Shown: positions 1 to 64,000 of the stretch, piece by piece
Layout: each line of letters opens with the position of its first letter
Position numbering within the stretch: the first letter of the stretch is position 1
DNA from: Candidatus Levyibacteriota bacterium
Lineage (GTDB): Bacteria; Patescibacteriota; Microgenomatia; Levybacterales; UBA12049
Length of the DNA stretch: 64,000 nucleotides
Assembly: GCA_016182235.1 (NCBI GenBank)
Contig: JACOXT010000004.1
Coordinates: forward strand, 28,537 to 92,536
Reading direction: 5' to 3'
Made by a program: the position numbers and the translations under genes
Notes under the pieces: generated by a model
Seen by the model: only the letters and a program-made list of their open reading frames with translations
Database searches by the model: none
Told to the model about the DNA's origin: nothing

Positions 1-1
1 T

Positions 2-664
2 GTTCCTCTCGGAATAGACTCTGACAAATATAGTCCCGAAAATATAGCTGAAAAACGAAAAGAATGGAGAAACAAATTGCTCCCTGAAGATCTTCGATCA
101 AGTCTTAATTTCTATATGGTTGGAAGAATTGCTCCCCAAAAAAATCAATTAAACGCTGTCAAAGCATTCTGTGAGGCAATTAGAAAAACCGGAGATAGAA
201 ATCTAACTATGTCTATTTTTGGTGGCCCATTAGATAATAACACCTACTATAATGAACTAAAAGAATTTATAAAAACTCAACCAGAATATATACAAAGAAG
301 AATTTTATTCCATGGTGTTGTAGACGGAGAAATAGCTCATGCAGTAGGAGATATATTCGTTGGTCCTTCTATTTGGGAAACGTTCTTTCTTGCCGCAGCA
401 GAGGCAATGGCTAGCGGGAAACCAACGATTATTTCAGATAAGGCCATATTAAAAGAAGTTGCCGGAAAAGGCTCAATCTTTGTATCCGACTCTAAAATCG
501 ATAAGATAGCAGATTCCATAGCTATAATGGCAACAAATCCTGATTTTAGAAGCTTCTCCTCGCAGTATAATAAAAAAAGGGCATGGAAAAATTTTACATG
601 GGGAAAATCTGCCCAAACACTCGACGATGTGTGGAACAAGCTGAAGAAAAATAATATTGCATGA
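2..664 (+). CDS. GT4-family (GT-B) glycosyltransferase, C-terminal part; 5' end outside window
   Basis: The frame is open from nt 2 (VPLGIDSDKYSPE...). It has an E-x7-E motif (WETFFLAAAEAMASGKP) typical of retaining GT4 enzymes. The track start at 77 is an internal TTG. Confidence 0.8.
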   Translation, partial: VPLGIDSDKYSPENIAEKRKEWRNKLLPEDLRSSLNFYMVGRIAPQKNQLNAVKAFCEAIRKTGDRNLTMSIFGGPLDNNTYYNELKEFIKTQPEYIQRRILFHGVVDGEIAHAVGDIFVGPSIWETFFLAAAEAMASGKPTIISDKAILKEVAGKGSIFVSDSKIDKIADSIAIMATNPDFRSFSSQYNKKRAWKNFTWGKSAQTLDDVWNKLKKNNIA

Positions 665-1878
665 CATACAATATCATTAGCAAGTGTTATGGTTTAAGCA
701 CTAAAAACCTTATCCAAAACTCGACTAGATTTGGACTTTTAGCTGCCTCTCCAACAAATCTAGAAAGCAAAGCAAAAAACTATACTTCTCTTTTTACACG
801 CGATATTGGAGTTTCTTCCTTGGGAATCCTTTCTTCTCAAAACCAAAAACTAATTGATATTCTTAGGACTTCTTTAATTACGCTTACTGAATCTCAATCT
901 AAATTAGGTCAATTTCCTTTTTACTATATACCAGAAACTAAAACAGTAAGATGGTGGGCTCCGGGAGCAATCGATAGTACGCTATGGTGGTGTATAGCTT
1001 TTTTAAATTACTATAAATCTACTAACGACAAGCAATTCTTCGATAAATACAACTCCAATCTAGAAAAAGCTTTCACTTGGCTAACTTATCAGGATACCAA
1101 TAACGATAGTCTTTTGGAACAAGGGGAAAGTGCAGATTGGGCAGATGAAATGCCTCGCCACGGAACAGTTCTCTACTCTAATACTCTATGGTATTGGCTC
1201 GTAAAATTAAGGGCAGAAGTAGAAAAACGCAATGATTTAATACCTCTACAAACAGAAATTTATGAATCTTTTAACACATTGTTCTGGACACACAAGCAAG
1301 AAGACAATACTCTTAATTATGTTCCAGAAAATAATTTTACATTAAAGAACGTTTATTCAAAGGGGGTCATAGAATATACAAATACTCATGCCGTCTTTCT
1401 TCCTTATTATTTTGGATTTGTTTCATACAAGTCTTTCGAAATGAGATGCGATGTGTATGCAAATATTTTGGCGTGTTTAGTTGGTCTTGCAGATGAAATA
1501 AAAGCCAAGCTTATTACTGATTTTATTATAAGAAGTGGAAGCAATCTTCCTTACCCAGTAAAGGCTCTTTACCCACCTATTTATCCAGGCGAAAACGATT
1601 GGAAAGAGCAAATGAGTAAAGGAAGACAAAATTATCCATGGCAATATCATAACGGAGGCATATGGCCATATATCGGAGGTTTCTGGGTAAAATGGCTTTC
1701 AATTTACGATAAAGAAATTGCAAAAAAAGAACTGCAGAAATTAGCTCAAGCTAATAGCCTTAATCATTGGGAATTCAATGAATTTTTGCATGGTCAACTT
1801 GGAACCCCAATGGGAATCCCTTTACAATCATGGAATATGGCAATGTTTATTGAGGCATACAAATCTACTATTGAATAG
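661..1878 (+). CDS. Six-hairpin glycoside hydrolase, GH100 alkaline/neutral invertase-like or GDE_C-like
   Basis: Motifs LFTRDIGVSSL, PGAIDSTLWWCIAF, GESADWADEMPRHG and YHNGGIWPY resemble (alpha/alpha)6 invertase/debranching families as I recall them. There is a 4-nt overlap with the upstream GT gene. Confidence 0.55.
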   Translation: MTYNIISKCYGLSTKNLIQNSTRFGLLAASPTNLESKAKNYTSLFTRDIGVSSLGILSSQNQKLIDILRTSLITLTESQSKLGQFPFYYIPETKTVRWWAPGAIDSTLWWCIAFLNYYKSTNDKQFFDKYNSNLEKAFTWLTYQDTNNDSLLEQGESADWADEMPRHGTVLYSNTLWYWLVKLRAEVEKRNDLIPLQTEIYESFNTLFWTHKQEDNTLNYVPENNFTLKNVYSKGVIEYTNTHAVFLPYYFGFVSYKSFEMRCDVYANILACLVGLADEIKAKLITDFIIRSGSNLPYPVKALYPPIYPGENDWKEQMSKGRQNYPWQYHNGGIWPYIGGFWVKWLSIYDKEIAKKELQKLAQANSLNHWEFNEFLHGQLGTPMGIPLQSWNMAMFIEAYKSTIE

Positions 1879-1891
1879 ATTCCCAAATGAC

Positions 1892-2875
1892 ATGACTGAA
1901 AGCATTGAGAATCTTGCAAAAATTGACGTAACTCCTAAAGCACTCGTAATTGAGAATGAAGGCCTAAAAAAGGCTGTATGGGTGCTGTCTGATATTGACG
2001 GGACTGTTAATGATGAAGGGGAAATAGAAAGCGAAAGGATATACACAATTGAACCAGCAAAAGAGGCCTTTAGGGAGCTTGAGCAAAGAGGCATAAGCGT
2101 AGGACTTATTACGGCTAGAAGTTTTGCAGAAGCAGAAGAATACCAAACAAAATTATTAATATCAGGAAACATTGTTTGCGAAGACGGAGCAGTTATTGTG
2201 CTACCTAAATCCGCATCCACCAGAAACATGAGCGAACTGATTAAATTTGGAAAAATCGAAACTCATGAGGGAAGAGTTGTGCTTCTGCCAAAAGGAGACT
2301 TAGAAAAATCACCCATCACAACAGAAGATATAAAAAACTTAATTGAAGAAGTAGAATTATCAACAAAAACAAGGATAATTTCCTCATGCACAAGTGCACC
2401 AGACGAATTAAGGGTTGCTGCAAAACATGCGACACTTGAAGCTGCAAAATTAAGCCAAGACAGGCTAGCTTCTGCTTATGCAGTAAATTTAACAGAAGAG
2501 CAAAGAGAATTAGCTAAGGATCTATCTGACTCAAAGGGAATACGTACGTTTACAAATCCTGTTGACAAGATAACAATGTTTTTTCCTAAAGGCGTAAACA
2601 AAGGTCATGCTGTTGATATTTTACTTGAAATAACACCCCTACTTTACCCCTCTCTAAACGTTGAAGGAACATTCTTAATAGCAATTGGAAACAACAACAA
2701 TGACTCACCGTTCTTAAAAAAAGCAGACATAGCAGTAGTTGTAAGGAAGAAAAATGGAGATCTAGCTATCTTACCTGAAAATATTCCTCAAGGAACAATA
2801 ATTCCAAATGCCCCATTTAGCCATGGGGTCAAAGAAGCAGTCTCCCAAATACTAGAAGCACTAAAACCTAATTAA
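1892..2875 (+). CDS. HAD-IIB sugar-phosphate phosphatase (SPP/MPGP/Cof-like)
   Basis: HAD motif I is VLSDIDGTVN, motif II is GLITARS and motif IV is GNNNNDSPF. I moved the start to the in-frame ATG at 1892, because the track start at 1778 would overlap the upstream gene by about 100 nt. Confidence 0.7.
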   Translation: MTESIENLAKIDVTPKALVIENEGLKKAVWVLSDIDGTVNDEGEIESERIYTIEPAKEAFRELEQRGISVGLITARSFAEAEEYQTKLLISGNIVCEDGAVIVLPKSASTRNMSELIKFGKIETHEGRVVLLPKGDLEKSPITTEDIKNLIEEVELSTKTRIISSCTSAPDELRVAAKHATLEAAKLSQDRLASAYAVNLTEEQRELAKDLSDSKGIRTFTNPVDKITMFFPKGVNKGHAVDILLEITPLLYPSLNVEGTFLIAIGNNNNDSPFLKKADIAVVVRKKNGDLAILPENIPQGTIIPNAPFSHGVKEAVSQILEALKPN

Positions 2876-2889
2876 GTTGAGAAAAAACA

Positions 2890-2950
2890 ATGCAGATCAT
2901 TGATTTTAAAAAATTCAATAAATCTTCCTAAAAGAACTCATCGATGTGCT
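2890..2950 (+). repeat. Copy A of the hexokinase 5'-end repeat (decayed, frameshifted)
   Basis: An ATG at 2890 is followed 34 nt later by the exact core CTTCCTAAAAGAACT (2924-2938). The core is shared with copies at 3744-3758 and 4634-4648. Confidence 0.75.
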
Positions 2951-3067
2951 GGTAAAAGGATGACTTCTCTTAATCTAATATAATCTTTTAAGTCCAAATT
3001 TATCTATTTCATCTCTTATGTATGTTGTTCAGATACATACCTTTAGCGCAAGCTAATCGTCAGATAG

Positions 3068-3625
3068 ATGTCAGTAATAAGTCAAGCTATCCATCTGTAT
3101 ATACTTTATTATTCCCATATGCATATGGAAAATAAATCTGACTGGTCATCAAAAGAATCATTAAAGACTTTATCTACGCAAGCAAGAAATGAGGTACAAA
3201 AAATAACAGAAGCTCTTGTCCCGATAGATAGAAAAGTCGACAAGAAATCACCCCTTAATGAAAGAGCTAGGCAAAATTTAGGGTTCTTAAATGAATTATT
3301 AAATAAAGCGCCATTTTTACGAGAATATCTCACGCGTACAGGTAAGCAGATTATATTATCTAAAGCCTTCAATCCTTGGACTATTATTCCTATGCCGGAT
3401 ATAGCAATAGCCGACAGAACTTTAAGTAATAATGTAGGCTTTGATTCTCAAGGAGTTGTGATGTCATTCTTTAGTGATGCTGGATACAGGAAAAGAGTTC
3501 CATTATCAATTGGTTGGCTTGATACCTATTTTGAGACAGGGCATGCTGGAGCGTTGAGTCTTAAAAAGTTTGCAGACACAAGCAGAGAATCTTTGCTTAA
3601 AAAAATAGTTGCAGGAATTAAATAA
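3068..3625 (+). CDS. Hypothetical protein (orphan cassette ORF)
   Basis: A 185-aa ORF with no motif I recognise, bracketed by repeat copies A and B. The true start may be an internal Met (MHMENK...). Confidence 0.4.
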   Translation: MSVISQAIHLYILYYSHMHMENKSDWSSKESLKTLSTQARNEVQKITEALVPIDRKVDKKSPLNERARQNLGFLNELLNKAPFLREYLTRTGKQIILSKAFNPWTIIPMPDIAIADRTLSNNVGFDSQGVVMSFFSDAGYRKRVPLSIGWLDTYFETGHAGALSLKKFADTSRESLLKKIVAGIK

Positions 3626-3709
3626 TCACAACATTTCCTAATTTTCTACAAGACCTAAAATATTCTCTGAGGGAAAGAACTCATTCTTCCCCTAACCCTC
3701 AGTAAACCA

Positions 3710-3834
3710 ATGAAATTAAATATCTTAAAACCATTCAACAAAACTTCCTAAAAGAACTTCAACGGGCAAGCGGGCAAAAAGATAGTGTCAGCATTTCTGT
3801 CAAAAAAATACTTGACAGATTAAATGACGCCTGA
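3710..3834 (+). pseudogene. Copy B: truncated, frameshifted 5' fragment of a hexokinase-like gene
   Basis: About 79% identical to the first ~60 nt of the hexokinase gene at 4599, with a 1-nt deletion. The shifted frame reads NFLKELQRASGQKDSVSISVKKILDRLNDA and then a stop. Confidence 0.7.
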
Positions 3835-3840
3835 TAAGAT
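3812..3840 (+). promoter_or_regulatory. Sigma70-like promoter of the Phd-VapC operon (near-leaderless)
   Basis: TTGACA (3812-3817), a 17-nt spacer, then TAAGAT (3835-3840). The ATG lies 8 nt after the -10 element and no SD is visible. Confidence 0.6.
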
Positions 3841-3848
3841 ATCCTTCT

Positions 3849-4121
3849 ATGATTACCCCAGGCATTATCACAACTAGACAAATACTTAGAAGTTATAAAG
3901 AGATATTTGAAAGAGTCAAGAAAACCAAAGAGCCTCTTATTGTTGTAAGCAAGAAAAAACCACAAGTTGCTATTGTGAATCTGGATGACCTGGAAGAACT
4001 TAAAAAGCTTAAGAATAAAAGATCTACAAAAGCTCTATTAGACTTAGCAGGACTAATCCCAAAGGGAAGCGGCTTACCTTCTGATTTGTCTGAAAAGCAC
4101 AATGAATACACTTGGGATTAG
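3849..4121 (+). CDS. Type II antitoxin, Phd/YefM family
   Basis: 90 aa. The pattern ITTRQILRSYKEIFERVKKTKEPLIVVSKKKPQVAIVNLDDLEEL is typical of Phd/YefM N-domains. It overlaps the downstream PIN gene by 20 nt. Confidence 0.75.
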   Translation: MITPGIITTRQILRSYKEIFERVKKTKEPLIVVSKKKPQVAIVNLDDLEELKKLKNKRSTKALLDLAGLIPKGSGLPSDLSEKHNEYTWD

Positions 4122-4572
4122 TAATCCAATTGTTGTAGGCGATACCGATGGGCTTATCGCCATTATCCACGCGGAGGATAAGAATCATATTAAAGCAAAA
4201 GAGACAGTTTTAAGACTACTGCAAAATGATATCCAAACTTTATTTCCTTTAACCTGTATCGTTGAGACTGTTACGACTTTAAAACGAAAACTCAATAGCA
4301 CAACTCTTGCTGAGCTTGTAGTAGATAGAATTACAAATGGAACAATTACGATCGAAGATGTTGATATCAAACTCCTTTCTAGTGCTTTAGTTATATTTGA
4401 CCTAAAAGGCTCCAAGCAAAACACTTTGTTTGACGCAATTGTTGCTGCAACTGCTAAAAAACATAAATCAGAGTTTATTTTCTCTTTTGACAAATGGTAT
4501 GAGAAATTAGGATTTAGACTGGCTGTTGATTTGCAAAAACAGCTCCAAGGAACAAGTACGAGAAAGAATTAA
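4102..4572 (+). CDS. vapC: PIN-domain toxin, VapC-like
   Basis: The N-terminus has an acidic D-T-D pattern (VVGDTDGLIAI) and there is a C-terminal DAIVAATAKKH motif. The gene is paired with the antitoxin. Confidence 0.7.
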   Translation: MNTLGISNPIVVGDTDGLIAIIHAEDKNHIKAKETVLRLLQNDIQTLFPLTCIVETVTTLKRKLNSTTLAELVVDRITNGTITIEDVDIKLLSSALVIFDLKGSKQNTLFDAIVAATAKKHKSEFIFSFDKWYEKLGFRLAVDLQKQLQGTSTRKN

Positions 4573-4598
4573 GTGAGGAAAATCTTACGAGATGAAAA

Positions 4599-5702
4599 AT
4601 GAAACTTAGTACATTAAAAACCATCCGGCAAAACTTCCTAAAAGAACTCCAAGATGCAAATATAGGCAGGAAGAATAGCCTTGCTTTTATTGTTAATGAA
4701 ATTCCCAAAATTCCTCTTGTAGAAAATGGGAAAAGATTTCAGGTTTTGGTTGTCGGAGGAAGTATTTGCAAAAAAGCAATTCTTGTTAAGAAAGATAATG
4801 AGCTTGAGGTTGTTAAGAATGAAACAGCTAAACAACCTTCTTTTAATAATGAATTAGTTTTTTTGGAATTTATAGAAAAGAATCTTGAAGACAACATTAA
4901 CATTTTGGCTTTAAATTTTGCTTATCCCCTAAAACCCATCTTTATAAATAAAAAGCTTGACGGAATCCTTATAAAAGGTTCTAAGGAAAATTCTTTTGGT
5001 AATCTTGTTGGCAGAAAGATCGGAGAGGAGATAGAAAAATATGTACTTCAAAAAAATGGCAAAAAAATAATTGTCTCTCTGGCAAACGATACTATCTGTC
5101 TTCTGCTTTCGGGATTAACAAAATTTTCATGGGATAATCTTGCCGCAGGAATTGTCGGAACAGGACTTAACTTTGCGATATTTAAAAACAAAAACAAATT
5201 GGTTAATTTGGAGTCTGCAAATTTTGATAAATTCCCAAAAACAAAGGAGACACAAATTATAGATAGAGAATCAAATAATCCCGGAGGTTGGCTTTTTGAA
5301 AAAGAAACAACAGGCGCATATCTTTATAAACATTTTAATATAATCCTAAAAGCAAAAAATCTCCCATTCTCGCCTATCAATTCGACGGAAGATCTAAATG
5401 CTTTATGCTCTAAAAATATTCCCAAGATTTCCAAAATTGCACAAGACCTTTTAAATCAATCCGCTCAATTGGTTGCTTGTCAAATAGCCGGAATAACTGC
5501 ATTCAAAAAACCCCACTTCGCTAAAGCTTCGAGGGGCAAGCAAAATATGGTTTTTGTTATGGAAGGAAGTTTGTTTTGGAAAGGAAATAATTATAAAAAA
5601 ATAGTCAAAGAAACTGTTAGAAAATTAGTACCAGAATATAAAGTTGAATTTGTAGAAATAAAACAAAGCGGTATAATGGGCGGCGCAAAACTAATATGTT
5701 AA
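4599..5702 (+). CDS. Hexokinase-family sugar kinase (actin-fold ATPase)
   Basis: Motifs LALNFAYPL, LANDTICLLLSG, GIVGTGLNFA and EGSLF resemble hexokinase_1/2 domains. It contains a GC-rich insert at 5511-5541. Confidence 0.7.
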   Translation: MKLSTLKTIRQNFLKELQDANIGRKNSLAFIVNEIPKIPLVENGKRFQVLVVGGSICKKAILVKKDNELEVVKNETAKQPSFNNELVFLEFIEKNLEDNINILALNFAYPLKPIFINKKLDGILIKGSKENSFGNLVGRKIGEEIEKYVLQKNGKKIIVSLANDTICLLLSGLTKFSWDNLAAGIVGTGLNFAIFKNKNKLVNLESANFDKFPKTKETQIIDRESNNPGGWLFEKETTGAYLYKHFNIILKAKNLPFSPINSTEDLNALCSKNIPKISKIAQDLLNQSAQLVACQIAGITAFKKPHFAKASRGKQNMVFVMEGSLFWKGNNYKKIVKETVRKLVPEYKVEFVEIKQSGIMGGAKLIC

Positions 5703-6064
5703 TTTATTCAATGCCTCATTAACAAATCCATCTGCTTTTGTATTTTCCTCCCGAGGAATATGTTTATAATAAATAGGCAAAGTTATCTGCGCTTCCCTAT
5801 CTCTAATGGAAAAAAGTAAATTGCGAAGATCAGAATTTTTAACCTTGAAAACCCCTATTATTTGATAACAAACTAGTTTTGAATCAAGACCATTGCAGCA
5901 ATCACCGCTTTATATTCCGCAACATTATTGGTGGCAACTCCAATTGTCTTTCCAAAGCCACCAATCTTCTCTTCTTTACCATTTGTTATATATACTCCAA
6001 TTGCGGCAGGACCAGGATTTCCTCTTGCTCCTCCATCAGTAAATATTTTTATACTATCAATCAT
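5691..6064 (-). pseudogene. rnhA: RNase HI-like gene disrupted by a frameshift and short deletion
   Basis: The N-terminal part (MIDSIKIFTDGGARGNPGPAAIGV...TNNVAEYKAVIAA) stops at a TAG at 5873-5875. The C-terminal part (DSKLVCYQIIGVFKVKN...HIPREENTKADGFVNEAL) continues in another frame down to a TAG at 5691. Confidence 0.6.
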
Positions 6065-6170
6065 ATTATTTATTTTATCATAATTGACTTGTGGTTCGAA
6101 TAAATTTTCTCCTTGACCAAAAGCCCAAAAGTATGGTTCTTTGAAAAATAGATGGAGAGAAATGTGAAAT

Positions 6171-6656
6171 TTAGCGTGGCTTAACAACAAGAACTCTATC
6201 CCTGCCCTCTCCCTGAGATTCTGAAATTACCTCTTTGTCATCTTGAAGCTCCAAGTGAATAACTCTTCTCTCCCAAGACTTCATTTCCGGAATAATAATT
6301 TCTTTATTTTCCGACAGAACTCTTTCCTTGGTTTCTTGAGCCAGACTTTTTAGCCACTCTATTCTATTTTTTTTGTAATCCCCAACCTCCAAAGATACAC
6401 GAATAAATCTTCCTAATTTTTTAGCAATGCATAAAGAAAGTACAAGCTGCAATCCCTCCATAGTATCACCGTGATACCCAATTACAATTCCTGTATCTTT
6501 TGTATCCAAAATTATATCAACGCTTTCGCTTTCTTTATCCAGCACAGAATCGGTGCTGGATTTGTTCTCCAATATGTCAAATTTACCGTCAATATTCAAA
6601 AGCCCGAAGAGTTCGTCTGCAACAGTTTTTATAACTTTTATTTCTTTTTTATCCAT
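6171..6656 (-). CDS. jag: Jag/SpoIIIJ-associated RNA-binding protein (KH + R3H)
   Basis: The C-terminus is R3H-like (ERRVIHLELQDDKEVISESQGEGRDRVLVV). The gene lies immediately downstream of yidC with a 19-nt overlap. Confidence 0.8.
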   Translation of the reverse strand: MDKKEIKVIKTVADELFGLLNIDGKFDILENKSSTDSVLDKESESVDIILDTKDTGIVIGYHGDTMEGLQLVLSLCIAKKLGRFIRVSLEVGDYKKNRIEWLKSLAQETKERVLSENKEIIIPEMKSWERRVIHLELQDDKEVISESQGEGRDRVLVVKPR

Positions 6657-7471
6657 GAACTTAACCCTCCCAACCCCATAATTTTATATTGCTGTATGAT
6701 ACCAAAAATCGTGAACGTATTCCAGTATAAAGCAAGTCCTACGGGAAATTGCCATGAGAAAAATCCAACCATAAGGGGCATTAGATACATCATTTGACTT
6801 TGCATGGCGCTCATTGCGTCTGACGTAGTTTCTTTTTCTTTTTTCTCTTTAGGCGAATCCGATGGATAAGGCTTTACTGGTTTTCCCGCCATCATTTTTG
6901 ACTGAACAAATGTCAGAAAAGCTGTAACAACGGGGATTGACAAAAGCACCAATCCATACTGACCAAACTCCGATGGCTTACTAGCTAGGTTTAAACCTAA
7001 AAAGCTGGGATCCGGCATTTTCTGTAAGTCTGGTAAAAATGAATAGACGAGATCATTAATACGCCCTAGTCCTGATTTTGCATCAAAAAAAGCGAAAATT
7101 ACCTGATACAAAGCGAAAAAAACCGGAATTTGAATCAGAGCGGGTAAACATCCAGCTGCTGGATTTATGCCGTGCTCTTTAAAAAGCGCCATTTGCGCTT
7201 TTGCAAAGTTTTGCTGATCTCCCTTGTGTTTTTGTTTCAATCTATCCAAATGGGGTTTTAGCTCTGACATTTTTGAAGTAGAACGAAGCTGAGCAGACAT
7301 TAAGGGCCATATCAAAACCCGAATTATAGCAGTTAAGGCAATAATTGAAAGCCCAAGCGATCCCGGAATGCCCAAAAAGTTAAACCCGTGGATCAGGACA
7401 ACCATTACGTTAATAATGGGAACAAAAAATAATGTGTTAAATAAAGAAACTATTAATGAAAAAGGGTTCAT
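6638..7471 (-). CDS. yidC: Membrane protein insertase YidC
   Basis: A 277-aa multi-TM protein with MSELKPHLDRLKQKHKGDQQ and GCLPALIQIPVFFALY motifs, in conserved rnpA-yidC-jag synteny. Confidence 0.9.
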   Translation of the reverse strand: MNPFSLIVSLFNTLFFVPIINVMVVLIHGFNFLGIPGSLGLSIIALTAIIRVLIWPLMSAQLRSTSKMSELKPHLDRLKQKHKGDQQNFAKAQMALFKEHGINPAAGCLPALIQIPVFFALYQVIFAFFDAKSGLGRINDLVYSFLPDLQKMPDPSFLGLNLASKPSEFGQYGLVLLSIPVVTAFLTFVQSKMMAGKPVKPYPSDSPKEKKEKETTSDAMSAMQSQMMYLMPLMVGFFSWQFPVGLALYWNTFTIFGIIQQYKIMGLGGLSSWIKKK

Positions 7472-7478
7472 TCAAAAT

Positions 7479-7817
7479 TTATTTTAGGCGATTTATGAGC
7501 CTTGCTTTTTCCAAAACTCCTCTTATCTGTAAATCAATTTTGTTATTGGTTTTATTTAGAATTTCTTTCTTTACTATAAAAAGCATATCTTGCCCGCTAA
7601 TTATATCTTTATTCAAGTCAATAAGAATTGATCTAAAAATTCTTTTGATTTTATTTCTCACAGTACTCCTTTTGTCAATTTTCTTTGAAACTACAATCCC
7701 AAACCTATTTACAATTAATCCGTTTCCTTTTACTTTTAGCACAAAAAAGGGGGTGGAAAAAAAATTGGAATTATAAAATCCTACCCCCCTAGGAAGACGG
7801 TTTTGTCTTTTAAACAT
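7479..7817 (-). CDS. rnpA: Ribonuclease P protein component
   Basis: 112 aa and basic, with an FKRQNRLPRG start and the family's typical KKxxxxAVxRNxxKR-like region (SKKIDKRSTVRNKIKR). It sits between rpmH and yidC. Confidence 0.85.
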   Translation of the reverse strand: MFKRQNRLPRGVGFYNSNFFSTPFFVLKVKGNGLIVNRFGIVVSKKIDKRSTVRNKIKRIFRSILIDLNKDIISGQDMLFIVKKEILNKTNNKIDLQIRGVLEKARLINRLK

Positions 7818-7827
7818 TTTGTCCTGC

Positions 7828-7962
7828 CTAAATGGACACCTTTCCCCTTCTTTTTAATCTTCTTCTTTTAAGAGTTTTTTGTCCCCCATGAGATCGCATT
7901 TTTACCAAAAAACCGTGCTTTCTTTTTCTTTTTACTTTTTTTAATTTTACAAATTTCTCCAT
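7828..7962 (-). CDS. rpmH: 50S ribosomal protein L34 (not in ORF track; too short)
   Basis: Manual translation gives MEKFVKLKKVKRKRKHGFLVKMRSHGGQKTLKRRRLKRRGKVSI (44 aa). This carries the L34 signature KRKRxHGF..RM....G..vL.RRR.KGR. Confidence 0.9.
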   Translation of the reverse strand: MEKFVKLKKVKRKRKHGFLVKMRSHGGQKTLKRRRLKRRGKVSI

Positions 7963-8075
7963 ATAAAAATTATAACAAATCCATAACGCCTTTTAAAGTG
8001 GCAAAAAAAGATATAGTCTTATCTACTTTATCCGTCTTGACAAAAAGTTATCCACATAGTTAAACTTCTTGCTAC
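7963..8075. promoter_or_regulatory. rpmH-dnaA divergent intergenic region with DnaA boxes (oriC/dnaA promoter candidate)
   Basis: A perfect TTATCCACA box lies at 8048-8056. Weaker boxes are TTATCTACT at 8019-8027 and TTATCCGTC at 8028-8036. Confidence 0.65.
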
Positions 8076-9437
8076 ATGGTGAATGAAGAAAACTCCATTT
8101 TTTGGAAAAAAATTTTAGGAGAAATAGAAACAGAAATATCCAAAGCCACGTATCTAACACTATTTAAGTCAACTGCGTTGTTGTCTTTGGAAAACGGTGT
8201 TGCTTCGATTGCCGCCCCTTCAACCATGATCATAGACCTTCTCCAGAAACGCTTTTACCAAACGATAAAGCGTACTGTGGATAAACATACCGGCTTTGAT
8301 ACGAAAATACTATTCGTCCCAAAGGTCATCCCCATCCCATCAGGACAGAATACGAAAACCCCAAAAGAAGAAGCTCCTCTTTTTGTACATATCGAGAAAA
8401 AACCAACCATGGTAGGACACCTTCCCGGAGTGCGTCCAGACTATACTTTTCAAACAATGGCTGTTTCCTCAAGCAACCAACTCGCTTATGTCTCAGCCAC
8501 AACGGTCGCAAAAAAAATAGGCAGCTCCTACAACCCTCTTTTTATGTACGGCCCTGTTGGCGTTGGAAAAACTCATCTGATGCAGGCAATTGCAAACGAG
8601 GTTTATAAAAACAATCCCGAAAAAAAAATAATTTACATTACAAGCGAGGGGTTTACCAATGAAGTGGTTGAGGCGATAAGAAACAACGACACGTCAAGAA
8701 TGAAAAGAAGATTTAGGAGTATTGATCTTTTGATTGTAGATGATGTTCAGTTCTTTGCCGGAAAAGAAAAGGTTCAGGAAGAGCTTTTCCACACCTTCAA
8801 CATCCTTGTTGACGCGGGCGCACAAATCGTCCTTTCATCTGATCGCCCGCCGATGGAAATAAAAAAACTGGAAAAAAGGCTTTCATCTCGATTCTCCGGC
8901 GGTCTTACTGTTGACATTGAAGCTCCGGATTTTGAACTTAGATCCGCAATTTTACTCATCAAGGCAAAAAAACACGGTGTTGATTTGCCAATAGATGTGG
9001 CTAAGAAAATTGCCGAAAAAACTAATGACTCAAGAGAGCTCGAGGGACTGCTTGTCAGGGCAATTACAATATCCAAAACAAATGGGATCAAGATAACCAC
9101 AGACACAATAGATAAGACCTTAGATGAGGGGGATGGAGAAAGACACCGCTTCTTTCGTCCGGATGACATCATAAGAAATATTTGTTCTTTCTACAACATC
9201 AAGCCTACCCTTATGAAGGGGCCAAAAAGAGAAGCTCGTCTCGTGAAGGTAAGACAAATCACAATGTATATTCTTAAAAAAGAACTGGCCCTTAGCTTTG
9301 TCGAAATAGGAAACATCCTGGGAGGAAGAGATCACACAACAATTATGCATGGCGTTACCAAAATAGAAGGACTTCTGTTGAATAATTCTTTTTCTGAGGA
9401 AATGCTGAGGATAAAGTCTTTATTAAGAAACGCGTGA
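8076..9437 (+). CDS. dnaA: Chromosomal replication initiator DnaA
   Basis: Walker A is GPVGVGKTHL, followed by LLIVDDVQFF, the sensor region and a C-terminal HTH (GGRDHTTIMHG). Confidence 0.95.
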   Translation: MVNEENSIFWKKILGEIETEISKATYLTLFKSTALLSLENGVASIAAPSTMIIDLLQKRFYQTIKRTVDKHTGFDTKILFVPKVIPIPSGQNTKTPKEEAPLFVHIEKKPTMVGHLPGVRPDYTFQTMAVSSSNQLAYVSATTVAKKIGSSYNPLFMYGPVGVGKTHLMQAIANEVYKNNPEKKIIYITSEGFTNEVVEAIRNNDTSRMKRRFRSIDLLIVDDVQFFAGKEKVQEELFHTFNILVDAGAQIVLSSDRPPMEIKKLEKRLSSRFSGGLTVDIEAPDFELRSAILLIKAKKHGVDLPIDVAKKIAEKTNDSRELEGLLVRAITISKTNGIKITTDTIDKTLDEGDGERHRFFRPDDIIRNICSFYNIKPTLMKGPKREARLVKVRQITMYILKKELALSFVEIGNILGGRDHTTIMHGVTKIEGLLLNNSFSEEMLRIKSLLRNA

Positions 9438-9579
9438 GAAAACTAACCGGCTCTTCTTATCTTGTTATTAACCACCTCTTCCACAAGATATCCACATTTT
9501 TTCCTTCTTTCAGCCTTGCTTTTTTCCACTTTTCCATATACACTACTACAACTACAAGATTATAAATATAAGTAAATAA
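9438..9579. promoter_or_regulatory. dnaA-dnaN intergenic region with DnaA-box-like sites and an AT-rich tract (alternative oriC candidate)
   Basis: ATATCCACA lies at 9488-9496 (1 mismatch) and a TTTTCCACT-like site near 9532. An AT-rich stretch precedes the dnaN start. Confidence 0.45.
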
Positions 9580-10722
9580 ATGAAAGCTTCCTTTCTTTTA
9601 CAAAACCTTTCTAGGAGAATATCTTTTGTTAATCATGCTGTTTCGGCAAAAAGCCAACTCCCAATTCTTCTTAATTTCCTAATCGAAGCAAAAAAAGGAA
9701 GGTTAATAATAAGCGCAACGGATCTGGAAATTGGTATAGTAGCAGAAGTTCCGGCAAAAATAGAAGAAGAGGGCAGCGTAACAATTCCGGCAAAAGCAAT
9801 TACAGAGCTAATATCGGTAGCCCCAATAGAGAAAATAACGCTCCAAACCAAACCCGAGGGGCTTTTTTTGACAGGAGAAAGAGTAAAGACAACTTTTCAG
9901 ACAATGCCCACAGATGAGTTTCCCAAGCTTTATGGAGACAAAGGTTCAGAGCTAATAAGGCTTAAAAGAAATACGATTGACAAAGAATTTTCAAGGGTTG
10001 TTTTTGCGGCAAGTCAAGACGCAGAAAGACCAGCCCTTTCTGGGGTTTTGATAAAAGAGGGAGAGTCAATGAGTAAAGAGGGGTTTTCTCTTGTTGCGAC
10101 CGATGGGTATAGGCTGTCTTTACAAAGGGAAGCTTTGGGAGGTACTAAAAAGAAAAAAACCACAGATGCCTCAATGATTGTGCCGTCCCGAGTTATTAGG
10201 GAGCTTATTTTAATGAATAAGGAGGCTTCGGAAGGGGGCGACATAGGCGTTTACGTACCGCAAGAAACCAACCAGGTGATATTTTCTCAAAACGACGTAA
10301 CCATTGTGGGAAGGCTTATTGAGGCGGAATTTCCTAATTTTGAAAAAATAATCCCACAAGATTATTCAACAAAAACCATCTTTGAGAAAGAAGCCCTGCA
10401 AAGAGCTGTTAAAGCAAGCTACGTGTTCGCACGGCAAACCGCAAACATAGTAAAGCTTTCGATCATGAAAGATAAGATAGTTGTTTCCGCCAATGCTCCT
10501 TCTTTCGGAAGTAGCGTTATGGAAGTGGACGCAAAAACAACCGGCGAGGAGAATGAGATCGCTTTTAGCGTGCGTTACCTTTTGGATTTTTTTTCAAATA
10601 TCGACGGGGAGGAAGTTTCATTTGAAATGACCGGCCCGTTAAATCCCGGAGTTTTTAAAATAGTAGGGGATGATACATACCTGCATCTAATAATGCCAAT
10701 TCGGATACAACAAGAGGCCTAG
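9580..10722 (+). CDS. dnaN: DNA polymerase III beta sliding clamp
   Basis: 380 aa, directly downstream of dnaA. It has three-domain clamp-like motifs (LVATDGYRLS, MPIRI C-terminus). Confidence 0.9.
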   Translation: MKASFLLQNLSRRISFVNHAVSAKSQLPILLNFLIEAKKGRLIISATDLEIGIVAEVPAKIEEEGSVTIPAKAITELISVAPIEKITLQTKPEGLFLTGERVKTTFQTMPTDEFPKLYGDKGSELIRLKRNTIDKEFSRVVFAASQDAERPALSGVLIKEGESMSKEGFSLVATDGYRLSLQREALGGTKKKKTTDASMIVPSRVIRELILMNKEASEGGDIGVYVPQETNQVIFSQNDVTIVGRLIEAEFPNFEKIIPQDYSTKTIFEKEALQRAVKASYVFARQTANIVKLSIMKDKIVVSANAPSFGSSVMEVDAKTTGEENEIAFSVRYLLDFFSNIDGEEVSFEMTGPLNPGVFKIVGDDTYLHLIMPIRIQQEA

Positions 10723-12257
10723 GGGGTTGGTTGTGATGGGATAAGGGTTGGGGTGGGGGTTGGGGCGCTGCAACTTCTTATAAAAAGACCAGACTTAAAA
10801 TAGTACTGAGGTATCGCGCAATCATATACTCGCTTTTTGCTAGCATCAGCTGGCGAATATTCTATACAAAAGCCATGTTCAATGATACACACATTTGGAT
10901 CATCAAAGCAGCTATTGTAACTTGGGTTTTTGTCGCAAGCTATAATGCCATTCGTACACTTATCAACACAACTTGCCGTTATGGTAATCCCCTCCTCCCT
11001 GCTGTGATACTCGGCAAGATTCCTGGCGCATGCATTGCCATCGGCCACCATTATGTTGTTGCCGTTGGGGTCAGAGCAGTCAACCCCAAACAACTGATGA
11101 CCCTGACCGCCATCTCTTCCGGCAAGAAAGATTATGAGAAAAACAATTATGATGATTAAAATTATAACCCCAATTACAATCCATCCCACTGGATTTGACA
11201 CCAAAGCCCCAACACCTGTGGCTACAGCTCTTCCTGCGGCCATTCCGGCCTGAACAGCAAGTCTTCCCCCGATTCTCGCTATTCCCCTTCCTGCGCCGCC
11301 ACCCCCTCTTCCAAAAGTTCTTCCCAGAAATCTTCCCGCTCTGGTTGATTGGGAGGGGATGCGCGTAAGATTCGCGGGTCTTGATTCTTCCTGCTGGATT
11401 TTCCGTAAGATCCTAGAAATGTTTTGTGAGCTGGGCTTATCTTCCCTTTCCTCAGGCTTTATTTGTTCGCCCGAGTTTTTTTCATGCGAAAGAAGATTAT
11501 GTGAGTTTGTCTTTTCCGGGTGATCTTTTGCAAATTTTGACCACTCATGTTTCTTAATGGCATTACCAACCTCTTCCATAGAATAGTTTCCGCCACCTTT
11601 TTTTAGAAAGTCACTTCTCGCAACAACATGTTCTTCGATAGTTTTGTTTAACCTTATTATCGCGGGGTCGTTCTCGGGATTTTTATAAATTTTTTTCTTT
11701 TCCCTGTCGTATCTTTCCAGCCTTTTTGCGTACTTTGGGTTATCTCGGTATGTCTTTTGGGCATCTTTTGATAGCGAGGGGAGATCCTCGTTTTCTAAAG
11801 AACCATAAAGATAGTCTAGCCCCTCCTGTGAAGAAAAATCTTTTCCGGGATTTTTTTCAAGCCAATCTTTTTTAAGTTTTTCCTCAATTTTTTTATAGTC
11901 TTTATCGTCTTGGATAATCTTTGGGCGCTCAAGAAACATTGCGGCAAGAACAGGAACACCTGCTAGAGATTGCGGAACGTTAGATAGATCAACCGAGCCA
12001 TTTTTTTGCATTTGGATATCCTCATGCTGGCTCCTAAGATAATAATAGGTATCAGCTATTTCTTTCCCGATCCAGATGTCGGGATCTATGTTTTTCTGCC
12101 TTGCCCACCTATAGAATTCTTCTGGAGTTCCTATGCCAAGAGCTTCGGGGTATTTTCTTGAAAAGTTCTGCCATTCAAATGTTTTAGCGTCGGCTTCCTT
12201 GGGGCGTTCTCTTATAAACCTCTCGATTTGGGCAAAGTTTCTGATTTGTGGATCCAT
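10719..12257 (-). CDS. Hypothetical single-pass membrane protein with a Gly/Arg-rich juxtamembrane segment and a Cys-rich C-terminal ectodomain
   Basis: 512 aa. The G/R-rich segment is RTFGRGGGGAGRGIARIGG, followed by a TM helix (WIVIGVIILIIIIVFLIIFLAG), a C-rich tail and a PT linker. It is the last gene of the T4SS-like operon. Confidence 0.5.
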   Translation of the reverse strand: MDPQIRNFAQIERFIRERPKEADAKTFEWQNFSRKYPEALGIGTPEEFYRWARQKNIDPDIWIGKEIADTYYYLRSQHEDIQMQKNGSVDLSNVPQSLAGVPVLAAMFLERPKIIQDDKDYKKIEEKLKKDWLEKNPGKDFSSQEGLDYLYGSLENEDLPSLSKDAQKTYRDNPKYAKRLERYDREKKKIYKNPENDPAIIRLNKTIEEHVVARSDFLKKGGGNYSMEEVGNAIKKHEWSKFAKDHPEKTNSHNLLSHEKNSGEQIKPEEREDKPSSQNISRILRKIQQEESRPANLTRIPSQSTRAGRFLGRTFGRGGGGAGRGIARIGGRLAVQAGMAAGRAVATGVGALVSNPVGWIVIGVIILIIIIVFLIIFLAGRDGGQGHQLFGVDCSDPNGNNIMVADGNACARNLAEYHSREEGITITASCVDKCTNGIIACDKNPSYNSCFDDPNVCIIEHGFCIEYSPADASKKRVYDCAIPQYYFKSGLFIRSCSAPTPTPTLIPSQPTP

Positions 12258-12260
12258 AGG

Positions 12261-14258
12261 CTACTCTTTGGGTTTTTGCTGGTCAAATTGCGTGGCGTTG
12301 GTTTGCAGACTAGGCGGAAAATCATTGATAATTGTTGGTTCGGGCTGGGGCTTACTTGATGGAAAAAGTTTTTCTCTTAGTTCCTCAATGCTCTGCCGAG
12401 AAGATGTGTTGGTAGGGGGAGTTTGGGGTGGGTTATTCTGGTTGGATGGAGTCTCAGGGGGCGGTGGCTGGGGTAATGCCTCTTCTCTTTCTTTTATATC
12501 TTGCGGATTTGTTGTTGCGAGAGTTTTTTCAAAAGGTGCCGCAACTATTTTTATTGCCACATGGGACTGTCCGGCGAAAAATAATCCTTCGCCAACATCA
12601 ACCGCAAGAAGAAGCTCTTTTTCTCCTTTTGAGAGGTAAAATATTTGGGTTACCATGTCTATCTCGGTCGGACTCTGCTTTAGAAGAACTTGAATAGAAG
12701 AATTAGACAATACGGCTTTGCCATAGTCTGTCGAAAGAAAATCCTGAACATCCTGGGTGGCTGTTGTTAACGCCAGATAATACTTGCGTGCCCTTTTGGC
12801 AATCCCATACACGAAAGAGGCAGAATCTGGGTATTTCATCAAATGCCATGCCTCGTCTAAAATAAGAAGTCTTTTCTTAAGGCTGGACCTAACCCTTGTC
12901 CAAACAAAATCCAAGATAATATGCATCGCAATTGACCTAAGATTGTCCTCAAGTCCCCGGATTGAGAAAACAGTAAATGGATTGGTAATATTAAAATTTG
13001 ATTGCTGATTAAATATTCCGGAAAGTGATCCTTTTATGAATTTTTCCAAACGAAGCGCGAGTTCTTGGGCACGGCTTTCTTCCATTCCAAGTAAAACCTT
13101 GTATAAGTCCTCAAGAAGGGGCGGAGTTCTTTTTTGGGTTGACGGATCTATCGTTATACCTTTTTGTCTGTATGTCTCAACCAATGCCCTGTCTAAAATA
13201 GCATCATAGGCGGGGTCAAGGTCTCCCATTACAATTTTAAGAAGCCCATGAAGAGACAGAATCTTAAGCCCCAGCTCGTTTTCTTCTTCTTTGTAAAGCC
13301 CAGCCAGATCAAAGGGGTTAATTTTTATAGGGGATGTTGGGGTAAATACCACATATTCCCCCCCAAGGGTTTTTGTTATAGCCTCATACTCTCCCTCGGG
13401 GTCAATGATTATAATTTCTGTTCCAAACATAAATTGACGCATTGCCTCTAGTTTTATAAGAAAAGACTTTCCGGATCCGGATTTTCCAAAAACAACTTCG
13501 TTGGCGTTTTCAAGCGTAAACCTGTCAAACACAACAAGAGATCCGTTTTGCTGGTTAAGCCCATACATGATTCCCTTGTCTTGGGAGAGCGTTGCTGAAG
13601 TAAAAGGGAAGGTTGACGCAAGAGACGTAGTATCCATATTTCGGGCTATAAACAGATTGTCTACTCCAAGAGGTATGGTTGACTTGAACCCGGCCTCCAT
13701 TTGTAGGGTTGCCCTTTTTGGCAGTATAAGAAGAGAAGCAAGAATGGATTCAAGTCTTTTTGAGGCCTGTTCAATCTCGGGAAGATCTTCGCCATAAAGA
13801 GTTACATACAGACTCATCTGGAAAAATCGCTCAACTCCTTTGGCTAGTTCTTCGGCAAGATTTAACGCGTCATCTAGAGCAGCCTGAACTTTCGCGTCAG
13901 GCACAAGCCCCTGATCAACCTGAGAAGCGATAGTTGCTTCCATTTCCGCGGTTTTACGCCTTATATCAGATAAGACATCCGTAGATGACGTTGGGTATAC
14001 AAACATAGATATGTTAAGAGAATGATTAAAGTCAATAAGGGGAGACAGCCAGTTTGGGGAGACATAGCGAGGATAACCTACGATAAAAAAGGTTTTATAA
14101 AAGTTTTGACCTACTCTTATAAAATTAAAATCCACTTCAACTGAGGATGGCGCTATAACGTCAACAATTGAAACCATTCCTTTCTCAAGGTAAACTAGGG
14201 GTGAATTGGAAGCGCTCTTGTTTTGAGCGGATGTTTTTTTATTATTTTTGAAAAACAT
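12261..14258 (-). CDS. VirB4/TraC/PrgJ-like type IV secretion ATPase
   Basis: Walker A is FGKSGSGKSFLIK and Walker B is RLLILDEAWHLM. Size and N-domain pattern fit VirB4. The C-terminal tail is Pro/Gln-rich. Confidence 0.85.
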   Translation of the reverse strand: MFFKNNKKTSAQNKSASNSPLVYLEKGMVSIVDVIAPSSVEVDFNFIRVGQNFYKTFFIVGYPRYVSPNWLSPLIDFNHSLNISMFVYPTSSTDVLSDIRRKTAEMEATIASQVDQGLVPDAKVQAALDDALNLAEELAKGVERFFQMSLYVTLYGEDLPEIEQASKRLESILASLLILPKRATLQMEAGFKSTIPLGVDNLFIARNMDTTSLASTFPFTSATLSQDKGIMYGLNQQNGSLVVFDRFTLENANEVVFGKSGSGKSFLIKLEAMRQFMFGTEIIIIDPEGEYEAITKTLGGEYVVFTPTSPIKINPFDLAGLYKEEENELGLKILSLHGLLKIVMGDLDPAYDAILDRALVETYRQKGITIDPSTQKRTPPLLEDLYKVLLGMEESRAQELALRLEKFIKGSLSGIFNQQSNFNITNPFTVFSIRGLEDNLRSIAMHIILDFVWTRVRSSLKKRLLILDEAWHLMKYPDSASFVYGIAKRARKYYLALTTATQDVQDFLSTDYGKAVLSNSSIQVLLKQSPTEIDMVTQIFYLSKGEKELLLAVDVGEGLFFAGQSHVAIKIVAAPFEKTLATTNPQDIKEREEALPQPPPPETPSNQNNPPQTPPTNTSSRQSIEELREKLFPSSKPQPEPTIINDFPPSLQTNATQFDQQKPKE

Positions 14259-14260
14259 AT

Positions 14261-14893
14261 TTAGGTAGTTTTTTTAACAATAGGAAATTCGAAATTGCCA
14301 GCGGCTTGATTTATGTGTTCGTATTCCCCGTTATATATTTCGTAAAACAGTCTTACCAAGTCTTCTTTTCCAAGCGTTTTTGCTTGTAAGCCAATTCGCC
14401 CCAATTGTGAATGTATAGACTCTCCTTTAATAGAAAGCCTTGCTTTTGCAGTTTTGAAGAAACTTCCCTGATCTTGTCCTAAGCCTGCCTCCAGGGAAGA
14501 GTGTGAACAAACTATATAAAATTTCTTATCTAAAACAGTATTTATGGTAACAAGTTCCTGTATAAAATCGCGATATTGTTTTATATGGCTTTTTAAAAGA
14601 GGATTCTGGCTTTCCGTAATTTCGTCGTCTAAAAGCTTAAGATATGACGATATATCGACCTTTTTACTTAGGACAACTATTTGGATAGGAAAAGACAGGG
14701 AGTTTAGAAGAGACGAATAAGAGAGCACTTTTGAGTCCTGCTCCTCTTTGGACAAAAGAGCAAAATTAGTCGCTTCAACTTCAATAATCAAACAGGCATT
14801 TCCAGAAGACAGTAAAACGACATTGTCTATAATATCCTGAATCTCAATAAATTTTTGGGTCGTTGTTCGAATTTTTTGGGCAGTTTTTTTCAT
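14261..14893 (-). CDS. Hypothetical protein resembling a VirB4 N-terminal domain, without ATPase motifs
   Basis: 210 aa. FIEIQDIIDNVVLLSSGNACLIIEVEATNFALLSKEEQ parallels the start of the adjacent VirB4-like protein. There is no Walker motif. Confidence 0.4.
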   Translation of the reverse strand: MKKTAQKIRTTTQKFIEIQDIIDNVVLLSSGNACLIIEVEATNFALLSKEEQDSKVLSYSSLLNSLSFPIQIVVLSKKVDISSYLKLLDDEITESQNPLLKSHIKQYRDFIQELVTINTVLDKKFYIVCSHSSLEAGLGQDQGSFFKTAKARLSIKGESIHSQLGRIGLQAKTLGKEDLVRLFYEIYNGEYEHINQAAGNFEFPIVKKTT

Positions 14894-14913
14894 AGTTTCG
14901 ACAAGCTCACTAT

Positions 14914-16113
14914 TTATTTGTCTCCAAAAAGGGATTTCCTAAGTTCCTCTCTTGTGTCTATGGATACGACTTCAAGAGGCATAATTATGTCACCTTTTAC
15001 CGTAATTTCTACGGCATCGAACTTGTGAATTTTCCTTGGGTCTTCAAATTCAATAGTGTAAATGCCGTTTATCAATGGGGTCGCGGAAATAAACCTGCCT
15101 AGCTCATTGGTCTTGAATGCCCTGACAGGATTTCCTTCCTTGTCCTTGACCTCAACCAAAATATTTGCCAGCATATTATCCCTTGAATCTTTTACAATAC
15201 CCGTTACGAGATTTGGGGCGCTTGGAGTTATTGGCAGACCTATATTTTTACCCATGTTTTGAGGTATGCGTATTACATTTTTAGTTTCTGTTTTTGGCAC
15301 AGCAGTAGAGGGAGTAAAGACATTCTTTGGTTTTGTCTCCATTTTTTGTCTTAGGGATAACAGCTCTTGTGCGAGTTGTTCTTTTTGAGAGTTTACTTCC
15401 TGGAGTTTGCTTTCCAGCTCTGAAACTTTTTTATGAGAGAGGTCTTCAGATTGTTTTTGCTCAGTTTGTTTTTGGACAACGGGAATTTGGATCTTTATGG
15501 GTTCGGGAGGTTTTTCTAAAATTGTAGGTATTTGGGGTTTATTTACTAAAGACTTTGGATTGTTAGCCTTCATGGGGGCGGGGGTAGGCGGATTGATAAA
15601 CCTGGGCATGGGTTGATTTTTGGGCGAAGGGGCAATGGCTTTTTGGCTAGCGGAGGTTAAATTGGAAAGAGACGCCAGAAAATTTGCTTCCTTGTCGTCT
15701 AATTTGTTTCCGGGATGTCTAGGAAGAGACCGAAGATACATTTTTAATCTGTCGTTATCGGAGGGTGGCAATTTTTTTATTTCTTTTTTTTGAGCTGGAT
15801 GAATGCTTGGGAAATAAAGTTGTCCTCCTGCTTTTTGATAAACAAATTGGGTTGGACTAATAAGAGCTTTAATAAAATGAGATATCATAGCATCAAGCGG
15901 ACGGCCCTCAACAGGTAAATATGCAAGGCTTATTCCCACGACCGCGAAAAAAACCGAGATTGGAAATTTAATGATAAAAAAAATTGGCATTTGCAAAATA
16001 AGCCATGCAAAAACAATACCTGTTATCAGATAGCTAAACTGCTTTATTGTCATATTGCCGATTAGCTTGAATTGAAATCCCGTTACGTCTTGAGGAATAG
16101 GATGATCTTCCAT
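14914..16113 (-). CDS. PrgI/VirB3-like membrane protein fused to a coiled coil and a carboxypeptidase-regulatory-like beta domain
   Basis: The N-terminus (IPQDVTGFQFKLIGNMTIKQFSYLITG plus 2 TM) looks like the PrgI family. The C-terminus (TGIVKDSRDNMLANILVEVKDKEGNPV) looks like a CarboxypepD_reg fold. Confidence 0.6.
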   Translation of the reverse strand: MEDHPIPQDVTGFQFKLIGNMTIKQFSYLITGIVFAWLILQMPIFFIIKFPISVFFAVVGISLAYLPVEGRPLDAMISHFIKALISPTQFVYQKAGGQLYFPSIHPAQKKEIKKLPPSDNDRLKMYLRSLPRHPGNKLDDKEANFLASLSNLTSASQKAIAPSPKNQPMPRFINPPTPAPMKANNPKSLVNKPQIPTILEKPPEPIKIQIPVVQKQTEQKQSEDLSHKKVSELESKLQEVNSQKEQLAQELLSLRQKMETKPKNVFTPSTAVPKTETKNVIRIPQNMGKNIGLPITPSAPNLVTGIVKDSRDNMLANILVEVKDKEGNPVRAFKTNELGRFISATPLINGIYTIEFEDPRKIHKFDAVEITVKGDIIMPLEVVSIDTREELRKSLFGDK

Positions 16114-16214
16114 ACAAACAGCATATATCGTGAAAAATTAGATTGCAACCCCTACAAAATATATCAAATCTAATAAATTATAAGTGTTTCTGTGAAAAAT
16201 GATAGAATGAAGCA

Positions 16215-16877
16215 ATGATCTATTTACTTTTACTATTTTTGGAAATCGCTTTGTTGTTTTTTCTTTCGCGCGCAGTGAGCCAGGCTCTTTCCCGATTCTT
16301 ATCCATACAAATTTTATCTTTTATTTTTTTGCCCGGGGTTATAATCCATGAGCTGTCCCATATGTTAGTCGCGTCAGTTTTGTTTGTCAGGGTAGGGGAT
16401 ATGGAGTTTTCTCCAAAAATTACAGAAGGAAAGCTCAAGTTGGGGAGTGTGGCAATCGCAAAAACCGACCCAGTAAGAAGGGCAATAATAGGCTTTGCGC
16501 CTGTTTTCACAGGCGTCTTAATAATTCTTGGAATTATATACTTTTTTTCCAATAGCTTCTTGCTCTTTCAGGAAAACCAAATATACATGACGGTATTTAT
16601 GGTTTTGGCAATCATTTATATTTTGTTTGCAATTTCAAATACTATGTTTTCAAGCAGGAGTGATATGGAAGGGACATTAGAGCTTATTATAGTTTTTTTG
16701 GTAATTTTTGCAGTTCTTTATTTTCTTGGCTTTCGTGTTCCTGTTTCTTTTTTAGAATATTTAAATACACCAGGTATCGTAAAGCTTTTCAAAGAAGCAT
16801 GTCTATTTCTTTCCGCGCCGATCGCAATAGACTTTGTTATATTAAGAGGAATTAAGCTTTTTAGAAAAGAATTATGA
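16215..16877 (+). CDS. Polytopic membrane protein with an HExxH motif (putative metalloprotease)
   Basis: 220 aa with about 5 TM helices. GVIIHELSHMLVA sits at a membrane boundary. The gene is embedded, on the opposite strand, in the pilin cluster. Confidence 0.5.
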   Translation: MIYLLLLFLEIALLFFLSRAVSQALSRFLSIQILSFIFLPGVIIHELSHMLVASVLFVRVGDMEFSPKITEGKLKLGSVAIAKTDPVRRAIIGFAPVFTGVLIILGIIYFFSNSFLLFQENQIYMTVFMVLAIIYILFAISNTMFSSRSDMEGTLELIIVFLVIFAVLYFLGFRVPVSFLEYLNTPGIVKLFKEACLFLSAPIAIDFVILRGIKLFRKEL

Positions 16878-16889
16878 ATCCAGCGCCTC

Positions 16890-17216
16890 TCAGCAGCCGA
16901 ATCCAAATGTTTTAATGCAGGGGACTTGAGTGACTTCGAATATAAGGTTTCGTATGAAAAAAGAAAATAGAACAAGCAAAAGCCCCACAATTGCAAATAT
17001 AAGCGTGTTTCTTGCCGATTCAAGAACTTTTGGATCTCCCGCAGAATGCATATACTTATAACCGCTAAAAATTATAAATACCAATGAAGTAATTCCCACA
17101 AACATTAAAAGAGCATTTATGATATTTAAGAAAACAGCAGGAATACAAGAAAGGGTGGCAACGCCATTCTCAACACAGTTAATTTTTAAAAATTCATCCC
17201 ATTGAAACTGAGGCAT
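16890..17216 (-). CDS. T4SS pilin-like protein (VirB2/TrbC-like), paralog 1
   Basis: Two-TM hairpin with the shared motif FSGYKYMHSAGDPKVLESARNTLIFAIVGLLLV. Confidence 0.7.
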   Translation of the reverse strand: MPQFQWDEFLKINCVENGVATLSCIPAVFLNIINALLMFVGITSLVFIIFSGYKYMHSAGDPKVLESARNTLIFAIVGLLLVLFSFFIRNLIFEVTQVPCIKTFGFGC

Positions 17217-17285
17217 AATTTAAGACTAGCAGAGAGAAAGCAAAAAAACAATAGTCTACAAAAAGCGTTTGATAAGCAAGAGAAG

Positions 17286-17750
17286 CTAGGAAGTAGGAGC
17301 AACTATTTTTGGAATCTTTAGATCAGTAAGGCTCAAATCGAAGGCCGCAAGAACAAGAGAAACAATAAAAATTGCCAGGAAAACAACTATAAGTCCGACT
17401 ACAGCGGCGATAATATGGTTTCTTGCCGCCTCAACTTGATCTTTTTCTCCTCTTGAAGTTATCCACTTTACCCCTCCATATAAGAGATACAAAAGTGCAA
17501 TAACAACAGCAATTACTATAATGGCAATTACTATATTGCCTAGTGTTTTAGAAGTTTGGTTTCCACCAATTGCACATAAGACATCAAGAAAGGGATTAAC
17601 TTCTTTACCGGGTCCGACTCCAACACACGGATCCACTTCTGTTTGCGCAAATGCGGGAAAAGCTAAAAGAGGATAAAGGAATGAAGCTTGAATAAAGAGA
17701 AATAATTTCTTCATTAAATTTATAGTAGAGGGTGTTTTCGCATTTGTCAA
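17286..17750 (-). CDS. T4SS pilin-like protein, paralog 2 (likely start at MKKLFLF, nt 17714)
   Basis: It has a signal peptide plus the motif YGGVKWITSRGEKDQVEAARNHIIAAVVGLIVV. Confidence 0.7.
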   Translation of the reverse strand: MTNAKTPSTINLMKKLFLFIQASFLYPLLAFPAFAQTEVDPCVGVGPGKEVNPFLDVLCAIGGNQTSKTLGNIVIAIIVIAVVIALLYLLYGGVKWITSRGEKDQVEAARNHIIAAVVGLIVVFLAIFIVSLVLAAFDLSLTDLKIPKIVAPTS

Positions 17751-17764
17751 GGGGTATCTTAGCT

Positions 17765-18097
17765 TTAATTTGACCCCAAAAGCTTTATTCCAAAAAATCC
17801 TCCTAAAAGACTTAATATAAATATTGTGAAGAAGATAACAAGTAACCCAATAATCGCGTATCTTAATCTTTCTCTGCCGTGAGCGAATCTTTCTTTATCT
17901 CCTCCTGATGTCATCATGTTGAATCCTGCAAGGAAGATGCTATAAACAGAAAAAATAAGCGCAGCAAGAATCAAAAATTCGATGACAACAGCAATGATAT
18001 TTTGGCCTCTTGGGAAAAGCCCGCCAGTCGGCACACCAGTTGGCAAGCCGATATCTATATTCGGAAATCCCGGTATTGAAAACGCAATCTTTTCCAT
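17765..18097 (-). CDS. T4SS pilin-like protein, paralog 3
   Basis: Carries the motif LAGFNMMTSGGDKERFAHGRERLRYAIIGLLVI. Confidence 0.65.
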   Translation of the reverse strand: MEKIAFSIPGFPNIDIGLPTGVPTGGLFPRGQNIIAVVIEFLILAALIFSVYSIFLAGFNMMTSGGDKERFAHGRERLRYAIIGLLVIFFTIFILSLLGGFFGIKLLGSN

Positions 18098-18098
18098 A

Positions 18099-18195
18099 TG
18101 ATTAATGATTGATGATTTCTGATTAATGAAAAAAATAATTATATTTTCTCAATTCTATATTCTTAAATCTTTAATCATTAATCTTAAATCAATTC
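18099..18195. repeat. Inverted pair of heptamer arrays forming a hairpin between two pilin genes
   Basis: The left arm is TGATTAA/TGATTGA/TGATTTC/TGATTAA (18099-18126). The right arm is TCTTAAA/TCTTTAA/TCATTAA/TCTTAAA/TCAATTC (18161-18195). The arms are mutually complementary. Confidence 0.8.
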
Positions 18196-18199
18196 AGTC

Positions 18200-19450
18200 C
18201 TACGGATTGAATCCGGGTATATGCAAAATATCCACTCCAATTACCTGAAGTATTACAAATGAGAATATGATAAACAAAAGCCCGATGATTGCGGATAATA
18301 GCTGGCCTCGAGCCGCCTGAAGAGCTTCCGGATTTCCCTGAGATGCTATGAATCTATATCCTGAAAGAATAATCAAGATTAATGCAATTCCTCCGGCCAA
18401 CCCCAAAACTATGCTATATATACGAGTTACAAAGTCCTTAGGTTGTGTACTAATACCGCCAATCGCTGTGTTAATTGTTCTGCATATTTTGTTATCATCA
18501 TTCTCGTCGGTCGGATTTCCATTCTCGTCAACCCATTCAGTGCAAACAGCAGCATTAGTCGGCGCAATATAAATATCGAAATTTACACACTTATATCGGG
18601 TGACATTATCTTCTACCGCAAATCTGCAGACTTTTCCCTCGGGACAGTTGTTTTTGCCCGGATCGCACTCAGATGTTCCCGGAGGGGCAGGTCGACAACA
18701 AAACTGTCCATTACAATCATCGCTTTTTCCTAAAAGTAGTGCGCCAGCAAAGATTGGACATTCGGAGGCTTTATTAACACAGATATCAGGAGAACTGCAA
18801 GTCACAAGAGTTTTTTGGCAGCATATTTCAGATTTACCACAATAATTTTCTCTTGGTCCCAGCGAATTTCCTCCATCGTTGCGACATTCTCCTTCTGATG
18901 CACAATAATTAGGAGATAGGCAAGCCGTTCCCGGATCTGGCGGAGCTGGTTGGCAGCATATTTCAGGACTCTCACATTTCTTATCTACTAGTGGACTTCC
19001 GTTATTTGTTTTACATTCATCACTTGATGTGCAATAATTGGGGACTGAACACAATTGTTGAATTGGAATTGGGGTGGGGGTGGGGGTAGGAGTAGGGGCA
19101 TCAGCACATTGTAAGGCGTTGCAAAAATTACTGCAGCATTGATTGTTTTGTATACATCCCTTGCCGTTTGATTGGCAGAATGGAGTTGGAGTAGGCGTAG
19201 GTTTGCCGGTTGGGGTGGGAGTGAGTGTTGGAGTAGGAGTTCGTGTGGGCGTTGGGGTCCCGAATTGGTGGGGACAGCTATTGTTCGGATCATCGCAATA
19301 CTGTCCGAAGTCATCTCTTAGACACTGGTCGTTAGGGGAGCATGTGTCAGCGCCGCAGTTGCCATTACAGTGACTTGCTTGCGCGGAATTTACAGGAACT
19401 AAAAAAAGAAGTAAAAACAAAAACAAACCAAATAATACCTTAATCTTCAT
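18200..19450 (-). CDS. Secreted Cys-rich modular protein with a C-terminal T4SS pilin-like domain (pilin fusion)
   Basis: It has a signal peptide, PT linkers, and three CxxP(N/D)xC...EC...(I/F)CC(Q/R)P modules. The C-terminal motif is LSGYRFIASQGNPEALQAARGQLLSAIIGLLFI. Confidence 0.7.
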   Translation of the reverse strand: MKIKVLFGLFLFLLLFLVPVNSAQASHCNGNCGADTCSPNDQCLRDDFGQYCDDPNNSCPHQFGTPTPTRTPTPTLTPTPTGKPTPTPTPFCQSNGKGCIQNNQCCSNFCNALQCADAPTPTPTPTPIPIQQLCSVPNYCTSSDECKTNNGSPLVDKKCESPEICCQPAPPDPGTACLSPNYCASEGECRNDGGNSLGPRENYCGKSEICCQKTLVTCSSPDICVNKASECPIFAGALLLGKSDDCNGQFCCRPAPPGTSECDPGKNNCPEGKVCRFAVEDNVTRYKCVNFDIYIAPTNAAVCTEWVDENGNPTDENDDNKICRTINTAIGGISTQPKDFVTRIYSIVLGLAGGIALILIILSGYRFIASQGNPEALQAARGQLLSAIIGLLFIIFSFVILQVIGVDILHIPGFNP

Positions 19451-19451
19451 G

Positions 19452-19898
19452 TTATTCAGTTCTATCTCCTACCATACGAATTATTCCGTCTGATTTATCC
19501 ACAAAAACCTCTATGGTGTAATCCGGAATTTCCGGTGATCGAAGATAATATGGATTATCTAGCGTCATACCAAATATCCACATTTCTTTTTTTGCACGTT
19601 CTTTATACAAGGGGGGTATGCGGTAAGAGGTTTCTTCTTTTTTTACATATTCTACTTTTCCCGGATGTTTTTGAAGGACGATATCTATTGCTTCCTCGCA
19701 GGATATCTCTCCATCAACTGATTGGTAATTAGAACAAAGGTTAGAGTAAACATTATTTTGTGAATTGGTTGGCTGAATAATGGCTGGTTGATTTGGGATA
19801 TTGGTTTCTTGAGGTTTTGTATTATTTGTCCATAGGAGAAAAACTACTATTACAATAACAGTCAAAAGAATAAATACAAGAATATTTGTTCTTCCCAC
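19452..19898 (-). CDS. Membrane-anchored hypothetical protein (possibly PepSY-like)
   Basis: An N-terminal TM helix. EISCEEAIDIVLQKHPGKVEYVKKEE vaguely resembles PepSY. Confidence 0.35.
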   Translation of the reverse strand: MGRTNILVFILLTVIVIVVFLLWTNNTKPQETNIPNQPAIIQPTNSQNNVYSNLCSNYQSVDGEISCEEAIDIVLQKHPGKVEYVKKEETSYRIPPLYKERAKKEMWIFGMTLDNPYYLRSPEIPDYTIEVFVDKSDGIIRMVGDRTE

Positions 19899-19936
19899 AT
19901 ATTTATAGTAGTAGACCCAAGAAAGAATTGCAATAT

Positions 19937-20785
19937 CTAAAGAGTGTGTGGCAAGTGGTGCTTGAAGGAGTTTTTGTTGGCATAATCAATAATTTTTTGC
20001 GCGTTTGGAAAACCAATTTTGGAAATTTCTGAAATAGTCATTTTTTTATCAAAATAAAGAAACAAAACATTGTCAGCCTCTTTGTATGAAAATCCAAATT
20101 CACCTTCATCGCTTTGTCCCTCCCAAAGCCCTGCGGTTGGAGGCTTGTCAATTATATTTTGTGGGATTTTAAGATATCTGGCAAGTTGATAAACTTGCGT
20201 CTTATATAGGTGCTGTATGGGTTCAAAATCAGACGCCTCATCTCCATGACGAGTGAAATATCCTAAAAGATGCTCAGATTTGTTTTCTGTTCCCGCGACA
20301 AGGCAATTGTGTTTCTTGGCAAGATCAAAAAGAATAATCATTCTTACACGAGCCATGATATTGCCGAGACGGATACGGTTCACCTCGGAGGAGTCATTTC
20401 GCAACACCTCGAAGGTGGCCGACTCGCCCGGCGAAGCCTTGGCGAAGCGGGGATGGACTCCTTCGAGGTGGGATTGGAACGCCCTCACCATAGGTTCAAT
20501 AGACAGTTCATAAATATTTTCTTTTGGAATCTTTGCTTCTTTTAAAATCGGCTCTATCTCATTAAAATAAGATTTAAAATAATAAAGATGTGCGACGAAA
20601 ATGTTTTGAGGGGCAAGAACTTCTCTCAAAAGATAAAAACTGGTTGTTGAGTCAATTCCGCCTGACATTCCTATAACAACCTTTTCAAAACCACTATCTT
20701 GCAATGTCTTTCTAATAAAGGAGGTAATTTTGTTTGTTTCGGCAAAAGGATTTATGTTAAGTAGATTGTTGTTCAATTGTTTCAT
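19937..20785 (-). CDS. nadE: NH3-dependent NAD+ synthetase
   Basis: PP-loop SGGIDS (VIGMSGGIDSTT) and the C-terminal family pattern. It carries an in-frame GC-rich palindromic insert at 20405-20470. Confidence 0.85.
   Translation of the reverse strand: MKQLNNNLLNINPFAETNKITSFIRKTLQDSGFEKVVIGMSGGIDSTTSFYLLREVLAPQNIFVAHLYYFKSYFNEIEPILKEAKIPKENIYELSIEPMVRAFQSHLEGVHPRFAKASPGESATFEVLRNDSSEVNRIRLGNIMARVRMIILFDLAKKHNCLVAGTENKSEHLLGYFTRHGDEASDFEPIQHLYKTQVYQLARYLKIPQNIIDKPPTAGLWEGQSDEGEFGFSYKEADNVLFLYFDKKMTISEISKIGFPNAQKIIDYANKNSFKHHLPHTL
20405..20470. repeat. GC-rich palindromic element, long form, inside nadE
   Basis: 11-bp inverted repeats: CACCTCGAAGG at 20405-20415 and CCTTCGAGGTG at 20460-20470. 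The core CCCGGCGAAGCCTTGGCGAAGCGGGG is at 20427-20452. GC content is far above the surroundings. Confidence 0.8.
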
Positions 20786-20825
20786 TGTTGTCGCTCGTTT
20801 CGCTCGCTCATTGTTATATTGTTAG

Positions 20826-20857
20826 CAATGGAGCAATGTAACAATGCAACAATGATA
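20826..20857. repeat. Octamer array CAATGNNN x4 in the nadE 5' leader
   Basis: CAATG starts at 20826, 20834, 20842 and 20850. On the nadE mRNA strand this reads CATTGTTG CATTGTTA CATTGCTC CATTGCTA. Confidence 0.75.
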
Positions 20858-20864
20858 GTGGAAA

Positions 20865-21524
20865 CTATAAGTATAGTTTCTTTTGTATTATATACTCTTC
20901 AATCTTTTCCGGCACGAGGACGGTTATTGACTTTCCTTCTTTAACTCTTTTTCGTACTTCAGTGGATGAGATGTTAATTGGAATGAAATGTAGCCAAATT
21001 AGCTTCCCACCTCGAAGGTGGCCGAATGGACTCCTTCGAGGTGAACGAATGTGTCTCGAAACTATTATTAATCCAAACTTTTCTATTATTTCTCTCCAGT
21101 TCTTCCATTTTTTAAAATCTTTTATATTATCAGAACCGATTATCCAAAAGAAATGGTCACTTGGAGATTGTTTTTGCAAAGTTTTTAGAGTGTCAATAGA
21201 ATAACTCGTTGATTGTTTTCTAAGTTCTAGATCAGAGACTTCTATGTCTCTTTCGTCATTCTGGCTTGTCCAGAATCTCTTATTGCCGCTAGGGATTCTG
21301 GAGTCGCTCCGCTCCCCAGAATGACGTTTATAAAGTTCATTTGCTAGTAATTTTGCCATTTCGAGTCTGTGGCGAGAGATTGACATTTTTTTAGCAAAAG
21401 GGTGAATTCTCGCAGGCATCAGTATTACTTTTTGGATTATTTGAGATTTCAAAAGACATCTGGCAATTGCTAAATGACCATTGTGCGGGGGATCAAAGCT
21501 GCTACCCAAAATAGCGGTGTTCAT
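20865..21524 (-). CDS. nadD: Nicotinate-nucleotide adenylyltransferase
   Basis: GSSFDPPHNGHLAIA (HxGH motif) and ISSTEVR (the ISST motif). It contains two in-frame palindromic inserts. Confidence 0.85.
   Translation of the reverse strand: MNTAILGSSFDPPHNGHLAIARCLLKSQIIQKVILMPARIHPFAKKMSISRHRLEMAKLLANELYKRHSGERSDSRIPSGNKRFWTSQNDERDIEVSDLELRKQSTSYSIDTLKTLQKQSPSDHFFWIIGSDNIKDFKKWKNWREIIEKFGLIIVSRHIRSPRRSPFGHLRGGKLIWLHFIPINISSTEVRKRVKEGKSITVLVPEKIEEYIIQKKLYL
21008..21043. repeat. GC-rich palindromic element, short form, inside nadD
   Basis: It has the same 11-bp arms as the nadE element (CACCTCGAAGG 21008-21018, CCTTCGAGGTG 21033-21043) with a 14-nt loop. Confidence 0.8.
21254..21326. repeat. 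Nested palindromic element (CGTCATTCTGG ... CCAGAATGACG) inside nadD
   Basis: The outer 11-bp inverted repeats are at 21254-21264 and 21316-21326. Inner sub-hairpins include CTGGCTTGTCCAG. It is translated in frame as HSGERSDSRIPSGNKRFWTSQNDE. Confidence 0.75.
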
Positions 21525-21583
21525 GGTTTGTGCTTATTTTAACCCGTTTGGCCAATATTGGCAAGACGAAACAAGTTTAAAAT

Positions 21584-21646
21584 AATAGACGGTAGAAGAT
21601 GGAGGATAGAAGGTGGTATTTTGAAGATAGAAGATTGAGGATAGAC
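21584..21646. repeat. Purine-rich heptamer array (9 units), left arm flanking the four-helix-bundle ORF
   Basis: The units are AATAGAC GGTAGAA GATGGAG GATAGAA GGTGGTA TTTTGAA GATAGAA GATTGAG GATAGAC. Confidence 0.85.
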
Positions 21647-21648
21647 TA

Positions 21649-22011
21649 CTAAAAGGTTTTCCAGTTGTTTCGAAGATTAGTAAGTTTTCCTCCTAATAAC
21701 AGGTATCTATTGATAAGGTCGTTGCAAAAATTCTTTTCCCAAAAAACTAAATCTCTTGCCAAGCTGATATGGACTTCCATTTCATTACAAGATCCAATTG
21801 CTGAATCTAAATGCAGCTTGAATTGTTTATCAAATCTTCTTTTTGCCCAACCTTCTGCAATATTTGCAGGAACAGATTTAGAGGCTTTTCTTAACTGCAA
21901 GCCAAGGTCATTCCTTTCAAATAGGGGAAGTTTATTAACATTTCTATTAACTGTAAGAGCTAATTCGTAGGCTTCTTTATACACTTCCAAATCTCTAAAG
22001 CTCTTGATCAT
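21649..22011 (-). CDS. Four-helix-bundle protein (23S rRNA intervening-sequence protein family)
   Basis: 120 aa. FRDLEVYKEAYELALTV and ANIAEGWAKR motifs are typical of this family. Confidence 0.8.
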   Translation of the reverse strand: MIKSFRDLEVYKEAYELALTVNRNVNKLPLFERNDLGLQLRKASKSVPANIAEGWAKRRFDKQFKLHLDSAIGSCNEMEVHISLARDLVFWEKNFCNDLINRYLLLGGKLTNLRNNWKTF

Positions 22012-22026
22012 AAATAGAGTTTATAG

Positions 22027-22089
22027 TTTCTACCTTCCATCTTCAACCCTCAAAGTACTATCTTCTACCTTCTACTTTCTATCGTCTAA
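22027..22089. repeat. Pyrimidine-rich heptamer array (9 units), right arm, inverted relative to 21584-21646
   Basis: The units are TTTCTAC CTTCCAT CTTCAAC CCTCAAA GTACTAT CTTCTAC CTTCTAC TTTCTAT CGTCTAA. The reverse complement aligns unit by unit with the left arm at roughly 75% identity. Confidence 0.85.
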
Positions 22090-22202
22090 TCTCTGTCAGG
22101 TTCGCGGTCAGAAAAAAGTCAAGCTATTTAAGGAGTTTGGGAGTAGACTGCGGGCCATGATCCTTCGACAAGCTCAGGATCATACTGAACGGAGTTGAAC
22201 GT

Positions 22203-25200
22203 ATGAAACAGGAATTATTGAACCAAACCTTGACAAGCCCACCTCAAACACCCTATTCTAGGGATGGAGCTATTTTTATGGAGGTAGTGAAAGATATGCC
22301 TAATTCCGCAAACCAACCCAAAAACCCAGAGAGAACAGAAAATAGGCCTTTAGATAAAGTAAGGGTAGAAGTAAACAACACATCCAAAAAAGAAGAAACT
22401 TCTTCAAAATCTCCCCAGTCAGTTTCCGAAGAAAAGAAGGGGTCTCCTGTCGAAGCAAAAATTACAAAAGTCGATTCTAAAAAAATAGATAATGAGGAGT
22501 TAAGAAAAGAATGGCATAAAGTATTTACACCAGAAGAGTTAAAAAATCCCGATACAAGATCAACTATAGAATTAGCTATCAAACTGGGCTATAGTCCTGA
22601 GAGCATTACATCAAAAGGCCCATTGGAATTTAAAGCAAAAGATGTTATCGCAAATGCTTTACTTGATGATCAACAGCGCATTGAGAAGGCTGAAGAACTG
22701 CTTGGGCGATCTTTGTCAATAAAACAACGAGAATTACTTCTGAAAGCACACTATGCATCAAAAGGTAAGACTGGTAAAGATGGTCGTGGGGCAGGAGTGT
22801 TCAATTTAGAAAGAAAACAACTTGCAGAAGAAGCAAGGATACTTAGTAACGAAGAAGGTTTTACTGACAAAGAAAGACGTATACTTATTGAAGCTGGTCT
22901 AGCAGCAACTCTTATTCCTAATATCTATACGGATCCCACTTTGCAACTTATTGCCGAACAATACATTAATGAGGTAAACCGTATAAATGCAACTAATCCA
23001 AGTGAACATGTAGACCCCAATTTTCTCATTCGACTAATGACTGATGTTGAAAGACGAGCTCGTGACGGCCTAGTAGACAGAACGCAAGCACTAAATCTAC
23101 TAAATGAATTTCAAACCATATTTGCTGATGAGAATCCTGCTCAAGGAGAGAGCCCTTTGACTAGAGAGATTAATCTAATCAAAGGTCTGCAAGGACAAGA
23201 CAGAAGGGATGCATTACTTAATTTATTGAGGGCTTATCCTCCCCTGAGTGCTCCTTTACCGCACGAAATTATAGAATTAACAATGGAGGATGATGAATCC
23301 TTTGAATCCTTAGTCAATAGAATTGTTTCTCTTCCACTTGACAAAGAGACCTCTGACTATACTCTCGGACTCTATGGCTCAGGAAATCTTGAAACGATTA
23401 GCGATGCACTTACTCAAAAATTAGATACTGAGACAGATCCCGATGAGAGAGATAGACTTAGTAGGTTAAAAGATAGATTTAATCTGGCTACAGAATCATT
23501 TACTTTAACCCACAATATGAATACTCGAATAGTCACTGGAGAAATACAGGAATTTATTCGTACCGCGGAAAGAATTCTACCCCCTCATCTTAATTATCTT
23601 CAAAAATTAAACGGTGTAAGCGAAGCGATGAGAATTTATGAAGAAACCTATGATAGATATCTTGCAAAGTATGGATGGATGTATCCTTTTGCATCAGTAC
23701 TATTGCATTACGAAGTTTTCAGCAAGCTAAGAGAACTAAATGATGCGGGGGGGCTTGGCGTAGCAAAGGCAATGGATGGGGAACTAAGATTAATAAAACT
23801 GGAAGAGTGGGAGTTAAGAAGAGCATATAATATAGCAAGAAAATTTTATAACAATACATTTAGATCATCAGAAAAAGTTGCTACCGGGACAGTCCCTCGC
23901 AATATGGAAGGTGAGGAGAGACAGGAAATATTGGCAGAAATCCAAGACGCGATAGATTCAGGAAACACAAATAAAGAGGCTTTACTTAGAAATGAACTGG
24001 CTGACGCTGAAGAAAGGGGACAATCTAGGTATTCTTCTTTTGCGTTAGAATCAGCTGCCAGAATTATGAATCCAATACAGCTTCTTATATATCGTTTTCA
24101 AATAGCGGGTGAGGAACATGGATTGGTTTTCCTTAAAAAAGCAAAAGAGTACTATCTAGAATTTTTGAGACATAACTATAAACTTGGAATAAATAAAATA
24201 ACCACTCTTGGTGGGGTAAACGTTGAAGAGATGGAGGTTGGAGGAGTATTTGGGGTTTCAGGATTCTATAGTTCATGGAGAACAGAAAATATCGCCATAA
24301 GCCAGATGAAAGTTAATATTGGTGGACAGGAATTAACAATAAGAAGATGGTTAGCGGAAACTACATATGAAATTGAACAAGCTAATACGGCATTCAAAGA
24401 TGCAGGGCAGAATAGACAGTTAAAGCATAACGCGCAAGTACAATTAGCTGATGCCCTAAAGCCCCTTATTGATAATGTTCATGTTGGATTAGGCATGTTG
24501 TTAAGACAGCCAGCTTTTGGTGGTGAAATAGGTTATGAAGCAAGAAAGTTACTATGGGAGAAAATTGTGAAAGGAAATGATCCAGCAAACAATAATCCAA
24601 GGGAAGGAAATCTAGATGTAGCAATAAACTATTTAACAAAGTTAAAAATTCAGGATGGAAGTATAAGATCACTAGAAGAAATTAAATCAAGTGGTGGAAA
24701 TTATTGGGACGTTCCTTCAGGAGACCCATTGACGACTCCATGGGAAATACTGAGAAGAAAAATTCTTTTGCAACATCAGAAAAATATTAGGAAATCGTTT
24801 GATACTAATGTCAATTTAATTCCTGATCAAGATTTTGATGCAAATGAAACTCGTTTAATACTTACAATTAAAGAAGAAGGCAGAAAGCTCGCTCAACATC
24901 TGGCCGACATATCATTTCCATATGTACCCTTCATGAATGACGCGCCTTTCGAAATTTTTGATTATACGCTGGCAGGAGACGAGGTTTATAGAAGAAGGGC
25001 AGGAGGAGATATACCTAGCTATTTTGAAGGGTCTAACGCGTTTGTGGCTATTGTTGATAATCCTGGCGGAATTGGTGATGAAAAAGCAATGGAGAATTTC
25101 CTTAAGCTTGAAAGAGGAGTTGAATCTCCTCAAGGACGACCAGATGCCCAAAGAAGAACATACCCACTTTTTAAAGCTTGGCTAGAATGGGTAATGACCA

Positions 25201-25502
25201 AGCCTGGACAAAGACAAGAGCAATTTAAAGCGATTAAGCAAACATTATTACATCCTACCTCTGAAGCACAGGAACATTCAGGTATGGAGGCAATGTCAAT
25301 AAATGAAGAACAAGCAAGAAAGTTTATAGACCATGCTGTATTAGCAAACTTTTTGAATGAGGAGCTGGCAGATGAGCTAAAAAAGGAAAAAAATCTTAAA
25401 TTTGTAGGTATGCTTTGGGCACTCTTTAGAGATATGTTTATTACAGTTATTCCTGCAGCTGTCGTATATAGCTTTGGTAAAGAGGTATTGAAAACAAAGT
25501 GA
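22203..25502 (+). CDS. Large hypothetical protein (1099 aa) with a C-terminal TM anchor
   Basis: A long uninterrupted ORF, mostly helical and charged, with no motif I recognise. The C-terminal hydrophobic helix is FVGMLWALFRDMFITVIPAAVVYSFG. Confidence 0.6.
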   Translation: MKQELLNQTLTSPPQTPYSRDGAIFMEVVKDMPNSANQPKNPERTENRPLDKVRVEVNNTSKKEETSSKSPQSVSEEKKGSPVEAKITKVDSKKIDNEELRKEWHKVFTPEELKNPDTRSTIELAIKLGYSPESITSKGPLEFKAKDVIANALLDDQQRIEKAEELLGRSLSIKQRELLLKAHYASKGKTGKDGRGAGVFNLERKQLAEEARILSNEEGFTDKERRILIEAGLAATLIPNIYTDPTLQLIAEQYINEVNRINATNPSEHVDPNFLIRLMTDVERRARDGLVDRTQALNLLNEFQTIFADENPAQGESPLTREINLIKGLQGQDRRDALLNLLRAYPPLSAPLPHEIIELTMEDDESFESLVNRIVSLPLDKETSDYTLGLYGSGNLETISDALTQKLDTETDPDERDRLSRLKDRFNLATESFTLTHNMNTRIVTGEIQEFIRTAERILPPHLNYLQKLNGVSEAMRIYEETYDRYLAKYGWMYPFASVLLHYEVFSKLRELNDAGGLGVAKAMDGELRLIKLEEWELRRAYNIARKFYNNTFRSSEKVATGTVPRNMEGEERQEILAEIQDAIDSGNTNKEALLRNELADAEERGQSRYSSFALESAARIMNPIQLLIYRFQIAGEEHGLVFLKKAKEYYLEFLRHNYKLGINKITTLGGVNVEEMEVGGVFGVSGFYSSWRTENIAISQMKVNIGGQELTIRRWLAETTYEIEQANTAFKDAGQNRQLKHNAQVQLADALKPLIDNVHVGLGMLLRQPAFGGEIGYEARKLLWEKIVKGNDPANNNPREGNLDVAINYLTKLKIQDGSIRSLEEIKSSGGNYWDVPSGDPLTTPWEILRRKILLQHQKNIRKSFDTNVNLIPDQDFDANETRLILTIKEEGRKLAQHLADISFPYVPFMNDAPFEIFDYTLAGDEVYRRRAGGDIPSYFEGSNAFVAIVDNPGGIGDEKAMENFLKLERGVESPQGRPDAQRRTYPLFKAWLEWVMTKPGQRQEQFKAIKQTLLHPTSEAQEHSGMEAMSINEEQARKFIDHAVLANFLNEELADELKKEKNLKFVGMLWALFRDMFITVIPAAVVYSFGKEVLKTK

Positions 25503-25549
25503 TTTCTCGTAGGACTTCTTAGATCAGTCTTTATATCTTGAATTCTTAC

Positions 25550-27172
25550 TTAACGAAACATGCGTTTGAGTACTCCTTGTATTCCTTCAGCCTTAGTAGG
25601 AGAAGGCAATTTAGATTTATAGGCAACTATTGTCCCTACAGTTTCCCTACCTATTCCAATCGCACCTCCGACTGGTGCAAAAGCAGATCCGGTCTCAACC
25701 TTTGGAGCCTTGAGCATAGCTTTGAGCATGTTGACGACATTCGGCGTCATAAGAATAATGCCAAGCCCAATTAAAGCTCCGATATGATCTTCGTTGGCGC
25801 GGGCTCCAATAAGAGGAGGAACGAACAAGGTATTTTCCGGAAATCCGCCAAAAGCTGCCATAAATACTTTTCCAAGTAAAAACATGGCAATTACAGCAGG
25901 AAATGCGGCGAGATTTGCGATCAAATCTCGGAACCATCCTCCAACATTTATCGGACTTCCAGGAATTAATCCGCCAATAATCCAAAATGGTGCTAAGATA
26001 ACATCAATTAATATATGAACATAAGCAAAAAGAAGAGTAAACCAAAGTCTAAAAAGAGCAATTAAAAGTGCAATTGAGATTATTATAAAAGCAAGAAATC
26101 CAACAAACGTACCTAGTACTACGTGAAGCATTTTGAATAGTATATCTGCAACTGCATTTGTTGCTACATTTTCTATATTGGTAATCCAATTAAGAGGGTT
26201 CCACCATGTGCCTCCTTCGCCTGCACCAGGAAGAGCCACACCAACAACTACTTTAGACACAAATGTAGAAAAACTATTTAAAAAAGGGTCATAAAAATTT
26301 GCAAGAACTTCACTAATTGCTAGAGAAGGTTCTTCTATAAGCCTCCACATTCCACCATAAGCATTTCCTCCTCCTGCGCCAACTTCTGCTGCTGCTGAGA
26401 AAGGATTAGTTTTTTGTGAAAGTTGCGTAGGAAGACTTTTGTCTAATCCAGCGGAATCAACAATAAGATTACCAATTACATGAGTTGATACATACATCAT
26501 GTCTATCAAAAACCCCGCTATAGCATAGGAAAAAGTTACAAGAAGTATGCCGATTATAATTTTGGGTATCTGGTTTTGGATAGACATTACAGTTCTAGGA
26601 TCAATTTTTACTCTAAGCATAATTGCGAGTCCTATAACAACAAATACCAAAACAAAGAAAAGATAAACGATATTTCTAAATCCTTCCCACACCCTTAGAA
26701 GTGGTTTAAGTCCTTCAAACCCAGTTCCTGTTTGAGCATAAGCTATTTTTGAAATACCGAAATTCTGCGCCAGATATTGAAAATAGTCGCCGGTACGAAG
26801 AGGGGGAGTATAAAGAGAGGCTATCAAATTGTTCATTCCTCCAATTGCTCCTCCAATCTCTCCTTTTTCCAAATCCCCTTTTGGCAAAAAACCAATTTTT
26901 CCTGTTTTCGGATCAGCTCCAAGGCAGGTGCCTTTGGGATTTGTAGGATCAATGCCTGAAATCTGGCAGGAAAGCGCGCTTGCTACCTCAATCATCACAG
27001 TCTGAGTCCAGTTATGTAAGTTATTTGGAACTTCGGGGTTGGTATTGGGAGGTGGAGGATTTATTCGGGGAAGCTCTTGAGCATTGACTGAAGTAGGAAG
27101 TAGGAAGTATGAAGTAAGAAGTAAGAGAGCAGAGAAAATGAAAACAAAAAGGAGTCGGGCAGGAATTTTCAT
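25550..27172 (-). CDS. VirB6/TrbL-like polytopic membrane protein
   Basis: 540 aa with a signal peptide and then at least 6 TM helices. The size and topology match T4SS channel subunits found next to VirB4 in Gram-positive/CPR loci. The assignment rests on context and topology only. Confidence 0.5.
   Translation of the reverse strand: MKIPARLLFVFIFSALLLLTSYFLLPTSVNAQELPRINPPPPNTNPEVPNNLHNWTQTVMIEVASALSCQISGIDPTNPKGTCLGADPKTGKIGFLPKGDLEKGEIGGAIGGMNNLIASLYTPPLRTGDYFQYLAQNFGISKIAYAQTGTGFEGLKPLLRVWEGFRNIVYLFFVLVFVVIGLAIMLRVKIDPRTVMSIQNQIPKIIIGILLVTFSYAIAGFLIDMMYVSTHVIGNLIVDSAGLDKSLPTQLSQKTNPFSAAAEVGAGGGNAYGGMWRLIEEPSLAISEVLANFYDPFLNSFSTFVSKVVVGVALPGAGEGGTWWNPLNWITNIENVATNAVADILFKMLHVVLGTFVGFLAFIIISIALLIALFRLWFTLLFAYVHILIDVILAPFWIIGGLIPGSPINVGGWFRDLIANLAAFPAVIAMFLLGKVFMAAFGGFPENTLFVPPLIGARANEDHIGALIGLGIILMTPNVVNMLKAMLKAPKVETGSAFAPVGGAIGIGRETVGTIVAYKSKLPSPTKAEGIQGVLKRMFR
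27090..27124. repeat. Heptamer array GAAGTAG x5 inside the VirB6-like signal-peptide region
   Basis: The units are GAAGTAG GAAGTAG GAAGTAT GAAGTAA GAAGTAA. On the minus strand they are translated as LLLTSYFLLPTS. Confidence 0.85.
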
Positions 27173-27209
27173 TCTTTCTTAGTTTGGATTATTCTTTCAC
27201 AAAAGTCAA

Positions 27210-27228
27210 GCGGAGAGGGCGAGATTCG
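27210..27228 (-). repeat. Orphan 19-nt copy of a tRNA-Ser 3' end (T-loop to discriminator)
   Basis: The reverse complement CGAATCTCGCCCTCTCCGC is identical to 29347-29365 of tRNA-Ser(UGA). It lies 6 nt downstream of the GIY-YIG stop. Confidence 0.8.
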
Positions 27229-27234
27229 CCACGG

Positions 27235-27525
27235 TCATTCGACGTGGCGTCCCGTCGGATGACGGGACGGACCCCCTCTTTTTATAATATCACGGTACTG
27301 TTGTTTTAGCATACGTATACCCTCTGTAGATTTCAGATACTTTTCTCTTCTGATCGCATCACTCTTCAACAGATAAGCTTCATAGCCAATAAGCTTAACA
27401 GGTCTGGAACTTTTTGTTGATTTAACTTTACCGCTTTGATGATCTTTAATTCTTAGTCGTAAATCGTTTGACTGGCCTTTATAAATATTTCCACTTGATA
27501 ACATCAGGAAATAAACATAGTGCAT
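27235..27525 (-). CDS. GIY-YIG domain protein (UPF0213-like small nuclease)
   Basis: It has YVYFLMLSSGNIYKGQSNDLRLRIKDH (GIY...YxG) and an REKYLK motif. Its start codon is 2 nt from the tRNA-Ser(GGA) 3' end. Confidence 0.8.
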   Translation of the reverse strand: MHYVYFLMLSSGNIYKGQSNDLRLRIKDHQSGKVKSTKSSRPVKLIGYEAYLLKSDAIRREKYLKSTEGIRMLKQQYRDIIKRGGPSRHPTGRHVE

Positions 27526-27526
27526 G

Positions 27527-27613
27527 CGGTGAGGGAGGGATTCGGACCCTCGATAGTCTTACGACTATGCACGCTCTCCAAGCGTGTCGATTCAACCGCT
27601 CTCGCACCTCACC
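27527..27613 (-). tRNA. tRNA-Ser(GGA)
   Basis: The acceptor is GGTGAGG/CCTCACC and the anticodon stem-loop is CACGC-TTGGAGA-GCGTG. It has a long variable arm and the T-loop GGTCCGAATCC. CCA is not encoded. Confidence 0.85.
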
Positions 27614-28052
27614 TTATTATTTTTTTGGCTTCTTGCCAAACTTTTTTGTCCGATGGGTAAGTCAGTCTTTTTTCAACCACATCTATTGGCAGCCATTCAA
27701 CATTTTCCATCTCCAGATCATGCTTACTTATATCGCCAGAAACATATTTCATTAGAAAATAATACACTTTTTTCTTGATTGTCTCATTCTGAAATTTAAA
27801 CCAATATTCTACCGGAGTTAGAGCCTTAATAATTTTCGCATCAACTCCTGTTTCTTCTCTGACTTCCCTAAGTGCTGCTTCCTCTTTTGTTTCTCTTCTT
27901 GATTCCTGATTCCTAATTCCTGATTCCTTCTTATCGATTAATCCTTTTGGAAAAACCCATCCATGATGTTGAGAGTGCTGCGCAACCAAAATAAATGTCT
28001 GGCCACTTTCTTTTTTATAAACTACTCCTCCAGCTGAAAATTGAAATTTCAT
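27609..28052 (-). CDS. NUDIX hydrolase
   Basis: The Nudix box is split by an insert: FPKGLIDKKE-[SGIRNQESRR]-ETKEEAALREVREETG. The stop codon overlaps the tRNA-Ser(GGA) 5' end. Confidence 0.8.
   Translation of the reverse strand: MKFQFSAGGVVYKKESGQTFILVAQHSQHHGWVFPKGLIDKKESGIRNQESRRETKEEAALREVREETGVDAKIIKALTPVEYWFKFQNETIKKKVYYFLMKYVSGDISKHDLEMENVEWLPIDVVEKRLTYPSDKKVWQEAKKIIR
27899..27926. repeat. Heptamer array TGATTCC x4 inside the NUDIX gene
   Basis: The units are TGATTCC TGATTCC TAATTCC TGATTCC. Confidence 0.85.
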
Positions 28053-28054
28053 AG

Positions 28055-28129
28055 TGTCCCCGGCGGGAGTTGAACCCGCAAATCTTCAGGTTCGGAACCT
28101 GACGCTCTATCCAATTGAACTACGAGGAC
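28055..28129 (-). tRNA. tRNA-Arg(CCG)
   Basis: GTCCTCGTAGTTCAATTGGATAGAGCGTCAGGTTCCGAACCTGAAGATTTGCGGGTTCAACTCCCGCCGGGGACA. The anticodon loop is TTCCGAA. Confidence 0.85.
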
Positions 28130-28136
28130 TCCAATG

Positions 28137-28222
28137 CGGAGAGAGTGAGATTCGAACTCACGGTCGCCTAAGGCGACAGCGGTTTTCGAAACCGCCGCAC
28201 TCGTCCACTATGCGATCTCTCC
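28137..28222 (-). tRNA. tRNA-Ser(CGA)
   Basis: The acceptor is GGAGAGA/TCTCTCC and the anticodon loop is TTCGAAA. It has a long variable arm and the T-arm GTGAGTTCGAATCTCAC. Confidence 0.85.
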
Positions 28223-28241
28223 CATTTTCGACTTTCTTTGG

Positions 28242-28314
28242 TGTGCCCGGTGGGAGTTGAACCCGCAATCGCTGGGTCCGCAACCCAGTGCTCTATCCAT
28301 TAAGCTACGGGCAC
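28242..28314 (-). tRNA. tRNA-Arg(GCG), with a C-A mismatch in the T stem
   Basis: GTGCCCGTAGCTTAATGGATAGAGCACTGGGTTGCGGACCCAGCGATTGCGGGTTCAACTCCCACCGGGCACA. The anticodon loop is TTGCGGA. Confidence 0.7.
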
Positions 28315-28315
28315 A

Positions 28316-28432
28316 GAGAGTAGAAAACAGAAAGTAAAAAGCTGAAGGTAGATTATTGGAAATGTTTAACTCCATCCTCTAGCTTCTATCATCAAAATAC
28401 TATCTTCTACCTTCCATCTTCCACCGTCTATT
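28316..28432. repeat. Heptamer-array hairpin without cargo (6 purine-rich units, 12-nt spacer, 9 pyrimidine-rich units)
   Basis: The left arm is GAGAGTA GAAAACA GAAAGTA AAAAGCT GAAGGTA GATTATT (28316-28357). The right arm is CTCCATC CTCTAGC TTCTATC ATCAAAA TACTATC TTCTACC TTCCATC TTCCACC GTCTATT (28370-28432). The right arm closely matches the reverse complement of 21584-21646. Confidence 0.85.
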
Positions 28433-28469
28433 TTATCCTATTGCAGATTATGAAGCAAATTTGACTAGA

Positions 28470-29096
28470 TTAACTTGTCTTTTCCAGGGGGAAATTGCGG
28501 GATAGCCAATCGCCGGATTTCTCCATGAATGTTGGTTTTATATATTCCCTATACGGAAGATAGGGGAGTAAGGCTGTCTTAATATGTTCTCGATCTACAT
28601 TCCCAAGCGTCAATGTTAATTCGCCGGGAATAAATGAATGAGTTCGTATATGAACAACATCTACTCCCTCTCTTTTTTTAAAGTAGAAGTCATATAATTC
28701 CTGCCAGAGGAAAAAATGATCCTCTATTGTTAGTCCTTCTGTACTTATTCTATAGCGGAAATTTGAAGGCGGAACCGTATTTAAGGCAAAAGCGACAAAC
28801 ACTAAAGACGCAACAACAAGCATCAAGAGGTATTGAGAAAATAGAAAAAGAATAATTTCAATAAGAAGCATTATTAGAATACTTGTTAAATAATATTGAC
28901 TGCCTCTTTTTCTAAAAGGTCTCCCGGGAGCACTCCACTCAAGTAGTGTTTTAATCTCATGTAGGTTATCGTCATGATGAATATTTTTAGTTTGCTGAGG
29001 ATCATTTTTGTCAACTTGAGGCTCAGAAAGCTCGAGAGGCTCTTTGGGGAGATCCAAGGGCTCTTTTGGAAGAAAAGGTTGTTCTTGAGCAGCCAT
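28470..29096 (-). CDS. Hypothetical 2-TM membrane protein (PH-like C-terminal domain)
   Basis: 208 aa, with an N-terminal repeated PKEPL(D/E)L, a central TM hairpin and a soluble C-domain. Confidence 0.5.
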   Translation of the reverse strand: MAAQEQPFLPKEPLDLPKEPLELSEPQVDKNDPQQTKNIHHDDNLHEIKTLLEWSAPGRPFRKRGSQYYLTSILIMLLIEIILFLFSQYLLMLVVASLVFVAFALNTVPPSNFRYRISTEGLTIEDHFFLWQELYDFYFKKREGVDVVHIRTHSFIPGELTLTLGNVDREHIKTALLPYLPYREYIKPTFMEKSGDWLSRNFPLEKTS

Positions 29097-29164
29097 ACAT
29101 TTATAGTATAGCAGTATTTAGTATTAGTCAAGATAAGAGAATGATGATATAATAAGTTTGTCTG

Positions 29165-29254
29165 GGAGGAGTCGCATAGCTTGGTCAATTGCGAGGGTTT
29201 GCTAAACCCTTGAGCAATAAAATGCTCGCGTGGGTTCGAATCCCACCTCCTCCG
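29165..29254 (+). tRNA. tRNA-Ser(GCU)
   Basis: The acceptor is GGAGGAG/CTCCTCC and the anticodon loop is TTGCTAA. It has a long variable arm and the T-arm GTGGGTTCGAATCCCAC. Confidence 0.85.
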
Positions 29255-29277
29255 CTTCACCCCGCTAAGCGGGGTAG

Positions 29278-29364
29278 GGAGAGGTCGCATAGTGGCCGAG
29301 TGCGGATGTCTTGAAAACATCTAAGATAGTAATATCTTCGCGAGTTCGAATCTCGCCCTCTCCG
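29278..29364 (+). tRNA. tRNA-Ser(UGA)
   Basis: The acceptor is GGAGAGG/CCTCTCC and the anticodon stem-loop is GATGT-CTTGAAA-ACATC. It has a long variable arm and the T-arm GCGAGTTCGAATCTCGC. Confidence 0.85.
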
Positions 29365-29390
29365 CCCTCAATTTCTGCTAAACTGATTCC

Positions 29391-30077
29391 GTGAATATTC
29401 TTGATCTTATTTTTCCCAAATACTGTGTTAATTGCGGAAAGCAAGGAGAATATATCTGTACTAACTGTTTTTCCTTCATTTCATTTGATGTTTCGATGAT
29501 TTGCCTTGTCTGCGGAAGACCCACAATTGACGGGTTAACTCATCCAAGATGCCAAGGGAGATACGTAATTGATGGCGCTTTTGCGGCCCTTTCTTATAAA
29601 GGAATTGTTAAAAAGCTTATTTATCAATTTAAGTACAAGCCTTATTTATCTGATCTTAAAGATTCTTTAGTTGACCTTTTTTATGAAGCAATTATTCAGA
29701 ATGAAATTTTCCAGAAGATATATGAAAATAAACCAATTCTTGTACCAATTCCTCTTCACAAGACACGATTGAGGAATAGGGGATATAATCATGCCCAGAT
29801 TTTAGCAACTGGTCTTTCTGAAAAGTTAAATCTTGAGGCACTAGATTTACTAGAGAGAAATCGGGAAACCAAGTCTCAGTTTGGATTGGATTTAAAAAAA
29901 AGAAAAGAAAATTTAAAGGACGCGTTTATTCTCAATACTAAATACCCGCCTACCGGTAAGAATCTGTTATTGGTTGATGATATTCTTACAACAGGCTCAA
30001 CACTTTTTGAAGCGGCAAAAGAGCTTAAGAAAAAAGGAGTAAAAAGGGTTTGGGGACTAACTCTAGCAAGAGGTTAA
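29391..30077 (+). CDS. comFC: ComF-family phosphoribosyltransferase-domain protein
   Basis: An N-terminal double Cys zinc ribbon (CVNCG...CTNC, CLVCG...HPRC) and a PRTase motif (LLLVDDILTTGSTL). The start codon is GTG. Confidence 0.8.
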   Translation: MNILDLIFPKYCVNCGKQGEYICTNCFSFISFDVSMICLVCGRPTIDGLTHPRCQGRYVIDGAFAALSYKGIVKKLIYQFKYKPYLSDLKDSLVDLFYEAIIQNEIFQKIYENKPILVPIPLHKTRLRNRGYNHAQILATGLSEKLNLEALDLLERNRETKSQFGLDLKKRKENLKDAFILNTKYPPTGKNLLLVDDILTTGSTLFEAAKELKKKGVKRVWGLTLARG

Positions 30078-30826
30078 TCACGTTTTTTATGCCCATTTAA
30101 CTTAAAATAATTTATAGTTTCAGATATTCTATCAGTTACAATGTCTTTAATTCCAGCTTGATTGAAAAGTCTTAGGCCAGCATCGTTATTTATTACTCCT
30201 GCCATAACATTAAAGCCATTTTTTTCAAAGCGCGCTTTTAGTTTGAGCAACCTTCCTCTTGCGACTAGAGCTCTAAAAAATGTTTGGCTTCCGGGAATAC
30301 TATCAAGCCAGCCTAGAAAAATTCCATAGCTTTTTGGAGGCCTTTTTATAAAAGAGTATCTTGGGAAACGTAAAAATTGGTCTACCCTAAGTTTTGGATA
30401 GTAAGATTGCGCGCTTAATGAGTTTTTGAGAATAAAAGAAAACCCGACAACGTGAATTTGAGACCATAATTTTTTTTCCCGGGTTTTTTTAATAATAGCA
30501 TCAATCAGAAGCGGAGAAGATGATTTAACTTCCAGAAAGAATTCCGCTTGTTTCTGTGGGATATACTCAAAAAGCTCATCTAGCGTCAAAAGTTCTTCTG
30601 CGGCGTGCTTTCGCATTTCTAGAAGATCAGAGAATTTTGTATCTGAAATCTTAACACTTACGCCATTCAGCCTTAATTTGTTATTATGATTTACAACTAC
30701 TTTGTTATCGGATGTTAAACGCAAATCACACTCAATTCCTTCTGCGCCTGCCTTAATTGCGGCATCAAAAGCTCGTATTGTATTTTCTTGGTAAAGCTTG
30801 CTATAACCCCTATGGGCAATTATCAT
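30074..30826 (-). CDS. Glycerophosphodiester phosphodiesterase
   Basis: The GDPD signature is IIAHRGYS...ENTIRAFDAAIKAGAEGIECDLRLTSD. Confidence 0.8.
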   Translation of the reverse strand: MIIAHRGYSKLYQENTIRAFDAAIKAGAEGIECDLRLTSDNKVVVNHNNKLRLNGVSVKISDTKFSDLLEMRKHAAEELLTLDELFEYIPQKQAEFFLEVKSSSPLLIDAIIKKTREKKLWSQIHVVGFSFILKNSLSAQSYYPKLRVDQFLRFPRYSFIKRPPKSYGIFLGWLDSIPGSQTFFRALVARGRLLKLKARFEKNGFNVMAGVINNDAGLRLFNQAGIKDIVTDRISETINYFKLNGHKKRD

Positions 30827-31500
30827 GTTGTAAAGTCCAGTGCCTTTAGTGAGGCAGACTTCTTTTTATAATTGTATCTTTTAATAATAAAGTAAATAAG
30901 AGCCATTATCAATAGGATTATTGCTCCAACAAACAAACTATCACCAAAAAATCTTTTATACGCTTCTTCTCCCAAATAGAAGATCAGAATATCCGGAAGA
31001 CTTGCAATAAGCGTTGCTGCGGCAAATTTTTTGTAAGAAATTTTTGTAAATCCGGCAATATAGCTTGAAAAATCAATAACCGGCACTGTAAATAGTCTTA
31101 ATGCAACGATAGCTAAGAATTGTTTTTTAGTAGACATTTGTTTTTCAAGTTGGCGAATTTTCTGAAGAGGAATAAATTTTGCGACTAAAGGCTCTCTATA
31201 CTTTCTCGCAAGCCAAAAGGCAAGAGATGTACCAATAAATATTCCAGTTACTGTGTAAACATAAGTATTGAACCATCCCAATAACGGAACCAAAGCAAAA
31301 GATACAATTCCTCCCGGGATAAAAGGGAAAACTATGCCTATGATCCTGATTAAAACAAGGGAAAATGCCGCGATATAAAGATGCTCTTTGGTAAAAGTGG
31401 TTTCGGCCAGTTTGTATGGATTGATAAATATAAAAAAGGCCAATAATAAAGAAAGTGCTATTAGCGCGAGAATACTAATAGCAATATATTTTTTCCTCAT
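30823..31500 (-). CDS. DedA/VTT (TVP38/TMEM64)-family membrane protein
   Basis: 225 aa, multi-TM, with an FPFIPGG-type motif (IVFPFIPGGIVSF). Confidence 0.65.
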   Translation of the reverse strand: MRKKYIAISILALIALSLLLAFFIFINPYKLAETTFTKEHLYIAAFSLVLIRIIGIVFPFIPGGIVSFALVPLLGWFNTYVYTVTGIFIGTSLAFWLARKYREPLVAKFIPLQKIRQLEKQMSTKKQFLAIVALRLFTVPVIDFSSYIAGFTKISYKKFAAATLIASLPDILIFYLGEEAYKRFFGDSLFVGAIILLIMALIYFIIKRYNYKKKSASLKALDFTT

Positions 31501-31651
31501 CTTTTAATTGTAGCACAGTTTTAAGTGATCGATCCAATCATGAAAATTTTATCAGCTGGTAGGTTAGTTTGGGACTTGGACCTTTTTATATAATTTAAGC
31601 TGATAATTATGAAGAAAGAAATTCGAGGCTAATTTGAGGCTATTTGTACTA

Positions 31652-31680
31652 TTGACTTTGAGTAGGAAATCGTATACAAT
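31652..31680 (+). promoter_or_regulatory. Sigma70-like promoter of ssrA
   Basis: TTGACT (31652-31657), a 17-nt spacer, then TACAAT (31675-31680). The mature 5' end of tmRNA lies 11 nt downstream. Confidence 0.65.
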
Positions 31681-31690
31681 TCATGTTCTT

Positions 31691-32048
31691 GGGGATGAAC
31701 TGATTCGACGAGAATGCACTTTAAAAAACAGCAAGCCGACATTGATTGAAAGTCGTAAAACTCAATCAAAATATAAATGCTAACGATCAAAATCGTTATG
31801 CGTTCGCTTACGCCTAATAACGTTTAGGGAACTGTTTATAGAGTCTTTTCTCAATGGGACTTTATAAGCATAAATACAGTTGAGAAATAGTAAGGAAAGT
31901 TGGTTTTTGTCCTTATCGAATTTATAAACCTTGGTGTTATTGATTCTTGTTGATTAGAAAAAAATAGCGCGACTCAAAATAATCAACTAAGCTTGTAGAA
32001 GTTTTTAATGTAAATTCTTGGACTCCGGTTCATTGCCGGACATCTCCA
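31691..32048 (+). ncRNA. ssrA: tmRNA (SsrA)
   Basis: The 5' end is GGGGATGAACTGATTCGACG. The 3' end has a tRNA-like T-arm (TCCGGTTCATTGCCGGA) and acceptor CATCTCC-A, with a G3-U pair. The tag ORF at 31779-31817 is GCT AAC GAT CAA AAT CGT TAT GCG TTC GCT TAC GCC TAA TAA, giving ANDQNRYAFAYA. Confidence 0.9.
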
Positions 32049-32052
32049 CACA

Positions 32053-32081
32053 AACCCTGATTTTAAAAGATCGGGGTTTTT
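32053..32081 (+). terminator. Rho-independent terminator after ssrA
   Basis: A 9-bp stem (AACCCTGAT / ATCGGGGTT, including one G-U pair) with an 8-nt loop, followed by a T run. Confidence 0.6.
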
Positions 32082-32344
32082 AGTTGTCTTCTTTTTGTCT
32101 TTATTCTGTCAAGCCGAACTATTTTTTCTCTGATAAATTCAAAAATATGGAAAGAAGTCCAGAATTGAGGTCTTCGGTAATAGAAGTACCCCAGGAAATA
32201 AAAGATCCTGCAAAACTAAGTGAACCTTTTCCACAAGAGAAAAAGGCAATCGACGAAATTTTTACACTAAATCGGGAAATGGCAGAGTTTTACCGAAGAA
32301 ATGGTATGGGAGAGGGTGTTAATTGGTAGTTAAAAATAAAACGG

Positions 32345-32785
32345 TTAAATAGCGTCGCTTAATTCCTGTTCTTCTTCTCTTTGTATGTCTTTTCTTTTGA
32401 TCGCCTCTTTTTTGTCAAACTCTTTTTTTCCTTTTGCTAAAGCCAGTTCGACTTTTATAAGATGGGAAGTTGTATATAGGGAAATTGGCACAATAGCCAA
32501 ACCTTGTCCTTCAGTTTTTGATTTAAGAGCAATAATTTCTCTTTTGTGAAGGAGCAGTTTTCTCGTACGCCTCTCATCATAGCCCTCGGGACGTGCAAAT
32601 TTATAAGGAAAGATTTTTGCATTTATAAGATATGCCTCGCTTCCCAGAATTTTGACATGGCTTCCTGTTAAATCCGCATGGCCAAGCCTCACAGCTTTGA
32701 CCTCGGCTCCAAAAAGATTTATTCCAGCCTCAAATTTCTCCAAAATCCGATAGTCATAAAATGCCCGTCTATTCGTAATTTTCAT
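32345..32785 (-). CDS. smpB: SsrA-binding protein SmpB
   Basis: ITNRRAFYDYRILEKFEAGINLFGAEVKAVR and a basic C-terminal tail. Confidence 0.9.
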   Translation of the reverse strand: MKITNRRAFYDYRILEKFEAGINLFGAEVKAVRLGHADLTGSHVKILGSEAYLINAKIFPYKFARPEGYDERRTRKLLLHKREIIALKSKTEGQGLAIVPISLYTTSHLIKVELALAKGKKEFDKKEAIKRKDIQREEEQELSDAI

Positions 32786-32803
32786 GTTTTATAATACTTT
32801 AAA

Positions 32804-34234
32804 CTATTTGCCTATAATTATCAAAGCATCAGATGGCGACGAGGGGTTAAGGTCAGAAGATGAGGATGTGACTGTATAACTTTTCATAAGATCTTTTTTG
32901 AGTAGATCTAGAAAATTGCTTTTATCTTTTTTTACTTTGATGGTCACTCCTATATAATTATAATTGTCAGCATTTTCCGTTGAAACGACATTATAGCCAA
33001 GTTCTTTTAATATTTTTCCCCCTTTTCCCGCTGTGCCTTCAATTCCGCTGCCATTTGCAACAGAGATAGAAAGCTTACCTCTATCAATGCCATCTTTTAC
33101 CGTATCGACTTGAGAAAGCCCATTATTTATCTTAGCCAATAAATCTTGAATTTGTTTTTCTTCTTTTGATCCTTTTTCAAACTTCTCTTGGTTTTCTTGA
33201 AGTATCTTTTGTGCGGAAAGATATGAATCTCGGGCATAATTCCTATTCAGATCCAAAAGGCTTTGACCCTCATCAAATTTTTTTTCTGCCTGTGGATAGA
33301 TTTCATTAAAAAGAGCATTAGCTTTGGCGTTATTTTGGTTTTTTATGGCGCTTAAAATACTAGATATGAGAATAATTGTGATAACGATAGAGATTATTAA
33401 AAAGACTATTTTTTTTGGGTTAGATTTAAAACTCAGTCGTTTAATCCAAGAGCGAAATAGCGAAGGATAGTTGTCTATAAAAAGAGATACACTCTTCGTT
33501 ATCCCTAGTGACTTCCTAAGCTCGTCTCCGCCAGCCATATATGGATTGTAAACAGGCTGTATGTTAGACTGATCCTCATCAGATATAACTGCCGTTTGGT
33601 CAACAGCTTTAGGCTTATTATATTTAATAATAATTGCGGCTAGTCTTCCATCTTCGGTTTTATGTATTTTGGGGGCAAGTTGTTCTGTGGCATCAGACGG
33701 AAGGTTTTTCTCTAGGCTCGAAAAAAGATCGTCTGGGGAGATAATTTCTGAGAAAGCATCCGTTCCCAATACTATTAGATCATTGTCCTTAACAAGCCCA
33801 GAAGAAGAAGCAATATTGTCGGTATTCTCATCGGAGGAGCTCAAAATCTTGCCAAGTTTTCCTTCTCTTAGGAGAAGTACATTTCCCTTGCCCAATATAA
33901 AAGTATATAAAATATCTTCCCTAAAAAAACAACAAACAAAAGAGATAATTATTCCGCTTTTAACTTTTTCAAAAGTAGCAGAAATTGCATGTTTAATAGA
34001 TTCTAAATCTTTGGTTTCCGTAGAAAAGAATTCCTGTTCGAGCTTATCCAGTAAACTCTTGCCCAATATATTTAGAGAACCTAAATCATTGTCTTCACCA
34101 AGCTTAGTTTGATCTTGATTTCCGACCTTTTCAATAGACAGAGCTACAAAGAGTTTTCCGGCGTTATAGACTTGAGACCAAGAAGCTAGCCTTGGTGTTG
34201 CGACGATTTTCGAGAAAGATATACTAGCGTCCAT
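32804..34234 (-). CDS. Membrane protein with a cytoplasmic N-domain and an extracellular C-terminal LytR_C domain
   Basis: A central TM helix (IVFLIISIVITIILISSILSAI). The C-terminus (LSISVANGSGIEGTAGKGGKILKELGYNV...ADNYNY...ALIIIGK) matches the LytR_C pattern. Confidence 0.6.
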   Translation of the reverse strand: MDASISFSKIVATPRLASWSQVYNAGKLFVALSIEKVGNQDQTKLGEDNDLGSLNILGKSLLDKLEQEFFSTETKDLESIKHAISATFEKVKSGIIISFVCCFFREDILYTFILGKGNVLLLREGKLGKILSSSDENTDNIASSSGLVKDNDLIVLGTDAFSEIISPDDLFSSLEKNLPSDATEQLAPKIHKTEDGRLAAIIIKYNKPKAVDQTAVISDEDQSNIQPVYNPYMAGGDELRKSLGITKSVSLFIDNYPSLFRSWIKRLSFKSNPKKIVFLIISIVITIILISSILSAIKNQNNAKANALFNEIYPQAEKKFDEGQSLLDLNRNYARDSYLSAQKILQENQEKFEKGSKEEKQIQDLLAKINNGLSQVDTVKDGIDRGKLSISVANGSGIEGTAGKGGKILKELGYNVVSTENADNYNYIGVTIKVKKDKSNFLDLLKKDLMKSYTVTSSSSDLNPSSPSDALIIIGK

Positions 34235-34241
34235 TGTTTAC

Positions 34242-34478
34242 CTAAAGTATAACAAAGGCTCCCAAAAAAAGCGAAGCAGCAGCAATAATATTAATTATGG
34301 CTAGCGTCTCAAATAAAACTTCGGCATGAGGGAGATTAAGAATTTGACTCATTGCTCTTACTTGAGTAAAAATAACGACGCTAAAGATCAAATAAAACCC
34401 AATAATTATAAGAGTAACGATTTTAACAAAAAGAACTGGCTGAAAAAAATTAGCAAAATCTAAAGAATTAAAATCCAT
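34242..34478 (-). CDS. Small 2-TM membrane protein
   Basis: 78 aa with two hydrophobic helices. Its start is adjacent to the upstream gene's stop. Confidence 0.45.
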   Translation of the reverse strand: MDFNSLDFANFFQPVLFVKIVTLIIIGFYLIFSVVIFTQVRAMSQILNLPHAEVLFETLAIINIIAAASLFLGAFVIL

Positions 34479-35134
34479 TATTTTGCCTTTCCTATAAGGT
34501 CTCCGATTATATGAGTTGCTTCTCTTGGTTTTGGAACTGCTGTTGCTTCAAAATTAATTTCTGTTCCTGCTGTTTGGACAAAAAGATTGCCGTAATTAAA
34601 AAGAGTGGGAATAAATCCGGATTGAGTATAATTTACATCCTGAACATGACTAAGTTTAGTTACTGCAATATTATGTATCACAATATCTGAATAATCTATA
34701 TCAACGACGCGTTCTGAGGTAACGATAAATACATTATAAAACCAATGCAAGAAATTTACGAACACAAAAGAAAATACGATTAGATAATAAAAAAGAATAT
34801 AGACAGTCATGAAATGGCTTGCAATAGGAGAAGAAAGAATTCGTATCTCAAACAAGGAAGAAAATATTGCAATTATTAAAGGTATAAAAATAAGAACAAT
34901 ACTTATAGCTATCCAATATAAATTTGTTATAAAATGAGACCTTAAAAATAAGATAATAACCTCACCTTGTTTTTGAGTCTGAAACGTGACTCCTTTAGGA
35001 TCCTTACAGAAAGAGGAGAAAATATTCATATGCGGTCCATCTTGCTTTAACAATGAAAACAATTTCAATCCTCCAACATGCTTTTTTATTATATCTCCTT
35101 TATGGTTTTTTGGAGCAACGAAAATATCATTCAT
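34478..35134 (-). CDS. Hypothetical membrane protein (bPH/YdbT-like topology)
   Basis: 218 aa with a TM hairpin and then a soluble beta-rich C-domain. Confidence 0.45.
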   Translation of the reverse strand: MNDIFVAPKNHKGDIIKKHVGGLKLFSLLKQDGPHMNIFSSFCKDPKGVTFQTQKQGEVIILFLRSHFITNLYWIAISIVLIFIPLIIAIFSSLFEIRILSSPIASHFMTVYILFYYLIVFSFVFVNFLHWFYNVFIVTSERVVDIDYSDIVIHNIAVTKLSHVQDVNYTQSGFIPTLFNYGNLFVQTAGTEINFEATAVPKPREATHIIGDLIGKAK

Positions 35135-36852
35135 TTCTTTTCAATATTATACAATGGCGATTTTATAGAGACATATCCCGGTGCTCTTAGATTAAAAATC
35201 TGCTTGAATTCTGATCCGGAAATAGAAATACTACCCTTATTAGTATTGAATATTACATCCGCTGTTTTTCCATCTGTTGAGTACGTTACAGATACAGATG
35301 AGATAGAGTTAACGGATCCTCCGGAAGCGCTGTCAGCCAAACCTTTTACTTCTGCCATAGAATATGGATTACCGCCCCAGCAGGAGGTTGTTATGGGGGT
35401 AATGCGTCCATTGTCAACGCCACTTTTGTTTTGGATTAGGAAGCTATTTAAAACATCAGACATTTCTTCCAAAGTAAGCCAAGGATGAGAATGGCCGCAG
35501 TTAGCTGAGTTTATGTTGTAATTTTGAGTATACCAACCTTTATAAAACCATGGGCTCCCCGCTAATTTTTCGTAAGCGCCTCCTGTCCATGTATCTTTAT
35601 TTCCTGAGGTTGTATCCCAACCAGAATTGTTGCTATAGCCTCCTGTTGTAGATGAATATTGAGCATTTGGCCCGCCTTCCAAGACCCATCCTCGAGTTTG
35701 ATTTACCGCGTCTTCCCAGTTACCGCCCTTATTGATATCTTTGTAGACTTGACATGATTCTGTCGCACATATTGAGCTTCCTGATCTTATAGCATAAGTT
35801 CGCGCCGCTACCGCTTGAGCCTTCAAAGCTTCCATTGGAAATGAATTTGGCATTTCATAAATTCGCTTCATGTATTCATCCTCAAAACTACGATCTCCAA
35901 AACCTATGACATTTATAGTTGCTGGAACTCCATAGCTTTTGTTGATTGTTGCGCCAGGATAATAAAAAGACAAAATCTGCTCTGCAGATTGTCCTGCCTC
36001 AGCGCGTCCTTTTGCTCCGTATTGACTCATCCCGTTTCTGTGAGTAAAAGCGCCAAAGGAAAAAGCTGCGAATGCCGGAGAAAATCCAGGATTGAAGTTT
36101 GGGGATGCATTAGGATCATCAGCTAAAGGAACGTCACCAACTGAAGTTGTAAAAGTTCCGGATTTAGCAGAAAGTATTTCCTGCTGTTTTGCAGTAAGTT
36201 GAGCAATCTGACCTGATAAAGTTGATTGATAGGCTTTTGCGCCGGATACAATTTTCCCAATTTTTGTAGATTCATCATCAAGGGTTGCTTTTACAGAAAC
36301 AAGATTTTTTTGTTCAGTTTCTAGATTTTTTCTTTTAGTTTCCAAATCAAGAATAGAAAGAGCTATGTTTGTGATAGTTGCTTTATCTTGATCTGTAAGG
36401 ACTCTTTGATACGTTAAAACCTTTGTAATTTGAGAAGCAGAGCCTTGTGATAAAAATGCCAAGACAGGAGAGTTATAGTAACTTTTGATGTAGAAATCGC
36501 GGATAGTACGATTTAAAATTTCTTCTTGTTTTGTCAGATTTTTATAACCTTCGTTGATATTTTTTTCTTTTACCAAAAGATCCTGTTCAATTGTATCTAC
36601 TCGATTTTTGATTTCATTAATTTGAGACTGCATGGAGAGTAGCTGGGATTCCAAAGGTTGAGTTGCTTTGACAGACATATCATAGGCTTTCTGAATATCC
36701 GAAAGACATCTTCCAATTGCCTCTAGATTAAGAGTATTGGGGTTGGAGCAATTAGATTCTTCTCCGAAAACAGTTAAACTAAAAAACGGGGAAGAGAAAA
36801 AGATTGACATAAATAGGAAAATTATCAATGTAATTCCTGATACCTTTTTCAT
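35131..36852 (-). CDS. SpoIID/LytB-domain protein with an N-terminal coiled coil
   Basis: HRNGMSQYGAKGRAEAG and ALKAQAVAARTYAI are SpoIID signatures. It has a signal peptide and a long coiled-coil N-region. Confidence 0.8.
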   Translation of the reverse strand: MKKVSGITLIIFLFMSIFFSSPFFSLTVFGEESNCSNPNTLNLEAIGRCLSDIQKAYDMSVKATQPLESQLLSMQSQINEIKNRVDTIEQDLLVKEKNINEGYKNLTKQEEILNRTIRDFYIKSYYNSPVLAFLSQGSASQITKVLTYQRVLTDQDKATITNIALSILDLETKRKNLETEQKNLVSVKATLDDESTKIGKIVSGAKAYQSTLSGQIAQLTAKQQEILSAKSGTFTTSVGDVPLADDPNASPNFNPGFSPAFAAFSFGAFTHRNGMSQYGAKGRAEAGQSAEQILSFYYPGATINKSYGVPATINVIGFGDRSFEDEYMKRIYEMPNSFPMEALKAQAVAARTYAIRSGSSICATESCQVYKDINKGGNWEDAVNQTRGWVLEGGPNAQYSSTTGGYSNNSGWDTTSGNKDTWTGGAYEKLAGSPWFYKGWYTQNYNINSANCGHSHPWLTLEEMSDVLNSFLIQNKSGVDNGRITPITTSCWGGNPYSMAEVKGLADSASGGSVNSISSVSVTYSTDGKTADVIFNTNKGSISISGSEFKQIFNLRAPGYVSIKSPLYNIEKK

Positions 36853-36936
36853 ATAATACGCTGATTATATCAAATTACATTAATCATTAGGTTTCAAGTT
36901 GCAAAAAATAAAGATAGCTGATATTATAGGGGCATT

Positions 36937-37527
36937 ATGGATAATCAATTCCAGCCACCTCTGGCTCAAGCTAATTATCCTAATCAGGGATCAGGTAAAT
37001 CAAAAAAGTTTTTGTTCATAGTCATTTTTTTACTGCTTCTTCTTGGTGTTGGTTATCTGGTTGTTCAATATTTTCTTCCTTCAAAAAACGAAACAAAATC
37101 TTTAACTATTACGCCAACTCCAACAGAATATCAATTTCCAACAGATACCCCAACTCCGCAGGCGACTCCTACAGCTAGCCTAAAACCAACTACAGGCCCC
37201 ACAACAAAACCAACGACAAACCCAGTTGATCAAGCGTCAGGATTGGATAGAAGCACATTAAGTGTGGAAGTGCAGAATGGCAGCGGAGAAGCTGGGGTAG
37301 CTGCTAAGGCATCGGATATCCTTAAAGGCTTTGGTTATAAAGTTGCCTCAACCGGCAACGCAGATAATTATGATTATCAAGATGTAACAATTCAGGTTAA
37401 AAGTACAAAAAGCAAATATCTCACTCTTCTTAAGAAAGATTTAGGATTTAGCTACACAGTTGGTACAACTTCTGCTGATTTGTCTTCAGAATCAACCGCA
37501 GACGCACTGATTATTATTGGAAAGTAA
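36937..37527 (+). CDS. LytR_C-domain membrane-anchored protein
   Basis: A TM helix, a PT-rich linker, then LSVEVQNGSGEAGVAAKASDILKGFGYKV...ADNYDY...ALIIIGK. Confidence 0.7.
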   Translation: MDNQFQPPLAQANYPNQGSGKSKKFLFIVIFLLLLLGVGYLVVQYFLPSKNETKSLTITPTPTEYQFPTDTPTPQATPTASLKPTTGPTTKPTTNPVDQASGLDRSTLSVEVQNGSGEAGVAAKASDILKGFGYKVASTGNADNYDYQDVTIQVKSTKSKYLTLLKKDLGFSYTVGTTSADLSSESTADALIIIGK

Positions 37528-37586
37528 CTTCAAATCATAGGACAATTTTTGTTTCCTTTTTATTTCTTTTTTGCTAAAATATATCT

Positions 37587-38225
37587 ATGTTGGAGGTTAT
37601 TCCTGGGATTTTGGAGAAAGAGTGGAGTGAGATTGAGAGAAAGATAAATCTCGTAAAGTCATTTGCCAGGACAATACATATAGATATTATTGACGGAAAA
37701 TTTGCTCCGAATACCACTTTTCTTGACCCAACCCCATTTGCCAAATATGCCAAAGAATTAACATTGGAAATTCACATGATGGTTGAAAATCCTATTCAAT
37801 ATCTCAAGCCCTTTGCAGACGCTGGGTTTAGACGTTTTTTGGGACACGTTGAGAGAATGAATAATCAAGAAGAATTTGTAGCACAAGGAGAGCTTTTGGG
37901 GGAAGTAGGACTAGCGATTGATGGGCCAACCACCCTTGATGCCATTAAAGTTCCGTACAGAGATCTGGATTGCATCCTGGTAATGACAATAAAAGCTGGG
38001 GAGTCTGGTCAAGTCTTTGTTCAGGACAATTTGAAAAAAGTAGAAATTATTCGCAAAGCTTCGAATGATGTTCCTTTTTCGATTGAGGTTGATGGTGGGA
38101 TAAGCGATAAAACAATAAGTGAGTCAAAAAATAAAGGAGCAGTTCGTTTTGTCGCAAATAGCTTTATTTTTCAAAGTCAAGACCCCCACAATCAATTCAA
38201 CCTTCTTAAAAAATGCTTGGAATAG
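37587..38225 (+). CDS. rpe: Ribulose-phosphate 3-epimerase-like protein
   Basis: IHIDIIDGKFAPNTTF, HMMVENP and VDGGI motifs of the Rpe TIM barrel. Confidence 0.75.
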   Translation: MLEVIPGILEKEWSEIERKINLVKSFARTIHIDIIDGKFAPNTTFLDPTPFAKYAKELTLEIHMMVENPIQYLKPFADAGFRRFLGHVERMNNQEEFVAQGELLGEVGLAIDGPTTLDAIKVPYRDLDCILVMTIKAGESGQVFVQDNLKKVEIIRKASNDVPFSIEVDGGISDKTISESKNKGAVRFVANSFIFQSQDPHNQFNLLKKCLE

Positions 38226-38530
38226 ACATAGTATATTTGCCGGAATTTGAAGCTAGGATGAAGAACGTTTCTCTTGAGAAAGTTTTTTTACAAGTTGAAC
38301 TCTCTCAAAACAAAACTTCGGAAAATTTGGCTGGAATCTTTGCTGCAAAGGAAGCTTTTTTTAAGGCACTGGGTAAGAAAGCAAATTGGCTAGATGTTTG
38401 GATAGAGAAGAATAAATTCGGTATGCCGAGCCTTCACTCAAATATTGTTAATCCCTCTTATAATATGGAAGTTAGCATTTCTCATAAGAACAAATATGCC
38501 ATATCAGTAGTTTTCATATGGAAACATTAA
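38213..38530 (+). CDS. acpS: Holo-ACP synthase (4'-phosphopantetheinyl transferase)
   Basis: GIDIV at the N-terminus, AAKEAFFKALG, and SISHKNKYAISVV. It overlaps the downstream fusion gene by 13 nt. Confidence 0.8.
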   Translation: MLGIDIVYLPEFEARMKNVSLEKVFLQVELSQNKTSENLAGIFAAKEAFFKALGKKANWLDVWIEKNKFGMPSLHSNIVNPSYNMEVSISHKNKYAISVVFIWKH

Positions 38531-40971
38531 TTGACCTTTTGCCTCTTTTTAAAAAAAGAGGCAAAAAAGAAGTTTTTATATATAGAACCGGAATTCGAAG
38601 ATTCACATTTAGTTATAGACAGCTTTATGATTTGTCTCTTAAAATGGCATCTTATCTTGAAGAGCGGGGGATTAAAAAAGGAGATCGAGTTGCGCTTTGG
38701 GCGCCGAATAGTCCTTTTTGGGCTGTTTGTTTTTTCGGAATTTTATTAAAAGAGGCAATTGTTGTGCCAATTGATTTTGCATCCGGTAAACAAAGAGCGC
38801 AAAATATAATTAGGCTTTCAGGCTCAAGTTTTGTCATAGAAAGTAACTATAAATTTGAAAAGTTAAGTGGAATAAAAAGTATTGCAATTGAGGATCTGGA
38901 TTTTTTATTAAGGAATATTTCTTCTAAGTATAATTTTCCAAAACCTAAGCCAAATGATATCGCTGAAATTGTTTATACTTCCGGAACAACTGGCAATCCA
39001 AAGGGAGTTGAGCTTAATCATAAGAATCTTGTGACGAATATTTTGCAGGCGGAGCATCACATTCGTTTTCCGTCTCGGTTTTCATTCCTTTCAGTTTTGC
39101 CTCTTTCTCATTTATTTGAGCAGACTGCTGGATTTCTAACTCCTTTACACAGAGGAGATAAAATTGTCTACCTTCGAACCATAAAACCCTTGGCAATCAT
39201 GGAAGCATTTTCCCAAGAAAATGTTGCGGCAATGTTGGTTGTTCCGCGACTTTTACTTCTTCTTAAGAATTCAATTGAAAGAGAATTTGATTCGCTAGGT
39301 TTGAGAGGATTTTTAAATATCAATATCTTTAAAAAAATACTCTCTTATCCTGTTCATAGAAAAATAGGATCTAATTTTCAAATGTTTATCTCAGGAGGAG
39401 CGGGTTTGCCAACGGAGACTTACAGATTCTGGAATAGCATGGGGTTTAGGGTAGTTGAGGGATACGGCCTGACTGAATGTTCACCAATAGTTTGCGCCAA
39501 CACATTTGATAAACAAATTCCGGGGTCTGTCGGAAAGCTAGTCAAAGGCGTGAAAGTAAAGGTAGATAATGGAGAACTTTTGGTAAAAGGGGATAATGTT
39601 TTTTCAGGATATTACCGCAATGACAAAGAAACAGAGAAGGCTTTTAATAAAGACGGCTGGTTTAGAACAGGAGATTTAGCAAGTTTTGATAAGGAAGGGA
39701 ATATTTATATTAAAGGAAGGAAAAAAGATGTAATTATAACTCCATCCGGTGTCCATGTGTATCCGTTGGAGGTTGAAGAAGTACTAAATCACATAAGTGG
39801 AGTAAAAGAGTCTTGCGTTTTTGGTCTAAATAGAGGAAAAGGGGAAGAAACTCATGCCGTTTTGCTTCTTAATGACCCCAATGTCAATCCCTCAAAAATT
39901 ATTCAACTTGCCAATGAGAAACTTGATCCTTTAGCTCAAATTGAAGGCTTCTCCGTATGGAAGGATTATGATTTCCCAAGAACAACTACTCTTAAGGTCC
40001 AAAAATTTAAAGTTCTGGAAGCGGTATCGGGCAAAGTCAATGGGAATGATCCAAATCTCAAAGATGCCCTCGTCTCCCTTCTTTCTACGATGAGTAAAAA
40101 GCCAGGTGCAGATATACGAGAAAATTCAATATTAACTACAGATTTAGGATTAGACTCTATTTCAAGGCTCGAGCTTATTAACTTTTTGGAGCAGGAATAC
40201 CGTCTTGATTTGGAAGATTCAAATATTGATCAATATACCACAGTTTCTGATTTACGTCGGATGCTTGAGAAAAGAGGGGACCAGAAAAAAAAGTCAGGCT
40301 TGTGGTTTTGGACCAATAACAAGAGAGGGCGAATCCTTAGGAAATTTTTAGATAAAATATTTCACATACCCATCTCACATTTGTTTTTTGACTTAGAAGT
40401 TATAGGACTTTCCAATTTGAAAAACATAAAACCCCCTGTTGTTTTTATTTCAAATCATGTAAGTTATTTAGACCAGCCTGCTATTATGTTTGCTTTGCCG
40501 TCTATTTGGCGCTACTCAACTGCAAGCGCGGTACGGGAAGAATTCTTCTTTAATAGGGAAAATGAGTCTTTATTCCATAAACTTCTTTTTCCCTATACTA
40601 TATTTGCTTTTAATGGTTTTTTATTACCGCAAAAAAGCGGATTCAGAAAAAGCCTGTCATTTATGGGAAAACTCATTGATAACAACAGGAATATTCTGGT
40701 TTTTCCAGAAGGAACCAGATCAAAAAACGGAGAAATTTTACCTTTTATGCATGGTTTAGGAATTATCGTAAAGGAATTACAAGTTCCCTTAGTCACAATT
40801 AGAATTATAGGGATGGAGAAAATTTTTCCTAGAGGAAAATTTTTCCCAAAAAAAGGGAAATGTTTCATTGTTATTGGAAAAGCTTTAAATTTTACAACCG
40901 AAACGCCAAGTGAAATTGTTGAAAAATCGCGAAGAGCGATACTTTCCTTAGGTAATAAACTTGACATATAG
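38518..40971 (+). CDS. Tri-domain fusion: acyl-AMP ligase (FadD/AasS-like), acyl carrier domain, and PlsC-type lysophospholipid acyltransferase
   Basis: AMP-binding motifs are YTSGTTGNPKGV, GYGLTECSP and GWFRTGD...GRKKDVI. The carrier-domain motif is DLGLDSISRLEL. The acyltransferase motifs are NHVSYLD (HX4D) and FPEGTRS. Confidence 0.85.
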   Translation: METLIDLLPLFKKRGKKEVFIYRTGIRRFTFSYRQLYDLSLKMASYLEERGIKKGDRVALWAPNSPFWAVCFFGILLKEAIVVPIDFASGKQRAQNIIRLSGSSFVIESNYKFEKLSGIKSIAIEDLDFLLRNISSKYNFPKPKPNDIAEIVYTSGTTGNPKGVELNHKNLVTNILQAEHHIRFPSRFSFLSVLPLSHLFEQTAGFLTPLHRGDKIVYLRTIKPLAIMEAFSQENVAAMLVVPRLLLLLKNSIEREFDSLGLRGFLNINIFKKILSYPVHRKIGSNFQMFISGGAGLPTETYRFWNSMGFRVVEGYGLTECSPIVCANTFDKQIPGSVGKLVKGVKVKVDNGELLVKGDNVFSGYYRNDKETEKAFNKDGWFRTGDLASFDKEGNIYIKGRKKDVIITPSGVHVYPLEVEEVLNHISGVKESCVFGLNRGKGEETHAVLLLNDPNVNPSKIIQLANEKLDPLAQIEGFSVWKDYDFPRTTTLKVQKFKVLEAVSGKVNGNDPNLKDALVSLLSTMSKKPGADIRENSILTTDLGLDSISRLELINFLEQEYRLDLEDSNIDQYTTVSDLRRMLEKRGDQKKKSGLWFWTNNKRGRILRKFLDKIFHIPISHLFFDLEVIGLSNLKNIKPPVVFISNHVSYLDQPAIMFALPSIWRYSTASAVREEFFFNRENESLFHKLLFPYTIFAFNGFLLPQKSGFRKSLSFMGKLIDNNRNILVFPEGTRSKNGEILPFMHGLGIIVKELQVPLVTIRIIGMEKIFPRGKFFPKKGKCFIVIGKALNFTTETPSEIVEKSRRAILSLGNKLDI

Positions 40972-41048
40972 ATAGAAAAAGTGCCAAACTAAAAATAAAG
41001 ATATATGCCTGAAGAAGGAACTTGGCAGGAAGGAGGTGATAACTAAGT

Positions 41049-41234
41049 ATGGCGGAAGAAAGAATGATTCACCCCAATCCAGGGAAAATTTTCATGATAT
41101 TTGGTGTTCTAGCTATTGTCTATGGGATTATAAATTATTTCATGATGGCTATGAATTGGTCTCCGTATGCGTCATGGATTGTGGGTGGAGTTATTTTAAT
41201 TTTGGTCTCCTGGGCAATTAAATCAAAGATATAA
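41049..41234 (+). CDS. Small 2-TM membrane protein
   Basis: 61 aa with two hydrophobic helices. Confidence 0.4.
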   Translation: MAEERMIHPNPGKIFMIFGVLAIVYGIINYFMMAMNWSPYASWIVGGVILILVSWAIKSKI

Positions 41235-41237
41235 CTG

Positions 41238-43445
41238 CTAATTGTTTTTTATTAGGCTAGTTGATTTGGGAACAAAATTACAGTTGACAAGATTTTCTGT
41301 TCCTTGCATAAAATATTCTTCTCTTCCTAAGCATTTTTTCTTCACTACGCTAGACGGTATAACTATCTTGGTATTTTCTGAATTAGCAATAAGGTTAGTC
41401 ATTATATTATTCCAAATTGGCGCTGCGCCTGTGATGCCGGAAGCAAGATTTTGACTCATTGGAGAATTATCATTATTTCCTACCCATACGCCAACGACAT
41501 AGTGAGGCGTGTAGCCGATAGTCCAGTTATCTCTTTTATTGTCTGAGGTTCCTGTTTTAACTGAGACATTGTGGTTTGGAATATTAAGTGGAGAGTTGGA
41601 GCCAAATTCCATTTCGCGCGCTTTGTTATCAGAAAGAATATCTGAGATAATAAAAGCGACTCCCGGGTCAACCACCTCTTGTTTTTCGCTATTTGACGGA
41701 TCTTTTTTCTCCTCTAGTATATTTCCCTGCGAATCAGTAAGTTTAAGAATTGGATTAAGATCAACCCTATATCCGCCATTTGCAAGAACGCCATATACAG
41801 TCGCCATATCTATCATTTTTACCTCGGCTCCTCCTAATGTGATTGCTAAGCCGTAAGAATTTGGGTCTTTCCATGTTGTAATCCCCATCTCTCGGCCCAG
41901 ATTAACCATCGTTGGTATTCCAATTTTTGAAAGAACTTTTATGGCTGGAATATTTATTGAATTCCCCAAGGCTTGCCTTAACGTTACTAATCCATGGAAC
42001 TTGCCATCATAGTTAACAGGTGAGTATGGAGGGCTGCCCAGAGTTCTGTATGTAATAGGGCTGTCGTCAAGAATTGTCGCGGCAGTAAATCCTTGAGTAA
42101 GAGCAGCGGCATAGGTTACGACTTTTATGCTTGATCCTGGTTGTCGAAGCGCAGTAGTTACGTTAAAATTCCCAACATTAGGTTCTTGGTAGTCGCGGCT
42201 TCCAACCATTGATATTATGTCTCCATTCTTGGGATTAGTAACAAGGGAAGCTCCGTTTGTTAGATTAAGATACTCATTTTTTTCTACTTCTGCTTTTAGA
42301 ATTTTTTCGACCATTTCTTGTGTTTTAAGATCAATACTTGTTATCACTCTAAGTCCGCCTTTCTCGACCATCCCCAATCCATATTTTTTAACAAGATGCT
42401 CTTTCACATACATAACAAAATGAGGAGCGTGAATCGGGACCTCTTTATTAAAAAAAACAAGTTTTTCTTTAATAGCGTCTTCTTTTTGTTTAGAATTTAT
42501 ATATCCCAATTGGTTCATTTTTGTCAAAACTTCCACTTGACGTTTTTTCCAAAGATTTTGGGATTCTCCATATGGAGAATAAAGAGTTGGGGCTCTTGTT
42601 AATCCTGCTAAAAACGCACTTTGGGCAAGATTAAGATTCTTTATTGGTTTATCGAAATATACCTCAGCCGCAGAAGCAGCGCCCCAAGCAGTCCCTCCAT
42701 ATGGAATACGATTAAAATACATTTCCAGGATTTGATCTTTTGTATAGATTCTCTCTGCCCAAAATGCTAAGATTATTTCTTTAATTTTTCTTTTTACGCT
42801 GATTTCAGAAGTTAGTAAAGTTGATTTAATGAGCTGTTGAGTGATGGTCGAACCTCCTTGCAAGGGTTGTCCTGATAAATCAGCGATTGCTGCTCGAATA
42901 ATTGCAGAAATATCAAAGCCTGAATTGGAATAAAAGTTTTTATCTTCAGCTGCAATTGTGGCTTGCTGTAGATAGATAGAGATAGACTCTAAGGGCACTA
43001 AGGTTCTATTTTGACTTGTGTAGATTTGGTAAAGTAGAGTTCCATTTCTATCAAATAACTTTGTAGTAAGAGGAGCCTCCTGAAAATCCAACTCCTTGGG
43101 ATGAGGCAGTTCTTGTAAGAAAAGAATTAAAAGTAGCGGAAGGAAAACAAAAATAAAAGAGAAAATAGAGCCAATAACAAAATACTTAATTTTATATCTA
43201 ACAGGCAAAGGGAAGATGTTGATTTCTTTTACTCGTCTTTTACTTTTTGTTTTTAAACCAAGAGTTTTTTTGCGGCTTAATCCAAACTTTATCTTAATCT
43301 TTAAAATTAGCTTAAAGATTTTTTTTGTTGCCCTAGAGACAAACTTGAATATAAATATAGTAATATCTCCAGTGCCAATAAGGATTTTTATAAATAAAGC
43401 AAGAATATTAACAATGATATCCATATTTGAAAGGAATAGAGCCAA
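41238..43445 (-). CDS. Class A penicillin-binding protein (PBP1A-type glycosyltransferase/transpeptidase), copy 1
   Basis: GT51 motifs are AAEDKNFYSNSGFD, GGSTITQQL and RKIKE. The TP motifs are SSIK (SxxK) and KTGTS. Confidence 0.9.
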   Translation of the reverse strand: MALFLSNMDIIVNILALFIKILIGTGDITIFIFKFVSRATKKIFKLILKIKIKFGLSRKKTLGLKTKSKRRVKEINIFPLPVRYKIKYFVIGSIFSFIFVFLPLLLILFLQELPHPKELDFQEAPLTTKLFDRNGTLLYQIYTSQNRTLVPLESISIYLQQATIAAEDKNFYSNSGFDISAIIRAAIADLSGQPLQGGSTITQQLIKSTLLTSEISVKRKIKEIILAFWAERIYTKDQILEMYFNRIPYGGTAWGAASAAEVYFDKPIKNLNLAQSAFLAGLTRAPTLYSPYGESQNLWKKRQVEVLTKMNQLGYINSKQKEDAIKEKLVFFNKEVPIHAPHFVMYVKEHLVKKYGLGMVEKGGLRVITSIDLKTQEMVEKILKAEVEKNEYLNLTNGASLVTNPKNGDIISMVGSRDYQEPNVGNFNVTTALRQPGSSIKVVTYAAALTQGFTAATILDDSPITYRTLGSPPYSPVNYDGKFHGLVTLRQALGNSINIPAIKVLSKIGIPTMVNLGREMGITTWKDPNSYGLAITLGGAEVKMIDMATVYGVLANGGYRVDLNPILKLTDSQGNILEEKKDPSNSEKQEVVDPGVAFIISDILSDNKAREMEFGSNSPLNIPNHNVSVKTGTSDNKRDNWTIGYTPHYVVGVWVGNNDNSPMSQNLASGITGAAPIWNNIMTNLIANSENTKIVIPSSVVKKKCLGREEYFMQGTENLVNCNFVPKSTSLIKNN

Positions 43446-43545
43446 AATCGATCTTAAGCTGTAGAATTATACAACAAATATAACTTATTTGAATAGATGG
43501 TAAATTTATATTATCTAAGGCTTATAGTAGGGAAATATAAGGTAT

Positions 43546-45735
43546 TTAGTTAGGGGCAGAGGTGGGATTTTGTTCTCCGGTTGGGGTGGGATGAGGACAA
43601 GTTATACAGTATGGTTCGCCAGCTGCGTCGTTTATTAAAACTACTTCTTTTTCTTCAATATTCTCTGTTTGGTTTGGCTTTGCAAGATCCTGAGTTGTTT
43701 TATCTATTCTAACTTTTTGTAGTCCTTCTTCCTGTTTTTTGGGCTCAGTGCCTTTTAGGAAATATTCAAATCTAGTTTCACATTTTTCCCCATCCGATTT
43801 AGGAAGAAGCCCCGAAATTGAGCAGATACTCTTTTGGATGACGTTTGGCGGCCGCGGCAGGGGTTCTATAGGCTTGTCTTTCAAAAGATAAGTCATGATC
43901 TCGTTCCAAATTGGTGCTGCCCCTGTAACTCCGGAGGTAAGTCTACCCATGGGGGTGTTGTCATTGTTGCCAACCCAAACAGCAACCACAAAAGAAGGAG
44001 TATAGCCAATAGTCCAATTATCGCGAAGGTCATTGGTGGTTCCGGTTTTTACAGAAACAGTTCGGTCTGGTATTCGAAGGGATGAGTTTGACCCAAAGGC
44101 CATCATGCGTGAGTTATTATCAGCTAGAATATCAGAAATAATAAAAGCAACGCCTTCGGGAAGAACTTTCTTACCAAAAATTGGAGAAGAAAGAGGTTTA
44201 TATTCTTCCAGAACTTTTCCGCGACTATCGGTAATCTTAAGAATTGGATGAAGATTAATTCTATACCCTTGATTTGCAAAGACTGCGTAACTTTCTCCCA
44301 TATCAAGCATGGTAACTTCTCCTCCTCCCAAAGTTAGAGAAAGTCCGTATCTGTCAGGATCGTCAAAACTAGTAATTCCCATAGCCGACGCAGTTGAAAT
44401 CATGCTTTGTATGCCGTTAAGCTTTAGCATCTTCACTGCAGGGATATTTATAGAATTTCCCAAAGCATAACGCATCTGAACTACACCATGCCAATTCCCG
44501 TCATAATTGACAGGACAATAGTTTTTACCATCCAGAGTCGGAAAGCAGACAGGAGCGTCGATAAAAGGAGTCGCGGCAGTGTATCCTTTTATGAGTCCTA
44601 CAGCATAATTAACAGGTTTTATCGAAGATCCAGGCTGACGAAGCGAAAGAACAACATTTACATTGCCGTCTATTGAGTCGTCAAAATAGTCCCGGCTTCC
44701 AACCATTGCCAAAATTTCTCCAGTTCCCGGGATAGTCACCAAGGCTGCTCCATTGGTAACATGATAGCCGGCAAGCTCTTCAATATTTTTTTTGACAGTT
44801 TTTTGGGCGAAATCTTGAATTTCATAGTCAAGGCTTGTAATAACGTTTAACCCCCCCTCTTCTACTAGTTTTTCGCCGTACTTTTTGACCAACAGATCTT
44901 TTATATAAAGAACAAAATGGGGAGCAAGAATATTGTCATAAGCTGGCTTAAATTTAAGCTTTTGCTTTAGAGCTTTTTCTTTCTGAGAGACTGTTATATA
45001 TTTTTGCTCGTACATTTTGTTAAGAATTAGGGTTTGGCGTTTTTTGGCAAATTCCGGATGAGCCCCATATGGAGAGTTGGTAGTTGGAGATTCGGGTAAC
45101 CCAGCCAAAAGAGCGCTCTCTGCAAGATCTAAGCTGCTTGTTGACTTACCAAAATACGTTTGCGCTGCTGCTTCAATTCCCCAGGCAGTCCCCCCATATG
45201 GAACTTGATTAAGATACATTTCAAGTATTTTGTCTTTTGGATAGATTGCTTCAGTTACAAAAGATAAAATAACTTCTTTAATCTTTCTTGAGATAGTTCT
45301 CTCTGGAGTTAACAAACTGTTTTTGACTAATTGTTGGGTTAAAGTAGATCCGCCTTGAAGCTCTCTACGAAATATTATTGAAACTAAAGATCTAGAAATA
45401 GCTCGAAAATCTATTGCCCCATGAGAGTAGAAATCTTTGTCTTCAATAGCAATAGTTGCTTCACGCACATGTTTTGGAATTGACGATAGCGGAATAAATT
45501 TTTGATTTCTTGAGGAGTAAATGGAGTAGAGAAGACGTTTATTTCTGTCAAAAATTTGAGTAGATTGTGCGAAATCTAGGCTATTTAACTTTGTGGGAAA
45601 AGGTAAATCTTTTAAAATGAAAAGATAAAAAAGCATTGAAATCGTAACAAAAGCAATTAGTAAAAACCATAGCTTCTTTTTTAAGCGCAACGAAAAGATA
45701 CTTTTGTTTTTTTTCGAGTGCGGGAAGCTTTGCAT
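43546..45735 (-). CDS. Class A penicillin-binding protein, copy 2
   Basis: GT51 motifs are AIEDKDFYSHGAID, GGSTLTQQL and RKIKE. The TP motifs are SSIK and KTGTT. Confidence 0.9.
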   Translation of the reverse strand: MQSFPHSKKNKSIFSLRLKKKLWFLLIAFVTISMLFYLFILKDLPFPTKLNSLDFAQSTQIFDRNKRLLYSIYSSRNQKFIPLSSIPKHVREATIAIEDKDFYSHGAIDFRAISRSLVSIIFRRELQGGSTLTQQLVKNSLLTPERTISRKIKEVILSFVTEAIYPKDKILEMYLNQVPYGGTAWGIEAAAQTYFGKSTSSLDLAESALLAGLPESPTTNSPYGAHPEFAKKRQTLILNKMYEQKYITVSQKEKALKQKLKFKPAYDNILAPHFVLYIKDLLVKKYGEKLVEEGGLNVITSLDYEIQDFAQKTVKKNIEELAGYHVTNGAALVTIPGTGEILAMVGSRDYFDDSIDGNVNVVLSLRQPGSSIKPVNYAVGLIKGYTAATPFIDAPVCFPTLDGKNYCPVNYDGNWHGVVQMRYALGNSINIPAVKMLKLNGIQSMISTASAMGITSFDDPDRYGLSLTLGGGEVTMLDMGESYAVFANQGYRINLHPILKITDSRGKVLEEYKPLSSPIFGKKVLPEGVAFIISDILADNNSRMMAFGSNSSLRIPDRTVSVKTGTTNDLRDNWTIGYTPSFVVAVWVGNNDNTPMGRLTSGVTGAAPIWNEIMTYLLKDKPIEPLPRPPNVIQKSICSISGLLPKSDGEKCETRFEYFLKGTEPKKQEEGLQKVRIDKTTQDLAKPNQTENIEEKEVVLINDAAGEPYCITCPHPTPTGEQNPTSAPN

Positions 45736-45769
45736 TGTAGTATAATAGCATGATATTTTTGGGCTTACA

Positions 45770-46729
45770 ATGTTAGAACTTAACTGGGTTGATTACATAT
45801 TAATAATAATTTTGATTGTATATGCCTTTGAAGGATATTCTGTTGGATTTCTTAGTGCTTTTTTAGATTTAGTAAGTTTGATTGTATCTTTCGTTGTGGG
45901 GTTGAAGTTTTATGGATTTTTTGCAAATATTTTAATTGATAGATTATCTATTCCCCAAGGCTTTTCAAACGCGATAGGTTTTTTTATCGCGGCGCTTCTC
46001 ACAGATGTTATTATTAAAGCCTTGATAAGGAAATTTTTTGCCCCTCATCCTACAATGTTTAAAGATTTAAATCATGTAATGGGGGTTTTCCCTGGGGTTT
46101 TATCTGCGACAATTCTTCTTTCTTTTTTATTGACTTTAATTGTTGCACTTCCTGTATCTTCGTATGTCAAAAACTCTACTTTCTCGTCTAAGATGGGTAA
46201 ATTCCTGGTTTCCAATACTCAGGGCCTTGAGAAAGATATTAATGAAGTCTTTGGGGGAGCAGTTAATGAGACTATCAATTTTTTGACAGTTGAGCCTAAA
46301 AGCAATGAAATATTAAGCCTAAACTTTAAAACTGCAAACTTCAGCATAGACAGAAATGCGGAAAACGACATGTTTAATCTTATAAATAAAGAGAGAGTGA
46401 ATCGAGGAATAAAACAGCTTGTATTTGACGATAAGCTAAGAGATGTTGGAAGATCGCATTGTAAAGACATGTTTGAGAGGGGCTACTTTTCACACTACAC
46501 CTTGGAAGGAAATTCTCCTTTTGACAGGATGGAAGAGGAGAATATTGTATATAGTCAGGCCGGAGAGAACTTAGCTCTTTCTCCAAATACTGATCTCGCG
46601 ATGCAAGGACTGATGAATAGTGAAGGCCACAAAGCAAATATATTGTCTTCGGATTTTGGAAGAGTAGGAATTGGAGTAATAGACGGAGGGATATATGGAG
46701 AAATGTTTTGTCAGGAATTTACGGATTAA
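45770..46729 (+). CDS. CvpA-like membrane domain fused to a CAP/SCP (YkwD-like) domain
   Basis: The N-terminus has 4 TM helices and begins NWVDYILIIILIVYAFEGY. The C-terminus has HCKDM, FSHY...G, ENL and GHKANIL motifs of CAP domains. Confidence 0.65.
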   Translation: MLELNWVDYILIIILIVYAFEGYSVGFLSAFLDLVSLIVSFVVGLKFYGFFANILIDRLSIPQGFSNAIGFFIAALLTDVIIKALIRKFFAPHPTMFKDLNHVMGVFPGVLSATILLSFLLTLIVALPVSSYVKNSTFSSKMGKFLVSNTQGLEKDINEVFGGAVNETINFLTVEPKSNEILSLNFKTANFSIDRNAENDMFNLINKERVNRGIKQLVFDDKLRDVGRSHCKDMFERGYFSHYTLEGNSPFDRMEEENIVYSQAGENLALSPNTDLAMQGLMNSEGHKANILSSDFGRVGIGVIDGGIYGEMFCQEFTD

Positions 46730-47736
46730 GACTGAGGTTCTTTAATAAAATAATAAACTGTTTCTGGCCTTATTTCTGGTAATTTAATTTGATCTTTTGC
46801 TACTCTTTGTGCAATTACTTCTGGTTTTGGTTTCTTAGCATCGTGTTTTTGCAGAATGTCAAGCTTATCCTGAGAAGCTTTTTCCAAAAGTTCTGAATCG
46901 TAAATATATGCAACCATGCTTTCGCAAATATCCTCATCCGTATTCTGCTTGGCATAATAATTAATGCATTGTTCAGGTTGAAGAGGAAACCGCCATTGTG
47001 GCGCCATTTCACCAGTGTTTTTGTGAAAGTAAACTTTCTTTTTTCCATCTGGAGATTCCTTAAGCTCCCATTCATTAGGATAGGAGTCACAAAGTTCCCA
47101 TTTGAACTTTTCATTCCATTCTTTTCTAAAACCATCTACTATTAGGTGAGTTAATTCATGGGTAAGTGTTCCTTCAAAATTAGAAGCTTTCTGTATTCTA
47201 TGAGGCTCAAAAGACATTCCTCTTGGAAATAATCTAAACGTTTTCCATCTAGACCAAGAATTTCCATTAGCAGGATACTTATTTGGATCTCCCAAAAGAC
47301 TAGGTTCCTGATGATCTTCTATCAAGATCCATCTTAAGTTATTGAGTATTTGGGGAAATCTTGATCCAAGCTCTTGTAGAGCCTTCTTAGCTTCCTCTAT
47401 ATGTCTTTCAGTAAAAGGTTGTTCTTCGTTCCAATTATAAAGAGTTATAGGAGAATTATCGATGGTAAATTCAACTTGTTCATTAGGTTGTCCTTTTTTT
47501 CTCCAATACTCAGTCAGAAACCAATCTTTACTTTCTCTTTCTTTTCTTACCATTTGTATAATATCTTGGTCTTTTCTGGGTTTATTTTCCTGCCCTTTAA
47601 TCGTAACGGGTGAAATGCGCCACTGCTCATAGACAGCTTTTTTTTGATCATATGTTTGTTCGTAGGTGAAAGGGAGCGGGGCTAGTTCTTGGTTTGCCAA
47701 TTCTGTTTCCATAATTATATTGCATAAGTATATCAA
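46726..47736 (-). CDS. Hypothetical protein with an HExxH motif (putative metallopeptidase)
   Basis: GTLTHELTHLIVDGF. No signal peptide is seen. The start may be the internal METEL (nt 47712). Confidence 0.45.
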   Translation of the reverse strand: MIYLCNIIMETELANQELAPLPFTYEQTYDQKKAVYEQWRISPVTIKGQENKPRKDQDIIQMVRKERESKDWFLTEYWRKKGQPNEQVEFTIDNSPITLYNWNEEQPFTERHIEEAKKALQELGSRFPQILNNLRWILIEDHQEPSLLGDPNKYPANGNSWSRWKTFRLFPRGMSFEPHRIQKASNFEGTLTHELTHLIVDGFRKEWNEKFKWELCDSYPNEWELKESPDGKKKVYFHKNTGEMAPQWRFPLQPEQCINYYAKQNTDEDICESMVAYIYDSELLEKASQDKLDILQKHDAKKPKPEVIAQRVAKDQIKLPEIRPETVYYFIKEPQS

Positions 47737-47778
47737 CAGCTATGCTATTTTGCTATATTTGCAAGTTTGTTTCGACTA

Positions 47779-47807
47779 TTGACAAGTCAATGTACATCTT
47801 GTACACT
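47779..47807 (+). promoter_or_regulatory. Sigma70-like promoter of the second antitoxin-VapC operon (near-leaderless)
   Basis: TTGACA (47779-47784), a 17-nt spacer, then TACACT (47802-47807). The ATG lies 9 nt after the -10 element. GTACA direct repeats occur in the spacer. Confidence 0.55.
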
Positions 47808-47816
47808 AAGATCATT

Positions 47817-48107
47817 ATGAAGAATGTTTTATCCGCAACTGAAGCTAGAAACAGGTTTTTTGAGATGTTAGATATAGTTAAGGATAAGGGGGAAGAGTTT
47901 GTCGTTGAAAAGGACGGTAAGCCAATTGTTAAGGTCTCACCCGCAATTAAAAAAAGAGATCCAGAAGAAATAGATAAGATTCTCAGAGAAGTAAGGGAGA
48001 TTTTTGGTAAAAAGAAAAGGAAATATTGGTCTGTTATAGATACTCCAGCGTGGAAAAAGAAAGAAAGAAGATATTTAGAAAGACTATCCAAAGGAATAAT
48101 AGATTGA
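47817..48107 (+). CDS. Type II antitoxin, Phd/YefM-like
   Basis: It begins MKNVLSATEARNRFFEMLDIVKDKGEEFVVEKDGKPIVKV. I moved the start to the ATG downstream of the promoter. Confidence 0.7.
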   Translation: MKNVLSATEARNRFFEMLDIVKDKGEEFVVEKDGKPIVKVSPAIKKRDPEEIDKILREVREIFGKKKRKYWSVIDTPAWKKKERRYLERLSKGIID

Positions 48108-48508
48108 AAGCTATTGTTTTAGATACAAATATTTTAATAGACAATGTTCATGGTTTTGTACCATGGGTTGATTCCCTACAGAAAAGAGAACATGAATACC
48201 GCTTAATTTTACCAACAATTGTTGTAGCGGAATATCTAACTGCTAGGCAAGTAGAAACAACCGAAGGATATGAGAGGTCAAAAAGATATCTTTCTCTTTT
48301 TGAAAAGATGGACCTAACAGTAGAAATTGCCGAAATATTAGGTCAAATTCTAAGACGTAAGACTTATTCGCAAGGAGCAAATACGGCTGATTTAATTATT
48401 GCCTCAACTGCCATTTACCTAGATGGAGAACTTGCTACTAATAACAGAGCTGATTTTGCTAAAATCCCTGACTTGCGTTTATTTGATCCAAAAAAGTTGA
48501 AAAACTAA
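48104..48508 (+). CDS. vapC: PIN-domain toxin, VapC-like (probable TTG start overlapping the antitoxin stop)
   Basis: It reads (L/M)KAIVLDTNILIDN...TADLIIASTAI. The TTG at 48104 gives a 4-nt overlap with the antitoxin TGA. Confidence 0.7.
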   Translation: MKAIVLDTNILIDNVHGFVPWVDSLQKREHEYRLILPTIVVAEYLTARQVETTEGYERSKRYLSLFEKMDLTVEIAEILGQILRRKTYSQGANTADLIIASTAIYLDGELATNNRADFAKIPDLRLFDPKKLKN

Positions 48509-48509
48509 C

Positions 48510-49616
48510 ATGAATCTGTCAACAATAGAAAAAGTTAATGTTTCCGGTAAAAGGGTTTTTGTGAGAGCGGATTTGGATGTTCCTCTTTCCGAGACACGAG
48601 ATTCGCAACACGAGACACGAAAAATTGAGGATGAGACGAGGTTGAGAGCTGTGATGCCGACAATTGAGTATCTTCTGGGGCATAGAGCAAAGGTTATTGT
48701 TGGAGGACATTTGGGGAGACCGGAAGGATTTGATAAGAGTTTAAGCCTTGAGCCAGTCGCGAAATGGTTAAGTATTAAGTATAAAGTATTAAGTATAAAG
48801 TATGGAAAACGCGGGGAATTTGACGGGTGGGAAATAACTCCAGATCTTTTCATTCTGGAGAACTTAAGATTTTATAAAGGCGAGGAGGCCAATGATCTTA
48901 ATTTTGCAAAAAAACTGTCAAGCTTGGCAGACGTTTATGTTAACGACGCGTTTGCGATGTCGCATAGAAATCATGCCTCAATTGTCGGGATAACAAAATT
49001 TCTGCCTCATTATGCTGGTTTTCATTTGGCAAAAGAAATAGAAATGTTAGGTAAAGCTATGGATAATCCAAAGAGACCGCTTGTTGTAATTATAGGAGGC
49101 AAAAAAATTGAAACTAAGCTTCCGTTAGTTCATAGGATGCATGAAATTGCCGACTATGTGCTTGTTGGGGGAAAAATTGCCCAAGAATCCAAAGTTCTTC
49201 TGAAAGAACAGCACTCAAAATTAACCGGAAAGAAATCAGTGCTTTTAGTTGCAGATTCCAACAGTGACAAGTCAGACATAACAGAACAAGATGCTGAAAA
49301 TTTTTTGCAAATCATTAATACAGCGCGTACTGTTATTTGGAATGGAAGTATGGGGATAATAAGTGAAAAGCGAAAAGTGAAAAGCGAAAAGAATGATACA
49401 GAGAGGGGAACGCGCTTGATCGCTAAGGGCATTATGGAGAGCGGCGCTTATTCTGTGGTTGGCGGAGGAGATACGGTTGAATTTTTAAATAAACTGGGAA
49501 TTTTAGATAAATTTTCTTTTACCTCAACAGGCGGAGGAGCAATGCTAGCGTTTTTAAGTGGTGAAAAACTTCCAGGCATCGAAGCCCTGTTAAATAACGG
49601 GCTATATCACGCTTAA
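48510..49616 (+). CDS. pgk: Phosphoglycerate kinase, with three in-frame heptamer-array inserts
   Basis: Motifs are VRADLDVPL, LENLRFYKGEE, FAMSHRNHAS, GGKKIETKL, WNGSMG and GGGD(T). Inserts lie at 48591-48618, 48769-48803 and 49361-49388. Confidence 0.9.
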   Translation: MNLSTIEKVNVSGKRVFVRADLDVPLSETRDSQHETRKIEDETRLRAVMPTIEYLLGHRAKVIVGGHLGRPEGFDKSLSLEPVAKWLSIKYKVLSIKYGKRGEFDGWEITPDLFILENLRFYKGEEANDLNFAKKLSSLADVYVNDAFAMSHRNHASIVGITKFLPHYAGFHLAKEIEMLGKAMDNPKRPLVVIIGGKKIETKLPLVHRMHEIADYVLVGGKIAQESKVLLKEQHSKLTGKKSVLLVADSNSDKSDITEQDAENFLQIINTARTVIWNGSMGIISEKRKVKSEKNDTERGTRLIAKGIMESGAYSVVGGGDTVEFLNKLGILDKFSFTSTGGGAMLAFLSGEKLPGIEALLNNGLYHA

Positions 49617-52079
49617 ACACCAGGACTGTCCTTCCCGATCGGGGATTTTTGAGCATTCTTTTCTTACAGTTGTCTTATTTCTGTCCCAATCCAAGATTCC
49701 ATTTCCAATTTGCTTAAAGCAAATTTCTCTATTTTGGGAATCAGTTAATAGACAAAAATCAATCATTTTCTGCATATTTCCTACAAAACGATAAGACAGT
49801 GAAGACACAACTCCTCCAACGCAAACATCTTTAAAGTGTTCCGAAGGCATCAAATCGCAATCCTTCTTCATAGTTTCTAGCGATTGCGTAAATCCGACTT
49901 GGTTTGTTCCTATGGTTCTAAAACACCTGTCTTGATATTCTTGCGGAATTTGCAGACAAAGATCCGCAACTTTTTTCCAATCCTGGTTGCTAATTATAGA
50001 AAAATAGGAACTTTGATATTGCCAGCAGAGAGATTGATATTTTTCTTCCAAGACATTGCATGGATAGAAGGGATCGTCTTTTTTGATATAGCGACTCACA
50101 TGATCAAAAGAGGTAGAGGATGAGGAATTTTCCATAAATACTCCCGTATAACATCTTTCTTTGTGTTCCTGGTTTGAAATTGAATCGCAGAGTTTTAAAG
50201 ATTCCTTAAGTTCCATTTCCGTTACAAACATTGCGGCATGTCCCATGCCGTGAAGACATTCGTTAAATTCAATAGGCTTTTGATAGTCGTTTTCACTTCC
50301 GCAAACTTTGGCAAAATTCGCATTTGAATTTCGCTTTAAATATGCCTCAAGCGTCCCGTGGTAACATCCTCCATGGCAAGTTGAATCGCACTGAGCATAA
50401 ACTTTGGAAATACTTTGCTGTTTCTCATATTCAAGGCGGGAAAGATAGTGTGTTGTCTCGTGGCAGCGTGCATAAACTTCAGTAAATTGTTCATTTTCTT
50501 TAAAAATATTAAGCGTTTTAGCTAACCCGAACTGACTGTACAAAACATCTGCTGCTTTCTTATAACATCCATCGCGGCCGTCTGATTCATAACACGTCTT
50601 CATAACCTTTCTGGTATATGAGTTAATAGCCTCAGAAGCCAGTTTTGGAGGAAAATTAATTTGCGCTTGTCGATTGTATTCCTTAATTAGCCTTTCAATA
50701 TGCTCAAGGCACTCTTTTTGACCAAAACCTACGCCATTACATACTTGAAGGGATTTCTCAGACCAGCCGGGAACTTCTTGGAAAACCAACTCTCCGGCCG
50801 CAGACTTAATGCATTTTGCTATGAATTCATCTACTCCGATTTTTTGACATCCTGTAATTATTTGTTGTGTATTACCAGTTGAAGCTAATGAAAATCCCAA
50901 AGAGTCAATGCATGCATTTTTAAATGGGCTGGAATTTGAATTAATACAGACTTTCACGACTTCGTCAAACCCCATCTTATATCTTCCCATCAAAAGGGAA
51001 GACTGATTTCTTCCGCAGGCAAATGAATAGGAATAGCCATATTTTCTCTCGAGAAAGTTACAAGGATAGTATGGATCATTGTTTTTGAAAAAGGTATCGG
51101 GCGCAGATCTTACAAATTCCATAAATACTCCGTCAAAACAATATTCATTGCCTGATGTTAATTTGCGGCATGTGATAAGTGCTTTTTCTAAATCAGAAGT
51201 TCTGTAAAAAGATGCAATCCCATGTCCAATGCCATGAATACAGCTTGCTGCCGGACCGGTAATTGTTCCCGCTTGCGAGCTTAATTTAAGACACGCATCT
51301 TGCGCGTCTAATAAATGATCTAAATTTTTAGCAAAAGCCTTGTCCAAAAATCCGTGATAACAACCAAATGCAAATTTGGCTGAGCAGTCAGAAATACCGT
51401 TAAAACCTTTTTGTTCATAAATTAAAATGCCGGATAAATGAGCAAGATCATGAATGTTGCCAGTTGATCCTGCCTCATTGCCGAAGACATCTTGTATATA
51501 TTTCCAAGAAGCTGATGGTCCATTTGCCTTGGCAATTTCCGTCAGAGTTTTGGATTGAGCATCATAGACACTGTTTTTAAATGTTTCTTTATTTGGCAAT
51601 TGACTTTGTTGTACGGATTTAGGCTTTGGCTTAAATAGATTTTTTACTTTATTTACTATATTATTAATAAAACTTTTAAATTTAGTTAGAATATTATTAG
51701 GCGGAGAAGATGGCTCCTCAGGCTTGTCTTCATCTACAACAATTATAACTCCTCTCATATGGGGAAAGTTGTGATCATGGTATTTCCATTCTCCGGCCTT
51801 TGTTGGTTTGAATGTCCATGATTCTTCTGGATCAATATTTTTCCTAGGGTCAAGCTCGGGATATATTTCGTGAGTTGGGTGGACATTACTCGCAGGCCAG
51901 CGTGGCTTGGTGTCTTTATTCACAAAGATTACAGTCGAATCCGTATCGATCATGATCTCTGAAGGAGTAAAGCCGTTTTCATTCATCTCTATAATCCTAA
52001 CTTCAGAGTGAGCTGAAGTGTTTATGGGTAAAATTAGGGATGCTATTACAAATACCAGCAGAAGGAGTATTTTTTTCAT
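49602..52079 (-). CDS. Secreted protein: cupredoxin-like N-domain plus two copies of a Cys/His-motif domain
   Basis: It has a signal peptide. The cupredoxin-like segment is FVNKDTKPRWPASNVHP...WKYHDHNFPHMRGVIIV. The motif series CYHG / C(I/L)HG(I/M)GH / GVFME / DP(Y/F)YPCN then occurs twice. Confidence 0.6.
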   Translation of the reverse strand: MKKILLLLVFVIASLILPINTSAHSEVRIIEMNENGFTPSEIMIDTDSTVIFVNKDTKPRWPASNVHPTHEIYPELDPRKNIDPEESWTFKPTKAGEWKYHDHNFPHMRGVIIVVDEDKPEEPSSPPNNILTKFKSFINNIVNKVKNLFKPKPKSVQQSQLPNKETFKNSVYDAQSKTLTEIAKANGPSASWKYIQDVFGNEAGSTGNIHDLAHLSGILIYEQKGFNGISDCSAKFAFGCYHGFLDKAFAKNLDHLLDAQDACLKLSSQAGTITGPAASCIHGIGHGIASFYRTSDLEKALITCRKLTSGNEYCFDGVFMEFVRSAPDTFFKNNDPYYPCNFLERKYGYSYSFACGRNQSSLLMGRYKMGFDEVVKVCINSNSSPFKNACIDSLGFSLASTGNTQQIITGCQKIGVDEFIAKCIKSAAGELVFQEVPGWSEKSLQVCNGVGFGQKECLEHIERLIKEYNRQAQINFPPKLASEAINSYTRKVMKTCYESDGRDGCYKKAADVLYSQFGLAKTLNIFKENEQFTEVYARCHETTHYLSRLEYEKQQSISKVYAQCDSTCHGGCYHGTLEAYLKRNSNANFAKVCGSENDYQKPIEFNECLHGMGHAAMFVTEMELKESLKLCDSISNQEHKERCYTGVFMENSSSSTSFDHVSRYIKKDDPFYPCNVLEEKYQSLCWQYQSSYFSIISNQDWKKVADLCLQIPQEYQDRCFRTIGTNQVGFTQSLETMKKDCDLMPSEHFKDVCVGGVVSSLSYRFVGNMQKMIDFCLLTDSQNREICFKQIGNGILDWDRNKTTVRKECSKIPDREGQSWCLSVI

Positions 52080-52124
52080 CGTCTTATTATTGCATAAAAT
52101 TAGATGCGAAGAAATTATGAAGAT

Positions 52125-54824
52125 TTAATAGCCAAAGACTTTACCCAGGGAGTTATTCCAGAGTAGTTCTAATAAGCTAATTGATGTTGAGACTCCTTGA
52201 GTTCCAGAAGGTGTCGGATAGGAATAAGATTCGGAAGGTGTACCATAGGAAGGAGTGCCGTATTCTGGTGTCCCGTAAGATGGAGTTCCATAACTTGGGG
52301 TTCCATAGCTTTCAGAAGGAGTGCCGTAGGATGGCGTACCATAAGTTGGAGTTCCATATGTTGGTGAGGGATAAGAGTAGCTGGTTCCTGGCGTTGGATA
52401 GGCATACCCTGTAGATGGAGAGGGATAACTAGTATCAGAGGGCGTTGGATAGTAATAGGTGTTTGGCGTTGGGTAATAGTATCCGCTTCCGGGTGTCGGG
52501 TAACCGTAAACCGGGCTTTGATCGCTTCCTCCTGGTGTTGGGTAACCGTATGCTCCGCCGGGTGTTGGGTAGTAATACGGAGTTTGGTATACAGTACTTG
52601 GTGTTGGATAATTTGATGTTGGCGAAGTATATCCACTACCTGGTGTGTAATACGGGCTGGTATATGTTCCACCGGGCGTGTAGTAGGAAGGAGAATAGTA
52701 AGAAGGCGTTAAGTAGTTTGGAGTTATGTAAGGCGTGTAATAGCTTGGGCTTGTATACGTTGATCCAGGAGGAGGTGTGTAATAAGTAGGCGATGAATAA
52801 GGGGTGTAGTAGGAAGGAGTTGGATAAAAGCCAGGTGTGTAATATGAAGGGGTAGGATAGCTTGCCGGCGAGTAATAGCTAGGAGACGTATATGTTGATC
52901 CTGGAGGAGGAGTGTTGTAGGAAGGAGAGGTATAAGCGATAGGGGATGTGTATGTTGGAGGCGTTGGGTATGTGCCTGGAGTATAGTAATTCGGTGTTGT
53001 ATAGCGAGGTGGCGGCGTATAGTATGAAGGCGTTGTATAGTTTGATCCTACAGGGGGAGTATAGTAAGTTGGAGTTGTATAAGTTGGAGGAGTGAAATAA
53101 ACAGGTGTAGTATAGCCGCCCCCGGTGTATGGCGTGTAATACTGAGGTGTTGTATATGGTGGGGGTGTTGAATAGGTCGGAGTAGTATAGTTGGAAGATA
53201 TACCACCTTGACCGGGAGTATAATAGTAAGGTGTTGAATATTGTGGAGGTGTGTAATAATAAGGAGTAGTATAGCCGCTTCCTACCGGAGGAGTATAATA
53301 AGTTGGACTTGCATAGCTTGGTGTTGGATACTCACCGGTTGGCGTAGTATAGTTGCCCCAAGGAGTATAGTAATTGGGGGTTGGGTAATTTGATCCCGAT
53401 GGAGGCGTTTGATAAGAAGGTGTTGAATACATGCCTGGCGTGTAGTATTGAGGCGTTGTATAAGTCGATCCTGTTGGCGGGGTATAATAAATGGGTGTTG
53501 TATAAAAACTGGTTGTTGGCGGAGTCGCATAAGCTATATCACTGGGCGGTGTATAATATGTTCCGGGAATATAAGATTCGGGGGGTCTTGGAGAATTTGG
53601 ACTAAAGCCTTCGCATCCTCCCGGATTGTCCGAACAATAATCATAACATGCTGCAGGAGATGTGCATCCACCCATTGACTCAATAGGCTCATGCGTTACT
53701 TGGTCTCCGGGGGTGTAGTAAAGATATGGATTGTAACTGTCGGTTGGTCTGGAAGTAGTAGCATCAAAGCCAGGGCAGACGCTTGCCCCATTCACAAGAT
53801 TATCCTTACAATAGTCATAACATTCTCCAGGAGTTGAACAATTTCCCATCTCCGGCCGAGATTCAAAATGAGCAGATAGAATATCTGTTGCGATACCTAT
53901 TGGTGGTTGATCTTGACAAGAAGAACCATTCCAGAACTTGTCAGCTCCTACGCAATTAATCGCTTCTTGTGTTTGAGTTGGTAGGGTGCAAACACCGCCC
54001 GGGCCGTGTTGCTCGCCATTTGGACAAACTAGAGAAGCATAAACTCCGTTTGAGCCGGGCGAATAACTTCGGCAATCTTGTGGGTTTTGATCGCAGTATG
54101 TTCTGCAGCTTTCTTCACTAGTGCATCCGCCAGGACCGCTAAACGATCCGCCATCTGTTGGGGGATAGGTGTTGCAAAGAGAGAAATTAGCTGGATCGGA
54201 ACAGAAGGCAGAACATGTCTCAGCACTCTGACAGCCCCCTGGTCCTTCGGTGGTATTACCTCCCAATAACCCGACTTGACTAGCAAAATCTGAACAAGAT
54301 TGGCTGTTAGCTGGATTGTCACAGAAGGTTGCACAAGAATCTAATGAGTCACAACCCAATACATCTTGGGCGATTTCCAGAAATTCAGGCTTGTCTGGAT
54401 TTTCTGTATATCCACCTGTGATTTCATTTCTTTTCGCCCAAGCATCGCAAGCTTCATGGTTTTCCGTCTTAGAACAGAAATCCAAACATGTATCTTTGGA
54501 GTCACAACCGAACTCGTCTTTTGCGCTTTCTAAAAGCTCACTGTCATATGTGACTGGATTATCTTTATAAAAACCATGCTCTTTGGCAAACGTACTGCAA
54601 CTGTTATAGTTGACAGGGTCTTCACAATAGTTGGTGCAAGTATCAATATCGTTGCATCCGCCTAGTTCTTCAATAGGAAACGAAAATTCGGAGGAAGGAT
54701 CTGGAGAAACCTCGGGTGAGGGAGTTTGGGAGAAAACATTAGTTGCTACGAAAAACAACAAGGCTAAAGTAATGCTTGTTATAGTCAAAAATTTAATTAA
54801 ATTAGGCCGTAAAATAGTTGTCAT
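52125..54824 (-). CDS. Secreted protein: about 7 four-Cys modules followed by a roughly 480-aa Tyr/Thr/Pro-rich repeat region
   Basis: It has an N-terminal signal/anchor. The modules fit GGCxSxExCxxYCxDPxNxxxC. A long YYTP / TPSYGTP low-complexity tract follows. Confidence 0.6.
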   Translation of the reverse strand: MTTILRPNLIKFLTITSITLALLFFVATNVFSQTPSPEVSPDPSSEFSFPIEELGGCNDIDTCTNYCEDPVNYNSCSTFAKEHGFYKDNPVTYDSELLESAKDEFGCDSKDTCLDFCSKTENHEACDAWAKRNEITGGYTENPDKPEFLEIAQDVLGCDSLDSCATFCDNPANSQSCSDFASQVGLLGGNTTEGPGGCQSAETCSAFCSDPANFSLCNTYPPTDGGSFSGPGGCTSEESCRTYCDQNPQDCRSYSPGSNGVYASLVCPNGEQHGPGGVCTLPTQTQEAINCVGADKFWNGSSCQDQPPIGIATDILSAHFESRPEMGNCSTPGECYDYCKDNLVNGASVCPGFDATTSRPTDSYNPYLYYTPGDQVTHEPIESMGGCTSPAACYDYCSDNPGGCEGFSPNSPRPPESYIPGTYYTPPSDIAYATPPTTSFYTTPIYYTPPTGSTYTTPQYYTPGMYSTPSYQTPPSGSNYPTPNYYTPWGNYTTPTGEYPTPSYASPTYYTPPVGSGYTTPYYYTPPQYSTPYYYTPGQGGISSNYTTPTYSTPPPYTTPQYYTPYTGGGYTTPVYFTPPTYTTPTYYTPPVGSNYTTPSYYTPPPRYTTPNYYTPGTYPTPPTYTSPIAYTSPSYNTPPPGSTYTSPSYYSPASYPTPSYYTPGFYPTPSYYTPYSSPTYYTPPPGSTYTSPSYYTPYITPNYLTPSYYSPSYYTPGGTYTSPYYTPGSGYTSPTSNYPTPSTVYQTPYYYPTPGGAYGYPTPGGSDQSPVYGYPTPGSGYYYPTPNTYYYPTPSDTSYPSPSTGYAYPTPGTSYSYPSPTYGTPTYGTPSYGTPSESYGTPSYGTPSYGTPEYGTPSYGTPSESYSYPTPSGTQGVSTSISLLELLWNNSLGKVFGY

Positions 54825-55084
54825 TTACTTACTACAAAAGGATTTTTATACGTGTCAAATGGATTAACGTATTGAGTTTCTTTAGCAAACGGGTTTTTAT
54901 ATTCGGTTTTAAGCTTAACTTGTGCTTTTTTCTCAAGAAGCGGGGACGTAGGAAGCCCTGGAACTTTAATAACTCCCAAAAGAAAACCAATTGCAACAAT
55001 AAGGAGCGTAACTAATATTCCTATTCTGACTGACTTTTTCTTAAATACTCCTCCGACAACCTCTCTATTCAACTGATTATCCAT
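54821..55084 (-). CDS. Small membrane-anchored protein with three NPF motifs
   Basis: 87 aa with one TM helix. The C-terminus is YKNPFAKETQYVNPFDTYKNPFV. There is a 4-nt overlap with the downstream gene. Confidence 0.45.
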   Translation of the reverse strand: MDNQLNREVVGGVFKKKSVRIGILVTLLIVAIGFLLGVIKVPGLPTSPLLEKKAQVKLKTEYKNPFAKETQYVNPFDTYKNPFVVSK

Positions 55085-55151
55085 TTTGGTTAATATATTA
55101 ATTAAAGAACTGTTTATTCTAATTTGTCAAGCTGGTAAATTGAAGCTAAAA

Positions 55152-56324
55152 TTAGTTAGATAGATTGGAGATCTGACCAAAACACTGATTGTTAAAAGGA
55201 GATTCGATTTTTTGACAGAGCATTTGTTTTTGGTTTACGTCAATTGGATCTGAGGCAATTTGCCCAATTACTCTTTGGTAGCATTCATCTTTTAGGTGAG
55301 GAGGGACATTTTGACAGATAAATATTGCTTCGTCTCGACCTCCAACAGAGTAAAATGATCCGGCATTAACAACCAAACAATCATCGTACCAATCTTGTCC
55401 TTCTTGTTGGCAAAGCTCAAATGATTTTGCAGGATCTCCTAGGGTCAGAGGATGGATTTGTCTTGCGACATTATCCATGCACCAAGCTTCATATTCTTCA
55501 TTTTCAACCGTTTGGCAAAGCTCTGATGTTTTGACTATGTCTCCGTTGTTCATTTGGTAGATTCTTGCTGCCTGATTTAGCCAGCAGCCTCTTTGATATT
55601 TTTCGGGAAAAGCATTACAGGGGAAATAAGGGTCATCTGATATCCAGTCTCGTATTTGTTCTTTACCCGTACCCCAATCATGAACACCAAAAAGATTTTC
55701 CATAAAAGCGCCGTTATGGCAGGACGATAAGGCTTCAGGAAACTGAGCTTCTTTTTCATAGAGCTCATCGCAAGTTGTGAGTGCCTTGGGCAATTCATAA
55801 TTCCACATGGCAAGTATTGAGTGTCCGGCGGCATGGACACATTGAAAATAACGAACAGAAGACTCCTTGCATTTGTCAGTCATCTTTTCAATTGCTTCAA
55901 ATCCCTGGTCTGAGGCTGCCTCAATTATTGTTCCGTGATAACATGCGTAGAGAAAATAGTCTTTGCATTTGAGAATCGAATCAGCGCCGTATTTTTTGTA
56001 AGCAAAAAATCCGATTTGATGTACGACTAAATGTCCCTCTCCTGTATGAGGAAGAGGAGAATGTTCTAGGATTTCTAGGGCTTCCTCCACATCTACTCTT
56101 TCAACGAGTTTCCTTGCAGCCTTTAGTCTTTTTTCTTGATCTTTAGGATCTAATATATCTTTCATCTCCGGAACGTCTTTATAAGAGGTTGAAGTTATTT
56201 GAGTTTCTGCAATAGGTGCGGACTTAATAAGGGTTTTGCTCCACTTATTAATCGATGGGGTTGCGTTTACTATTCCAGCCAATAAACCGCCTAACAAAAT
56301 AATTATAACTATCTTTTTTATCAT
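55152..56324 (-). CDS. Secreted protein with a single copy of the Cys/His-motif domain (paralog of 49602-52079)
   Basis: It has a signal peptide and the motifs ACYHGTIIEA, CVHAAGHS, CHNGAFMEN and DDPYFPCN. Confidence 0.6.
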   Translation of the reverse strand: MIKKIVIIILLGGLLAGIVNATPSINKWSKTLIKSAPIAETQITSTSYKDVPEMKDILDPKDQEKRLKAARKLVERVDVEEALEILEHSPLPHTGEGHLVVHQIGFFAYKKYGADSILKCKDYFLYACYHGTIIEAASDQGFEAIEKMTDKCKESSVRYFQCVHAAGHSILAMWNYELPKALTTCDELYEKEAQFPEALSSCHNGAFMENLFGVHDWGTGKEQIRDWISDDPYFPCNAFPEKYQRGCWLNQAARIYQMNNGDIVKTSELCQTVENEEYEAWCMDNVARQIHPLTLGDPAKSFELCQQEGQDWYDDCLVVNAGSFYSVGGRDEAIFICQNVPPHLKDECYQRVIGQIASDPIDVNQKQMLCQKIESPFNNQCFGQISNLSN

Positions 56325-56416
56325 TGAGTCAGAACTCGCAAATTAATTATACATTTTCTGATATAACTGTAAATACCCTCTTGTCCCTAAGTTTTTAAAC
56401 CCTTATACTATATTAT

Positions 56417-57499
56417 ATGATTCGGGTTGCGATTAATGGATATGGAAGGATAGGCAGAGTTGCTCACAGAGTAATTTTGGAAAAGCATTCCTCAGAAATT
56501 GATGTTGTTGCTATAAATGCCGGTTCTTCTACTGATATAAAAGGATGGATGTACCTGCTTCGGTATGATTCTTCGTATGGAATACTTCAGAATCATACCT
56601 TGAATTTCCAATTTCCAATTTCCAATTTCCAATCAAATCAAAATAATCAATTTTCAAATGTTCAAAATAGAGATGACTATATTGGCTCACTTATCATTGA
56701 CAGCAAAAAGATTCCGGTATTTTCGCAGAAGGACCCGAGTCTTTTGCCTTGGCGAGATTTAAATGTCGACGTAGTCATTGAGTCAACCGGGCATTTTACC
56801 ACAGAAGAAAAGCTTAAGACTCATATTACAGCTGGAGCGAAAAAGGTACTTTTGTCAGCTCCGGCAAAAGGTGGAGAAGTTTCGACTTATGTCCTCTCGG
56901 TCAATGATAAGGATTATAAAGGAGAGTCTCTTATAAATAATGCCTCATGTACAACAAATTGTATTGCGCCAGTTGCTAAGATAATGGTTGCTAATTTTGG
57001 AGTGGAGAAGGCAATGATGACGACAATTCATGGCTATACATCTGACCAAAGACTCCAAGACGGGGGGCATAAAGACTACAGGCGTGCGCGGGCGGCAGGA
57101 GAAAATATTGTTCCAACATCAACCGGAGCAACAATCGCGGCAAGTGAAGGAGTTCCGGAGCTTAAGGGAATATTTTCTGGATTGGCAATTAGAGTTCCGG
57201 TTCCGGTTGGGTCACTTTCGGATTTTACCTTTCTTCTTAAAAAAAATACAACTGTTGAAGAGATAAATGAAGTAATGAGAAGCGAAGCTCAAAATCCTAC
57301 ATATAATGGTATATTAGAAGTAACAGAAGATCCAATTGTTTCTTCAGATATAATCGGTAACTCTCACTCCTCAATCGTTGATTTGTCTCTTACTCAAGTT
57401 GTCGGCGGAAACATGGCTAAAGTTATTGCCTGGTATGACAACGAGTATGGATATGCAAATAGATTGGTGGAAGAAGTAGTTATGGTTGGAAAATCATAG
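56417..57499 (+). CDS. gap: Glyceraldehyde-3-phosphate dehydrogenase, with an in-frame heptamer-array insert
   Basis: Motifs are INGYGRIGR, the catalytic SCTTNC, WYDNEYGY. An insert of about 25 aa (LNFQFPISNFQSNQNNQFSNVQN) follows LLRYDSSYG. Confidence 0.9.
   Translation: MIRVAINGYGRIGRVAHRVILEKHSSEIDVVAINAGSSTDIKGWMYLLRYDSSYGILQNHTLNFQFPISNFQSNQNNQFSNVQNRDDYIGSLIIDSKKIPVFSQKDPSLLPWRDLNVDVVIESTGHFTTEEKLKTHITAGAKKVLLSAPAKGGEVSTYVLSVNDKDYKGESLINNASCTTNCIAPVAKIMVANFGVEKAMMTTIHGYTSDQRLQDGGHKDYRRARAAGENIVPTSTGATIAASEGVPELKGIFSGLAIRVPVPVGSLSDFTFLLKKNTTVEEINEVMRSEAQNPTYNGILEVTEDPIVSSDIIGNSHSSIVDLSLTQVVGGNMAKVIAWYDNEYGYANRLVEEVVMVGKS
56604..56668. repeat. Heptamer array ATTTCCA x4, then degenerate (A/T)TCAAAT-like units, inside gap
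   Basis: ATTTCCA is exact four times (56604-56631). The 7-nt periodicity then continues in degenerate form to about 56668. Confidence 0.85.
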
Positions 57500-57500
57500 G

Positions 57501-57570
57501 TGTCATGCCGAACTAGTTTCGGCATCTAGTTTTTTCAGGAATAAGATCCTGAAACAAGTTCAGGATGACA
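57501..57570. repeat. Nested palindromic element (TGTCAT ... ATGACA) between gap and the kinase-like gene; includes a terminator-like hairpin
   Basis: The inner hairpin is ATGCCGAA-CTAGT-TTCGGCAT (57505-57525), followed by a T6 run. A second hairpin is TCAGG...CCTGA. The outer arms are TGTCAT (57501-57506) and ATGACA (57565-57570). Confidence 0.7.
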
Positions 57571-58194
57571 AGAATAATTATGTTTACTCCTATTTCTCTG
57601 CCCAATATTAAAAACATCACTGTTTCAGGTCGAATTGGCTCTGGTACAACGACTCTTGCAAAGGGTTTGTCAAAAGCTCTAGGATGGTCACTTCTTGAAG
57701 GAGGAGTGTTATTTGAGAAAATTCATAAAGAGATCTTAAATGACAAATCAGAACTAGCAGTAGATGCCCGGCCGGATAAATTTGATCTTGAATACGAAGA
57801 GAAAATAAAAAAGATGTTAAAAGACGCAAAAAATCAGATTATACAAAGTCACTTAGCTGGCTTTGACGCACAGGGCATGGAAGGTGTTTTTAAGATTTTA
57901 GTGCTATGTACAGATGATGAGGGAAATGACAAGACTGGGATTAGAATAGATAGATTAGTCAACAGACGAGGTGTTTCAATCGAAGAGGCAAAAGAAGATG
58001 TTCTAATGAGAGAAAAACGTAACTTAGATAAATGGCGAAAGCTTTATGCAGAAGGGGATTCTAATTGGGTATATTGGGACAGAAAGTATTATGATCTTGT
58101 GATCAATACCTACTCCCACAATCAAGACGAGACTCTAAAAGTAGCTCTTAAGGCAATTGGGTTGAAGTATCGACAGCCCTCAATTGAGGTCTAG
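57565..58194 (+). CDS. Cytidylate-kinase-like P-loop kinase
   Basis: The P-loop is VSGRIGSGTTTLAK. The size and pattern fit the cytidylate kinase-like family. The start may be the Met at 57580, since 57565 lies inside the palindromic element. Confidence 0.6.
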   Translation: MTRIIMFTPISLPNIKNITVSGRIGSGTTTLAKGLSKALGWSLLEGGVLFEKIHKEILNDKSELAVDARPDKFDLEYEEKIKKMLKDAKNQIIQSHLAGFDAQGMEGVFKILVLCTDDEGNDKTGIRIDRLVNRRGVSIEEAKEDVLMREKRNLDKWRKLYAEGDSNWVYWDRKYYDLVINTYSHNQDETLKVALKAIGLKYRQPSIEV

Positions 58195-59068
58195 GCTCCC
58201 TACAGATAATAACAGGCAATTTTCTTAAAGGACCATTTGAGGTTTGGAAAAATCTGTAATCCAGAGGTGGATTCACTGTGACAAGAGTTCTAGAGACTCC
58301 GTTGAAATTTCTTTCTACTAGATTTCTTTGTTCGTCATTCATTCCTCCTTCGTAACCAGCATGATATCCAAAAAAGGCAAAAACTCCATCGGGCTCTAAG
58401 CATTTTACCAAAGTTTCCAGATCTAATAAGTCGTTTACGCTTCGTTCATCCTCGGATAGTGGAAATGTGTCAGAAATAATAATATCAAATTTTTTTCCTT
58501 CTCCTGCTAATCTTCTAGTTTCCTCAAATGCATCTCCTTCTATAACTTCAATTCCTACATTGAGCCCTCTAAATATACCCCCAATTTCACTAGTGGCTTT
58601 AGCTCTAGATATGGTAGTCTGTTTTTGTCTCCAAGTTGTATTGGCGTAATTGGCAACTTTTCTATTAAGTTCAATAACAGTATAGCTACCGCCTAAGTCC
58701 CTTAGATAATCCATAACCTGCGTAGCTATTAAACCTAATCCAAATCCTCTTTCTAAGACCCTCACGTCTTTTTTGTCACCAAGTTCCTCAAATGCTTCAA
58801 ATGCTTTACGAACTGTTTCCTCTGCCCAAGGTTTTTGACAGGAATCCATTACCTCATCTTGATCTCCTATCCAAAGCCTTACGCCTGCTGAATATTCATA
58901 GATATTTCCTTCTCCATCAACAGCCGTTCCATGTCGATATCTCGAAATATCTTGCGGCGCGTTTCTCCACTTCTCAACCAGTACCTCTCTGGGCGTTAGC
59001 TTTTCGGCTTGCCCACTATCGAAGGAAGCTTCAGTTGGTATGCATGCTGGTTGCGCTTCGCTATTCAT
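58148..59068 (-). CDS. Class I SAM-dependent methyltransferase / spermidine-synthase-like fold
   Basis: Motif I is VLERGFGLGLIA, and an acidic DIIISDTF follows. The 3' end overlaps the convergent kinase-like gene by 47 nt. Confidence 0.55.
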   Translation of the reverse strand: MNSEAQPACIPTEASFDSGQAEKLTPREVLVEKWRNAPQDISRYRHGTAVDGEGNIYEYSAGVRLWIGDQDEVMDSCQKPWAEETVRKAFEAFEELGDKKDVRVLERGFGLGLIATQVMDYLRDLGGSYTVIELNRKVANYANTTWRQKQTTISRAKATSEIGGIFRGLNVGIEVIEGDAFEETRRLAGEGKKFDIIISDTFPLSEDERSVNDLLDLETLVKCLEPDGVFAFFGYHAGYEGGMNDEQRNLVERNFNGVSRTLVTVNPPLDYRFFQTSNGPLRKLPVIICREPRPQLRAVDTSTQLP

Positions 59069-59190
59069 ATAATATATTAATTATAGCATGGATAGGATAC
59101 TTAGAATAAGTCCCTTATTCTATAGTCTTTTATGCGTAAAGTCAATGACCATTGATAATTATTAGATTTGGTGATATATTTAGGGCGCTT

Positions 59191-60444
59191 ATGAAAGTAG
59201 CTGATGCAATGTCAAGGCAAGTCGATTATGTATCTTTGGATGCTAGACTAAAAGATGTTGCGAAACTTATTTTTGGACGAGGAGTAAATGGAGTTCCTGT
59301 TGTAGATAATAAGAAGAAATTAATAGGTTTTGTTACCGAGAAAGATATACTCTCTAAATTTTATCCCTCAATGCAAGAATACGTAGAAGATCCATTTCAT
59401 TCTTCGGATTTTGAGATTATGGAAGGGAAGATAGATGAAATTCTTGAAATGCCAGTAGATAGAATAATGAGTAAGAATCCCGTTACCGTAAATGCGAATA
59501 CGCCGCTTCTTAAAGCACAGTCTATAATGTTTGTAGAAAAAGTTGGAAGACTTCCTGTTGTAGACAAGGAGAATAAGTTAGTTGGAATAATTTCAAAAGG
59601 AGATATATTCAAGGTAATGGTAGGAGAAAAACTCCCTTTAGAGGAAGATGAGAAATTTCATGATTGGTTGTCTCGAAGATACGATCTTATTATTGATCAA
59701 AAAGTAAGACTTTCCAAAGAGATTCCAGATTTAACAAAGAAGCTTAAGGATCTAAATGTAAAAACTATTATTGATATTGGTTGTGGTACCGGCGTACACA
59801 CTGTAGCACTTGCCCAAGAGGGTTTTGAAGTGTTGGGGATGGATAGAAGTAGCAGAATGATTGATGAGGCTCGAATGAAATTGAAATCTTTTTCCAAGCA
59901 AGTATATCAAAAAATAAAATTTATAAGTAAAGATTACAAGAACTTAGATAAGTTATTAGATGAAAGGTTTGACGCTGTAATATTTATGGGGTCTGCGCTT
60001 GCCCACGTAGAAGATCCTCAGCAGACATTAAAAGAAGTAAGTAAAATTCTTAATAATAATGCTGTAGTAATATGTCAGATTACAAATTACGAGAAAGTTT
60101 TGAAATTAAACAAAGGATTCATGGACTTCAATATTAGAAATTCTCCGCATTCAAATGATGATAGAGAGGCGTTTTTAAGATTTTTTGACGAGGGAGCTGA
60201 AGGTTTTTTGTCACAAAACGTAAGCGTTTTTACTAGAATCTCGAAAAAATGGACGTTTAGAGGCTTGAGATCTATGCGGGTATATCACTTGACTAAGGAC
60301 AAAATAACATCTTTTCTCAAAAATATCAATTTCTCGGATATTAAATATTATGGTGGAGAAAAGGGGTTTTTCTACGATAATTTATTTAGAACACCTTTCA
60401 AAGAGTTAGAAAGTGACGTACTAACTGTGGTTGCGAGAAGATAA
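59191..60444 (+). CDS. CBS-pair domain fused to a class I SAM-dependent methyltransferase
   Basis: It has two CBS repeats (GVPVVDNKKKLIGFVTEKDI, RLPVVDKENKLVGIISKGDI) and MTase motif I (IIDIGCGTGVHT). I chose the ATG at 59191 (MKVADAM). Confidence 0.7.
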   Translation: MKVADAMSRQVDYVSLDARLKDVAKLIFGRGVNGVPVVDNKKKLIGFVTEKDILSKFYPSMQEYVEDPFHSSDFEIMEGKIDEILEMPVDRIMSKNPVTVNANTPLLKAQSIMFVEKVGRLPVVDKENKLVGIISKGDIFKVMVGEKLPLEEDEKFHDWLSRRYDLIIDQKVRLSKEIPDLTKKLKDLNVKTIIDIGCGTGVHTVALAQEGFEVLGMDRSSRMIDEARMKLKSFSKQVYQKIKFISKDYKNLDKLLDERFDAVIFMGSALAHVEDPQQTLKEVSKILNNNAVVICQITNYEKVLKLNKGFMDFNIRNSPHSNDDREAFLRFFDEGAEGFLSQNVSVFTRISKKWTFRGLRSMRVYHLTKDKITSFLKNINFSDIKYYGGEKGFFYDNLFRTPFKELESDVLTVVARR

Positions 60445-61063
60445 TATGCTAAAGACAAAATATTTATTCTTTTTGCTGTTATTCTTTTTAAGTTTCTGGG
60501 TTTTTGTCTCAGTTGATAAGTCACATGCGCAGGAAGACACTAACATGGTTCCTTCTCCAACACCTCAAGTACAAAATACAGTAGAATACGAACTTCCTTA
60601 TCCAGGACTTTTGCCTGATAATCCTTTATATTTTCTTAAAGTAATAAGAGATAGAGTTGTAAGTTTTCTCATATCTGATCCCAAGAAAAAAGCGGAATTT
60701 AATTTACTCCAAGCTGACAAAAGACTAAATGCCGGCTTGTATCTCTTTAATTCTGCAAAGTCGGGTACTGTCCAGAACCCGACAAAGGAAAATGAGAAGA
60801 AAATAAATCTAGCAATCTCGACTATTTCAAAAGCTGAAAATTATTTTTTCGAAGCGATCTTAGAAATTAATAAAGCAAAGACTCAAGGAATAGATATAAC
60901 TAATCTAGCGGGAAGACTTTTAACATCTTCCGAAAAACACCAAGAAATAATAATATCTTTGGAAAAAAGATCAAAAGGAAACATTAAGGAAAGTTTGATG
61001 GGGGAGCGAAAAAGGACAGAGAGTTTTGAAAAACAGGTTAGAGAGATTTTGTTAGGAAAATAG
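60431..61063 (+). CDS. Secreted hypothetical protein
   Basis: 210 aa with a signal peptide and a helical body. YELPYPGLLPDNPLYFLK is a motif common in small CPR secreted proteins, as I recall. Confidence 0.5.
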   Translation: MREDNMLKTKYLFFLLLFFLSFWVFVSVDKSHAQEDTNMVPSPTPQVQNTVEYELPYPGLLPDNPLYFLKVIRDRVVSFLISDPKKKAEFNLLQADKRLNAGLYLFNSAKSGTVQNPTKENEKKINLAISTISKAENYFFEAILEINKAKTQGIDITNLAGRLLTSSEKHQEIIISLEKRSKGNIKESLMGERKRTESFEKQVREILLGK

Positions 61064-61177
61064 GAATAAAGCTTGTATTTTGAGAACATTTTTTCCTCTT
61101 GTTATTTTTTAAAACAGCCAAAAAACTAAACTGAGGCTAAAAAAACTACTGATCTTTTTTGATACACAAATTTCTAG

Positions 61178-61206
61178 TTGACATAGTAGATTTAGTGTTT
61201 TAATAT
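61178..61206 (+). promoter_or_regulatory. Sigma70-like promoter of nrdR-nrdJ
   Basis: TTGACA (61178-61183), a 17-nt spacer, then TAATAT (61201-61206). Confidence 0.6.
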
Positions 61207-61214
61207 ACTTATGA

Positions 61215-61229
61215 ACACTATTAGTAGTG
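61215..61229 (+). promoter_or_regulatory. NrdR-box-like palindrome
   Basis: ACACTATTAGTAGTG (inverted repeat CACTA-n4-TAGTG) sits just downstream of the -10 element. It resembles the NrdR box consensus acaCwAtATaTwGtgt. A weaker ACATAGTAGATTTAGTGT lies at 61181-61198, about 33 nt centre to centre. Confidence 0.45.
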
Positions 61230-61248
61230 CTTGAGCGTTAACAAGTTT

Positions 61249-61698
61249 ATGAAGTGTCCTTACTGCGGATCGAAAGATACAGAAGTAGTTGAAACACGCG
61301 CAAGCGAAGATTTAGATATTATTAGAAGAAGAAGAGAGTGTTTAAAATGTCAAAAAAGATTTACAACATACGAGCGGATTGAAAATATTAATTTGGTCGT
61401 CATTAAAAAAGACGGAAAAAGAGAGCAATTCGACAGAGATAAACTAAAAAACGGAATAATAAGAAGTTGCGAGAAAACAAAGGTCTCAATAGAGCAGATT
61501 GAAAAGATAGTTACGGAGATCGAGAGGGAATTAAGAAGCGCGGATTCAGTTGAGGTAGAAAGCAAAAAAATCGGCCAGATGGTAGCAGGAAAACTAAAAA
61601 AGATTGACAAAGTTGCGTATATTAGATTTTCAAGTGTATTTAAGAGGTTTGTTGACGTAGAGGATTTTGAGAAAGAAGTCAGGAGGCTAATAAAATAA
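61249..61698 (+). CDS. nrdR: Transcriptional repressor NrdR
   Basis: The zinc ribbon is MKCPYCGS...CLKCQKRFTTYE, followed by an ATP-cone. I moved the start to the ATG at 61249; the track used an upstream TTG. Confidence 0.9.
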   Translation: MKCPYCGSKDTEVVETRASEDLDIIRRRRECLKCQKRFTTYERIENINLVVIKKDGKREQFDRDKLKNGIIRSCEKTKVSIEQIEKIVTEIERELRSADSVEVESKKIGQMVAGKLKKIDKVAYIRFSSVFKRFVDVEDFEKEVRRLIK

Positions 61699-61700
61699 TT

Positions 61701-64000
61701 ATGAAGCTTGATGGAATAAGGGGAAAAGTATTTTTGGACAGATACGCTCTCAAGGGAGTGAAGGGTGAGCTTTTGGAGCATACGCCCCCTCAGATGTGGA
61801 AAAGGGTTGCTCGCGGAATTGCCCAGAACGAAAAACCAAAAGATAGAAAGTATTGGGAGAAAAAGTTCTACTCGGTTATGGAAGATTTCAAATTCGTACC
61901 CGGGGGAAGGATACTATCAGGCGCCGGAACAAAATATCAGGTAACTTATTTTAATTGCTTTGTAATCCCGTCCCCTAAAGATTCAAGAGAGGGTATTGTG
62001 GATTCTCTTAAGCAGTTAATTGAAATCCAGTCCCGCTCAGGAGGAGTAGGGCTTAATCTCTCATCTCTTAGGCCCCGAGGAGCTCGGGTCAAAAAGGTAA
62101 ATGGGACTTCTTCAGGTCCTGTTACTTGGGCCGGGCTTTTCTCATACGCGACACATGACGTAGTCCAGCAGGGAGGGACAAGACGAGGCGCGACAATGCT
62201 TATGCTTTGGGATTGGCATCCCGACATAGAAGAATTTATAACAGTCAAACAGGACCCATCTAAAATTAACGGAGCAAATCTTTCAGTTTGTATATCTGAT
62301 AGCTTTATGGACGCGGTTAAAAAAGATAAGAATTGGGATTTAGTCTATCCGGATTTAGATGATCCTAATTATGATTCGAAATGGAATGGCGAGATAGACG
62401 AATGGCGTAAAATGAATGGTAAAGTAAAAGTATATAAAACGGTTAAGGCTAAGTATCTTTGGAATCTTATATGTACAGCCGCATGGAGATCTGCAGAGCC
62501 GGGGCTTCATTTCCTAGAGCGCTCCAACAAAAGATCAAATACAGCGTATTTTGAGAAATTAATTGCCACAAATCCGTCACTTAGAGCAGGAACTCGAGTT
62601 TTGACCAAAGAGGGAATTTTTCCAATAGAAGAATTAGAAGGTAAAAAAATTGTTGTTAAGAATTTAGACGGTAAATGGGCCAATGCAGAGTGTTTTTTAT
62701 CTGGGGAAAATAAGGAACTTTATAAAATAACACTTAATAATGGCAAAGAGATATTTGCAACAGCTGAGCATAAATGGCCTGTTCTTCTTGTGGGCGGAGG
62801 TTTTGGTAAAGTTGCAACAGATAAATTACTGACAGGCAATATTTTGCCTTTTCCAAAAACAGAGGATATCCAGTTTAATGCAAGAACAACTTTTTCAAAA
62901 GAAGAAGGATTTATGCTTGGTTGGTTATATGGGGACGGATGGATTTCAATTAGAGGGATAAAAGCTAAAGTTGATACTCTGCCGTTTCCTTATAAGAATT
63001 CTTTTATGGGGCCAACTAATATTCGCAATTTTTCTCCTGAACCCATATTGTCGATTAATAGCATATCTTCTATTCATCACGATATCCATAAGGAAGATAA
63101 AAAAGCAGTTTATTCGAAAAAGAAAGAAGAATGGGTATTTGGTTTTCTTTTTTCAGAAGAAGATGAGGCTTTGGCAGGTAGAATAGAAAGTCAAGTAAAT
63201 AAACTTAAAAGAGTGAAAAGTAATCTGAGGAAAGCAAGCGGTAATACGTATACTATACAAGTTACATCTTTGGAATTTGCAGAAAAACTTGCTTCCCTTT
63301 ATGGAGTTGGTAAAAAAGAAAAAGGATTGCCGTCATCTGTTTGGGGATCAGGAAGTGATTTTATTAAAGGGTTTGTGGATGGGTTGATAAGCTCCGATGG
63401 GTTTATTGCTAGGAATGCAAATAGGATTATTCTTACAACCAAACACAAGAAGATAGCTGAGGATTTTTCTGACCTCTTAAGCTTCTACGGTATTAAAAAT
63501 AATATTAGAAGAAGTGAATCTGAGAATATCAAGTTTCCGAATGGAAAAAAGTATTACAGAACCTATGAGAGATATGATGTAAGCATAGATGGGCATAACG
63601 TAGTCCAGTTTGGCAAGATTTTTAAATTATCTCATCCAAGAAAGCAGAGAAATCTTCAAAGAATAATAAGCGAATATACATCATCACGCAAATCACCAGA
63701 TGAAGAGTTGATACGAATAAAGTCAGTTGAAAAAACCAACATAAGAGAAAATGTATGGGACGTCTCTGTTTATGATGATGCACACTGTTTTTACATTAGT
63801 CATTGTATTACTGGCAATTGTGGCGAACAGCCCCTTGGGGCTTGGGCTGTTTGTAATTTAGGGGCAATGAATTTGGCCGCTTATGTCGGGAACGGTAAAT
63901 TTGATTATAAAAATTTTGGCCTTGATCTAAAGGTAGCACTTCGATTATTGGATAACGTTATTGATCAAACATATTACTTCTTCAAGGAGAACGAAAAGTG
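61701..64000 (+). CDS. nrdJ: Class II (B12-dependent) ribonucleotide reductase NrdJ, 3' end outside window, interrupted by an intein
   Basis: By manual translation the frame is open from the ATG at 61701 to the window end. Motifs are FLDRYALK, TYFNCFV, GGVGLNLSSLRPRGA and GGTRRGA. The active-site motif NP|CGEQPL is split at 62576/63819. Confidence 0.9.
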   Translation, partial: MKLDGIRGKVFLDRYALKGVKGELLEHTPPQMWKRVARGIAQNEKPKDRKYWEKKFYSVMEDFKFVPGGRILSGAGTKYQVTYFNCFVIPSPKDSREGIVDSLKQLIEIQSRSGGVGLNLSSLRPRGARVKKVNGTSSGPVTWAGLFSYATHDVVQQGGTRRGATMLMLWDWHPDIEEFITVKQDPSKINGANLSVCISDSFMDAVKKDKNWDLVYPDLDDPNYDSKWNGEIDEWRKMNGKVKVYKTVKAKYLWNLICTAAWRSAEPGLHFLERSNKRSNTAYFEKLIATNPSLRAGTRVLTKEGIFPIEELEGKKIVVKNLDGKWANAECFLSGENKELYKITLNNGKEIFATAEHKWPVLLVGGGFGKVATDKLLTGNILPFPKTEDIQFNARTTFSKEEGFMLGWLYGDGWISIRGIKAKVDTLPFPYKNSFMGPTNIRNFSPEPILSINSISSIHHDIHKEDKKAVYSKKKEEWVFGFLFSEEDEALAGRIESQVNKLKRVKSNLRKASGNTYTIQVTSLEFAEKLASLYGVGKKEKGLPSSVWGSGSDFIKGFVDGLISSDGFIARNANRIILTTKHKKIAEDFSDLLSFYGIKNNIRRSESENIKFPNGKKYYRTYERYDVSIDGHNVVQFGKIFKLSHPRKQRNLQRIISEYTSSRKSPDEELIRIKSVEKTNIRENVWDVSVYDDAHCFYISHCITGNCGEQPLGAWAVCNLGAMNLAAYVGNGKFDYKNFGLDLKVALRLLDNVIDQTYYFFKENEK
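62577..63818 (+). mobile_element. Intein (414 aa) with a LAGLIDADG homing-endonuclease domain
   Basis: It starts SLRAGTRVLTKEG (Ser1) and has block B TAEH. The DOD motifs are LGWLYGDGWI and FVDGLISSDGFI. It ends ...ISHCITGN, followed by the extein Cys+1 (CGEQPL). Confidence 0.85.

Follow-up and report, generated by a model that had tools for sequence, protein, structure and literature searches.

The window analysed here, a 64-kb stretch of DNA from the genome of an uncultured member of Levybacteria (CPR), carries three direct copies of the 5' end of a hexokinase (HK) gene, which we interpret as one working 5' end and two dead stubs left as scars by at least two successive recombination-driven insertions at the HK-proximal border of a hypervariable island. 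We assign this reading a probability of about one half; it calls for no dedicated element machinery, and the copies look like scars and not like a new kind of mobile element. The triple-copy structure is not an assembly artefact, since a Logan assembly of run SRR12113420 (L008), made independently from the same sample, was 100% identical across positions 1–5539 of the window. L008 is the sole other assembly of the organism and is identical at the locus.

The copies (A, B, and C; Table 1) share one orientation, are spaced 820 and 890 nt apart, and contain the exact 15-mer CTTCCTAAAAGAACT, which occurs nowhere else in the 64 kb, even at two mismatches (chance expectation in 64 kb, about 0.43 matches). 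The original prediction had described these copies, their core, their spacings, and the offsets of the core from each ATG, and exact and 2-mismatch searches of the 64 kb reproduced all of them. Further repeats in the window, near 28 kb, are tRNA genes. Copies A and B each lack 1 nt in the A-run preceding the core, and consequently read as 13-codon ORFs whose stop is the TAA within the core, in agreement with their earlier description as out of frame. Copy C is the start of an intact gene with 698 homologues, and it scored 50.8 bits against the HK N-terminal profile.

Table 1. Features of the HK locus, in window coordinates
Feature	Positions (strand)	ATG	15-nt core (offset from ATG)	Description
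HAD-IIB phosphatase gene	1892..2875 (+)			MPGP/SPP-like; Pfam Hydrolase_3 and NCBIfam HAD-SF-IIB above cutoff; also a gene call in L008
Stub A	2890..2961 (+)	2890	2924-2938 (34 nt)	Pseudogenised HK 5' end; 1-nt deletion and in-frame TAA
Cassette 1	2962..3703 (+)			Lone small gene, CDS 3119/3125-3625
Stub B	3704..3786 (+)	3710	3744-3758 (34 nt)	HK 5' end that starts 6 nt ahead of the ATG and extends to HK nt 77 (codon 26-27)
Cassette 2	3787..4536 (+)			Predicted self-contained type II toxin-antitoxin (TA) module; Phd antitoxin 3849-4121, VapC/PIN toxin from 4102
Junction segment	4537..4598 (+)			VapC C-terminal tail (10-12 codons) and stop to 4572, then 26-nt spacer before HK
HK, copy C	4599..5702 (+)	4599	4634-4648 (35 nt)	Intact gene, 367 aa; Pfam Hexokinase_2 and Hexokinase_1 (PF03727, PF00349)

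The core encodes NFLKEL, the most conserved N-terminal HK motif (codons 12–17), and the intact HK gene of the nearest relative, L001, carries an identical 15-mer; exact conservation of the core therefore requires no att function. Among the six other orthologues, five differ from it at 2–4 sites, mostly synonymous. The 15-mer was found at HK 5' ends only and is not the dispersed repeat that the original prediction had contemplated. The 20-mer was absent from the viral contigs searched, and the repeats had no match in Rfam. The core is a conserved coding island, the place where homeologous exchange would occur.

The two stubs differ in length and in decay. The ATG of stub A begins 14 nt past the HAD stop codon, and its homology to HK certainly extends to 2938 and probably to 2961 (p about 0.02–0.03), giving a length of about 50–72 nt; it is the most decayed of the three copies, with 14 unique changes. 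Stub B aligned to positions 2–27 of the HK N-terminal profile (E 1.5e-7), has lost 3 nt in addition to the nucleotide of the A-run, and remains similar to HK to the right of the core (p about 0.001). The repeat, first taken to be the first ~60 nt of HK, is longer than that in stub B. Both stubs may end at near-equal HK positions (nt ~72 and 77). Having no more unique changes than functional copy C (five against six), stub B appears to have diverged while functional and to have been truncated recently.

Across 83 alignment columns, identities were 66% for B–C, 57% for A–C, 55% for A–B, and 70% for C–L001, all over short sequences. L001 belongs to a different genus-level lineage, and its HK has 66% amino-acid identity, so that the stubs diverge from copy C as much as orthologues of other genera do. 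The longest exact runs were 20 nt (B–C), 16 nt (A–C), and 26 nt (B–L001), each with P about 0.001–0.002 under random placement; mismatches were likewise clustered in the functional pair C–L001 (20-nt exact run, P 0.006). Three-taxon parsimony was star-like, with 3, 3, and 3 shared derived sites. In a mosaic test, in which a crossover at the core would make the left arms of B and C and the right arms of A and B alike, all pairs fell between 55 and 75% over very short segments.

Next to each stub lies unrelated DNA that carries a gene or promoter of its own, which supports an origin by insertion. The small ORF of cassette 1, previously given as an orphan of 185 aa, is indeed rare, but it is more likely to span 166–168 aa, with its start at 3119 or 3125, and it has two remote homologues, the only ones among 1.8 billion representatives. 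It had no match in Pfam, PHROG, or NCBIfam, and its single-sequence AlphaFold model was poor (pLDDT 37). A hairpin with a 7-bp stem (CTGAGGG...CCCTCAG) lies just ahead of stub B.

Cassette 2 contains the complete promoter–Phd–VapC module of the original prediction. Judged from its sequence, it would be a Phd/YefM–VapC type II system, with a small antitoxin, an overlapping PIN toxin, a promoter of its own, and a palindromic operator. Its genes carry the Pfam domains PF02604 and PF01850 and overlap by 20 nt. The predicted promoter has a -35 element at 3812–3817 and a -10 element at 3835–3840, with 10 of 12 positions matched plus a TG, and the putative operator reads TGTCA..TGTC..TTGACA, of which TGTCA and TTGACA are kept in homologous modules. 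DNA homology to TA modules of other CPR genomes covers 3786–4532. HK is probably transcribed from the TA promoter together with operon read-through, since VapC ends just 26 nt before it and no terminator is predicted in the gap.

Homologues of both cassettes occur elsewhere in other settings. The Phd–VapC homologues (seven loci) lie in unrelated contexts with neither flanking repeats nor the 15-mer, and the small-ORF homologue (P0242; one locus), which has its own promoter, lies in an unrelated context likewise free of flanking repeats and of the 15-mer; the search for other cassettes bounded by the same repeat, proposed earlier, therefore yielded none at these loci. Cassettes across all 170 kb of related loci also lacked the repeat. 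The similarity of the DNA flanking the TA module in the window scored 58, against 20.7 ± 2.5 in shuffles. A TA family that generally inserts with target duplication was considered and rejected: neither six other TA loci nor the second TA module of the window, located before pgk, scored above null. This second module adjoins pgk as tightly as VapC adjoins HK.

The junction segment upstream of copy C begins exactly at the end of PIN family homology, the proteins of this family ending at about residue 145. The HAD gene ends a GT4–GH100-like–HAD sugar operon, and its 3' end (2835–2875) together with the spacer forms the left part of repeat unit A. The junction segment is probably a diverged copy of this HAD 3' end and spacer, and hence the left part of repeat unit C. 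In the alignment of 2835–2886 with 4537–4582 the stop codons are aligned, and the similarity scored 26, against 14.3 ± 3.4 for 64 real upstream regions, none of which reached 26; overall, it attains only moderate significance (p about 0.02). The resemblance of the segment before copy C to the local HAD 3' end would make the duplicated unit the local HAD–HK junction and not a portable attP arm.

Genome and metagenome scans yielded five HK relatives, and closer contexts were obtained through a protein index; eight related HK loci were compared, including L001, L003, L006, L007, L019, L020/21, and L022. The island occupies a slot between a divergently oriented regulator gene (Trans_reg_C family), orthologous in five genomes at 58–76% identity, and HK; downstream of HK come rnhA, jag, yidC, rnpA, rpmH, and dnaA. 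This slot is empty in L022 and holds a GT and a GH1 gene in L001, a 452-aa gene and a GH gene in L006, 23S_IVP and an ATPase gene in L019, and nine items in the genome studied here; in L020, a run of small TA cassettes abuts HK. The insertions in other genomes fall in the intergenic slot, not in the HK coding sequence. Relatives showed unoccupied states, with a single HK gene directly behind whichever gene precedes it or behind the divergent regulator gene, and no stubs were present at any of the eight related loci. A 20-nt HK-like piece upstream of Phd–ParE in L020 was evaluated as a stub and discarded as not significant (p = 0.06). Neither an intermediate nor a donor arrangement was found among these loci.

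If the stubs are insertion scars, each event would have joined incoming DNA to the chromosome within the first 50–77 nt of the resident HK gene. Besides a small self-expressed cassette, the DNA that came in would have included HK sequence from a related Levybacterium, either a 5' segment or a whole allele, and each event would have set an intact HK start downstream and left the old start as a stub. The succession of events, the enzymes, and the kind of donor molecule are inferred; the likeliest route would be recombination guided by short homology, either as a single Campbell-type crossover with a circular molecule carrying a cassette and an HK fragment, or with a linear fragment having one homologous and one illegitimate end. 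Under both options, exchange would be favoured in the NFLKEL-coding core, the sole long identical stretch between the diverged alleles. Campbell-type integration and homology-facilitated illegitimate recombination have reportedly been defined in the laboratory in transformable bacteria, by de Vries and Wackernagel in 2002 and by Prudhomme et al. in 2002. The product that they predict is exactly the one seen here, with the homologous segment duplicated on both sides of the insert, one copy truncated and one continuous with the gene. At the present locus the homology is diverged and very short, and only the product would point to such a process. Several points weigh against insertion scars. Two independent events would have fallen in the same 30-nt stretch with possibly near-equal stub ends, which is more regular than usual for illegitimate joins; both dead stubs retain the 15-mer exactly, although it varies in five of six other orthologues; and 15–26 nt of identity is short for RecA-dependent exchange. 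The failure to find an intermediate or donor arrangement, the star-like parsimony of the three copies, and the moderate significance of the HAD 3'-end similarity count against it as well, and the inspection for recombinases covered 64 kb of the genome plus 3 kb from L008.

[quoted passage not shown] 2017, PMC5361080). As in those arrays, a conserved part of a gene would serve as the recombination anchor and truncated pieces would be stranded beside retained cargo, the stubs may be diverged like alleles of different lineages, the locus varies among relatives, and no integrase is needed. The present arrangement is, however, mirrored, with 5' stubs upstream of the intact gene instead of 3' tips downstream of it; the gene is a housekeeping sugar kinase and not a polymorphic toxin with a variable tip and an immunity gene; the TA and small-ORF cargo is functionally unlinked to the stubs; and the arrangement has been seen in only one genome.

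A different origin, which we regard as unlikely, is duplication in situ, in which the HAD–HK junction (about 80–140 nt) would have undergone one or two rounds of duplication through slippage, unequal exchange, or staggered-break repair, with cassettes captured between the copies and the stubs decaying from one resident ancestor. It is favoured by the HAD 3' end and spacer that units A and C seem to share besides the HK start, by the features common to A and B (a single nucleotide missing from the same A-run, a deletion near codon 21–22, and GAT at codon 26), and by the HAD–HK adjacency, which among the loci seen is specific to this lineage. The divergence of the copies tells against a single resident ancestor, as they are only 55–66% identical outside the core, as far apart as orthologues of different genera. 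Neutral decay of such depth should neither spare an exact run of 15–20 nt (P about 0.001–0.002) nor give stub B a count of unique changes as low as that of the functional copy, and A and B showed no excess of shared derived sites (3 vs 3 and 3). A streamlined genome, moreover, would be expected to shed direct repeats and DNA without function quickly.

The original prediction favoured serial site-specific insertion of cassettes. Its first half stands, in that the locus bears insertion footprints, with no HK body between the copies and unoccupied states in relatives, whereas the site-specificity does not. In this model, which we consider distinctly unlikely, the core would be the crossover region of an att site, integrase-less cassettes would each bring an attP and a surrogate HK start, and a tyrosine or serine recombinase would act in trans, producing by tandem accretion the order attL – cassette 1 – hybrid att – cassette 2 – attR. 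Three direct repeats with an exact 15-nt core and diverged arms would fit such a process, as would the possibly near-equal ends of the stubs, the restoration of an intact HK start after every insertion, and cassettes that, at about 0.75 kb and with either a lone small ORF or a TA module plus promoter, resemble integron- or CIME-like cargo. One PIN homologue (L015) also adjoins a tyrosine integrase on a plasmid-like contig. The machinery is nevertheless missing from the window: as the original prediction had stated, a domain search of its about 50 ORFs found no integrase or transposase domain, including the Phage_integrase domain of IntI tyrosine recombinases, and the 3 kb upstream in L008 contained none either. 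The repeats have no attC-like structure, and no hairpin is common to the copies, DNA folds of 100 nt per copy on both strands being no better than shuffles (z-scores -0.35, +1.34, -0.21, -1.70, +1.05, and -0.21). The repeat-free state of the homologous cassettes also speaks against it, as do the stub-free HK loci, some with islands that would need an attL stub, the coding conservation that accounts for the identity of the core, and the likeness of the segment before copy C to local HAD DNA and not to an element arm. It is very doubtful that the NFLKEL 15-mer is a genuine attachment site at which an unseen trans-acting recombinase serially captures integrase-less cassettes, each with a surrogate start.

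Integron arrays and CALINs resemble the locus in their small (0.8 kb), single-gene or TA, co-oriented, serial cassettes, and chromosomal integrons typically include TA cassettes that bring their own promoters. Unlike them, the locus has copies of coding sequence at its boundaries in place of attC sites folding into a bottom-strand hairpin, and neither IntI nor attI, although IntI is not required in CALINs. Tandem islands at gene ends, each flanked by a duplicated gene end, are known from the ssrA islands of Dehalococcoides (PMC3146451), and accretion of ICEs and CIMEs, including integrase-less CIMEs bounded by att sites, has been reviewed (PMC5704250). In GI, IME, and CIME accretion, as here, the end of the target gene recurs as direct repeats around serial units, and the target itself remains intact. 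Those systems, however, encode a cognate integrase within one or more units or close by, whereas none was seen in this window; their repeats are near-identical, with att sites recurring in many genomes, whereas identity here is 55–66% outside the core with no recurrence found; and the units here are only about 0.8 kb. Insertion of a transposon or IS with target-site duplication does not fit either, there being no transposase domain found in the window and no inverted repeats bounding the cassettes, and the repeats being 50–80+ nt long and diverged instead of 2–15 bp and identical.

Decay of three tandem HK paralogs, the first two reduced to their starts, was the other origin named in the original prediction and agrees with direct copies of one orientation and similar spacing, but it is highly implausible and was rejected because no HK body remnants lie between the copies: a full-length HK profile applied in six frames to 2800–4720 found only the three 5' ends (best score between the stubs 0.4 bits, out of order) and no HK body in 2876–4598, the intervening DNA is made up of a small gene that belongs to a family of its own and a TA module whose homologues occur in many genomes, and tandem HK genes occur at 0 of 8 related loci, the relatives having a single HK.

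Read as insertion scars, the locus is a clean, assembly-verified example of gene gain in a streamlined, transposon-poor CPR genome, in which insertions accumulate at one permissive border near the replication origin region and the duplicated gene start records their history. Given where the TA module sits, expression of a housekeeping gene of glycolysis probably relies on the module's promoter. If the attachment-site reading were true, the locus would represent an integron-like capture platform in CPR, with protein-coding sequence replacing attI and attC, and thus a new mechanism of cassette capture. The chief value of the finding lies in providing an annotated scar of recombination and in marking a hypervariable island of sugar metabolism in Levybacteria.

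The window derived from an uncultured Candidatus Levybacteria MAG (Patescibacteria/CPR), and its intact hexokinase (HK) was 100% identical to the NCBI protein with locus tag HYT07_03485, encoded on a 96-kb contig. The repeat region was situated between the genes for a HAD-IIB phosphatase and HK, 3.5 kb from dnaA. A window search for the 15-nt core (CTTCCTAAAAGAACT) returned three exact sites and no further site with up to two mismatches, which bore out the three copies of the HK 5' end in the original prediction. The copies (A, B, and C) were in direct orientation, 820 and 890 nt apart, with 34, 34, and 35 nt between ATG and core, respectively. Copies A and B each lacked one nucleotide in the A-run preceding the core, resulting in 13-codon ORFs (MQIIDFKKFNKSS and MKLNILKPFNKTS) that end at a TAA within the core; spacing, distances, and out-of-frame starts were all as predicted. 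The similarity of the flanks of the Phd-VapC TA module scored 58 versus 20.7 ± 2.5 in shuffles. Moreover, a Logan assembly contig (L008; run SRR12113420) was 100% identical to window positions 1–5539, indicating that the arrangement was not an assembly artefact. Another Logan contig, L014, started with the Nextera adapter AGATGTGTATAAGAGACAG, and its first bases were not genomic.

Features of the repeat locus, its surroundings, and comparison contigs (window positions unless a contig is named)
Feature	Position	Strand	Remark
GT4 glycosyltransferase	77–664	+	
GH100/GDE-like hydrolase	661–1878	+	
HAD-IIB phosphatase	1892–2875	+	
Copy A (stub A)	ATG 2890; core 2924		
Cassette 1	2962–3703		one gene, CDS 3119/3125–3625
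Copy B (stub B)	3704–3786		ATG 3710; core 3744
Cassette 2	3787–4536		complete Phd/YefM-VapC module with operator and promoter
HK, intact (copy C at start)	4599–5702	+	ATG 4599; core 4634
rnhA, jag, yidC, rnpA, rpmH	after HK, in this order	-	RNase HI gene (rnhA) 5703–6190
dnaA	after rpmH	+	
Palindrome within jag	6537–6562		also L008 225–253
Type IV secretion-like cluster	10719–19450	-	adjoins dnaN
TraG/VirB4-like P-loop ATPase	12261–14258	-	same cluster
PrgI-like protein	14914–16113	-	same cluster
Two T4SS pilin-domain proteins	17286–17750, 18200–19450	-	same cluster
23S rRNA intervening-sequence protein	21649–22011	-	same family at L019 5866–6234, in the HK-upstream slot
tRNA (Ser x4, Arg x2) and tmRNA genes	27526–29366, 31691–32049		tRNA genes clustered; all near smpB
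Two tandem class A penicillin-binding proteins	41238–45735	-	DNA ~64% identical over 1.4 kb
Second Phd-PIN module	47817–48508		TTGACA/TACACT promoter, palindromic operator
pgk	48510–49616		
HK-upstream slot	L008 264–1580		
Third Phd-PIN pair	L008 1676–2350		just outside the window
HK-like 20-nt piece	L020 7428–7447		17/20 identical

The RNase HI gene directly 3' of HK appeared disrupted, with the N-terminal 105 codons up to a stop and the C-terminal part in a different frame, ~20 residues short of the 147-aa L001 orthologue. Either pseudogenisation or a sequencing error could explain this; L008 stops short of the gene. The jag coding region contained a palindrome with a 10-bp stem (ATCCAGCAC(C/A)...GGTGCTGGAT), which recurred just 3' of the regulator gene in L008 (86% match over 43 nt). 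The six tRNA genes and the tmRNA gene explained the short repeats near 28 kb in the window self-comparison.

The original prediction had left the ends of the copies to be defined. A profile built on the N-terminal 60 residues of 119 HK homologues matched copy B at positions 2–27 (nt 3712–3786; E 1.5e-7), the part right of the core being significantly HK-like (p about 0.001), and sequence homologous to Phd-VapC modules in other genomes began at 3786–3787 with the conserved operator TGTCA..TGTC..TTGACA. These data delimited stub B, with codon 26–27 as its last HK codon. Copy A was the most decayed of the three (14 unique changes, an in-frame TAA, and a frameshift); on alignment it certainly extends to the core end and probably to 2961 (p about 0.02–0.03). 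PIN proteins of the cassette-2 toxin family terminate near "...LAxDL(Y/F)", corresponding to about 4536 here. The following segment (4537–4598), comprising 10–12 extra VapC codons, the stop, and the spacer, aligned with the HAD 3' end and spacer (2835–2886) with stop codons in register, scoring 26 versus 14.3 ± 3.4 for 64 real upstream regions of the window (0/64 reached 26). Repeat unit C therefore probably begins within a copy of the HAD 3' end.

The cassette-1 gene had no match in an indexed protein search, was unrecognised by all family libraries scanned, and gave an unusable single-sequence structure model; two remote homologues (48% and 35% identity) were found among 1.8 billion representatives. 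The former, on contig L018, had its own TTGACA/TATAGT promoter downstream of an unrelated gene, with no HK-like sequence nearby. The cassette-2 toxin had 380 homologues (about 55–70% identity), of which the few with a named source were from CPR Microgenomates, e.g. Gottesman-, Davies-, and Levybacteria. No terminator was predicted within 2700–4800, and HK starts 26 nt downstream of the VapC stop; both the TA promoter and read-through from the sugar operon thus probably drive HK transcription.

Next, we compared related loci. The nearest HK relatives (L001, L006, and L007; 66–69% identical) each had a different sugar gene immediately 5' of HK, with a gap of 0–11 nt. Further upstream, on the opposite strand, a 430-aa Trans_reg_C-family regulator was orthologous in five genomes (58–76% identity). 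The slot between regulator and HK differed in content in every genome examined and, where occupied, contained sugar-metabolism or selfish genes: it was empty in L022 (85-nt divergent intergenic region) and held GT and GH1 in L001, a 452-aa gene and GH in L006, 23S_IVP and AAA ATPase in L019, and Phd-PIN, GT4, GH100-like, HAD, stub A, the small gene, stub B, and Phd-VapC in this genome. L020 carried a string of small TA-type cassettes, the last one 2 nt before the HK ATG. This comparison indicated that the insertion slot is hypervariable and has the HK start as its fixed right border. In L020, a 20-nt piece resembling HK codons 23–29 lay just 5' of the promoter of the Phd-ParE module abutting HK, in the position of stub B, but was not significant alone (p = 0.06). 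Several CPR HKs (P0005, P0019, P0021, P0028, P0031, P0072, and P0098) had in-frame insertions of 20–50 residues with recurring peptide motifs (...HPEFISGS...VKQVQHDM... and ...IRHSGE...RFWTS...), which look like translated short repeat elements.

The core encodes N-F-L-K-E-L, the best conserved stretch of the HK N-terminus. The intact HK of L001 carried the identical 15-mer, and five other orthologues showed 2–4 mostly synonymous differences. Within 170 kb of related DNA, the core (up to two mismatches) was confined to HK starts, contrary to a dispersed repeat unrelated to HK. Over 83 aligned columns, identities were 66% (B-C), 57% (A-C), and 55% (A-B), the copies being no closer to one another than C to L001 (70%). 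Mismatches spared the core in every pair, leaving exact runs of 20 (B-C), 16 (A-C), and 15 nt (A-B), and B shared a run of 26 nt with L001 (P about 0.001–0.002); the functional pair C-L001 behaved likewise (20 nt; P 0.006). Stub B had 5 unique changes versus 6 in functional copy C, and derived sites were shared equally (3, 3, and 3 per pairing), favouring no grouping of the copies. The divergence, spared core, and few changes in stub B suggest that the stubs diverged as parts of working genes in a clade sharing the core, unlike neutral copies of C. Diverged alleles would also be expected to undergo exchange at the core.

The account with the best support, to which we give about an even chance (probability roughly 0.5), is that foreign DNA became linked to the chromosome in two or more insertions within the first 50–77 nt of the resident HK. 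Each insertion would have provided an intact HK start downstream and left the previous one stranded. This could proceed by one crossover of the chromosome with a circular molecule that bore a cassette and an HK 5' fragment, or by entry of a linear fragment through homology at one end and illegitimate joining at the other; the latter route has been suggested for displaced stubs of T6SS and Rhs arrays (PMC5361080). Both routes would give exactly the observed product. In-situ duplication of the HAD-HK junction followed by cassette capture would account for the HAD-like segment preceding copy C and for some indels common to A and B, but is unlikely given the deep divergence together with the intact core.

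Even more doubtful is site-specific capture, with the 15-mer as an att core and a recombinase acting in trans, even though the stubs end regularly and the dead copies retain the core exactly. Pfam searches covering about 50 window ORFs detected no integrase or transposase, as predicted, and no resolvase; the repeats showed no hairpin folding on either strand and no Rfam match, and no inverted repeats bounded the cassettes. Homologous TA modules at other loci, among them one beside an rve fragment (L009), one between DHFR and rpsB (L010), and one adjoining a tyrosine integrase on a plasmid-like contig (L015), had no flanking duplication, none of the TA-homologue loci or L018 contained cassettes bounded by the same repeat, and eight related loci lacked an extra HK 5' copy. 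Of the serial site-specific insertion originally proposed, the insertion footprints stood, whereas machinery and comparative evidence opposed a dedicated cassette system. The other original proposal, decay of tandem HK paralogs, was rejected as highly improbable, since a full-length HK profile found no body remnant between 2876 and 4598.

TA modules of this genome tended to lie immediately 5' of glycolytic or sugar genes; the stop codon of the second Phd-PIN module ended one base before the pgk ATG, with no duplication or pgk stub upstream of pgk.

Taken together, the repeats are best read as a recombination scar at the border of a hotspot, a feature of known type that appears here in a new setting and is of modest interest.

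What the first reader, a model, noticed from the sequence alone, without database searches (positions are those of the whole stretch)
5511..5541. GC-rich CCCC-CTTCG-n6-CTTCG-GGGG element translated inside the hexokinase, related to the core of the nadE insert
CCCCACTTCGCTAAAGCTTCGAGGGGCAAGC in the hexokinase encodes PHFAKASRGK. It matches the reverse complement of the nadE element core at 20427-20452, CCCCGCTTCGCCAAGGCTTCGCCGGG, which encodes PRFAKASPGE. The GC content is far above the ~37% background. So the same short element sits in frame in two unrelated enzymes on opposite strands.
Basis: seen in the sequence. Interest (0 to 1): 0.55.

Follow-up and report, generated by a model that had tools for sequence, protein, structure and literature searches.

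The report
30-bp hairpin repeat inserted in genes
A discrete 30-base GC-rich hairpin repeat, found across many bacterial phyla, has been inserted in frame into this Levybacteria hexokinase and into the nadE gene, adding ten amino acids to each enzyme.

Summary
Window 5511-5540 (+) and 20423-20452 (-) are two copies of one 30-bp unit. Related genes, and a second site inside the window, show the same sites empty, with no target-site duplication.

The hexokinase copy adds residues 305-314 (PHFAKASRGK). This stretch is absent from all 29 aligned homologues and lies in the least confident loop of a confident structure model.

The unit has four parts: a 6-nt C-rich arm, a conserved 14-nt loop (TTCGC-YAAR-GCTWC), a complementary 6-nt G-rich arm, and a 4-nt tail (CAAG, CAGG or TAAA). 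Loop-only searches recover many different stems that keep pairing, which is compensatory covariation.

Copies occur in many CPR lineages, Verrucomicrobia, Planctomycetes, Geobacterales and a Nanoarchaeia MAG. They are often inside housekeeping genes, in all six reading frames. A length of 30 keeps the frame, and the CAAGG form has no stop codon in any frame.

The unit resembles REPs and Rickettsia palindromic elements. It lacks their GTAG or CGTC tag, high copy number and clustering, and no neighbouring RAYT gene was found.

The most likely reading is a selfish or neutral mini-element that is tolerated in a protein loop. How it moves is inferred, not shown. I found no description of it in the searchable literature.

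The parts
5511..5540 (+). 30-bp hairpin unit CCCCACTTCGCTAAAGCTTCGAGGGGCAAG inserted in frame in the hexokinase; encodes PHFAKASRGK (residues 305-314)
   Evidence: (nhmmer 38 bits)
5511..5516 (+). 5' arm of the hairpin (CCCCAC); pairs with 5531-5536 at 5 of 6 positions
   Evidence: Read from the sequence; family covariation
5517..5530 (+). Conserved 14-nt loop TTCGCTAAAGCTTC (family consensus TTCGC-YAAR-GCTWC), with an inner GCY/RGC mini-stem
5531..5536 (+). 3' arm of the hairpin (GAGGGG)
5537..5540 (+). Conserved unpaired 4-nt tail (CAAG; family forms CAAG, CAGG, TAAA)
4599..5702 (+). Host gene: hexokinase-family sugar kinase, 367 aa, ORF intact
   Evidence: (PF03727, E = 3.5e-16)
20423..20452 (-). 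Second copy of the 30-bp unit, CCCCGCTTCGCCAAGGCTTCGCCGGGCGAG, in frame in nadE (PRFAKASPGE), nested inside another hairpin element
   Evidence: (27.7 bits)
20453..20470 (-). Left half (CACCTCGAAGGAGTCCAT) of a 36-bp hairpin element that the 30-mer splits
20405..20422 (-). Right half (TCGGCCACCTTCGAGGTG) of the split 36-bp hairpin element
21008..21043 (-). Intact copy of the same 36-bp hairpin (CACCTCGAAGGAGTCCAT|TCGGCCACCTTCGAGGTG) inside nadD; this is the empty site within the same genome
19937..20785 (-). Host gene nadE (NAD synthase); the loop between FQ..L and RIRLGNI is an insertion hot spot

Best explanation
Window 5511-5540 is one copy of a dispersed 30-bp GC-rich hairpin repeat that was inserted as a unit into the hexokinase gene. 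A second, diverged copy sits in nadE.

Shown:
- The unit is a discrete insertion with sharp ends and no target-site duplication.
- It has a 6-bp stem whose sequence varies while pairing is kept, an almost invariant 14-nt loop, and a conserved 4-nt tail.
- It occurs in many phyla, in coding and non-coding DNA, and in all six reading frames.
- Its length is a multiple of three, and the CAAGG form has no stop codon in any frame, so insertion into a gene adds ten residues rather than destroying it.

Inferred:
- In the hexokinase it is a neutral passenger. The ten residues extend a surface loop between helix 277-307 and strand 315-321. Other repeat families have hit the same loop in other genomes, so the loop appears to tolerate insertions.

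Inferred with lower confidence (about 0.3):
- The unit spreads, or once spread, as a single-stranded hairpin recognised through its conserved loop and tail by a trans-acting enzyme. REPs are thought to be handled this way by RAYT-type HUH transposases. A preserved stem with a conserved loop is what such structure-specific recognition would select for.
For: Statistics:
- The best match elsewhere in the window is 24/31, the next best 19/31, and none of 300 simulated windows exceeded 22/31.

Hexokinase insertion:
- The ten residues are private to this protein among 30 aligned sequences.
- The DNA comparison with L127 shows exactly 30 extra bases.

nadE insertion:
- L125 carries CAC CTC GAA GGA GTC CAT|TCG GCC ACC TTC GAG GTG with 18+18 identical flanking bases and no 30-mer.
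- The window's own nadD carries the intact 36-mer at 21008-21043.

Stem covariation:
- 21 of 30 and 87 of 121 loop-only matches have complementary flanking arms with many different sequences.
- 87.1% of cells are paired against 72.9% in shuffles (0 of 500 shuffles reach it).
- 158 cells change on both sides against 65 in shuffles. Slid controls give 25-53% pairing.

Coding context:
- Copies lie in all six frames in long ORFs, including a UvrD-like helicase, ArgRS, LeuRS, ValRS, TsaD, MiaB, DNA ligase and PRPP synthetase.
- The structure model has mean pLDDT 91.7, with its lowest block (65) at the insert.
- The same hexokinase loop carries other repeat-derived inserts in P0005, P0019 and P0098.
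Against: - No mobilising enzyme was found. No IS200/IS605 or RAYT homologue appears in 1.6 Mb of element-bearing loci.
- Copy density is low, about one extra copy per 100 kb, unlike amplified REPs.
- Single-sequence folding energies are unremarkable, with z-scores of -0.1 to -1.6. The stem is supported only by covariation.
- An almost invariant loop across phyla is hard to explain by a purely selfish element, unless the enzyme or its carrier has a very broad host range.
- Among low-GC genome-scan copies inside ORFs, orientation is 30 sense to 2 antisense. This hints at a constraint at the RNA or translation level that the neutral-passenger view does not predict.
- Movement has not been observed. 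The two window copies differ at 6 of 30 positions, so they are not recent copies of each other.
Confidence: 0.75

Rival explanations
1. The hairpin is a functional cis-acting signal kept by selection, not a passenger. As RNA or as DNA it could bind a conserved cellular factor and modulate mRNA stability, translation pausing, termination or recombination.
For: - The 14-nt loop is almost invariant across phyla while the stems covary.
- Low-GC genome-scan copies inside ORFs are 30 sense to 2 antisense.
- Both window copies are on the sense strand although both host genes face the replication fork.
- Some intergenic copies are followed by T-runs, like terminators (L006, L046, L085).
Against: - Copies lie at unrelated positions in unrelated genes and in all six frames.
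- They are absent from close orthologues.
- The metagenome sample shows no sense bias.
- Rfam has no matching family.
- The hexokinase copy is not followed by a T-run.
Confidence: 0.15
2. The hexokinase stretch is a deletion remnant of a larger composite insert of the nadE type, not an independent unit.
For: In nadE, and in the PRPP synthetase gene of L090, the 30-mer sits inside a longer shared context, GGAGTCCAT|..|YCGGCCACC.
Against: - The outer 36-bp hairpin exists without the 30-mer in L125 and in the window's nadD.
- More than 100 copies of the 30-mer have unrelated flanks, and composition returns to background at -1 and +2.
- The hexokinase flanks show no trace of the outer element.
Confidence: 0.03
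3. The match is an assembly or sequencing artefact, or a chance compositional coincidence.
For: The window comes from a metagenome-assembled genome, and the motif is short.
Against: - P is below 1/300 by simulation.
- The same unit occurs in isolate and complete genomes from many laboratories.
- Copies inside ORFs never break the frame, and stems show compensatory changes. Neither is expected of adapters or chimeras.
Confidence: 0.02
4. The ten-residue peptide is a protein module selected for a function in the enzymes, such as a basic surface patch.
For: Both window copies are in the same frame and give similar peptides, P-x-F-A-K-A-S-x-G.
Against: - Across genomes the same DNA is read in all six frames and gives unrelated peptides.
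- About half of the copies are not inside long ORFs.
- What is conserved is DNA pairing, not codons.
Confidence: 0.03

Closest known systems
REPs (repetitive extragenic palindromes; GTAG- and CGTC-tagged superfamilies, Di Nocera et al. 2013, PMC3733652)
   Same: - Both are 20-40-bp imperfect palindromes with 5-13-bp stems that show complementary changes, plus an unpaired conserved tetranucleotide or tail at one end.
- Some REP units are intragenic, and some are nested in larger palindromes.
- The GCTAC loop variants read GTAG on the opposite strand.
   Different: - The end tag is CAAG, CAGG or TAAA, not GTAG or CGTC.
- The loop is conserved rather than the stem.
- Copies are mostly single and at low density.
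- About half of the low-GC copies lie inside long ORFs.
- One loop sequence is shared across many phyla.
- No RAYT was found near any copy.
Rickettsia palindromic elements (RPE; Ogata et al. 2000, as summarised in PMC10969869)
   Same: Both are palindromic repeats inserted in frame into many unrelated housekeeping genes of a small-genome, host-dependent bacterium. Both add a peptide segment that is apparently tolerated at the protein surface.
   Different: RPEs are about 100-150 bp and are specific to Rickettsia. This unit is 30 bp and occurs across phyla. No sequence comparison with RPEs was made.
Small dispersed repeats (SDR) of heterocyst-forming cyanobacteria (Elhai et al. 2008; cited from my own knowledge, with only a citing paper, PMC3116915, seen)
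   Same: Both are very small units of roughly 21-30 nt. Both are found nested inside one another or inside other repeats, and both occur within conserved genes without destroying them.
   Different: The sequence and the host range differ. The SDR paper itself was not read here, so this comparison rests on memory.
MITEs
   Same: Both are short, non-coding and dispersed, and MITEs are also sometimes fused in frame to ORFs.
   Different: MITEs are 70-300 bp with terminal inverted repeats and target-site duplications. This unit is 30 bp with no duplication.

Membership tests
REP (GTAG/CGTC-tagged palindromic repeats) | Short (20-40 bp) imperfect palindrome able to form a stem-loop | tested here: met
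   The unit is 30 bp. The 6-bp stem shows compensatory covariation.
REP (GTAG/CGTC-tagged palindromic repeats) | Unpaired GTAG or CGTC tetranucleotide at one end | tested here: not met
   The tail is CAAG, CAGG or TAAA, which reads CTTG, CCTG or TTTA on the other strand. GTAG appears only inside the loop of GCTAC variants.
REP (GTAG/CGTC-tagged palindromic repeats) | Predominantly extragenic, abundant, often in dimers or clusters | tested here: not met
   32 of 68 low-GC copies lie inside ORFs of at least 150 aa. Density is about one extra copy per 100 kb. Most copies are single.
REP (GTAG/CGTC-tagged palindromic repeats) | Association with a RAYT (REP-associated tyrosine transposase) gene | tested here: inconclusive
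   No homologue of IS608 TnpA, ISDra2 TnpA or E. coli RAYT was found in 1.6 Mb of element-bearing loci including the window. Whole genomes could not be searched.
Rickettsia palindromic elements (RPE) | In-frame insertion into unrelated protein-coding genes with the ORF preserved | tested here: met
Rickettsia palindromic elements (RPE) | About 100-150 bp, belonging to the RPE-1 to RPE-10 sequence families of Rickettsia | tested here: not met
   The unit is 30 bp and the host is Levybacteria. Sequence similarity to RPEs was not computed.
MITE | Terminal inverted repeats with a target-site duplication; 70-300 bp | tested here: not met
   Neither empty/filled comparison shows a duplication, and the length is 30 bp.
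Intrinsic terminator | GC-rich hairpin followed directly by a T-run, located at a gene end | tested here: not met
   The hexokinase copy is followed by CAAAATATGG and lies 160 bp inside the ORF. A few intergenic family members do have T-runs.
CRISPR repeat or any Rfam family | Score at or above the family's gathering threshold; arrays of repeats with spacers | tested here: not met
   The only match is CRISPR-DR21 at 12.1 bits against a threshold of 48. The window has only two copies, 15 kb apart.
Small dispersed repeats (cyanobacteria) | Very small repeats, nested, tolerated within genes; specific SDR1-8 sequences | not tested
   Size and nesting are similar.

The most novel reading that the evidence does not exclude
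The unit may represent an undescribed class of ultra-small (30-bp) mobile hairpin DNA found across phyla. Its identity would lie in a conserved 14-nt loop rather than in its stem. Its length, a multiple of three, and its stop-free sequence would let it colonise essential genes in frame. It would be moved by an enzyme, or arrive by a carrier, that is not yet identified and is not an adjacent RAYT. On this reading it would be a general source of loop insertions in the proteins of CPR bacteria and other environmental lineages.
Probability: 0.35. Interest if true: 0.8.

Novelty: new variant of a known kind. Interest (0 to 1): 0.62.

Why it matters
Small-genome CPR bacteria are thought to be under strong streamlining pressure. 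Yet this genome carries at least three families of GC-rich palindromic inserts inside hexokinase, nadE and nadD.

If a 30-bp hairpin with a loop conserved across phyla can enter coding sequence without breaking it, three things follow:
- It is a cheap, recurring source of protein loop variation.
- It confounds gene calling, alignment and structure prediction in metagenomes.
- It points to a structure-specific DNA or RNA enzyme with a very wide host range.

The element also gives a precise sequence handle for finding that enzyme by co-occurrence across genomes.

Tried and rejected
- Repeat finding in the window with the repeat finder did not link the two copies, because they are too short and too diverged.
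- Rfam gave nothing relevant at gathering thresholds for the whole window, or at E up to 10 around the site.
- Single-sequence folding as DNA gave unremarkable energies on both strands. Thermodynamics alone does not support the hairpin.
- Literature searches for the translated peptides and the DNA strings returned no papers. Searches combining REP or MITE terms with CPR terms found nothing relevant.
- The supplements of the REP survey do not contain the motif or its peptides.
- A pseudoknot between the tail AAGC and the loop GCTT was considered and dropped, because GCTAC variants keep the same tail.
- The idea that the arms derive from the target, as a palindromic footprint, was rejected because the arms do not match the empty-site flanks.
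- Clustered loci L050 and L016 were checked for a neighbouring transposase and none was seen.
- Profile and iterative searches for Y1 and RAYT transposases were negative.
- A BLAST search of plasmids gave only marginal hits in GC-rich replicons.
- Counts of G.T against A.C mismatches did not show which strand folds.
- Only 5 viral contigs matched, and they were not followed up.
- Alignments of two other host proteins to solved structures show gaps at the insert (8 and 6 residues). These homologues are too distant to confirm exactly ten residues.

Full report
**Observation.**
- The window is 37.6% GC.
- Its hexokinase is 100% identical to a protein of a Candidatus Levybacteria MAG.
- Positions 5511-5541 read CCCCACTTCGCTAAAGCTTCGAGGGGCAAGC.
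- They lie in frame in a 367-aa ORF at 4599-5702 (+) that matches Pfam Hexokinase_2.
- The best other match to this 31-mer in the window is the reverse complement of 20422-20452 in nadE, at 24/31. The next best is 19/31.
- In 300 first-order Markov simulations of the window the best match never exceeded 22/31.
- So the pair is real and is not a compositional accident.

**The hexokinase stretch is an insertion.**
- The search returned 698 homologues. Among the best 120 listed, most are 356-357 aa.
- In an alignment of 30 of them, KPHFAKASRG is private to the window protein. It lies between AGIT.FK and K..MVF.MEGS.
- At the DNA level the window reads TTC AAA AAA|CCCCACTTCGCTAAAGCTTCGAGGGGCAAG|CAA AAT ATG. 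The homologue in L127 reads TTT AAA AAA|TGT GAT TTA. The difference is exactly 30 bp.
- An AlphaFold2 model is confident overall (mean pLDDT 91.7). Its lowest block (65) covers residues 301-310, and the insert is residues 305-314, between helix 277-307 and strand 315-321.
- Three other homologues (P0005, P0019, P0098) carry different, longer repeat-derived inserts at the same loop. The loop therefore appears to tolerate insertions.

**The nadE copy is a nested 30-bp insertion.**
- In the contig carrying a nadE that is 71% identical at the protein level (L125), the gene reads CAC CTC GAA GGA GTC CAT|TCG GCC ACC TTC GAG GVG-type flanks, specifically CAC CTC GAA GGA GTC CAT|TCG GCC ACC TTC GAG GTG.
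- The window has the same 18+18 bases with CCCCGCTTCGCCAAGGCTTCGCCGGGCGAG between them.
- The same 36-bp hairpin also occurs intact inside the window, at 21008-21043 (-) in nadD.
- In both comparisons the unit starts at CCCC and ends at RAG, is 30 bp long, and shows no target-site duplication.

**The family.**
- The hosts include many Patescibacteria lineages, Verrucomicrobia, Planctomycetes, low-GC uncultured Gammaproteobacteria, a Nanoarchaeia MAG, and the isolates Geomonas paludis, Aquisalinus luteolus and Zeaxanthinibacter.
- Flanks are unrelated between loci. Most matches continue with N-GGGG-CAAG, which was not part of the search pattern.
- A profile built from 88 copies finds only the two copies in the window.

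**Structure.**
- I searched with the loop alone, so the stems were not selected. Among the loci already held, 21 of 30 such matches have at least 5 of 6 Watson-Crick stem pairs with different stem sequences.
- A metagenome scan with CTTCGCYAARGCTTCG gave 121 matches. Of these, 87 have at least 4 of 5 complementary flanking positions, against about 1.6% expected by chance. Examples are TCCGC/GCGGA, CCCTC/GAGGG, CCAGC/GCTGG and CCATA/TATGG.
- On that alignment, 87.1% of cells form standard pairs against 72.9% in shuffles (0 of 500 shuffles reach it). There are 158 double-sided changes against 65 in shuffles. Slid controls give 25-53% pairing.
- The inner pair at positions 12/15 also covaries (C-G 59, T-A 44).
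- Flank composition returns to background at -1 and +2, and the 4-nt tail is conserved.
- The architecture is therefore arm(6) - TTC GCY AA RGC TWC - arm'(6) - YAAR.
- Folding energies of individual copies are not exceptional, so the evidence for the hairpin is comparative.
- The window's CCCC stem is a minor subtype of a much larger family.

**Coding behaviour.**
- Copies lie in long ORFs in all six frames. The peptides are PHFAKASRGK, PTSPRLRGA, PLRQGFxGQ, APRSLGEVG, PEALAKGG and PxKPWRSG.
- Host genes include a UvrD-like helicase, ArgRS, LeuRS, ValRS, TsaD, MiaB, DNA ligase and PRPP synthetase.
- Read directly from the sequence, the nadE (CAAGG) form has no stop codon in any frame. The hexokinase (TAAAG) form has stops in two of the six frames.
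- Thirty is a multiple of three, so insertion never shifts the frame.
- In low-GC genomes, 32 of 68 copies lie well inside ORFs of at least 150 aa. Of these, 30 are sense and 2 antisense. The metagenome sample, which has mixed stems, shows no such bias.
- Both window host genes point toward the dnaA region at about 8 kb, so they face the replication fork. Both copies are nevertheless on the sense strand. With two cases this is only an anecdote.

**Mechanism.**
- A stem that stays paired while its sequence changes, together with a loop and tail that stay constant, is the pattern expected when a single-stranded hairpin is recognised by a protein. Examples are REPs with RAYT, or the origins of HUH Rep proteins. 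This comparison rests on my own knowledge.
- The REP survey (PMC3733652) supports the first of these and reports complementary changes in REP stems.
- I therefore favour trans-mobilisation of a hairpin, but this is inference.
- Three results argue against a classical REPtron arrangement. No Y1 or RAYT transposase was found in 1.6 Mb of element-bearing DNA. Density is only about one extra copy per 100 kb. The terminal tag is not GTAG or CGTC.
- About 3% of copies sit in the loops of larger palindromes, against 0.3% in controls. The nadE copy is one of them.

**Comparison and novelty.**
- The closest known kinds are REPs, Rickettsia palindromic elements (in-frame, but 100-150 bp), cyanobacterial small dispersed repeats (from my own knowledge), and MITEs.
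- The unit fails defining features of each: the end tag, abundance and RAYT link of REPs; the size and lineage of RPEs; the duplication and size of MITEs.
- Rfam has no matching family.
- No paper in the searchable library contains its DNA or peptide strings, and none links REPs or MITEs with CPR.
- I rate it a new variant of a known kind. The literature held here is incomplete, so an earlier description cannot be excluded.

**Verdict.** The feature is a real, discrete, in-frame 30-bp hairpin repeat that belongs to a widespread family. Its effect on the hexokinase is probably neutral, and its mode of spread is unknown.

Noticed in passing
window 21252-21326 (-), inside nadD (20865-21524): An insert of about 29 aa (..RHSGERSDSRIPSGNKRFWTSQNDE..) is absent from the nadD of L125. 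The same peptide family (RHSGE..RFWTSQND) fills the hexokinase insertion hot spot in homologues P0005, P0019 and P0098. This is a second in-frame repeat family.
   Followed up: partly
window 21008-21043 (-) in nadD, and 20405-20470 (-) in nadE: A 36-bp hairpin element (11-bp stem CACCTCGAAGG/CCTTCGAGGTG, 14-nt loop) occurs in two adjacent genes in different reading frames. L090 carries the same loop with a different outer stem in a PRPP synthetase gene, so this may be another family with a conserved loop and a variable stem.
   Followed up: partly
hexokinase homologues P0021, P0028, P0031, P0098 (alignment A1, columns 332-400): There is a second insertion hot spot after STEELN... It carries HPEFISG...VKQVQHDM-type inserts, a third repeat-derived peptide family. 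The window protein does not have it.
   Followed up: no
genome-scan loci L001-L119, low-GC subset: Copies of the CCCC-stem subtype inside long ORFs are 30 sense to 2 antisense. The mixed-stem metagenome sample shows no such bias. This is unexplained.
   Followed up: partly
window 21584-21645, 22028-22102, 28371-28432: Related repeats of about 60 nt, rich in TCTTC/TACC motifs, flank the small ORF at 21649-22011 in inverted orientation. A third copy lies next to the tRNA cluster. Genes matching 23S_rRNA_IVP sit next to nadD in L125.
   Followed up: no
window 27227-27280: A GC-rich double hairpin (CGCCACG..CGTGGCG and CCCGTC..GACGGG) forms the last codons of the 96-aa ORF at 27235-27525 (-). It looks like another inserted palindromic element.
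   Followed up: no
window 7479-10722: The genes rnpA, yidC, jag and rnhA (-) lie next to dnaA (8076-9437, +) and dnaN (9580-10722, +). The cumulative GC-skew minimum is near 9-11 kb. The replication origin is therefore probably inside the window.
   Followed up: partly
window 52200-53510: This is a long block of degenerate tandem repeats with periods of about 15, 33-42 and 75. It has the strongest GC skew in the window (0.28-0.44) and raised GC (45%), and is probably a repetitive coding region.
   Followed up: no
L036 and L093: The 30-mer lies within tandem heptamer repeats (AAATCTC and AAAACTC) in ORFs of 310-385 aa. This may be an orthologous insertion shared by two genomes.
   Followed up: no

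Follow-up and report, generated by a model that had tools for sequence, protein, structure and literature searches.

Analysis of a 64,000-nucleotide stretch of DNA (the window) from a Candidatus Levybacteria (Patescibacteria) MAG, derived from a bacterium classed as tiny and symbiotic, has identified four adjacent minus-strand genes (16890-19450) that, by ORF list and Pfam, each encode the two-helix domain of the PF18895 (T4SS_pilin) family. The first of these genes encodes a modular pilin of 416 aa (p416) in which this domain follows a large Cys-rich ectodomain, and the same modular gene heads an ordered four-gene array in related genomes. Both the domain architecture and the conservation of the ordered array are established by the present analysis, and the modular pilin is a plausible candidate for the component of the apparatus that binds the host. 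The interpretation that we favor, with about even confidence, is that these genes form a conserved VirB2-like pilin operon of an origin-proximal chromosomal T4SS, in which the first gene encodes a host-binding minor pilin that is probably located at the tip.

Tandem arrays of VirB2-like pilin genes in Patescibacteria have already been published (PMC12102498, PMC10633639), as has the near-origin position of such arrays in this group. The published PF18895 arrays of Patescibacteria (CPR) share with the present one the Pfam family, the locus type (VirB4, TrsD and PrgI/VirB3, near dnaA) and the presence of tandem divergent pilin genes, and Microgenomates are reported to be rich in them (PMC10633639 and PMC12102498 treated together). 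Wang et al. 2023 (PMC10633639) found the arrays to be essential in Southlakia, and in the T4SS loci of Patescibacteria Quinonero-Coronel et al. 2025 (PMC12102498) found pilin arrays without any adhesin. In the sole genetically tractable Patescibacterium both the T4SS and the pilin array are essential, yet no adhesin has been identified, and reviews call the Patescibacteria pilus only "potential" (PMC12857230). Pilins of the published CPR arrays have been handled as small proteins, whereas here the first of a fixed set of four is a modular pilin of 200-700 aa with a hypervariable ectodomain. The searchable text of PMC10633639 and PMC12102498 makes no mention of large ectodomain fusions, and the searchable parts of the papers searched on Patescibacteria T4SSs do not mention a fixed ordered array with an always modular first gene.

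The pilin genes of the window are located in a Patescibacteria-type T4SS locus that adjoins dnaA and dnaN (Table 1), with the PrgI, TrsD-like and VirB4 genes all at most 5 kb from the array. This three-gene arrangement is kept in 37-42 related loci, and the same T4SS synteny is observed in loci L001, L003 and L004 as well as throughout the 80 loci compared. A VirB6-like candidate that has no Pfam match is encoded ~6.5 kb upstream of the long pilin, and its homologue is found in 53 loci. The HExxH membrane protein likewise has no match in Pfam or NCBIfam; a homologue is present in 21 loci, 20 of which keep the HExxH. A 148-aa gene upstream of the array (19452-19898) was left out of the system because it has no homologue in any related locus. 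A promoter and terminator scan of 16700-20100 returned no more sites than are found in shuffled sequence.

Table 1. Features of the pilin array and the surrounding T4SS locus, with positions given in the window.
Feature	Coordinates	Strand	Basis
Long modular pilin p416, 416 aa	18200..19450	-	ORF; PF18895 at residues 337-404, 33.1 bits, E 6.2e-8
Sec-type signal peptide of p416, residues 1-26, MKIKVLFGLFLFLLLFLVPVNSAQA↓SH	19373..19450	-	hydrophobic segment 1-26; AF2 helix 2-17
Variable ectodomain of p416, residues 27-257	18680..19372	-	five mini-modules of 6 Cys each, with PT / PAPP linkers between them
Juxtamembrane beta "neck" of p416, semi-conserved to conserved, residues 258-336	18443..18679	-	AF2 and homologue coverage
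VirB2-like pilin domain of p416, residues 337-404	18239..18442	-	PF18895; helical hairpin with short loop (SQGNPEALQAAR), then conserved IPGF tail
Short pilin 2, p110, 110 aa, without signal peptide or Cys	17765..18097	-	PF18895, 27.8 bits, E 2.7e-6; array position 2
Short pilin 3, p154, 154-aa ORF	17286..17750	-	PF18895, 43.0 bits, E 4.8e-11; position 3 orthologues
Short pilin 4, p108, 108 aa	16890..17216	-	PF18895, 24.6 bits, E 2.7e-5; position 4 orthologues
Polytopic membrane protein with HExxH (HELSH) motif	16215..16877	+	between pilin array and prgI, opposite strand
PrgI/VirB3-like protein with C-terminal CarboxypepD_reg-like domain	14914..16113	-	PF12666, 27.2 bits; 42 loci
TrsD-like protein, resembling the VirB4 N-terminal domain	14261..14893	-	NF041427 TrsD, E 4.4e-6; NF045975, E 8.8e-12
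VirB4-family ATPase	12261..14258	-	NF045971, 389.5 bits vs cut-off 325; PF19044
VirB6-like candidate with signal peptide and at least 6 TM segments	25550..27172	-	topology (hydropathy) and synteny only

Three of the four proteins score above the PF18895 gathering score of 26.6 bits, with p108 the sole one just below it. The assignment of p108 as a pilin is backed by positional orthology and by NF045849 (the NCBIfam "Mbov_0395 family pilin-like conjugal transfer protein"; E 1.6e-6), a profile that all four proteins match below its cut-off. Hydropathy and an alignment of the four proteins (alignment A2) show two hydrophobic helices with a short polar loop in every one of them, as well as seven invariant residues (G37, S43, G45, R54, A60, G63 and L64). 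An earlier note on this DNA had described four tandem pilin paralogs with a shared two-helix motif, C-terminal in the 416-aa protein, and this description is upheld. The note had also raised the prospect that the C-terminal segment of p416 might not score on pilin models; it exceeds the threshold of the T4SS pilin model. Paralogues within the window are 24-37% identical, and BLASTP aligns p154 with residues 329-404 of p416 at E 5e-8. Weak HMM matches to TrbC/VirB2 (PF04956) are seen for p154 (E 0.0018, 18.9 bits vs a cut-off of 27.9) and for 11 of the 45 long homologues (best E 5.8e-5), all 45 of which match PF18895, with none of these PF04956 matches attaining the gathering score. The small-precursor size of PF18895 pilins (~100-150 aa) fits p110, p154 and p108 but not p416, whose orthologues comprise 196-647 aa. 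Translation of p154 probably starts at Met13 (nt 17714), giving a protein of 142 aa with a signal peptide and a Cys pair ahead of TM1, and p108 has two Cys in its N-tail and two in its C-tail.

The p416 protein is 100% identical to NCBI HYT07_03565 of Candidatus Levybacteria. A signal peptide, PT linkers and three repeats of a Cys module had been read from its sequence, and all were located. The signal peptide is of the Sec type, with a cleavage site suggested by an AQA motif, and the class III prepilin motif (G↓F/M-x-x-x-E) is absent from the N-terminus (MKIKVLFGLFLFLLLFLVPVNSAQA↓SHC). A regex census places the three repeats (C-x5-C-x5/6-C-x12-14-C-x4/5-CC) at residues 134-166, 177-211 and 218-252 (nt 18695-19051), and the Cys spacing of one mini-module is C-x6-C-x5-CC-x3-C-x4-C. 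The ectodomain is large and Cys-rich, as had been claimed, with all 36 Cys between residues 28 and 323, but its mature length is ~310 aa rather than ~330 aa. The neck has a conserved Cys pair (C323 invariant, C303 at least 90% conserved) and a TAIGxIST motif, and homologue coverage begins to climb at residue ~255 and becomes complete at ~320. Structure prediction of the ectodomain, which the earlier note had recommended, gave confident models of the neck (AF2 strands at 273-334) and of the hairpin (helices 337-369 and 374-409, block-mean pLDDT 86-89), with block-mean pLDDT of 82-92 over residues 271-400 save for a dip at 291-300. Most of residues 21-252 are not modelled with confidence (pLDDT <50), and no recognizable binding domain or fold match was found for the ectodomain.

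The fusion of a pilin to a large ectodomain had been regarded as an unusual design, but it proved to be conserved, heading a four-gene array in no fewer than 51 Levybacteria and Daviesbacteria loci. In these 51 loci the array is a fixed ordered set with median lengths of 414, 110, 142 and 106 aa, and its first gene is in every case a modular long pilin. Identity between genomes for positions 1 to 4 is 58, 39, 51 and 50%, respectively, which for positions 1, 3 and 4 exceeds the identity between positions inside a genome (32-43%). The long-pilin core is better conserved than those of the three short pilins (58% vs 39-51%). The homologues listed, at least 120 in number, are 231-721 aa long and all contain the same pilin domain, which is C-terminal in 116 of the 120 and is followed by a further 55-159 aa in the other four. 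An assembly or frameshift artefact is ruled out since over 100 independent proteins share the same architecture.

We propose that the Sec signal peptide would export the N-terminus of p416 and that the two C-terminal helices would insert as a hairpin, the ends facing out and the short loop, which is weakly basic, facing the cell interior, as in the known topology of VirB2/TraA pilins. The net charge of this loop is only +1, which weakly favors such an orientation. With this topology the disulfide-bonded ectodomain of ~310 aa would be held outside the cell on the beta neck. The VirB4-driven machine would then take up p416 as a minor and probably tip-located subunit, with the three short pilins building the rest of the structure. 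We assume that p416 is a minor subunit only, as a domain of ~300 aa on each subunit would be hard to fit into a VirB2-type lattice. The fast-evolving ectodomain would attach to the host bacterium at its surface, such that p416 may be functionally analogous to VirB5 or PrgB-type adhesins and to type IV modular pilins.

A less probable but still serious possibility is that no filament is made, with the two-helix domain a mere membrane anchor or a static part of the T4SS channel, the four proteins a fixed hetero-oligomer in or on the membrane, and the ectodomain spanning the cell wall. For example, a fixed four-member set with positional orthology resembles a stoichiometric complex more than it does major and minor pilins, and PT linkers together with ectodomains of up to 630 aa ahead of the pilin domain could cross the wall unaided. 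Pili are also generally missing from monoderm T4SSs (PMC12102498, PMC12857230), and solved pilus subunits gave no specific structural match. Searched against PDB sequences, a profile built from the four pilin domains gave only chance matches, and a Foldseek search of the PDB with the full AF2 model of p416 retrieved only generic helical hairpins, among which VirB2 was indistinguishable from noise (T-pilus VirB2, 8exh_A, ranked 43rd with E = 6.9). Against an anchoring role, the HMM places the domain in the VirB2/TrbC-like family, whose known role is polymerization, and the higher conservation of the long-pilin core suggests a constraint imposed by the machinery beyond anchoring.

The conserved anchor of the modular pilin is accompanied by an ectodomain that is highly variable. 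Among the 120 listed homologues every pair of pilin cores aligns (median identity 70%), whereas only 741 of 7140 ectodomain pairs (10%) do so, and no more than 192 of 1263 where core identity is 75% or higher. Anchor and ectodomain therefore evolve separately, the ectodomain much faster. For example, the variable part of p416 is missing from its closest orthologue (L004), which is alignable only from residue 209. Cys counts are even in 93 of 94 mature ectodomains (range 4 to 38), and this pairing reflects the extracytoplasmic character of the ectodomain. A phmmer search of 1.84 billion representative proteins with the p416 ectodomain gave 17 matches that mostly reflect the PT linker, with P0002 and the subtilase P0124 as the only informative ones. 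A search for the Cys module in other proteins, as the earlier note had advised, did locate it in relatives as well as in P0124, a secreted Peptidase_S8 protein. The module is N-terminal of the hairpin in P0001, P0002, P0051 and P0064 and C-terminal of it in P0037, P0042, P0096 and L038, and this occurrence on either side fits a topology with both termini outside the cell. The kinship that had been suggested for the Cys-rich tail of the 512-aa protein (10719-12257) did not hold, as this tail is not homologous to the module (best E = 4.1).

A further reading, in line with the sharing of the Cys module with a secreted subtilase, is that p416 is a pro-protein. Its pilin domain would direct it to the T4SS or to the membrane, after which the Cys-rich ectodomain would be cleaved and released as a secreted effector or an array of toxin-like peptides. 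The spacing of Cys in the 6-Cys mini-modules appears knottin-like and beta-defensin-like, and the conserved HExxH membrane protein that adjoins the array might perform such a cleavage. VirB2/TrbC/TraA pilins undergo proteolytic processing at the N-terminus, and TrbC at the C-terminus as well. We nevertheless consider release of the ectodomain improbable. The conserved neck, which has a conserved disulfide of its own, runs directly into TM1 and so looks more like a stalk that is kept, and we saw no conserved cleavage motif where the variable part joins the conserved one. Furthermore, no fold match to defensins or knottins was obtained, and many homologues have, in place of Cys modules, Ig/FN3-type ectodomains that are typical of adhesins and not of toxins. 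Less probable still is that the genes arose by recent tandem duplication and were kept for antigenic or host-range variation, with the long form a lineage accident. Such variation has been put forward for VirB2 paralogues in Bartonella and Anaplasma and, in PMC12102498, for CPR arrays, and the window paralogues have only the low mutual identity noted above. However, gene order and sizes are kept in the 51 loci, positions 1, 3 and 4 are closer between genomes than to their same-genome neighbors, and the long architecture is present in all 120 homologues listed.

As a host-binding minor pilin, p416 would share features with several known systems while differing from each. Like VirB2/TrbC/TraA proteins (PF04956; T-pilus 8EXH, F-pilus), it combines a signal peptide with a short-looped hairpin of two hydrophobic helices and is encoded beside VirB3/VirB4, but classical VirB2-type pilins, which polymerize with phospholipid into an extracellular filament, are ~70-120 aa when mature, lack an ectodomain and occur in diderms, whereas the organism that encodes p416 is monoderm. 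VirB5 tip proteins and PrgB have a similar role to that proposed here, in which the distal end of a T4SS is given a surface for binding, but exhibit no sequence or domain similarity to p416. Attachment also differs, as p416 would be held by the pilin hairpin while VirB5 has a soluble fold and PrgB-type proteins an LPXTG anchor, and no recognizable VirB5 or PrgB is encoded at the locus. Modular type IV pilins, such as PilB and PilC of Streptococcus sanguinis, have a functional module grafted on a pilin moiety so that an adhesin is displayed by the filament. In these pilins the signal peptide is of class III, a single helix lies at the N-terminus and the module is C-terminal; p416 would follow the same design principle in an unrelated filament system, with a signal peptide of the Sec type and its two-helix domain at the C-terminus.

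If the proposed role of p416 is correct, it would be the adhesin that surveys of Patescibacteria T4SSs have not found. The modular pilin is a concrete candidate for a host-recognition element of Microgenomates, and its conserved anchor and variable ectodomain could provide a sequence marker with which to track host specificity in metagenomes. If the domain polymerizes, then VirB2-type pilins would tolerate large N- or C-terminal grafts in nature. More tentatively, and with considerable doubt, the Patescibacterial T4SS pilus or stalk might be tipped by a "modular VirB2 pilin" with the ectodomain as the determinant of host specificity, in which case module swapping or expansion at either end of the hairpin would be the means by which these epibionts change hosts, and such proteins would represent the first class of VirB2-type pilins with grafted binding domains.

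Pilin-like proteins of Mycoplasma ICEs (NF045849 Mbov_0395; NF045848 MMCAP2_0566) likewise combine a monoderm conjugation-type locus with a pilin-like hairpin, although the NF045848 protein is larger and all scores of the window proteins on the Mycoplasma families are under the curated cut-offs. Both p416 and p154 match NF045848 marginally and below its cut-off (E 0.0065-0.019), at the hairpin-like profile positions 51-123 of 322.

Four adjacent ORFs of the window, called p416, p110, p154 and p108 after the lengths of their products, were matched by HMM search to the Pfam T4SS_pilin model PF18895 at 33.1 bits (E 6.2e-8), 27.8 bits (E 2.7e-6), 43.0 bits (E 4.8e-11) and 24.6 bits (E 2.7e-5), respectively. 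The first three pass the gathering score of 26.6 bits and p108 falls slightly under it. All four also resemble NCBIfam NF045849, a family from Mycoplasma ICEs named "pilin-like conjugal transfer protein", each below the cut-off of that model. These matches bear out an earlier note that described four tandem pilin paralogs here; the motif it reported as shared was recovered when the four domains were aligned, and the C-terminal segment of p416 does score to a T4SS pilin model. The note's interpretation thereby finds partial support. Downstream of the array, HMM matches further identify genes for a PrgI/VirB3-like protein, a TrsD-like protein and a VirB4 ATPase (389.5 bits against NF045971), with dnaN and dnaA directly past the VirB4 side. 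The locus is the origin-proximal, monoderm-type T4SS earlier described for Patescibacteria; its source is a Candidatus Levybacteria MAG, and p416 is 100% identical to HYT07_03565. The accessible text of published work describes tandem arrays of 2-11 VirB2-like genes in Patescibacteria, "especially abundant in Microgenomates" (PMC12102498), and a pilin array that is essential in Southlakia epibionticum (PMC10633639; PMC12857230). Given the arrays in PMC12102498 and PMC10633639, the tandem-paralogue half of our finding is therefore known biology, as is the type of T4SS locus.

Coordinates of the pilin array and of neighbouring or related features
Feature	Location	Position	Strand
Four adjacent pilin ORFs (416/110/154/108 aa)	window	16890-19450	minus
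C-terminal I-P-G-F of p416 (residues 411-416)	window	18200-18217	minus
512-aa protein after virB4	window	10719-12257	minus
PrgI/VirB3-like protein	window	14914-16113	minus
TrsD-like gene	window		minus
VirB4 ATPase gene	window		minus
220-aa HExxH membrane protein	window	16215-16877	plus
PF05635 gene	window	21649-22011	minus
1099-aa protein	window	22203-25502	plus
540-aa protein	window	25550-27172	minus
Large secreted Cys-rich protein	window	49602-52079	minus
Large secreted Cys-rich protein	window	52125-54824	minus
PF05635 gene	related locus L001	7224-7595	
PF05635 gene	related locus L003	11315-11689	
PF05635 gene	related locus L003	13787-14158	

The long pilin p416 begins with a Sec-type signal peptide (approximately residues 1-26), carries 36 cysteines that all lie within residues 28-323, and ends in a pilin domain at residues 337-404. 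The Cys-rich ectodomain, PT-rich linkers and three repeats of the earlier note are borne out, the repeats lying at residues 134-252 with the spacing C-x5-C-x5/6-C-x12-14-C-x4/5-CC, but the mature ectodomain measures ~310 rather than ~330 aa. The 512-aa protein has a Cys-rich tail that had been suggested as kin of these modules; it proved unrelated (E 4.1). Among the best 120 database homologues of p416 (231-721 aa) every one contains PF18895, at the C-terminus in 116 and followed by 55-159 aa more in 4. Sequence common to p416 and these 120 homologues is confined to residues ~303-416, and any part of the Cys-repeat region is common to just 10-16 of 119.

A locus survey that took one genome per species found 227 relatives; the 80 loci it returned belong to Levybacteria, Daviesbacteria and other Microgenomates, and their ORFs were compared by a local HMM search. 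The recurrent order is a long pilin (median 414 aa, range 196-647) and then three genes of ~110, ~142 and ~106 aa, and 51 of the loci compared, the window included, have the window's order and sizes. The fusion, regarded initially as unusual, proves to be conserved throughout a lineage as the gene that opens a set of four. Between-genome identity at positions 1-4 is 58, 39, 51 and 50%, the first value being favoured by how the loci were chosen, and exceeds at positions 1, 3 and 4 the 32-43% identity found between positions inside one genome. Position 3 and 4 proteins of other arrays also have p154 and p108, respectively, as their best window match. This positional pattern indicates that the four genes are old, non-redundant paralogues rather than recent duplicates. 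Synteny extends to the VirB6-like candidate, the HExxH membrane protein, PrgI, the TrsD-like gene, VirB4 and dnaN.

Conservation is distributed very unevenly along the long pilins. The pilin cores of the 120 listed homologues align in all pairs with a median identity of 70%, and the ectodomains align at E < 1e-3 in 741 of 7140 pairs and in 192 of the 1263 pairs with core identity of at least 75%. Neighbouring proteins in L004, the genome closest to the window, are mostly 53-81% identical to their window counterparts; alignment of its long pilin with p416 starts at residue 209, and it has one Cys module versus three. FN3 or Ig-like (ASH) domains replace the Cys ectodomain in other long homologues, and an exhaustive search of 1.84 billion representative proteins with the p416 ectodomain returned 17 matches, mostly to the PT linker. 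The Cys module proves mobile: it lies N-terminal to the hairpin in P0001, P0002, P0051 and P0064 and C-terminal to it in P0037, P0042, P0096 and L038, and P0124, a secreted Peptidase_S8 subtilase, has two copies in its tail. Of the 94 long pilins whose N-terminus resembles a signal peptide, 93 have an even number of cysteines in the mature ectodomain (range 4-38, with p416 near the upper end), as would be expected of fully disulfide-bonded extracytoplasmic domains.

An AF2 prediction for p416 from a 45-sequence alignment left most of residues 21-252 unmodelled (pLDDT below 50), and residues 271-400 had block-mean pLDDT of 82-92 save for a dip at 291-300. This part comprises a small beta domain (strands within 273-334) with the conserved cysteines C303 and C323, and then a hairpin of helices 337-369 and 374-409. 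Foldseek against the PDB returned generic helical hairpins alone, with the T-pilus VirB2 structure 8exh_A at rank 43 (E 6.9), and a sequence profile of the pilin domains found nothing in the PDB. PF04956 gave weak matches to p154 (E 0.0018) and to 11 of 45 long homologues (best E 5.8e-5). With no specific PDB fold or profile match, homology to classical VirB2/TrbC is therefore suggested through weak HMM links only.

In VirB2/TraA pilins the inter-helix loop faces the cytoplasm and both ends of the chain lie outside it; in assembled pili the termini are on the outer surface. Four results fit this topology: the signal peptide, cysteine pairs in the short paralogues' N- and C-tails, the even Cys counts, and the Cys modules on both sides of the hairpin. 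The net positive charge of the inter-helix loop is small (+1 to +2). We infer that the long pilin may be a modular minor subunit, whose conserved hairpin and neck (the juxtamembrane beta domain) would make contact with the short pilins and the machine and whose variable disulfide-rich ectodomain would face and bind the host cell. As T4SS pili grow from the base, the first-incorporated subunit would end up at the tip; placing the long pilin there, in a filament-tip role, is speculation. The main alternative is that none of the four proteins polymerises, the hairpin serving to anchor them in the membrane or as part of a channel. A lesser alternative has the ectodomain cleaved off and then released. 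Read as a host-binding minor subunit, the long pilin makes a concrete candidate for the component that binds the host, so far missing from Patescibacteria T4SSs. Within the accessible portion of the literature searched, neither the long modular pilin nor its hypervariable ectodomain with always-paired cysteines appears to be described, and the same holds for the fixed place of each gene in the array.

Several further features of the locus were observed. The I-P-G-F terminus of p416 is invariant or near-invariant across 45 long pilins, stands before a Gly/Ser linker in homologues with C-terminal extensions, and may serve in processing or docking. The 220-aa polytopic membrane protein has a HELSH (HExxH) motif and no match in Pfam or NCBIfam searches; in 21 related loci it is conserved between prgI and the pilin array, on the strand opposite to theirs, with HExxH kept in 20, and it may be a pilin-processing metalloprotease. 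The 540-aa protein has a signal peptide, at least 6 TM segments and no Pfam match; 53 of the related loci encode a homologue, placed ~6.5 kb upstream of their long pilin, and topology and synteny make it a likely VirB6-type channel subunit. The 1099-aa protein lacks Cys, has one C-terminal hydrophobic segment and no Pfam match, and keeps its position beside the pilin locus with 33% identity to its L004 orthologue, versus 53-81% for most neighbours. The PrgI/VirB3-like protein continues through a Pro/Lys/Gln-rich linker into a C-terminal CarboxypepD_reg-like beta-sandwich domain (E 2e-4), and is therefore a second T4SS membrane subunit with an extra domain behind its TM region. The 512-aa protein has a Gly/Ala/Arg-rich segment, one TM, a 10-Cys extracellular tail and a PT-rich end, with the C-terminal half alone conserved in L004. 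In some genomes (L001 and L003) the long pilin is separated from the last two short pilins by nadE and nadD. The window and L004 have all four pilin genes side by side and nadE/nadD upstream, so over evolution the array was either split or rejoined. PF05635 "23S rRNA intervening sequence protein" genes occur beside or between pilin genes in several Levybacteria loci. Two further large secreted Cys-rich proteins are encoded in the window; disulfide-rich surface or secreted proteins are numerous in this organism. One of them, of 899 aa, combines repeated GGC-x3-C-x3-C modules with a YYTP-type Tyr/Pro/Thr repeat of several hundred residues, which accounts for a GC-skew spike at 52-54 kb.
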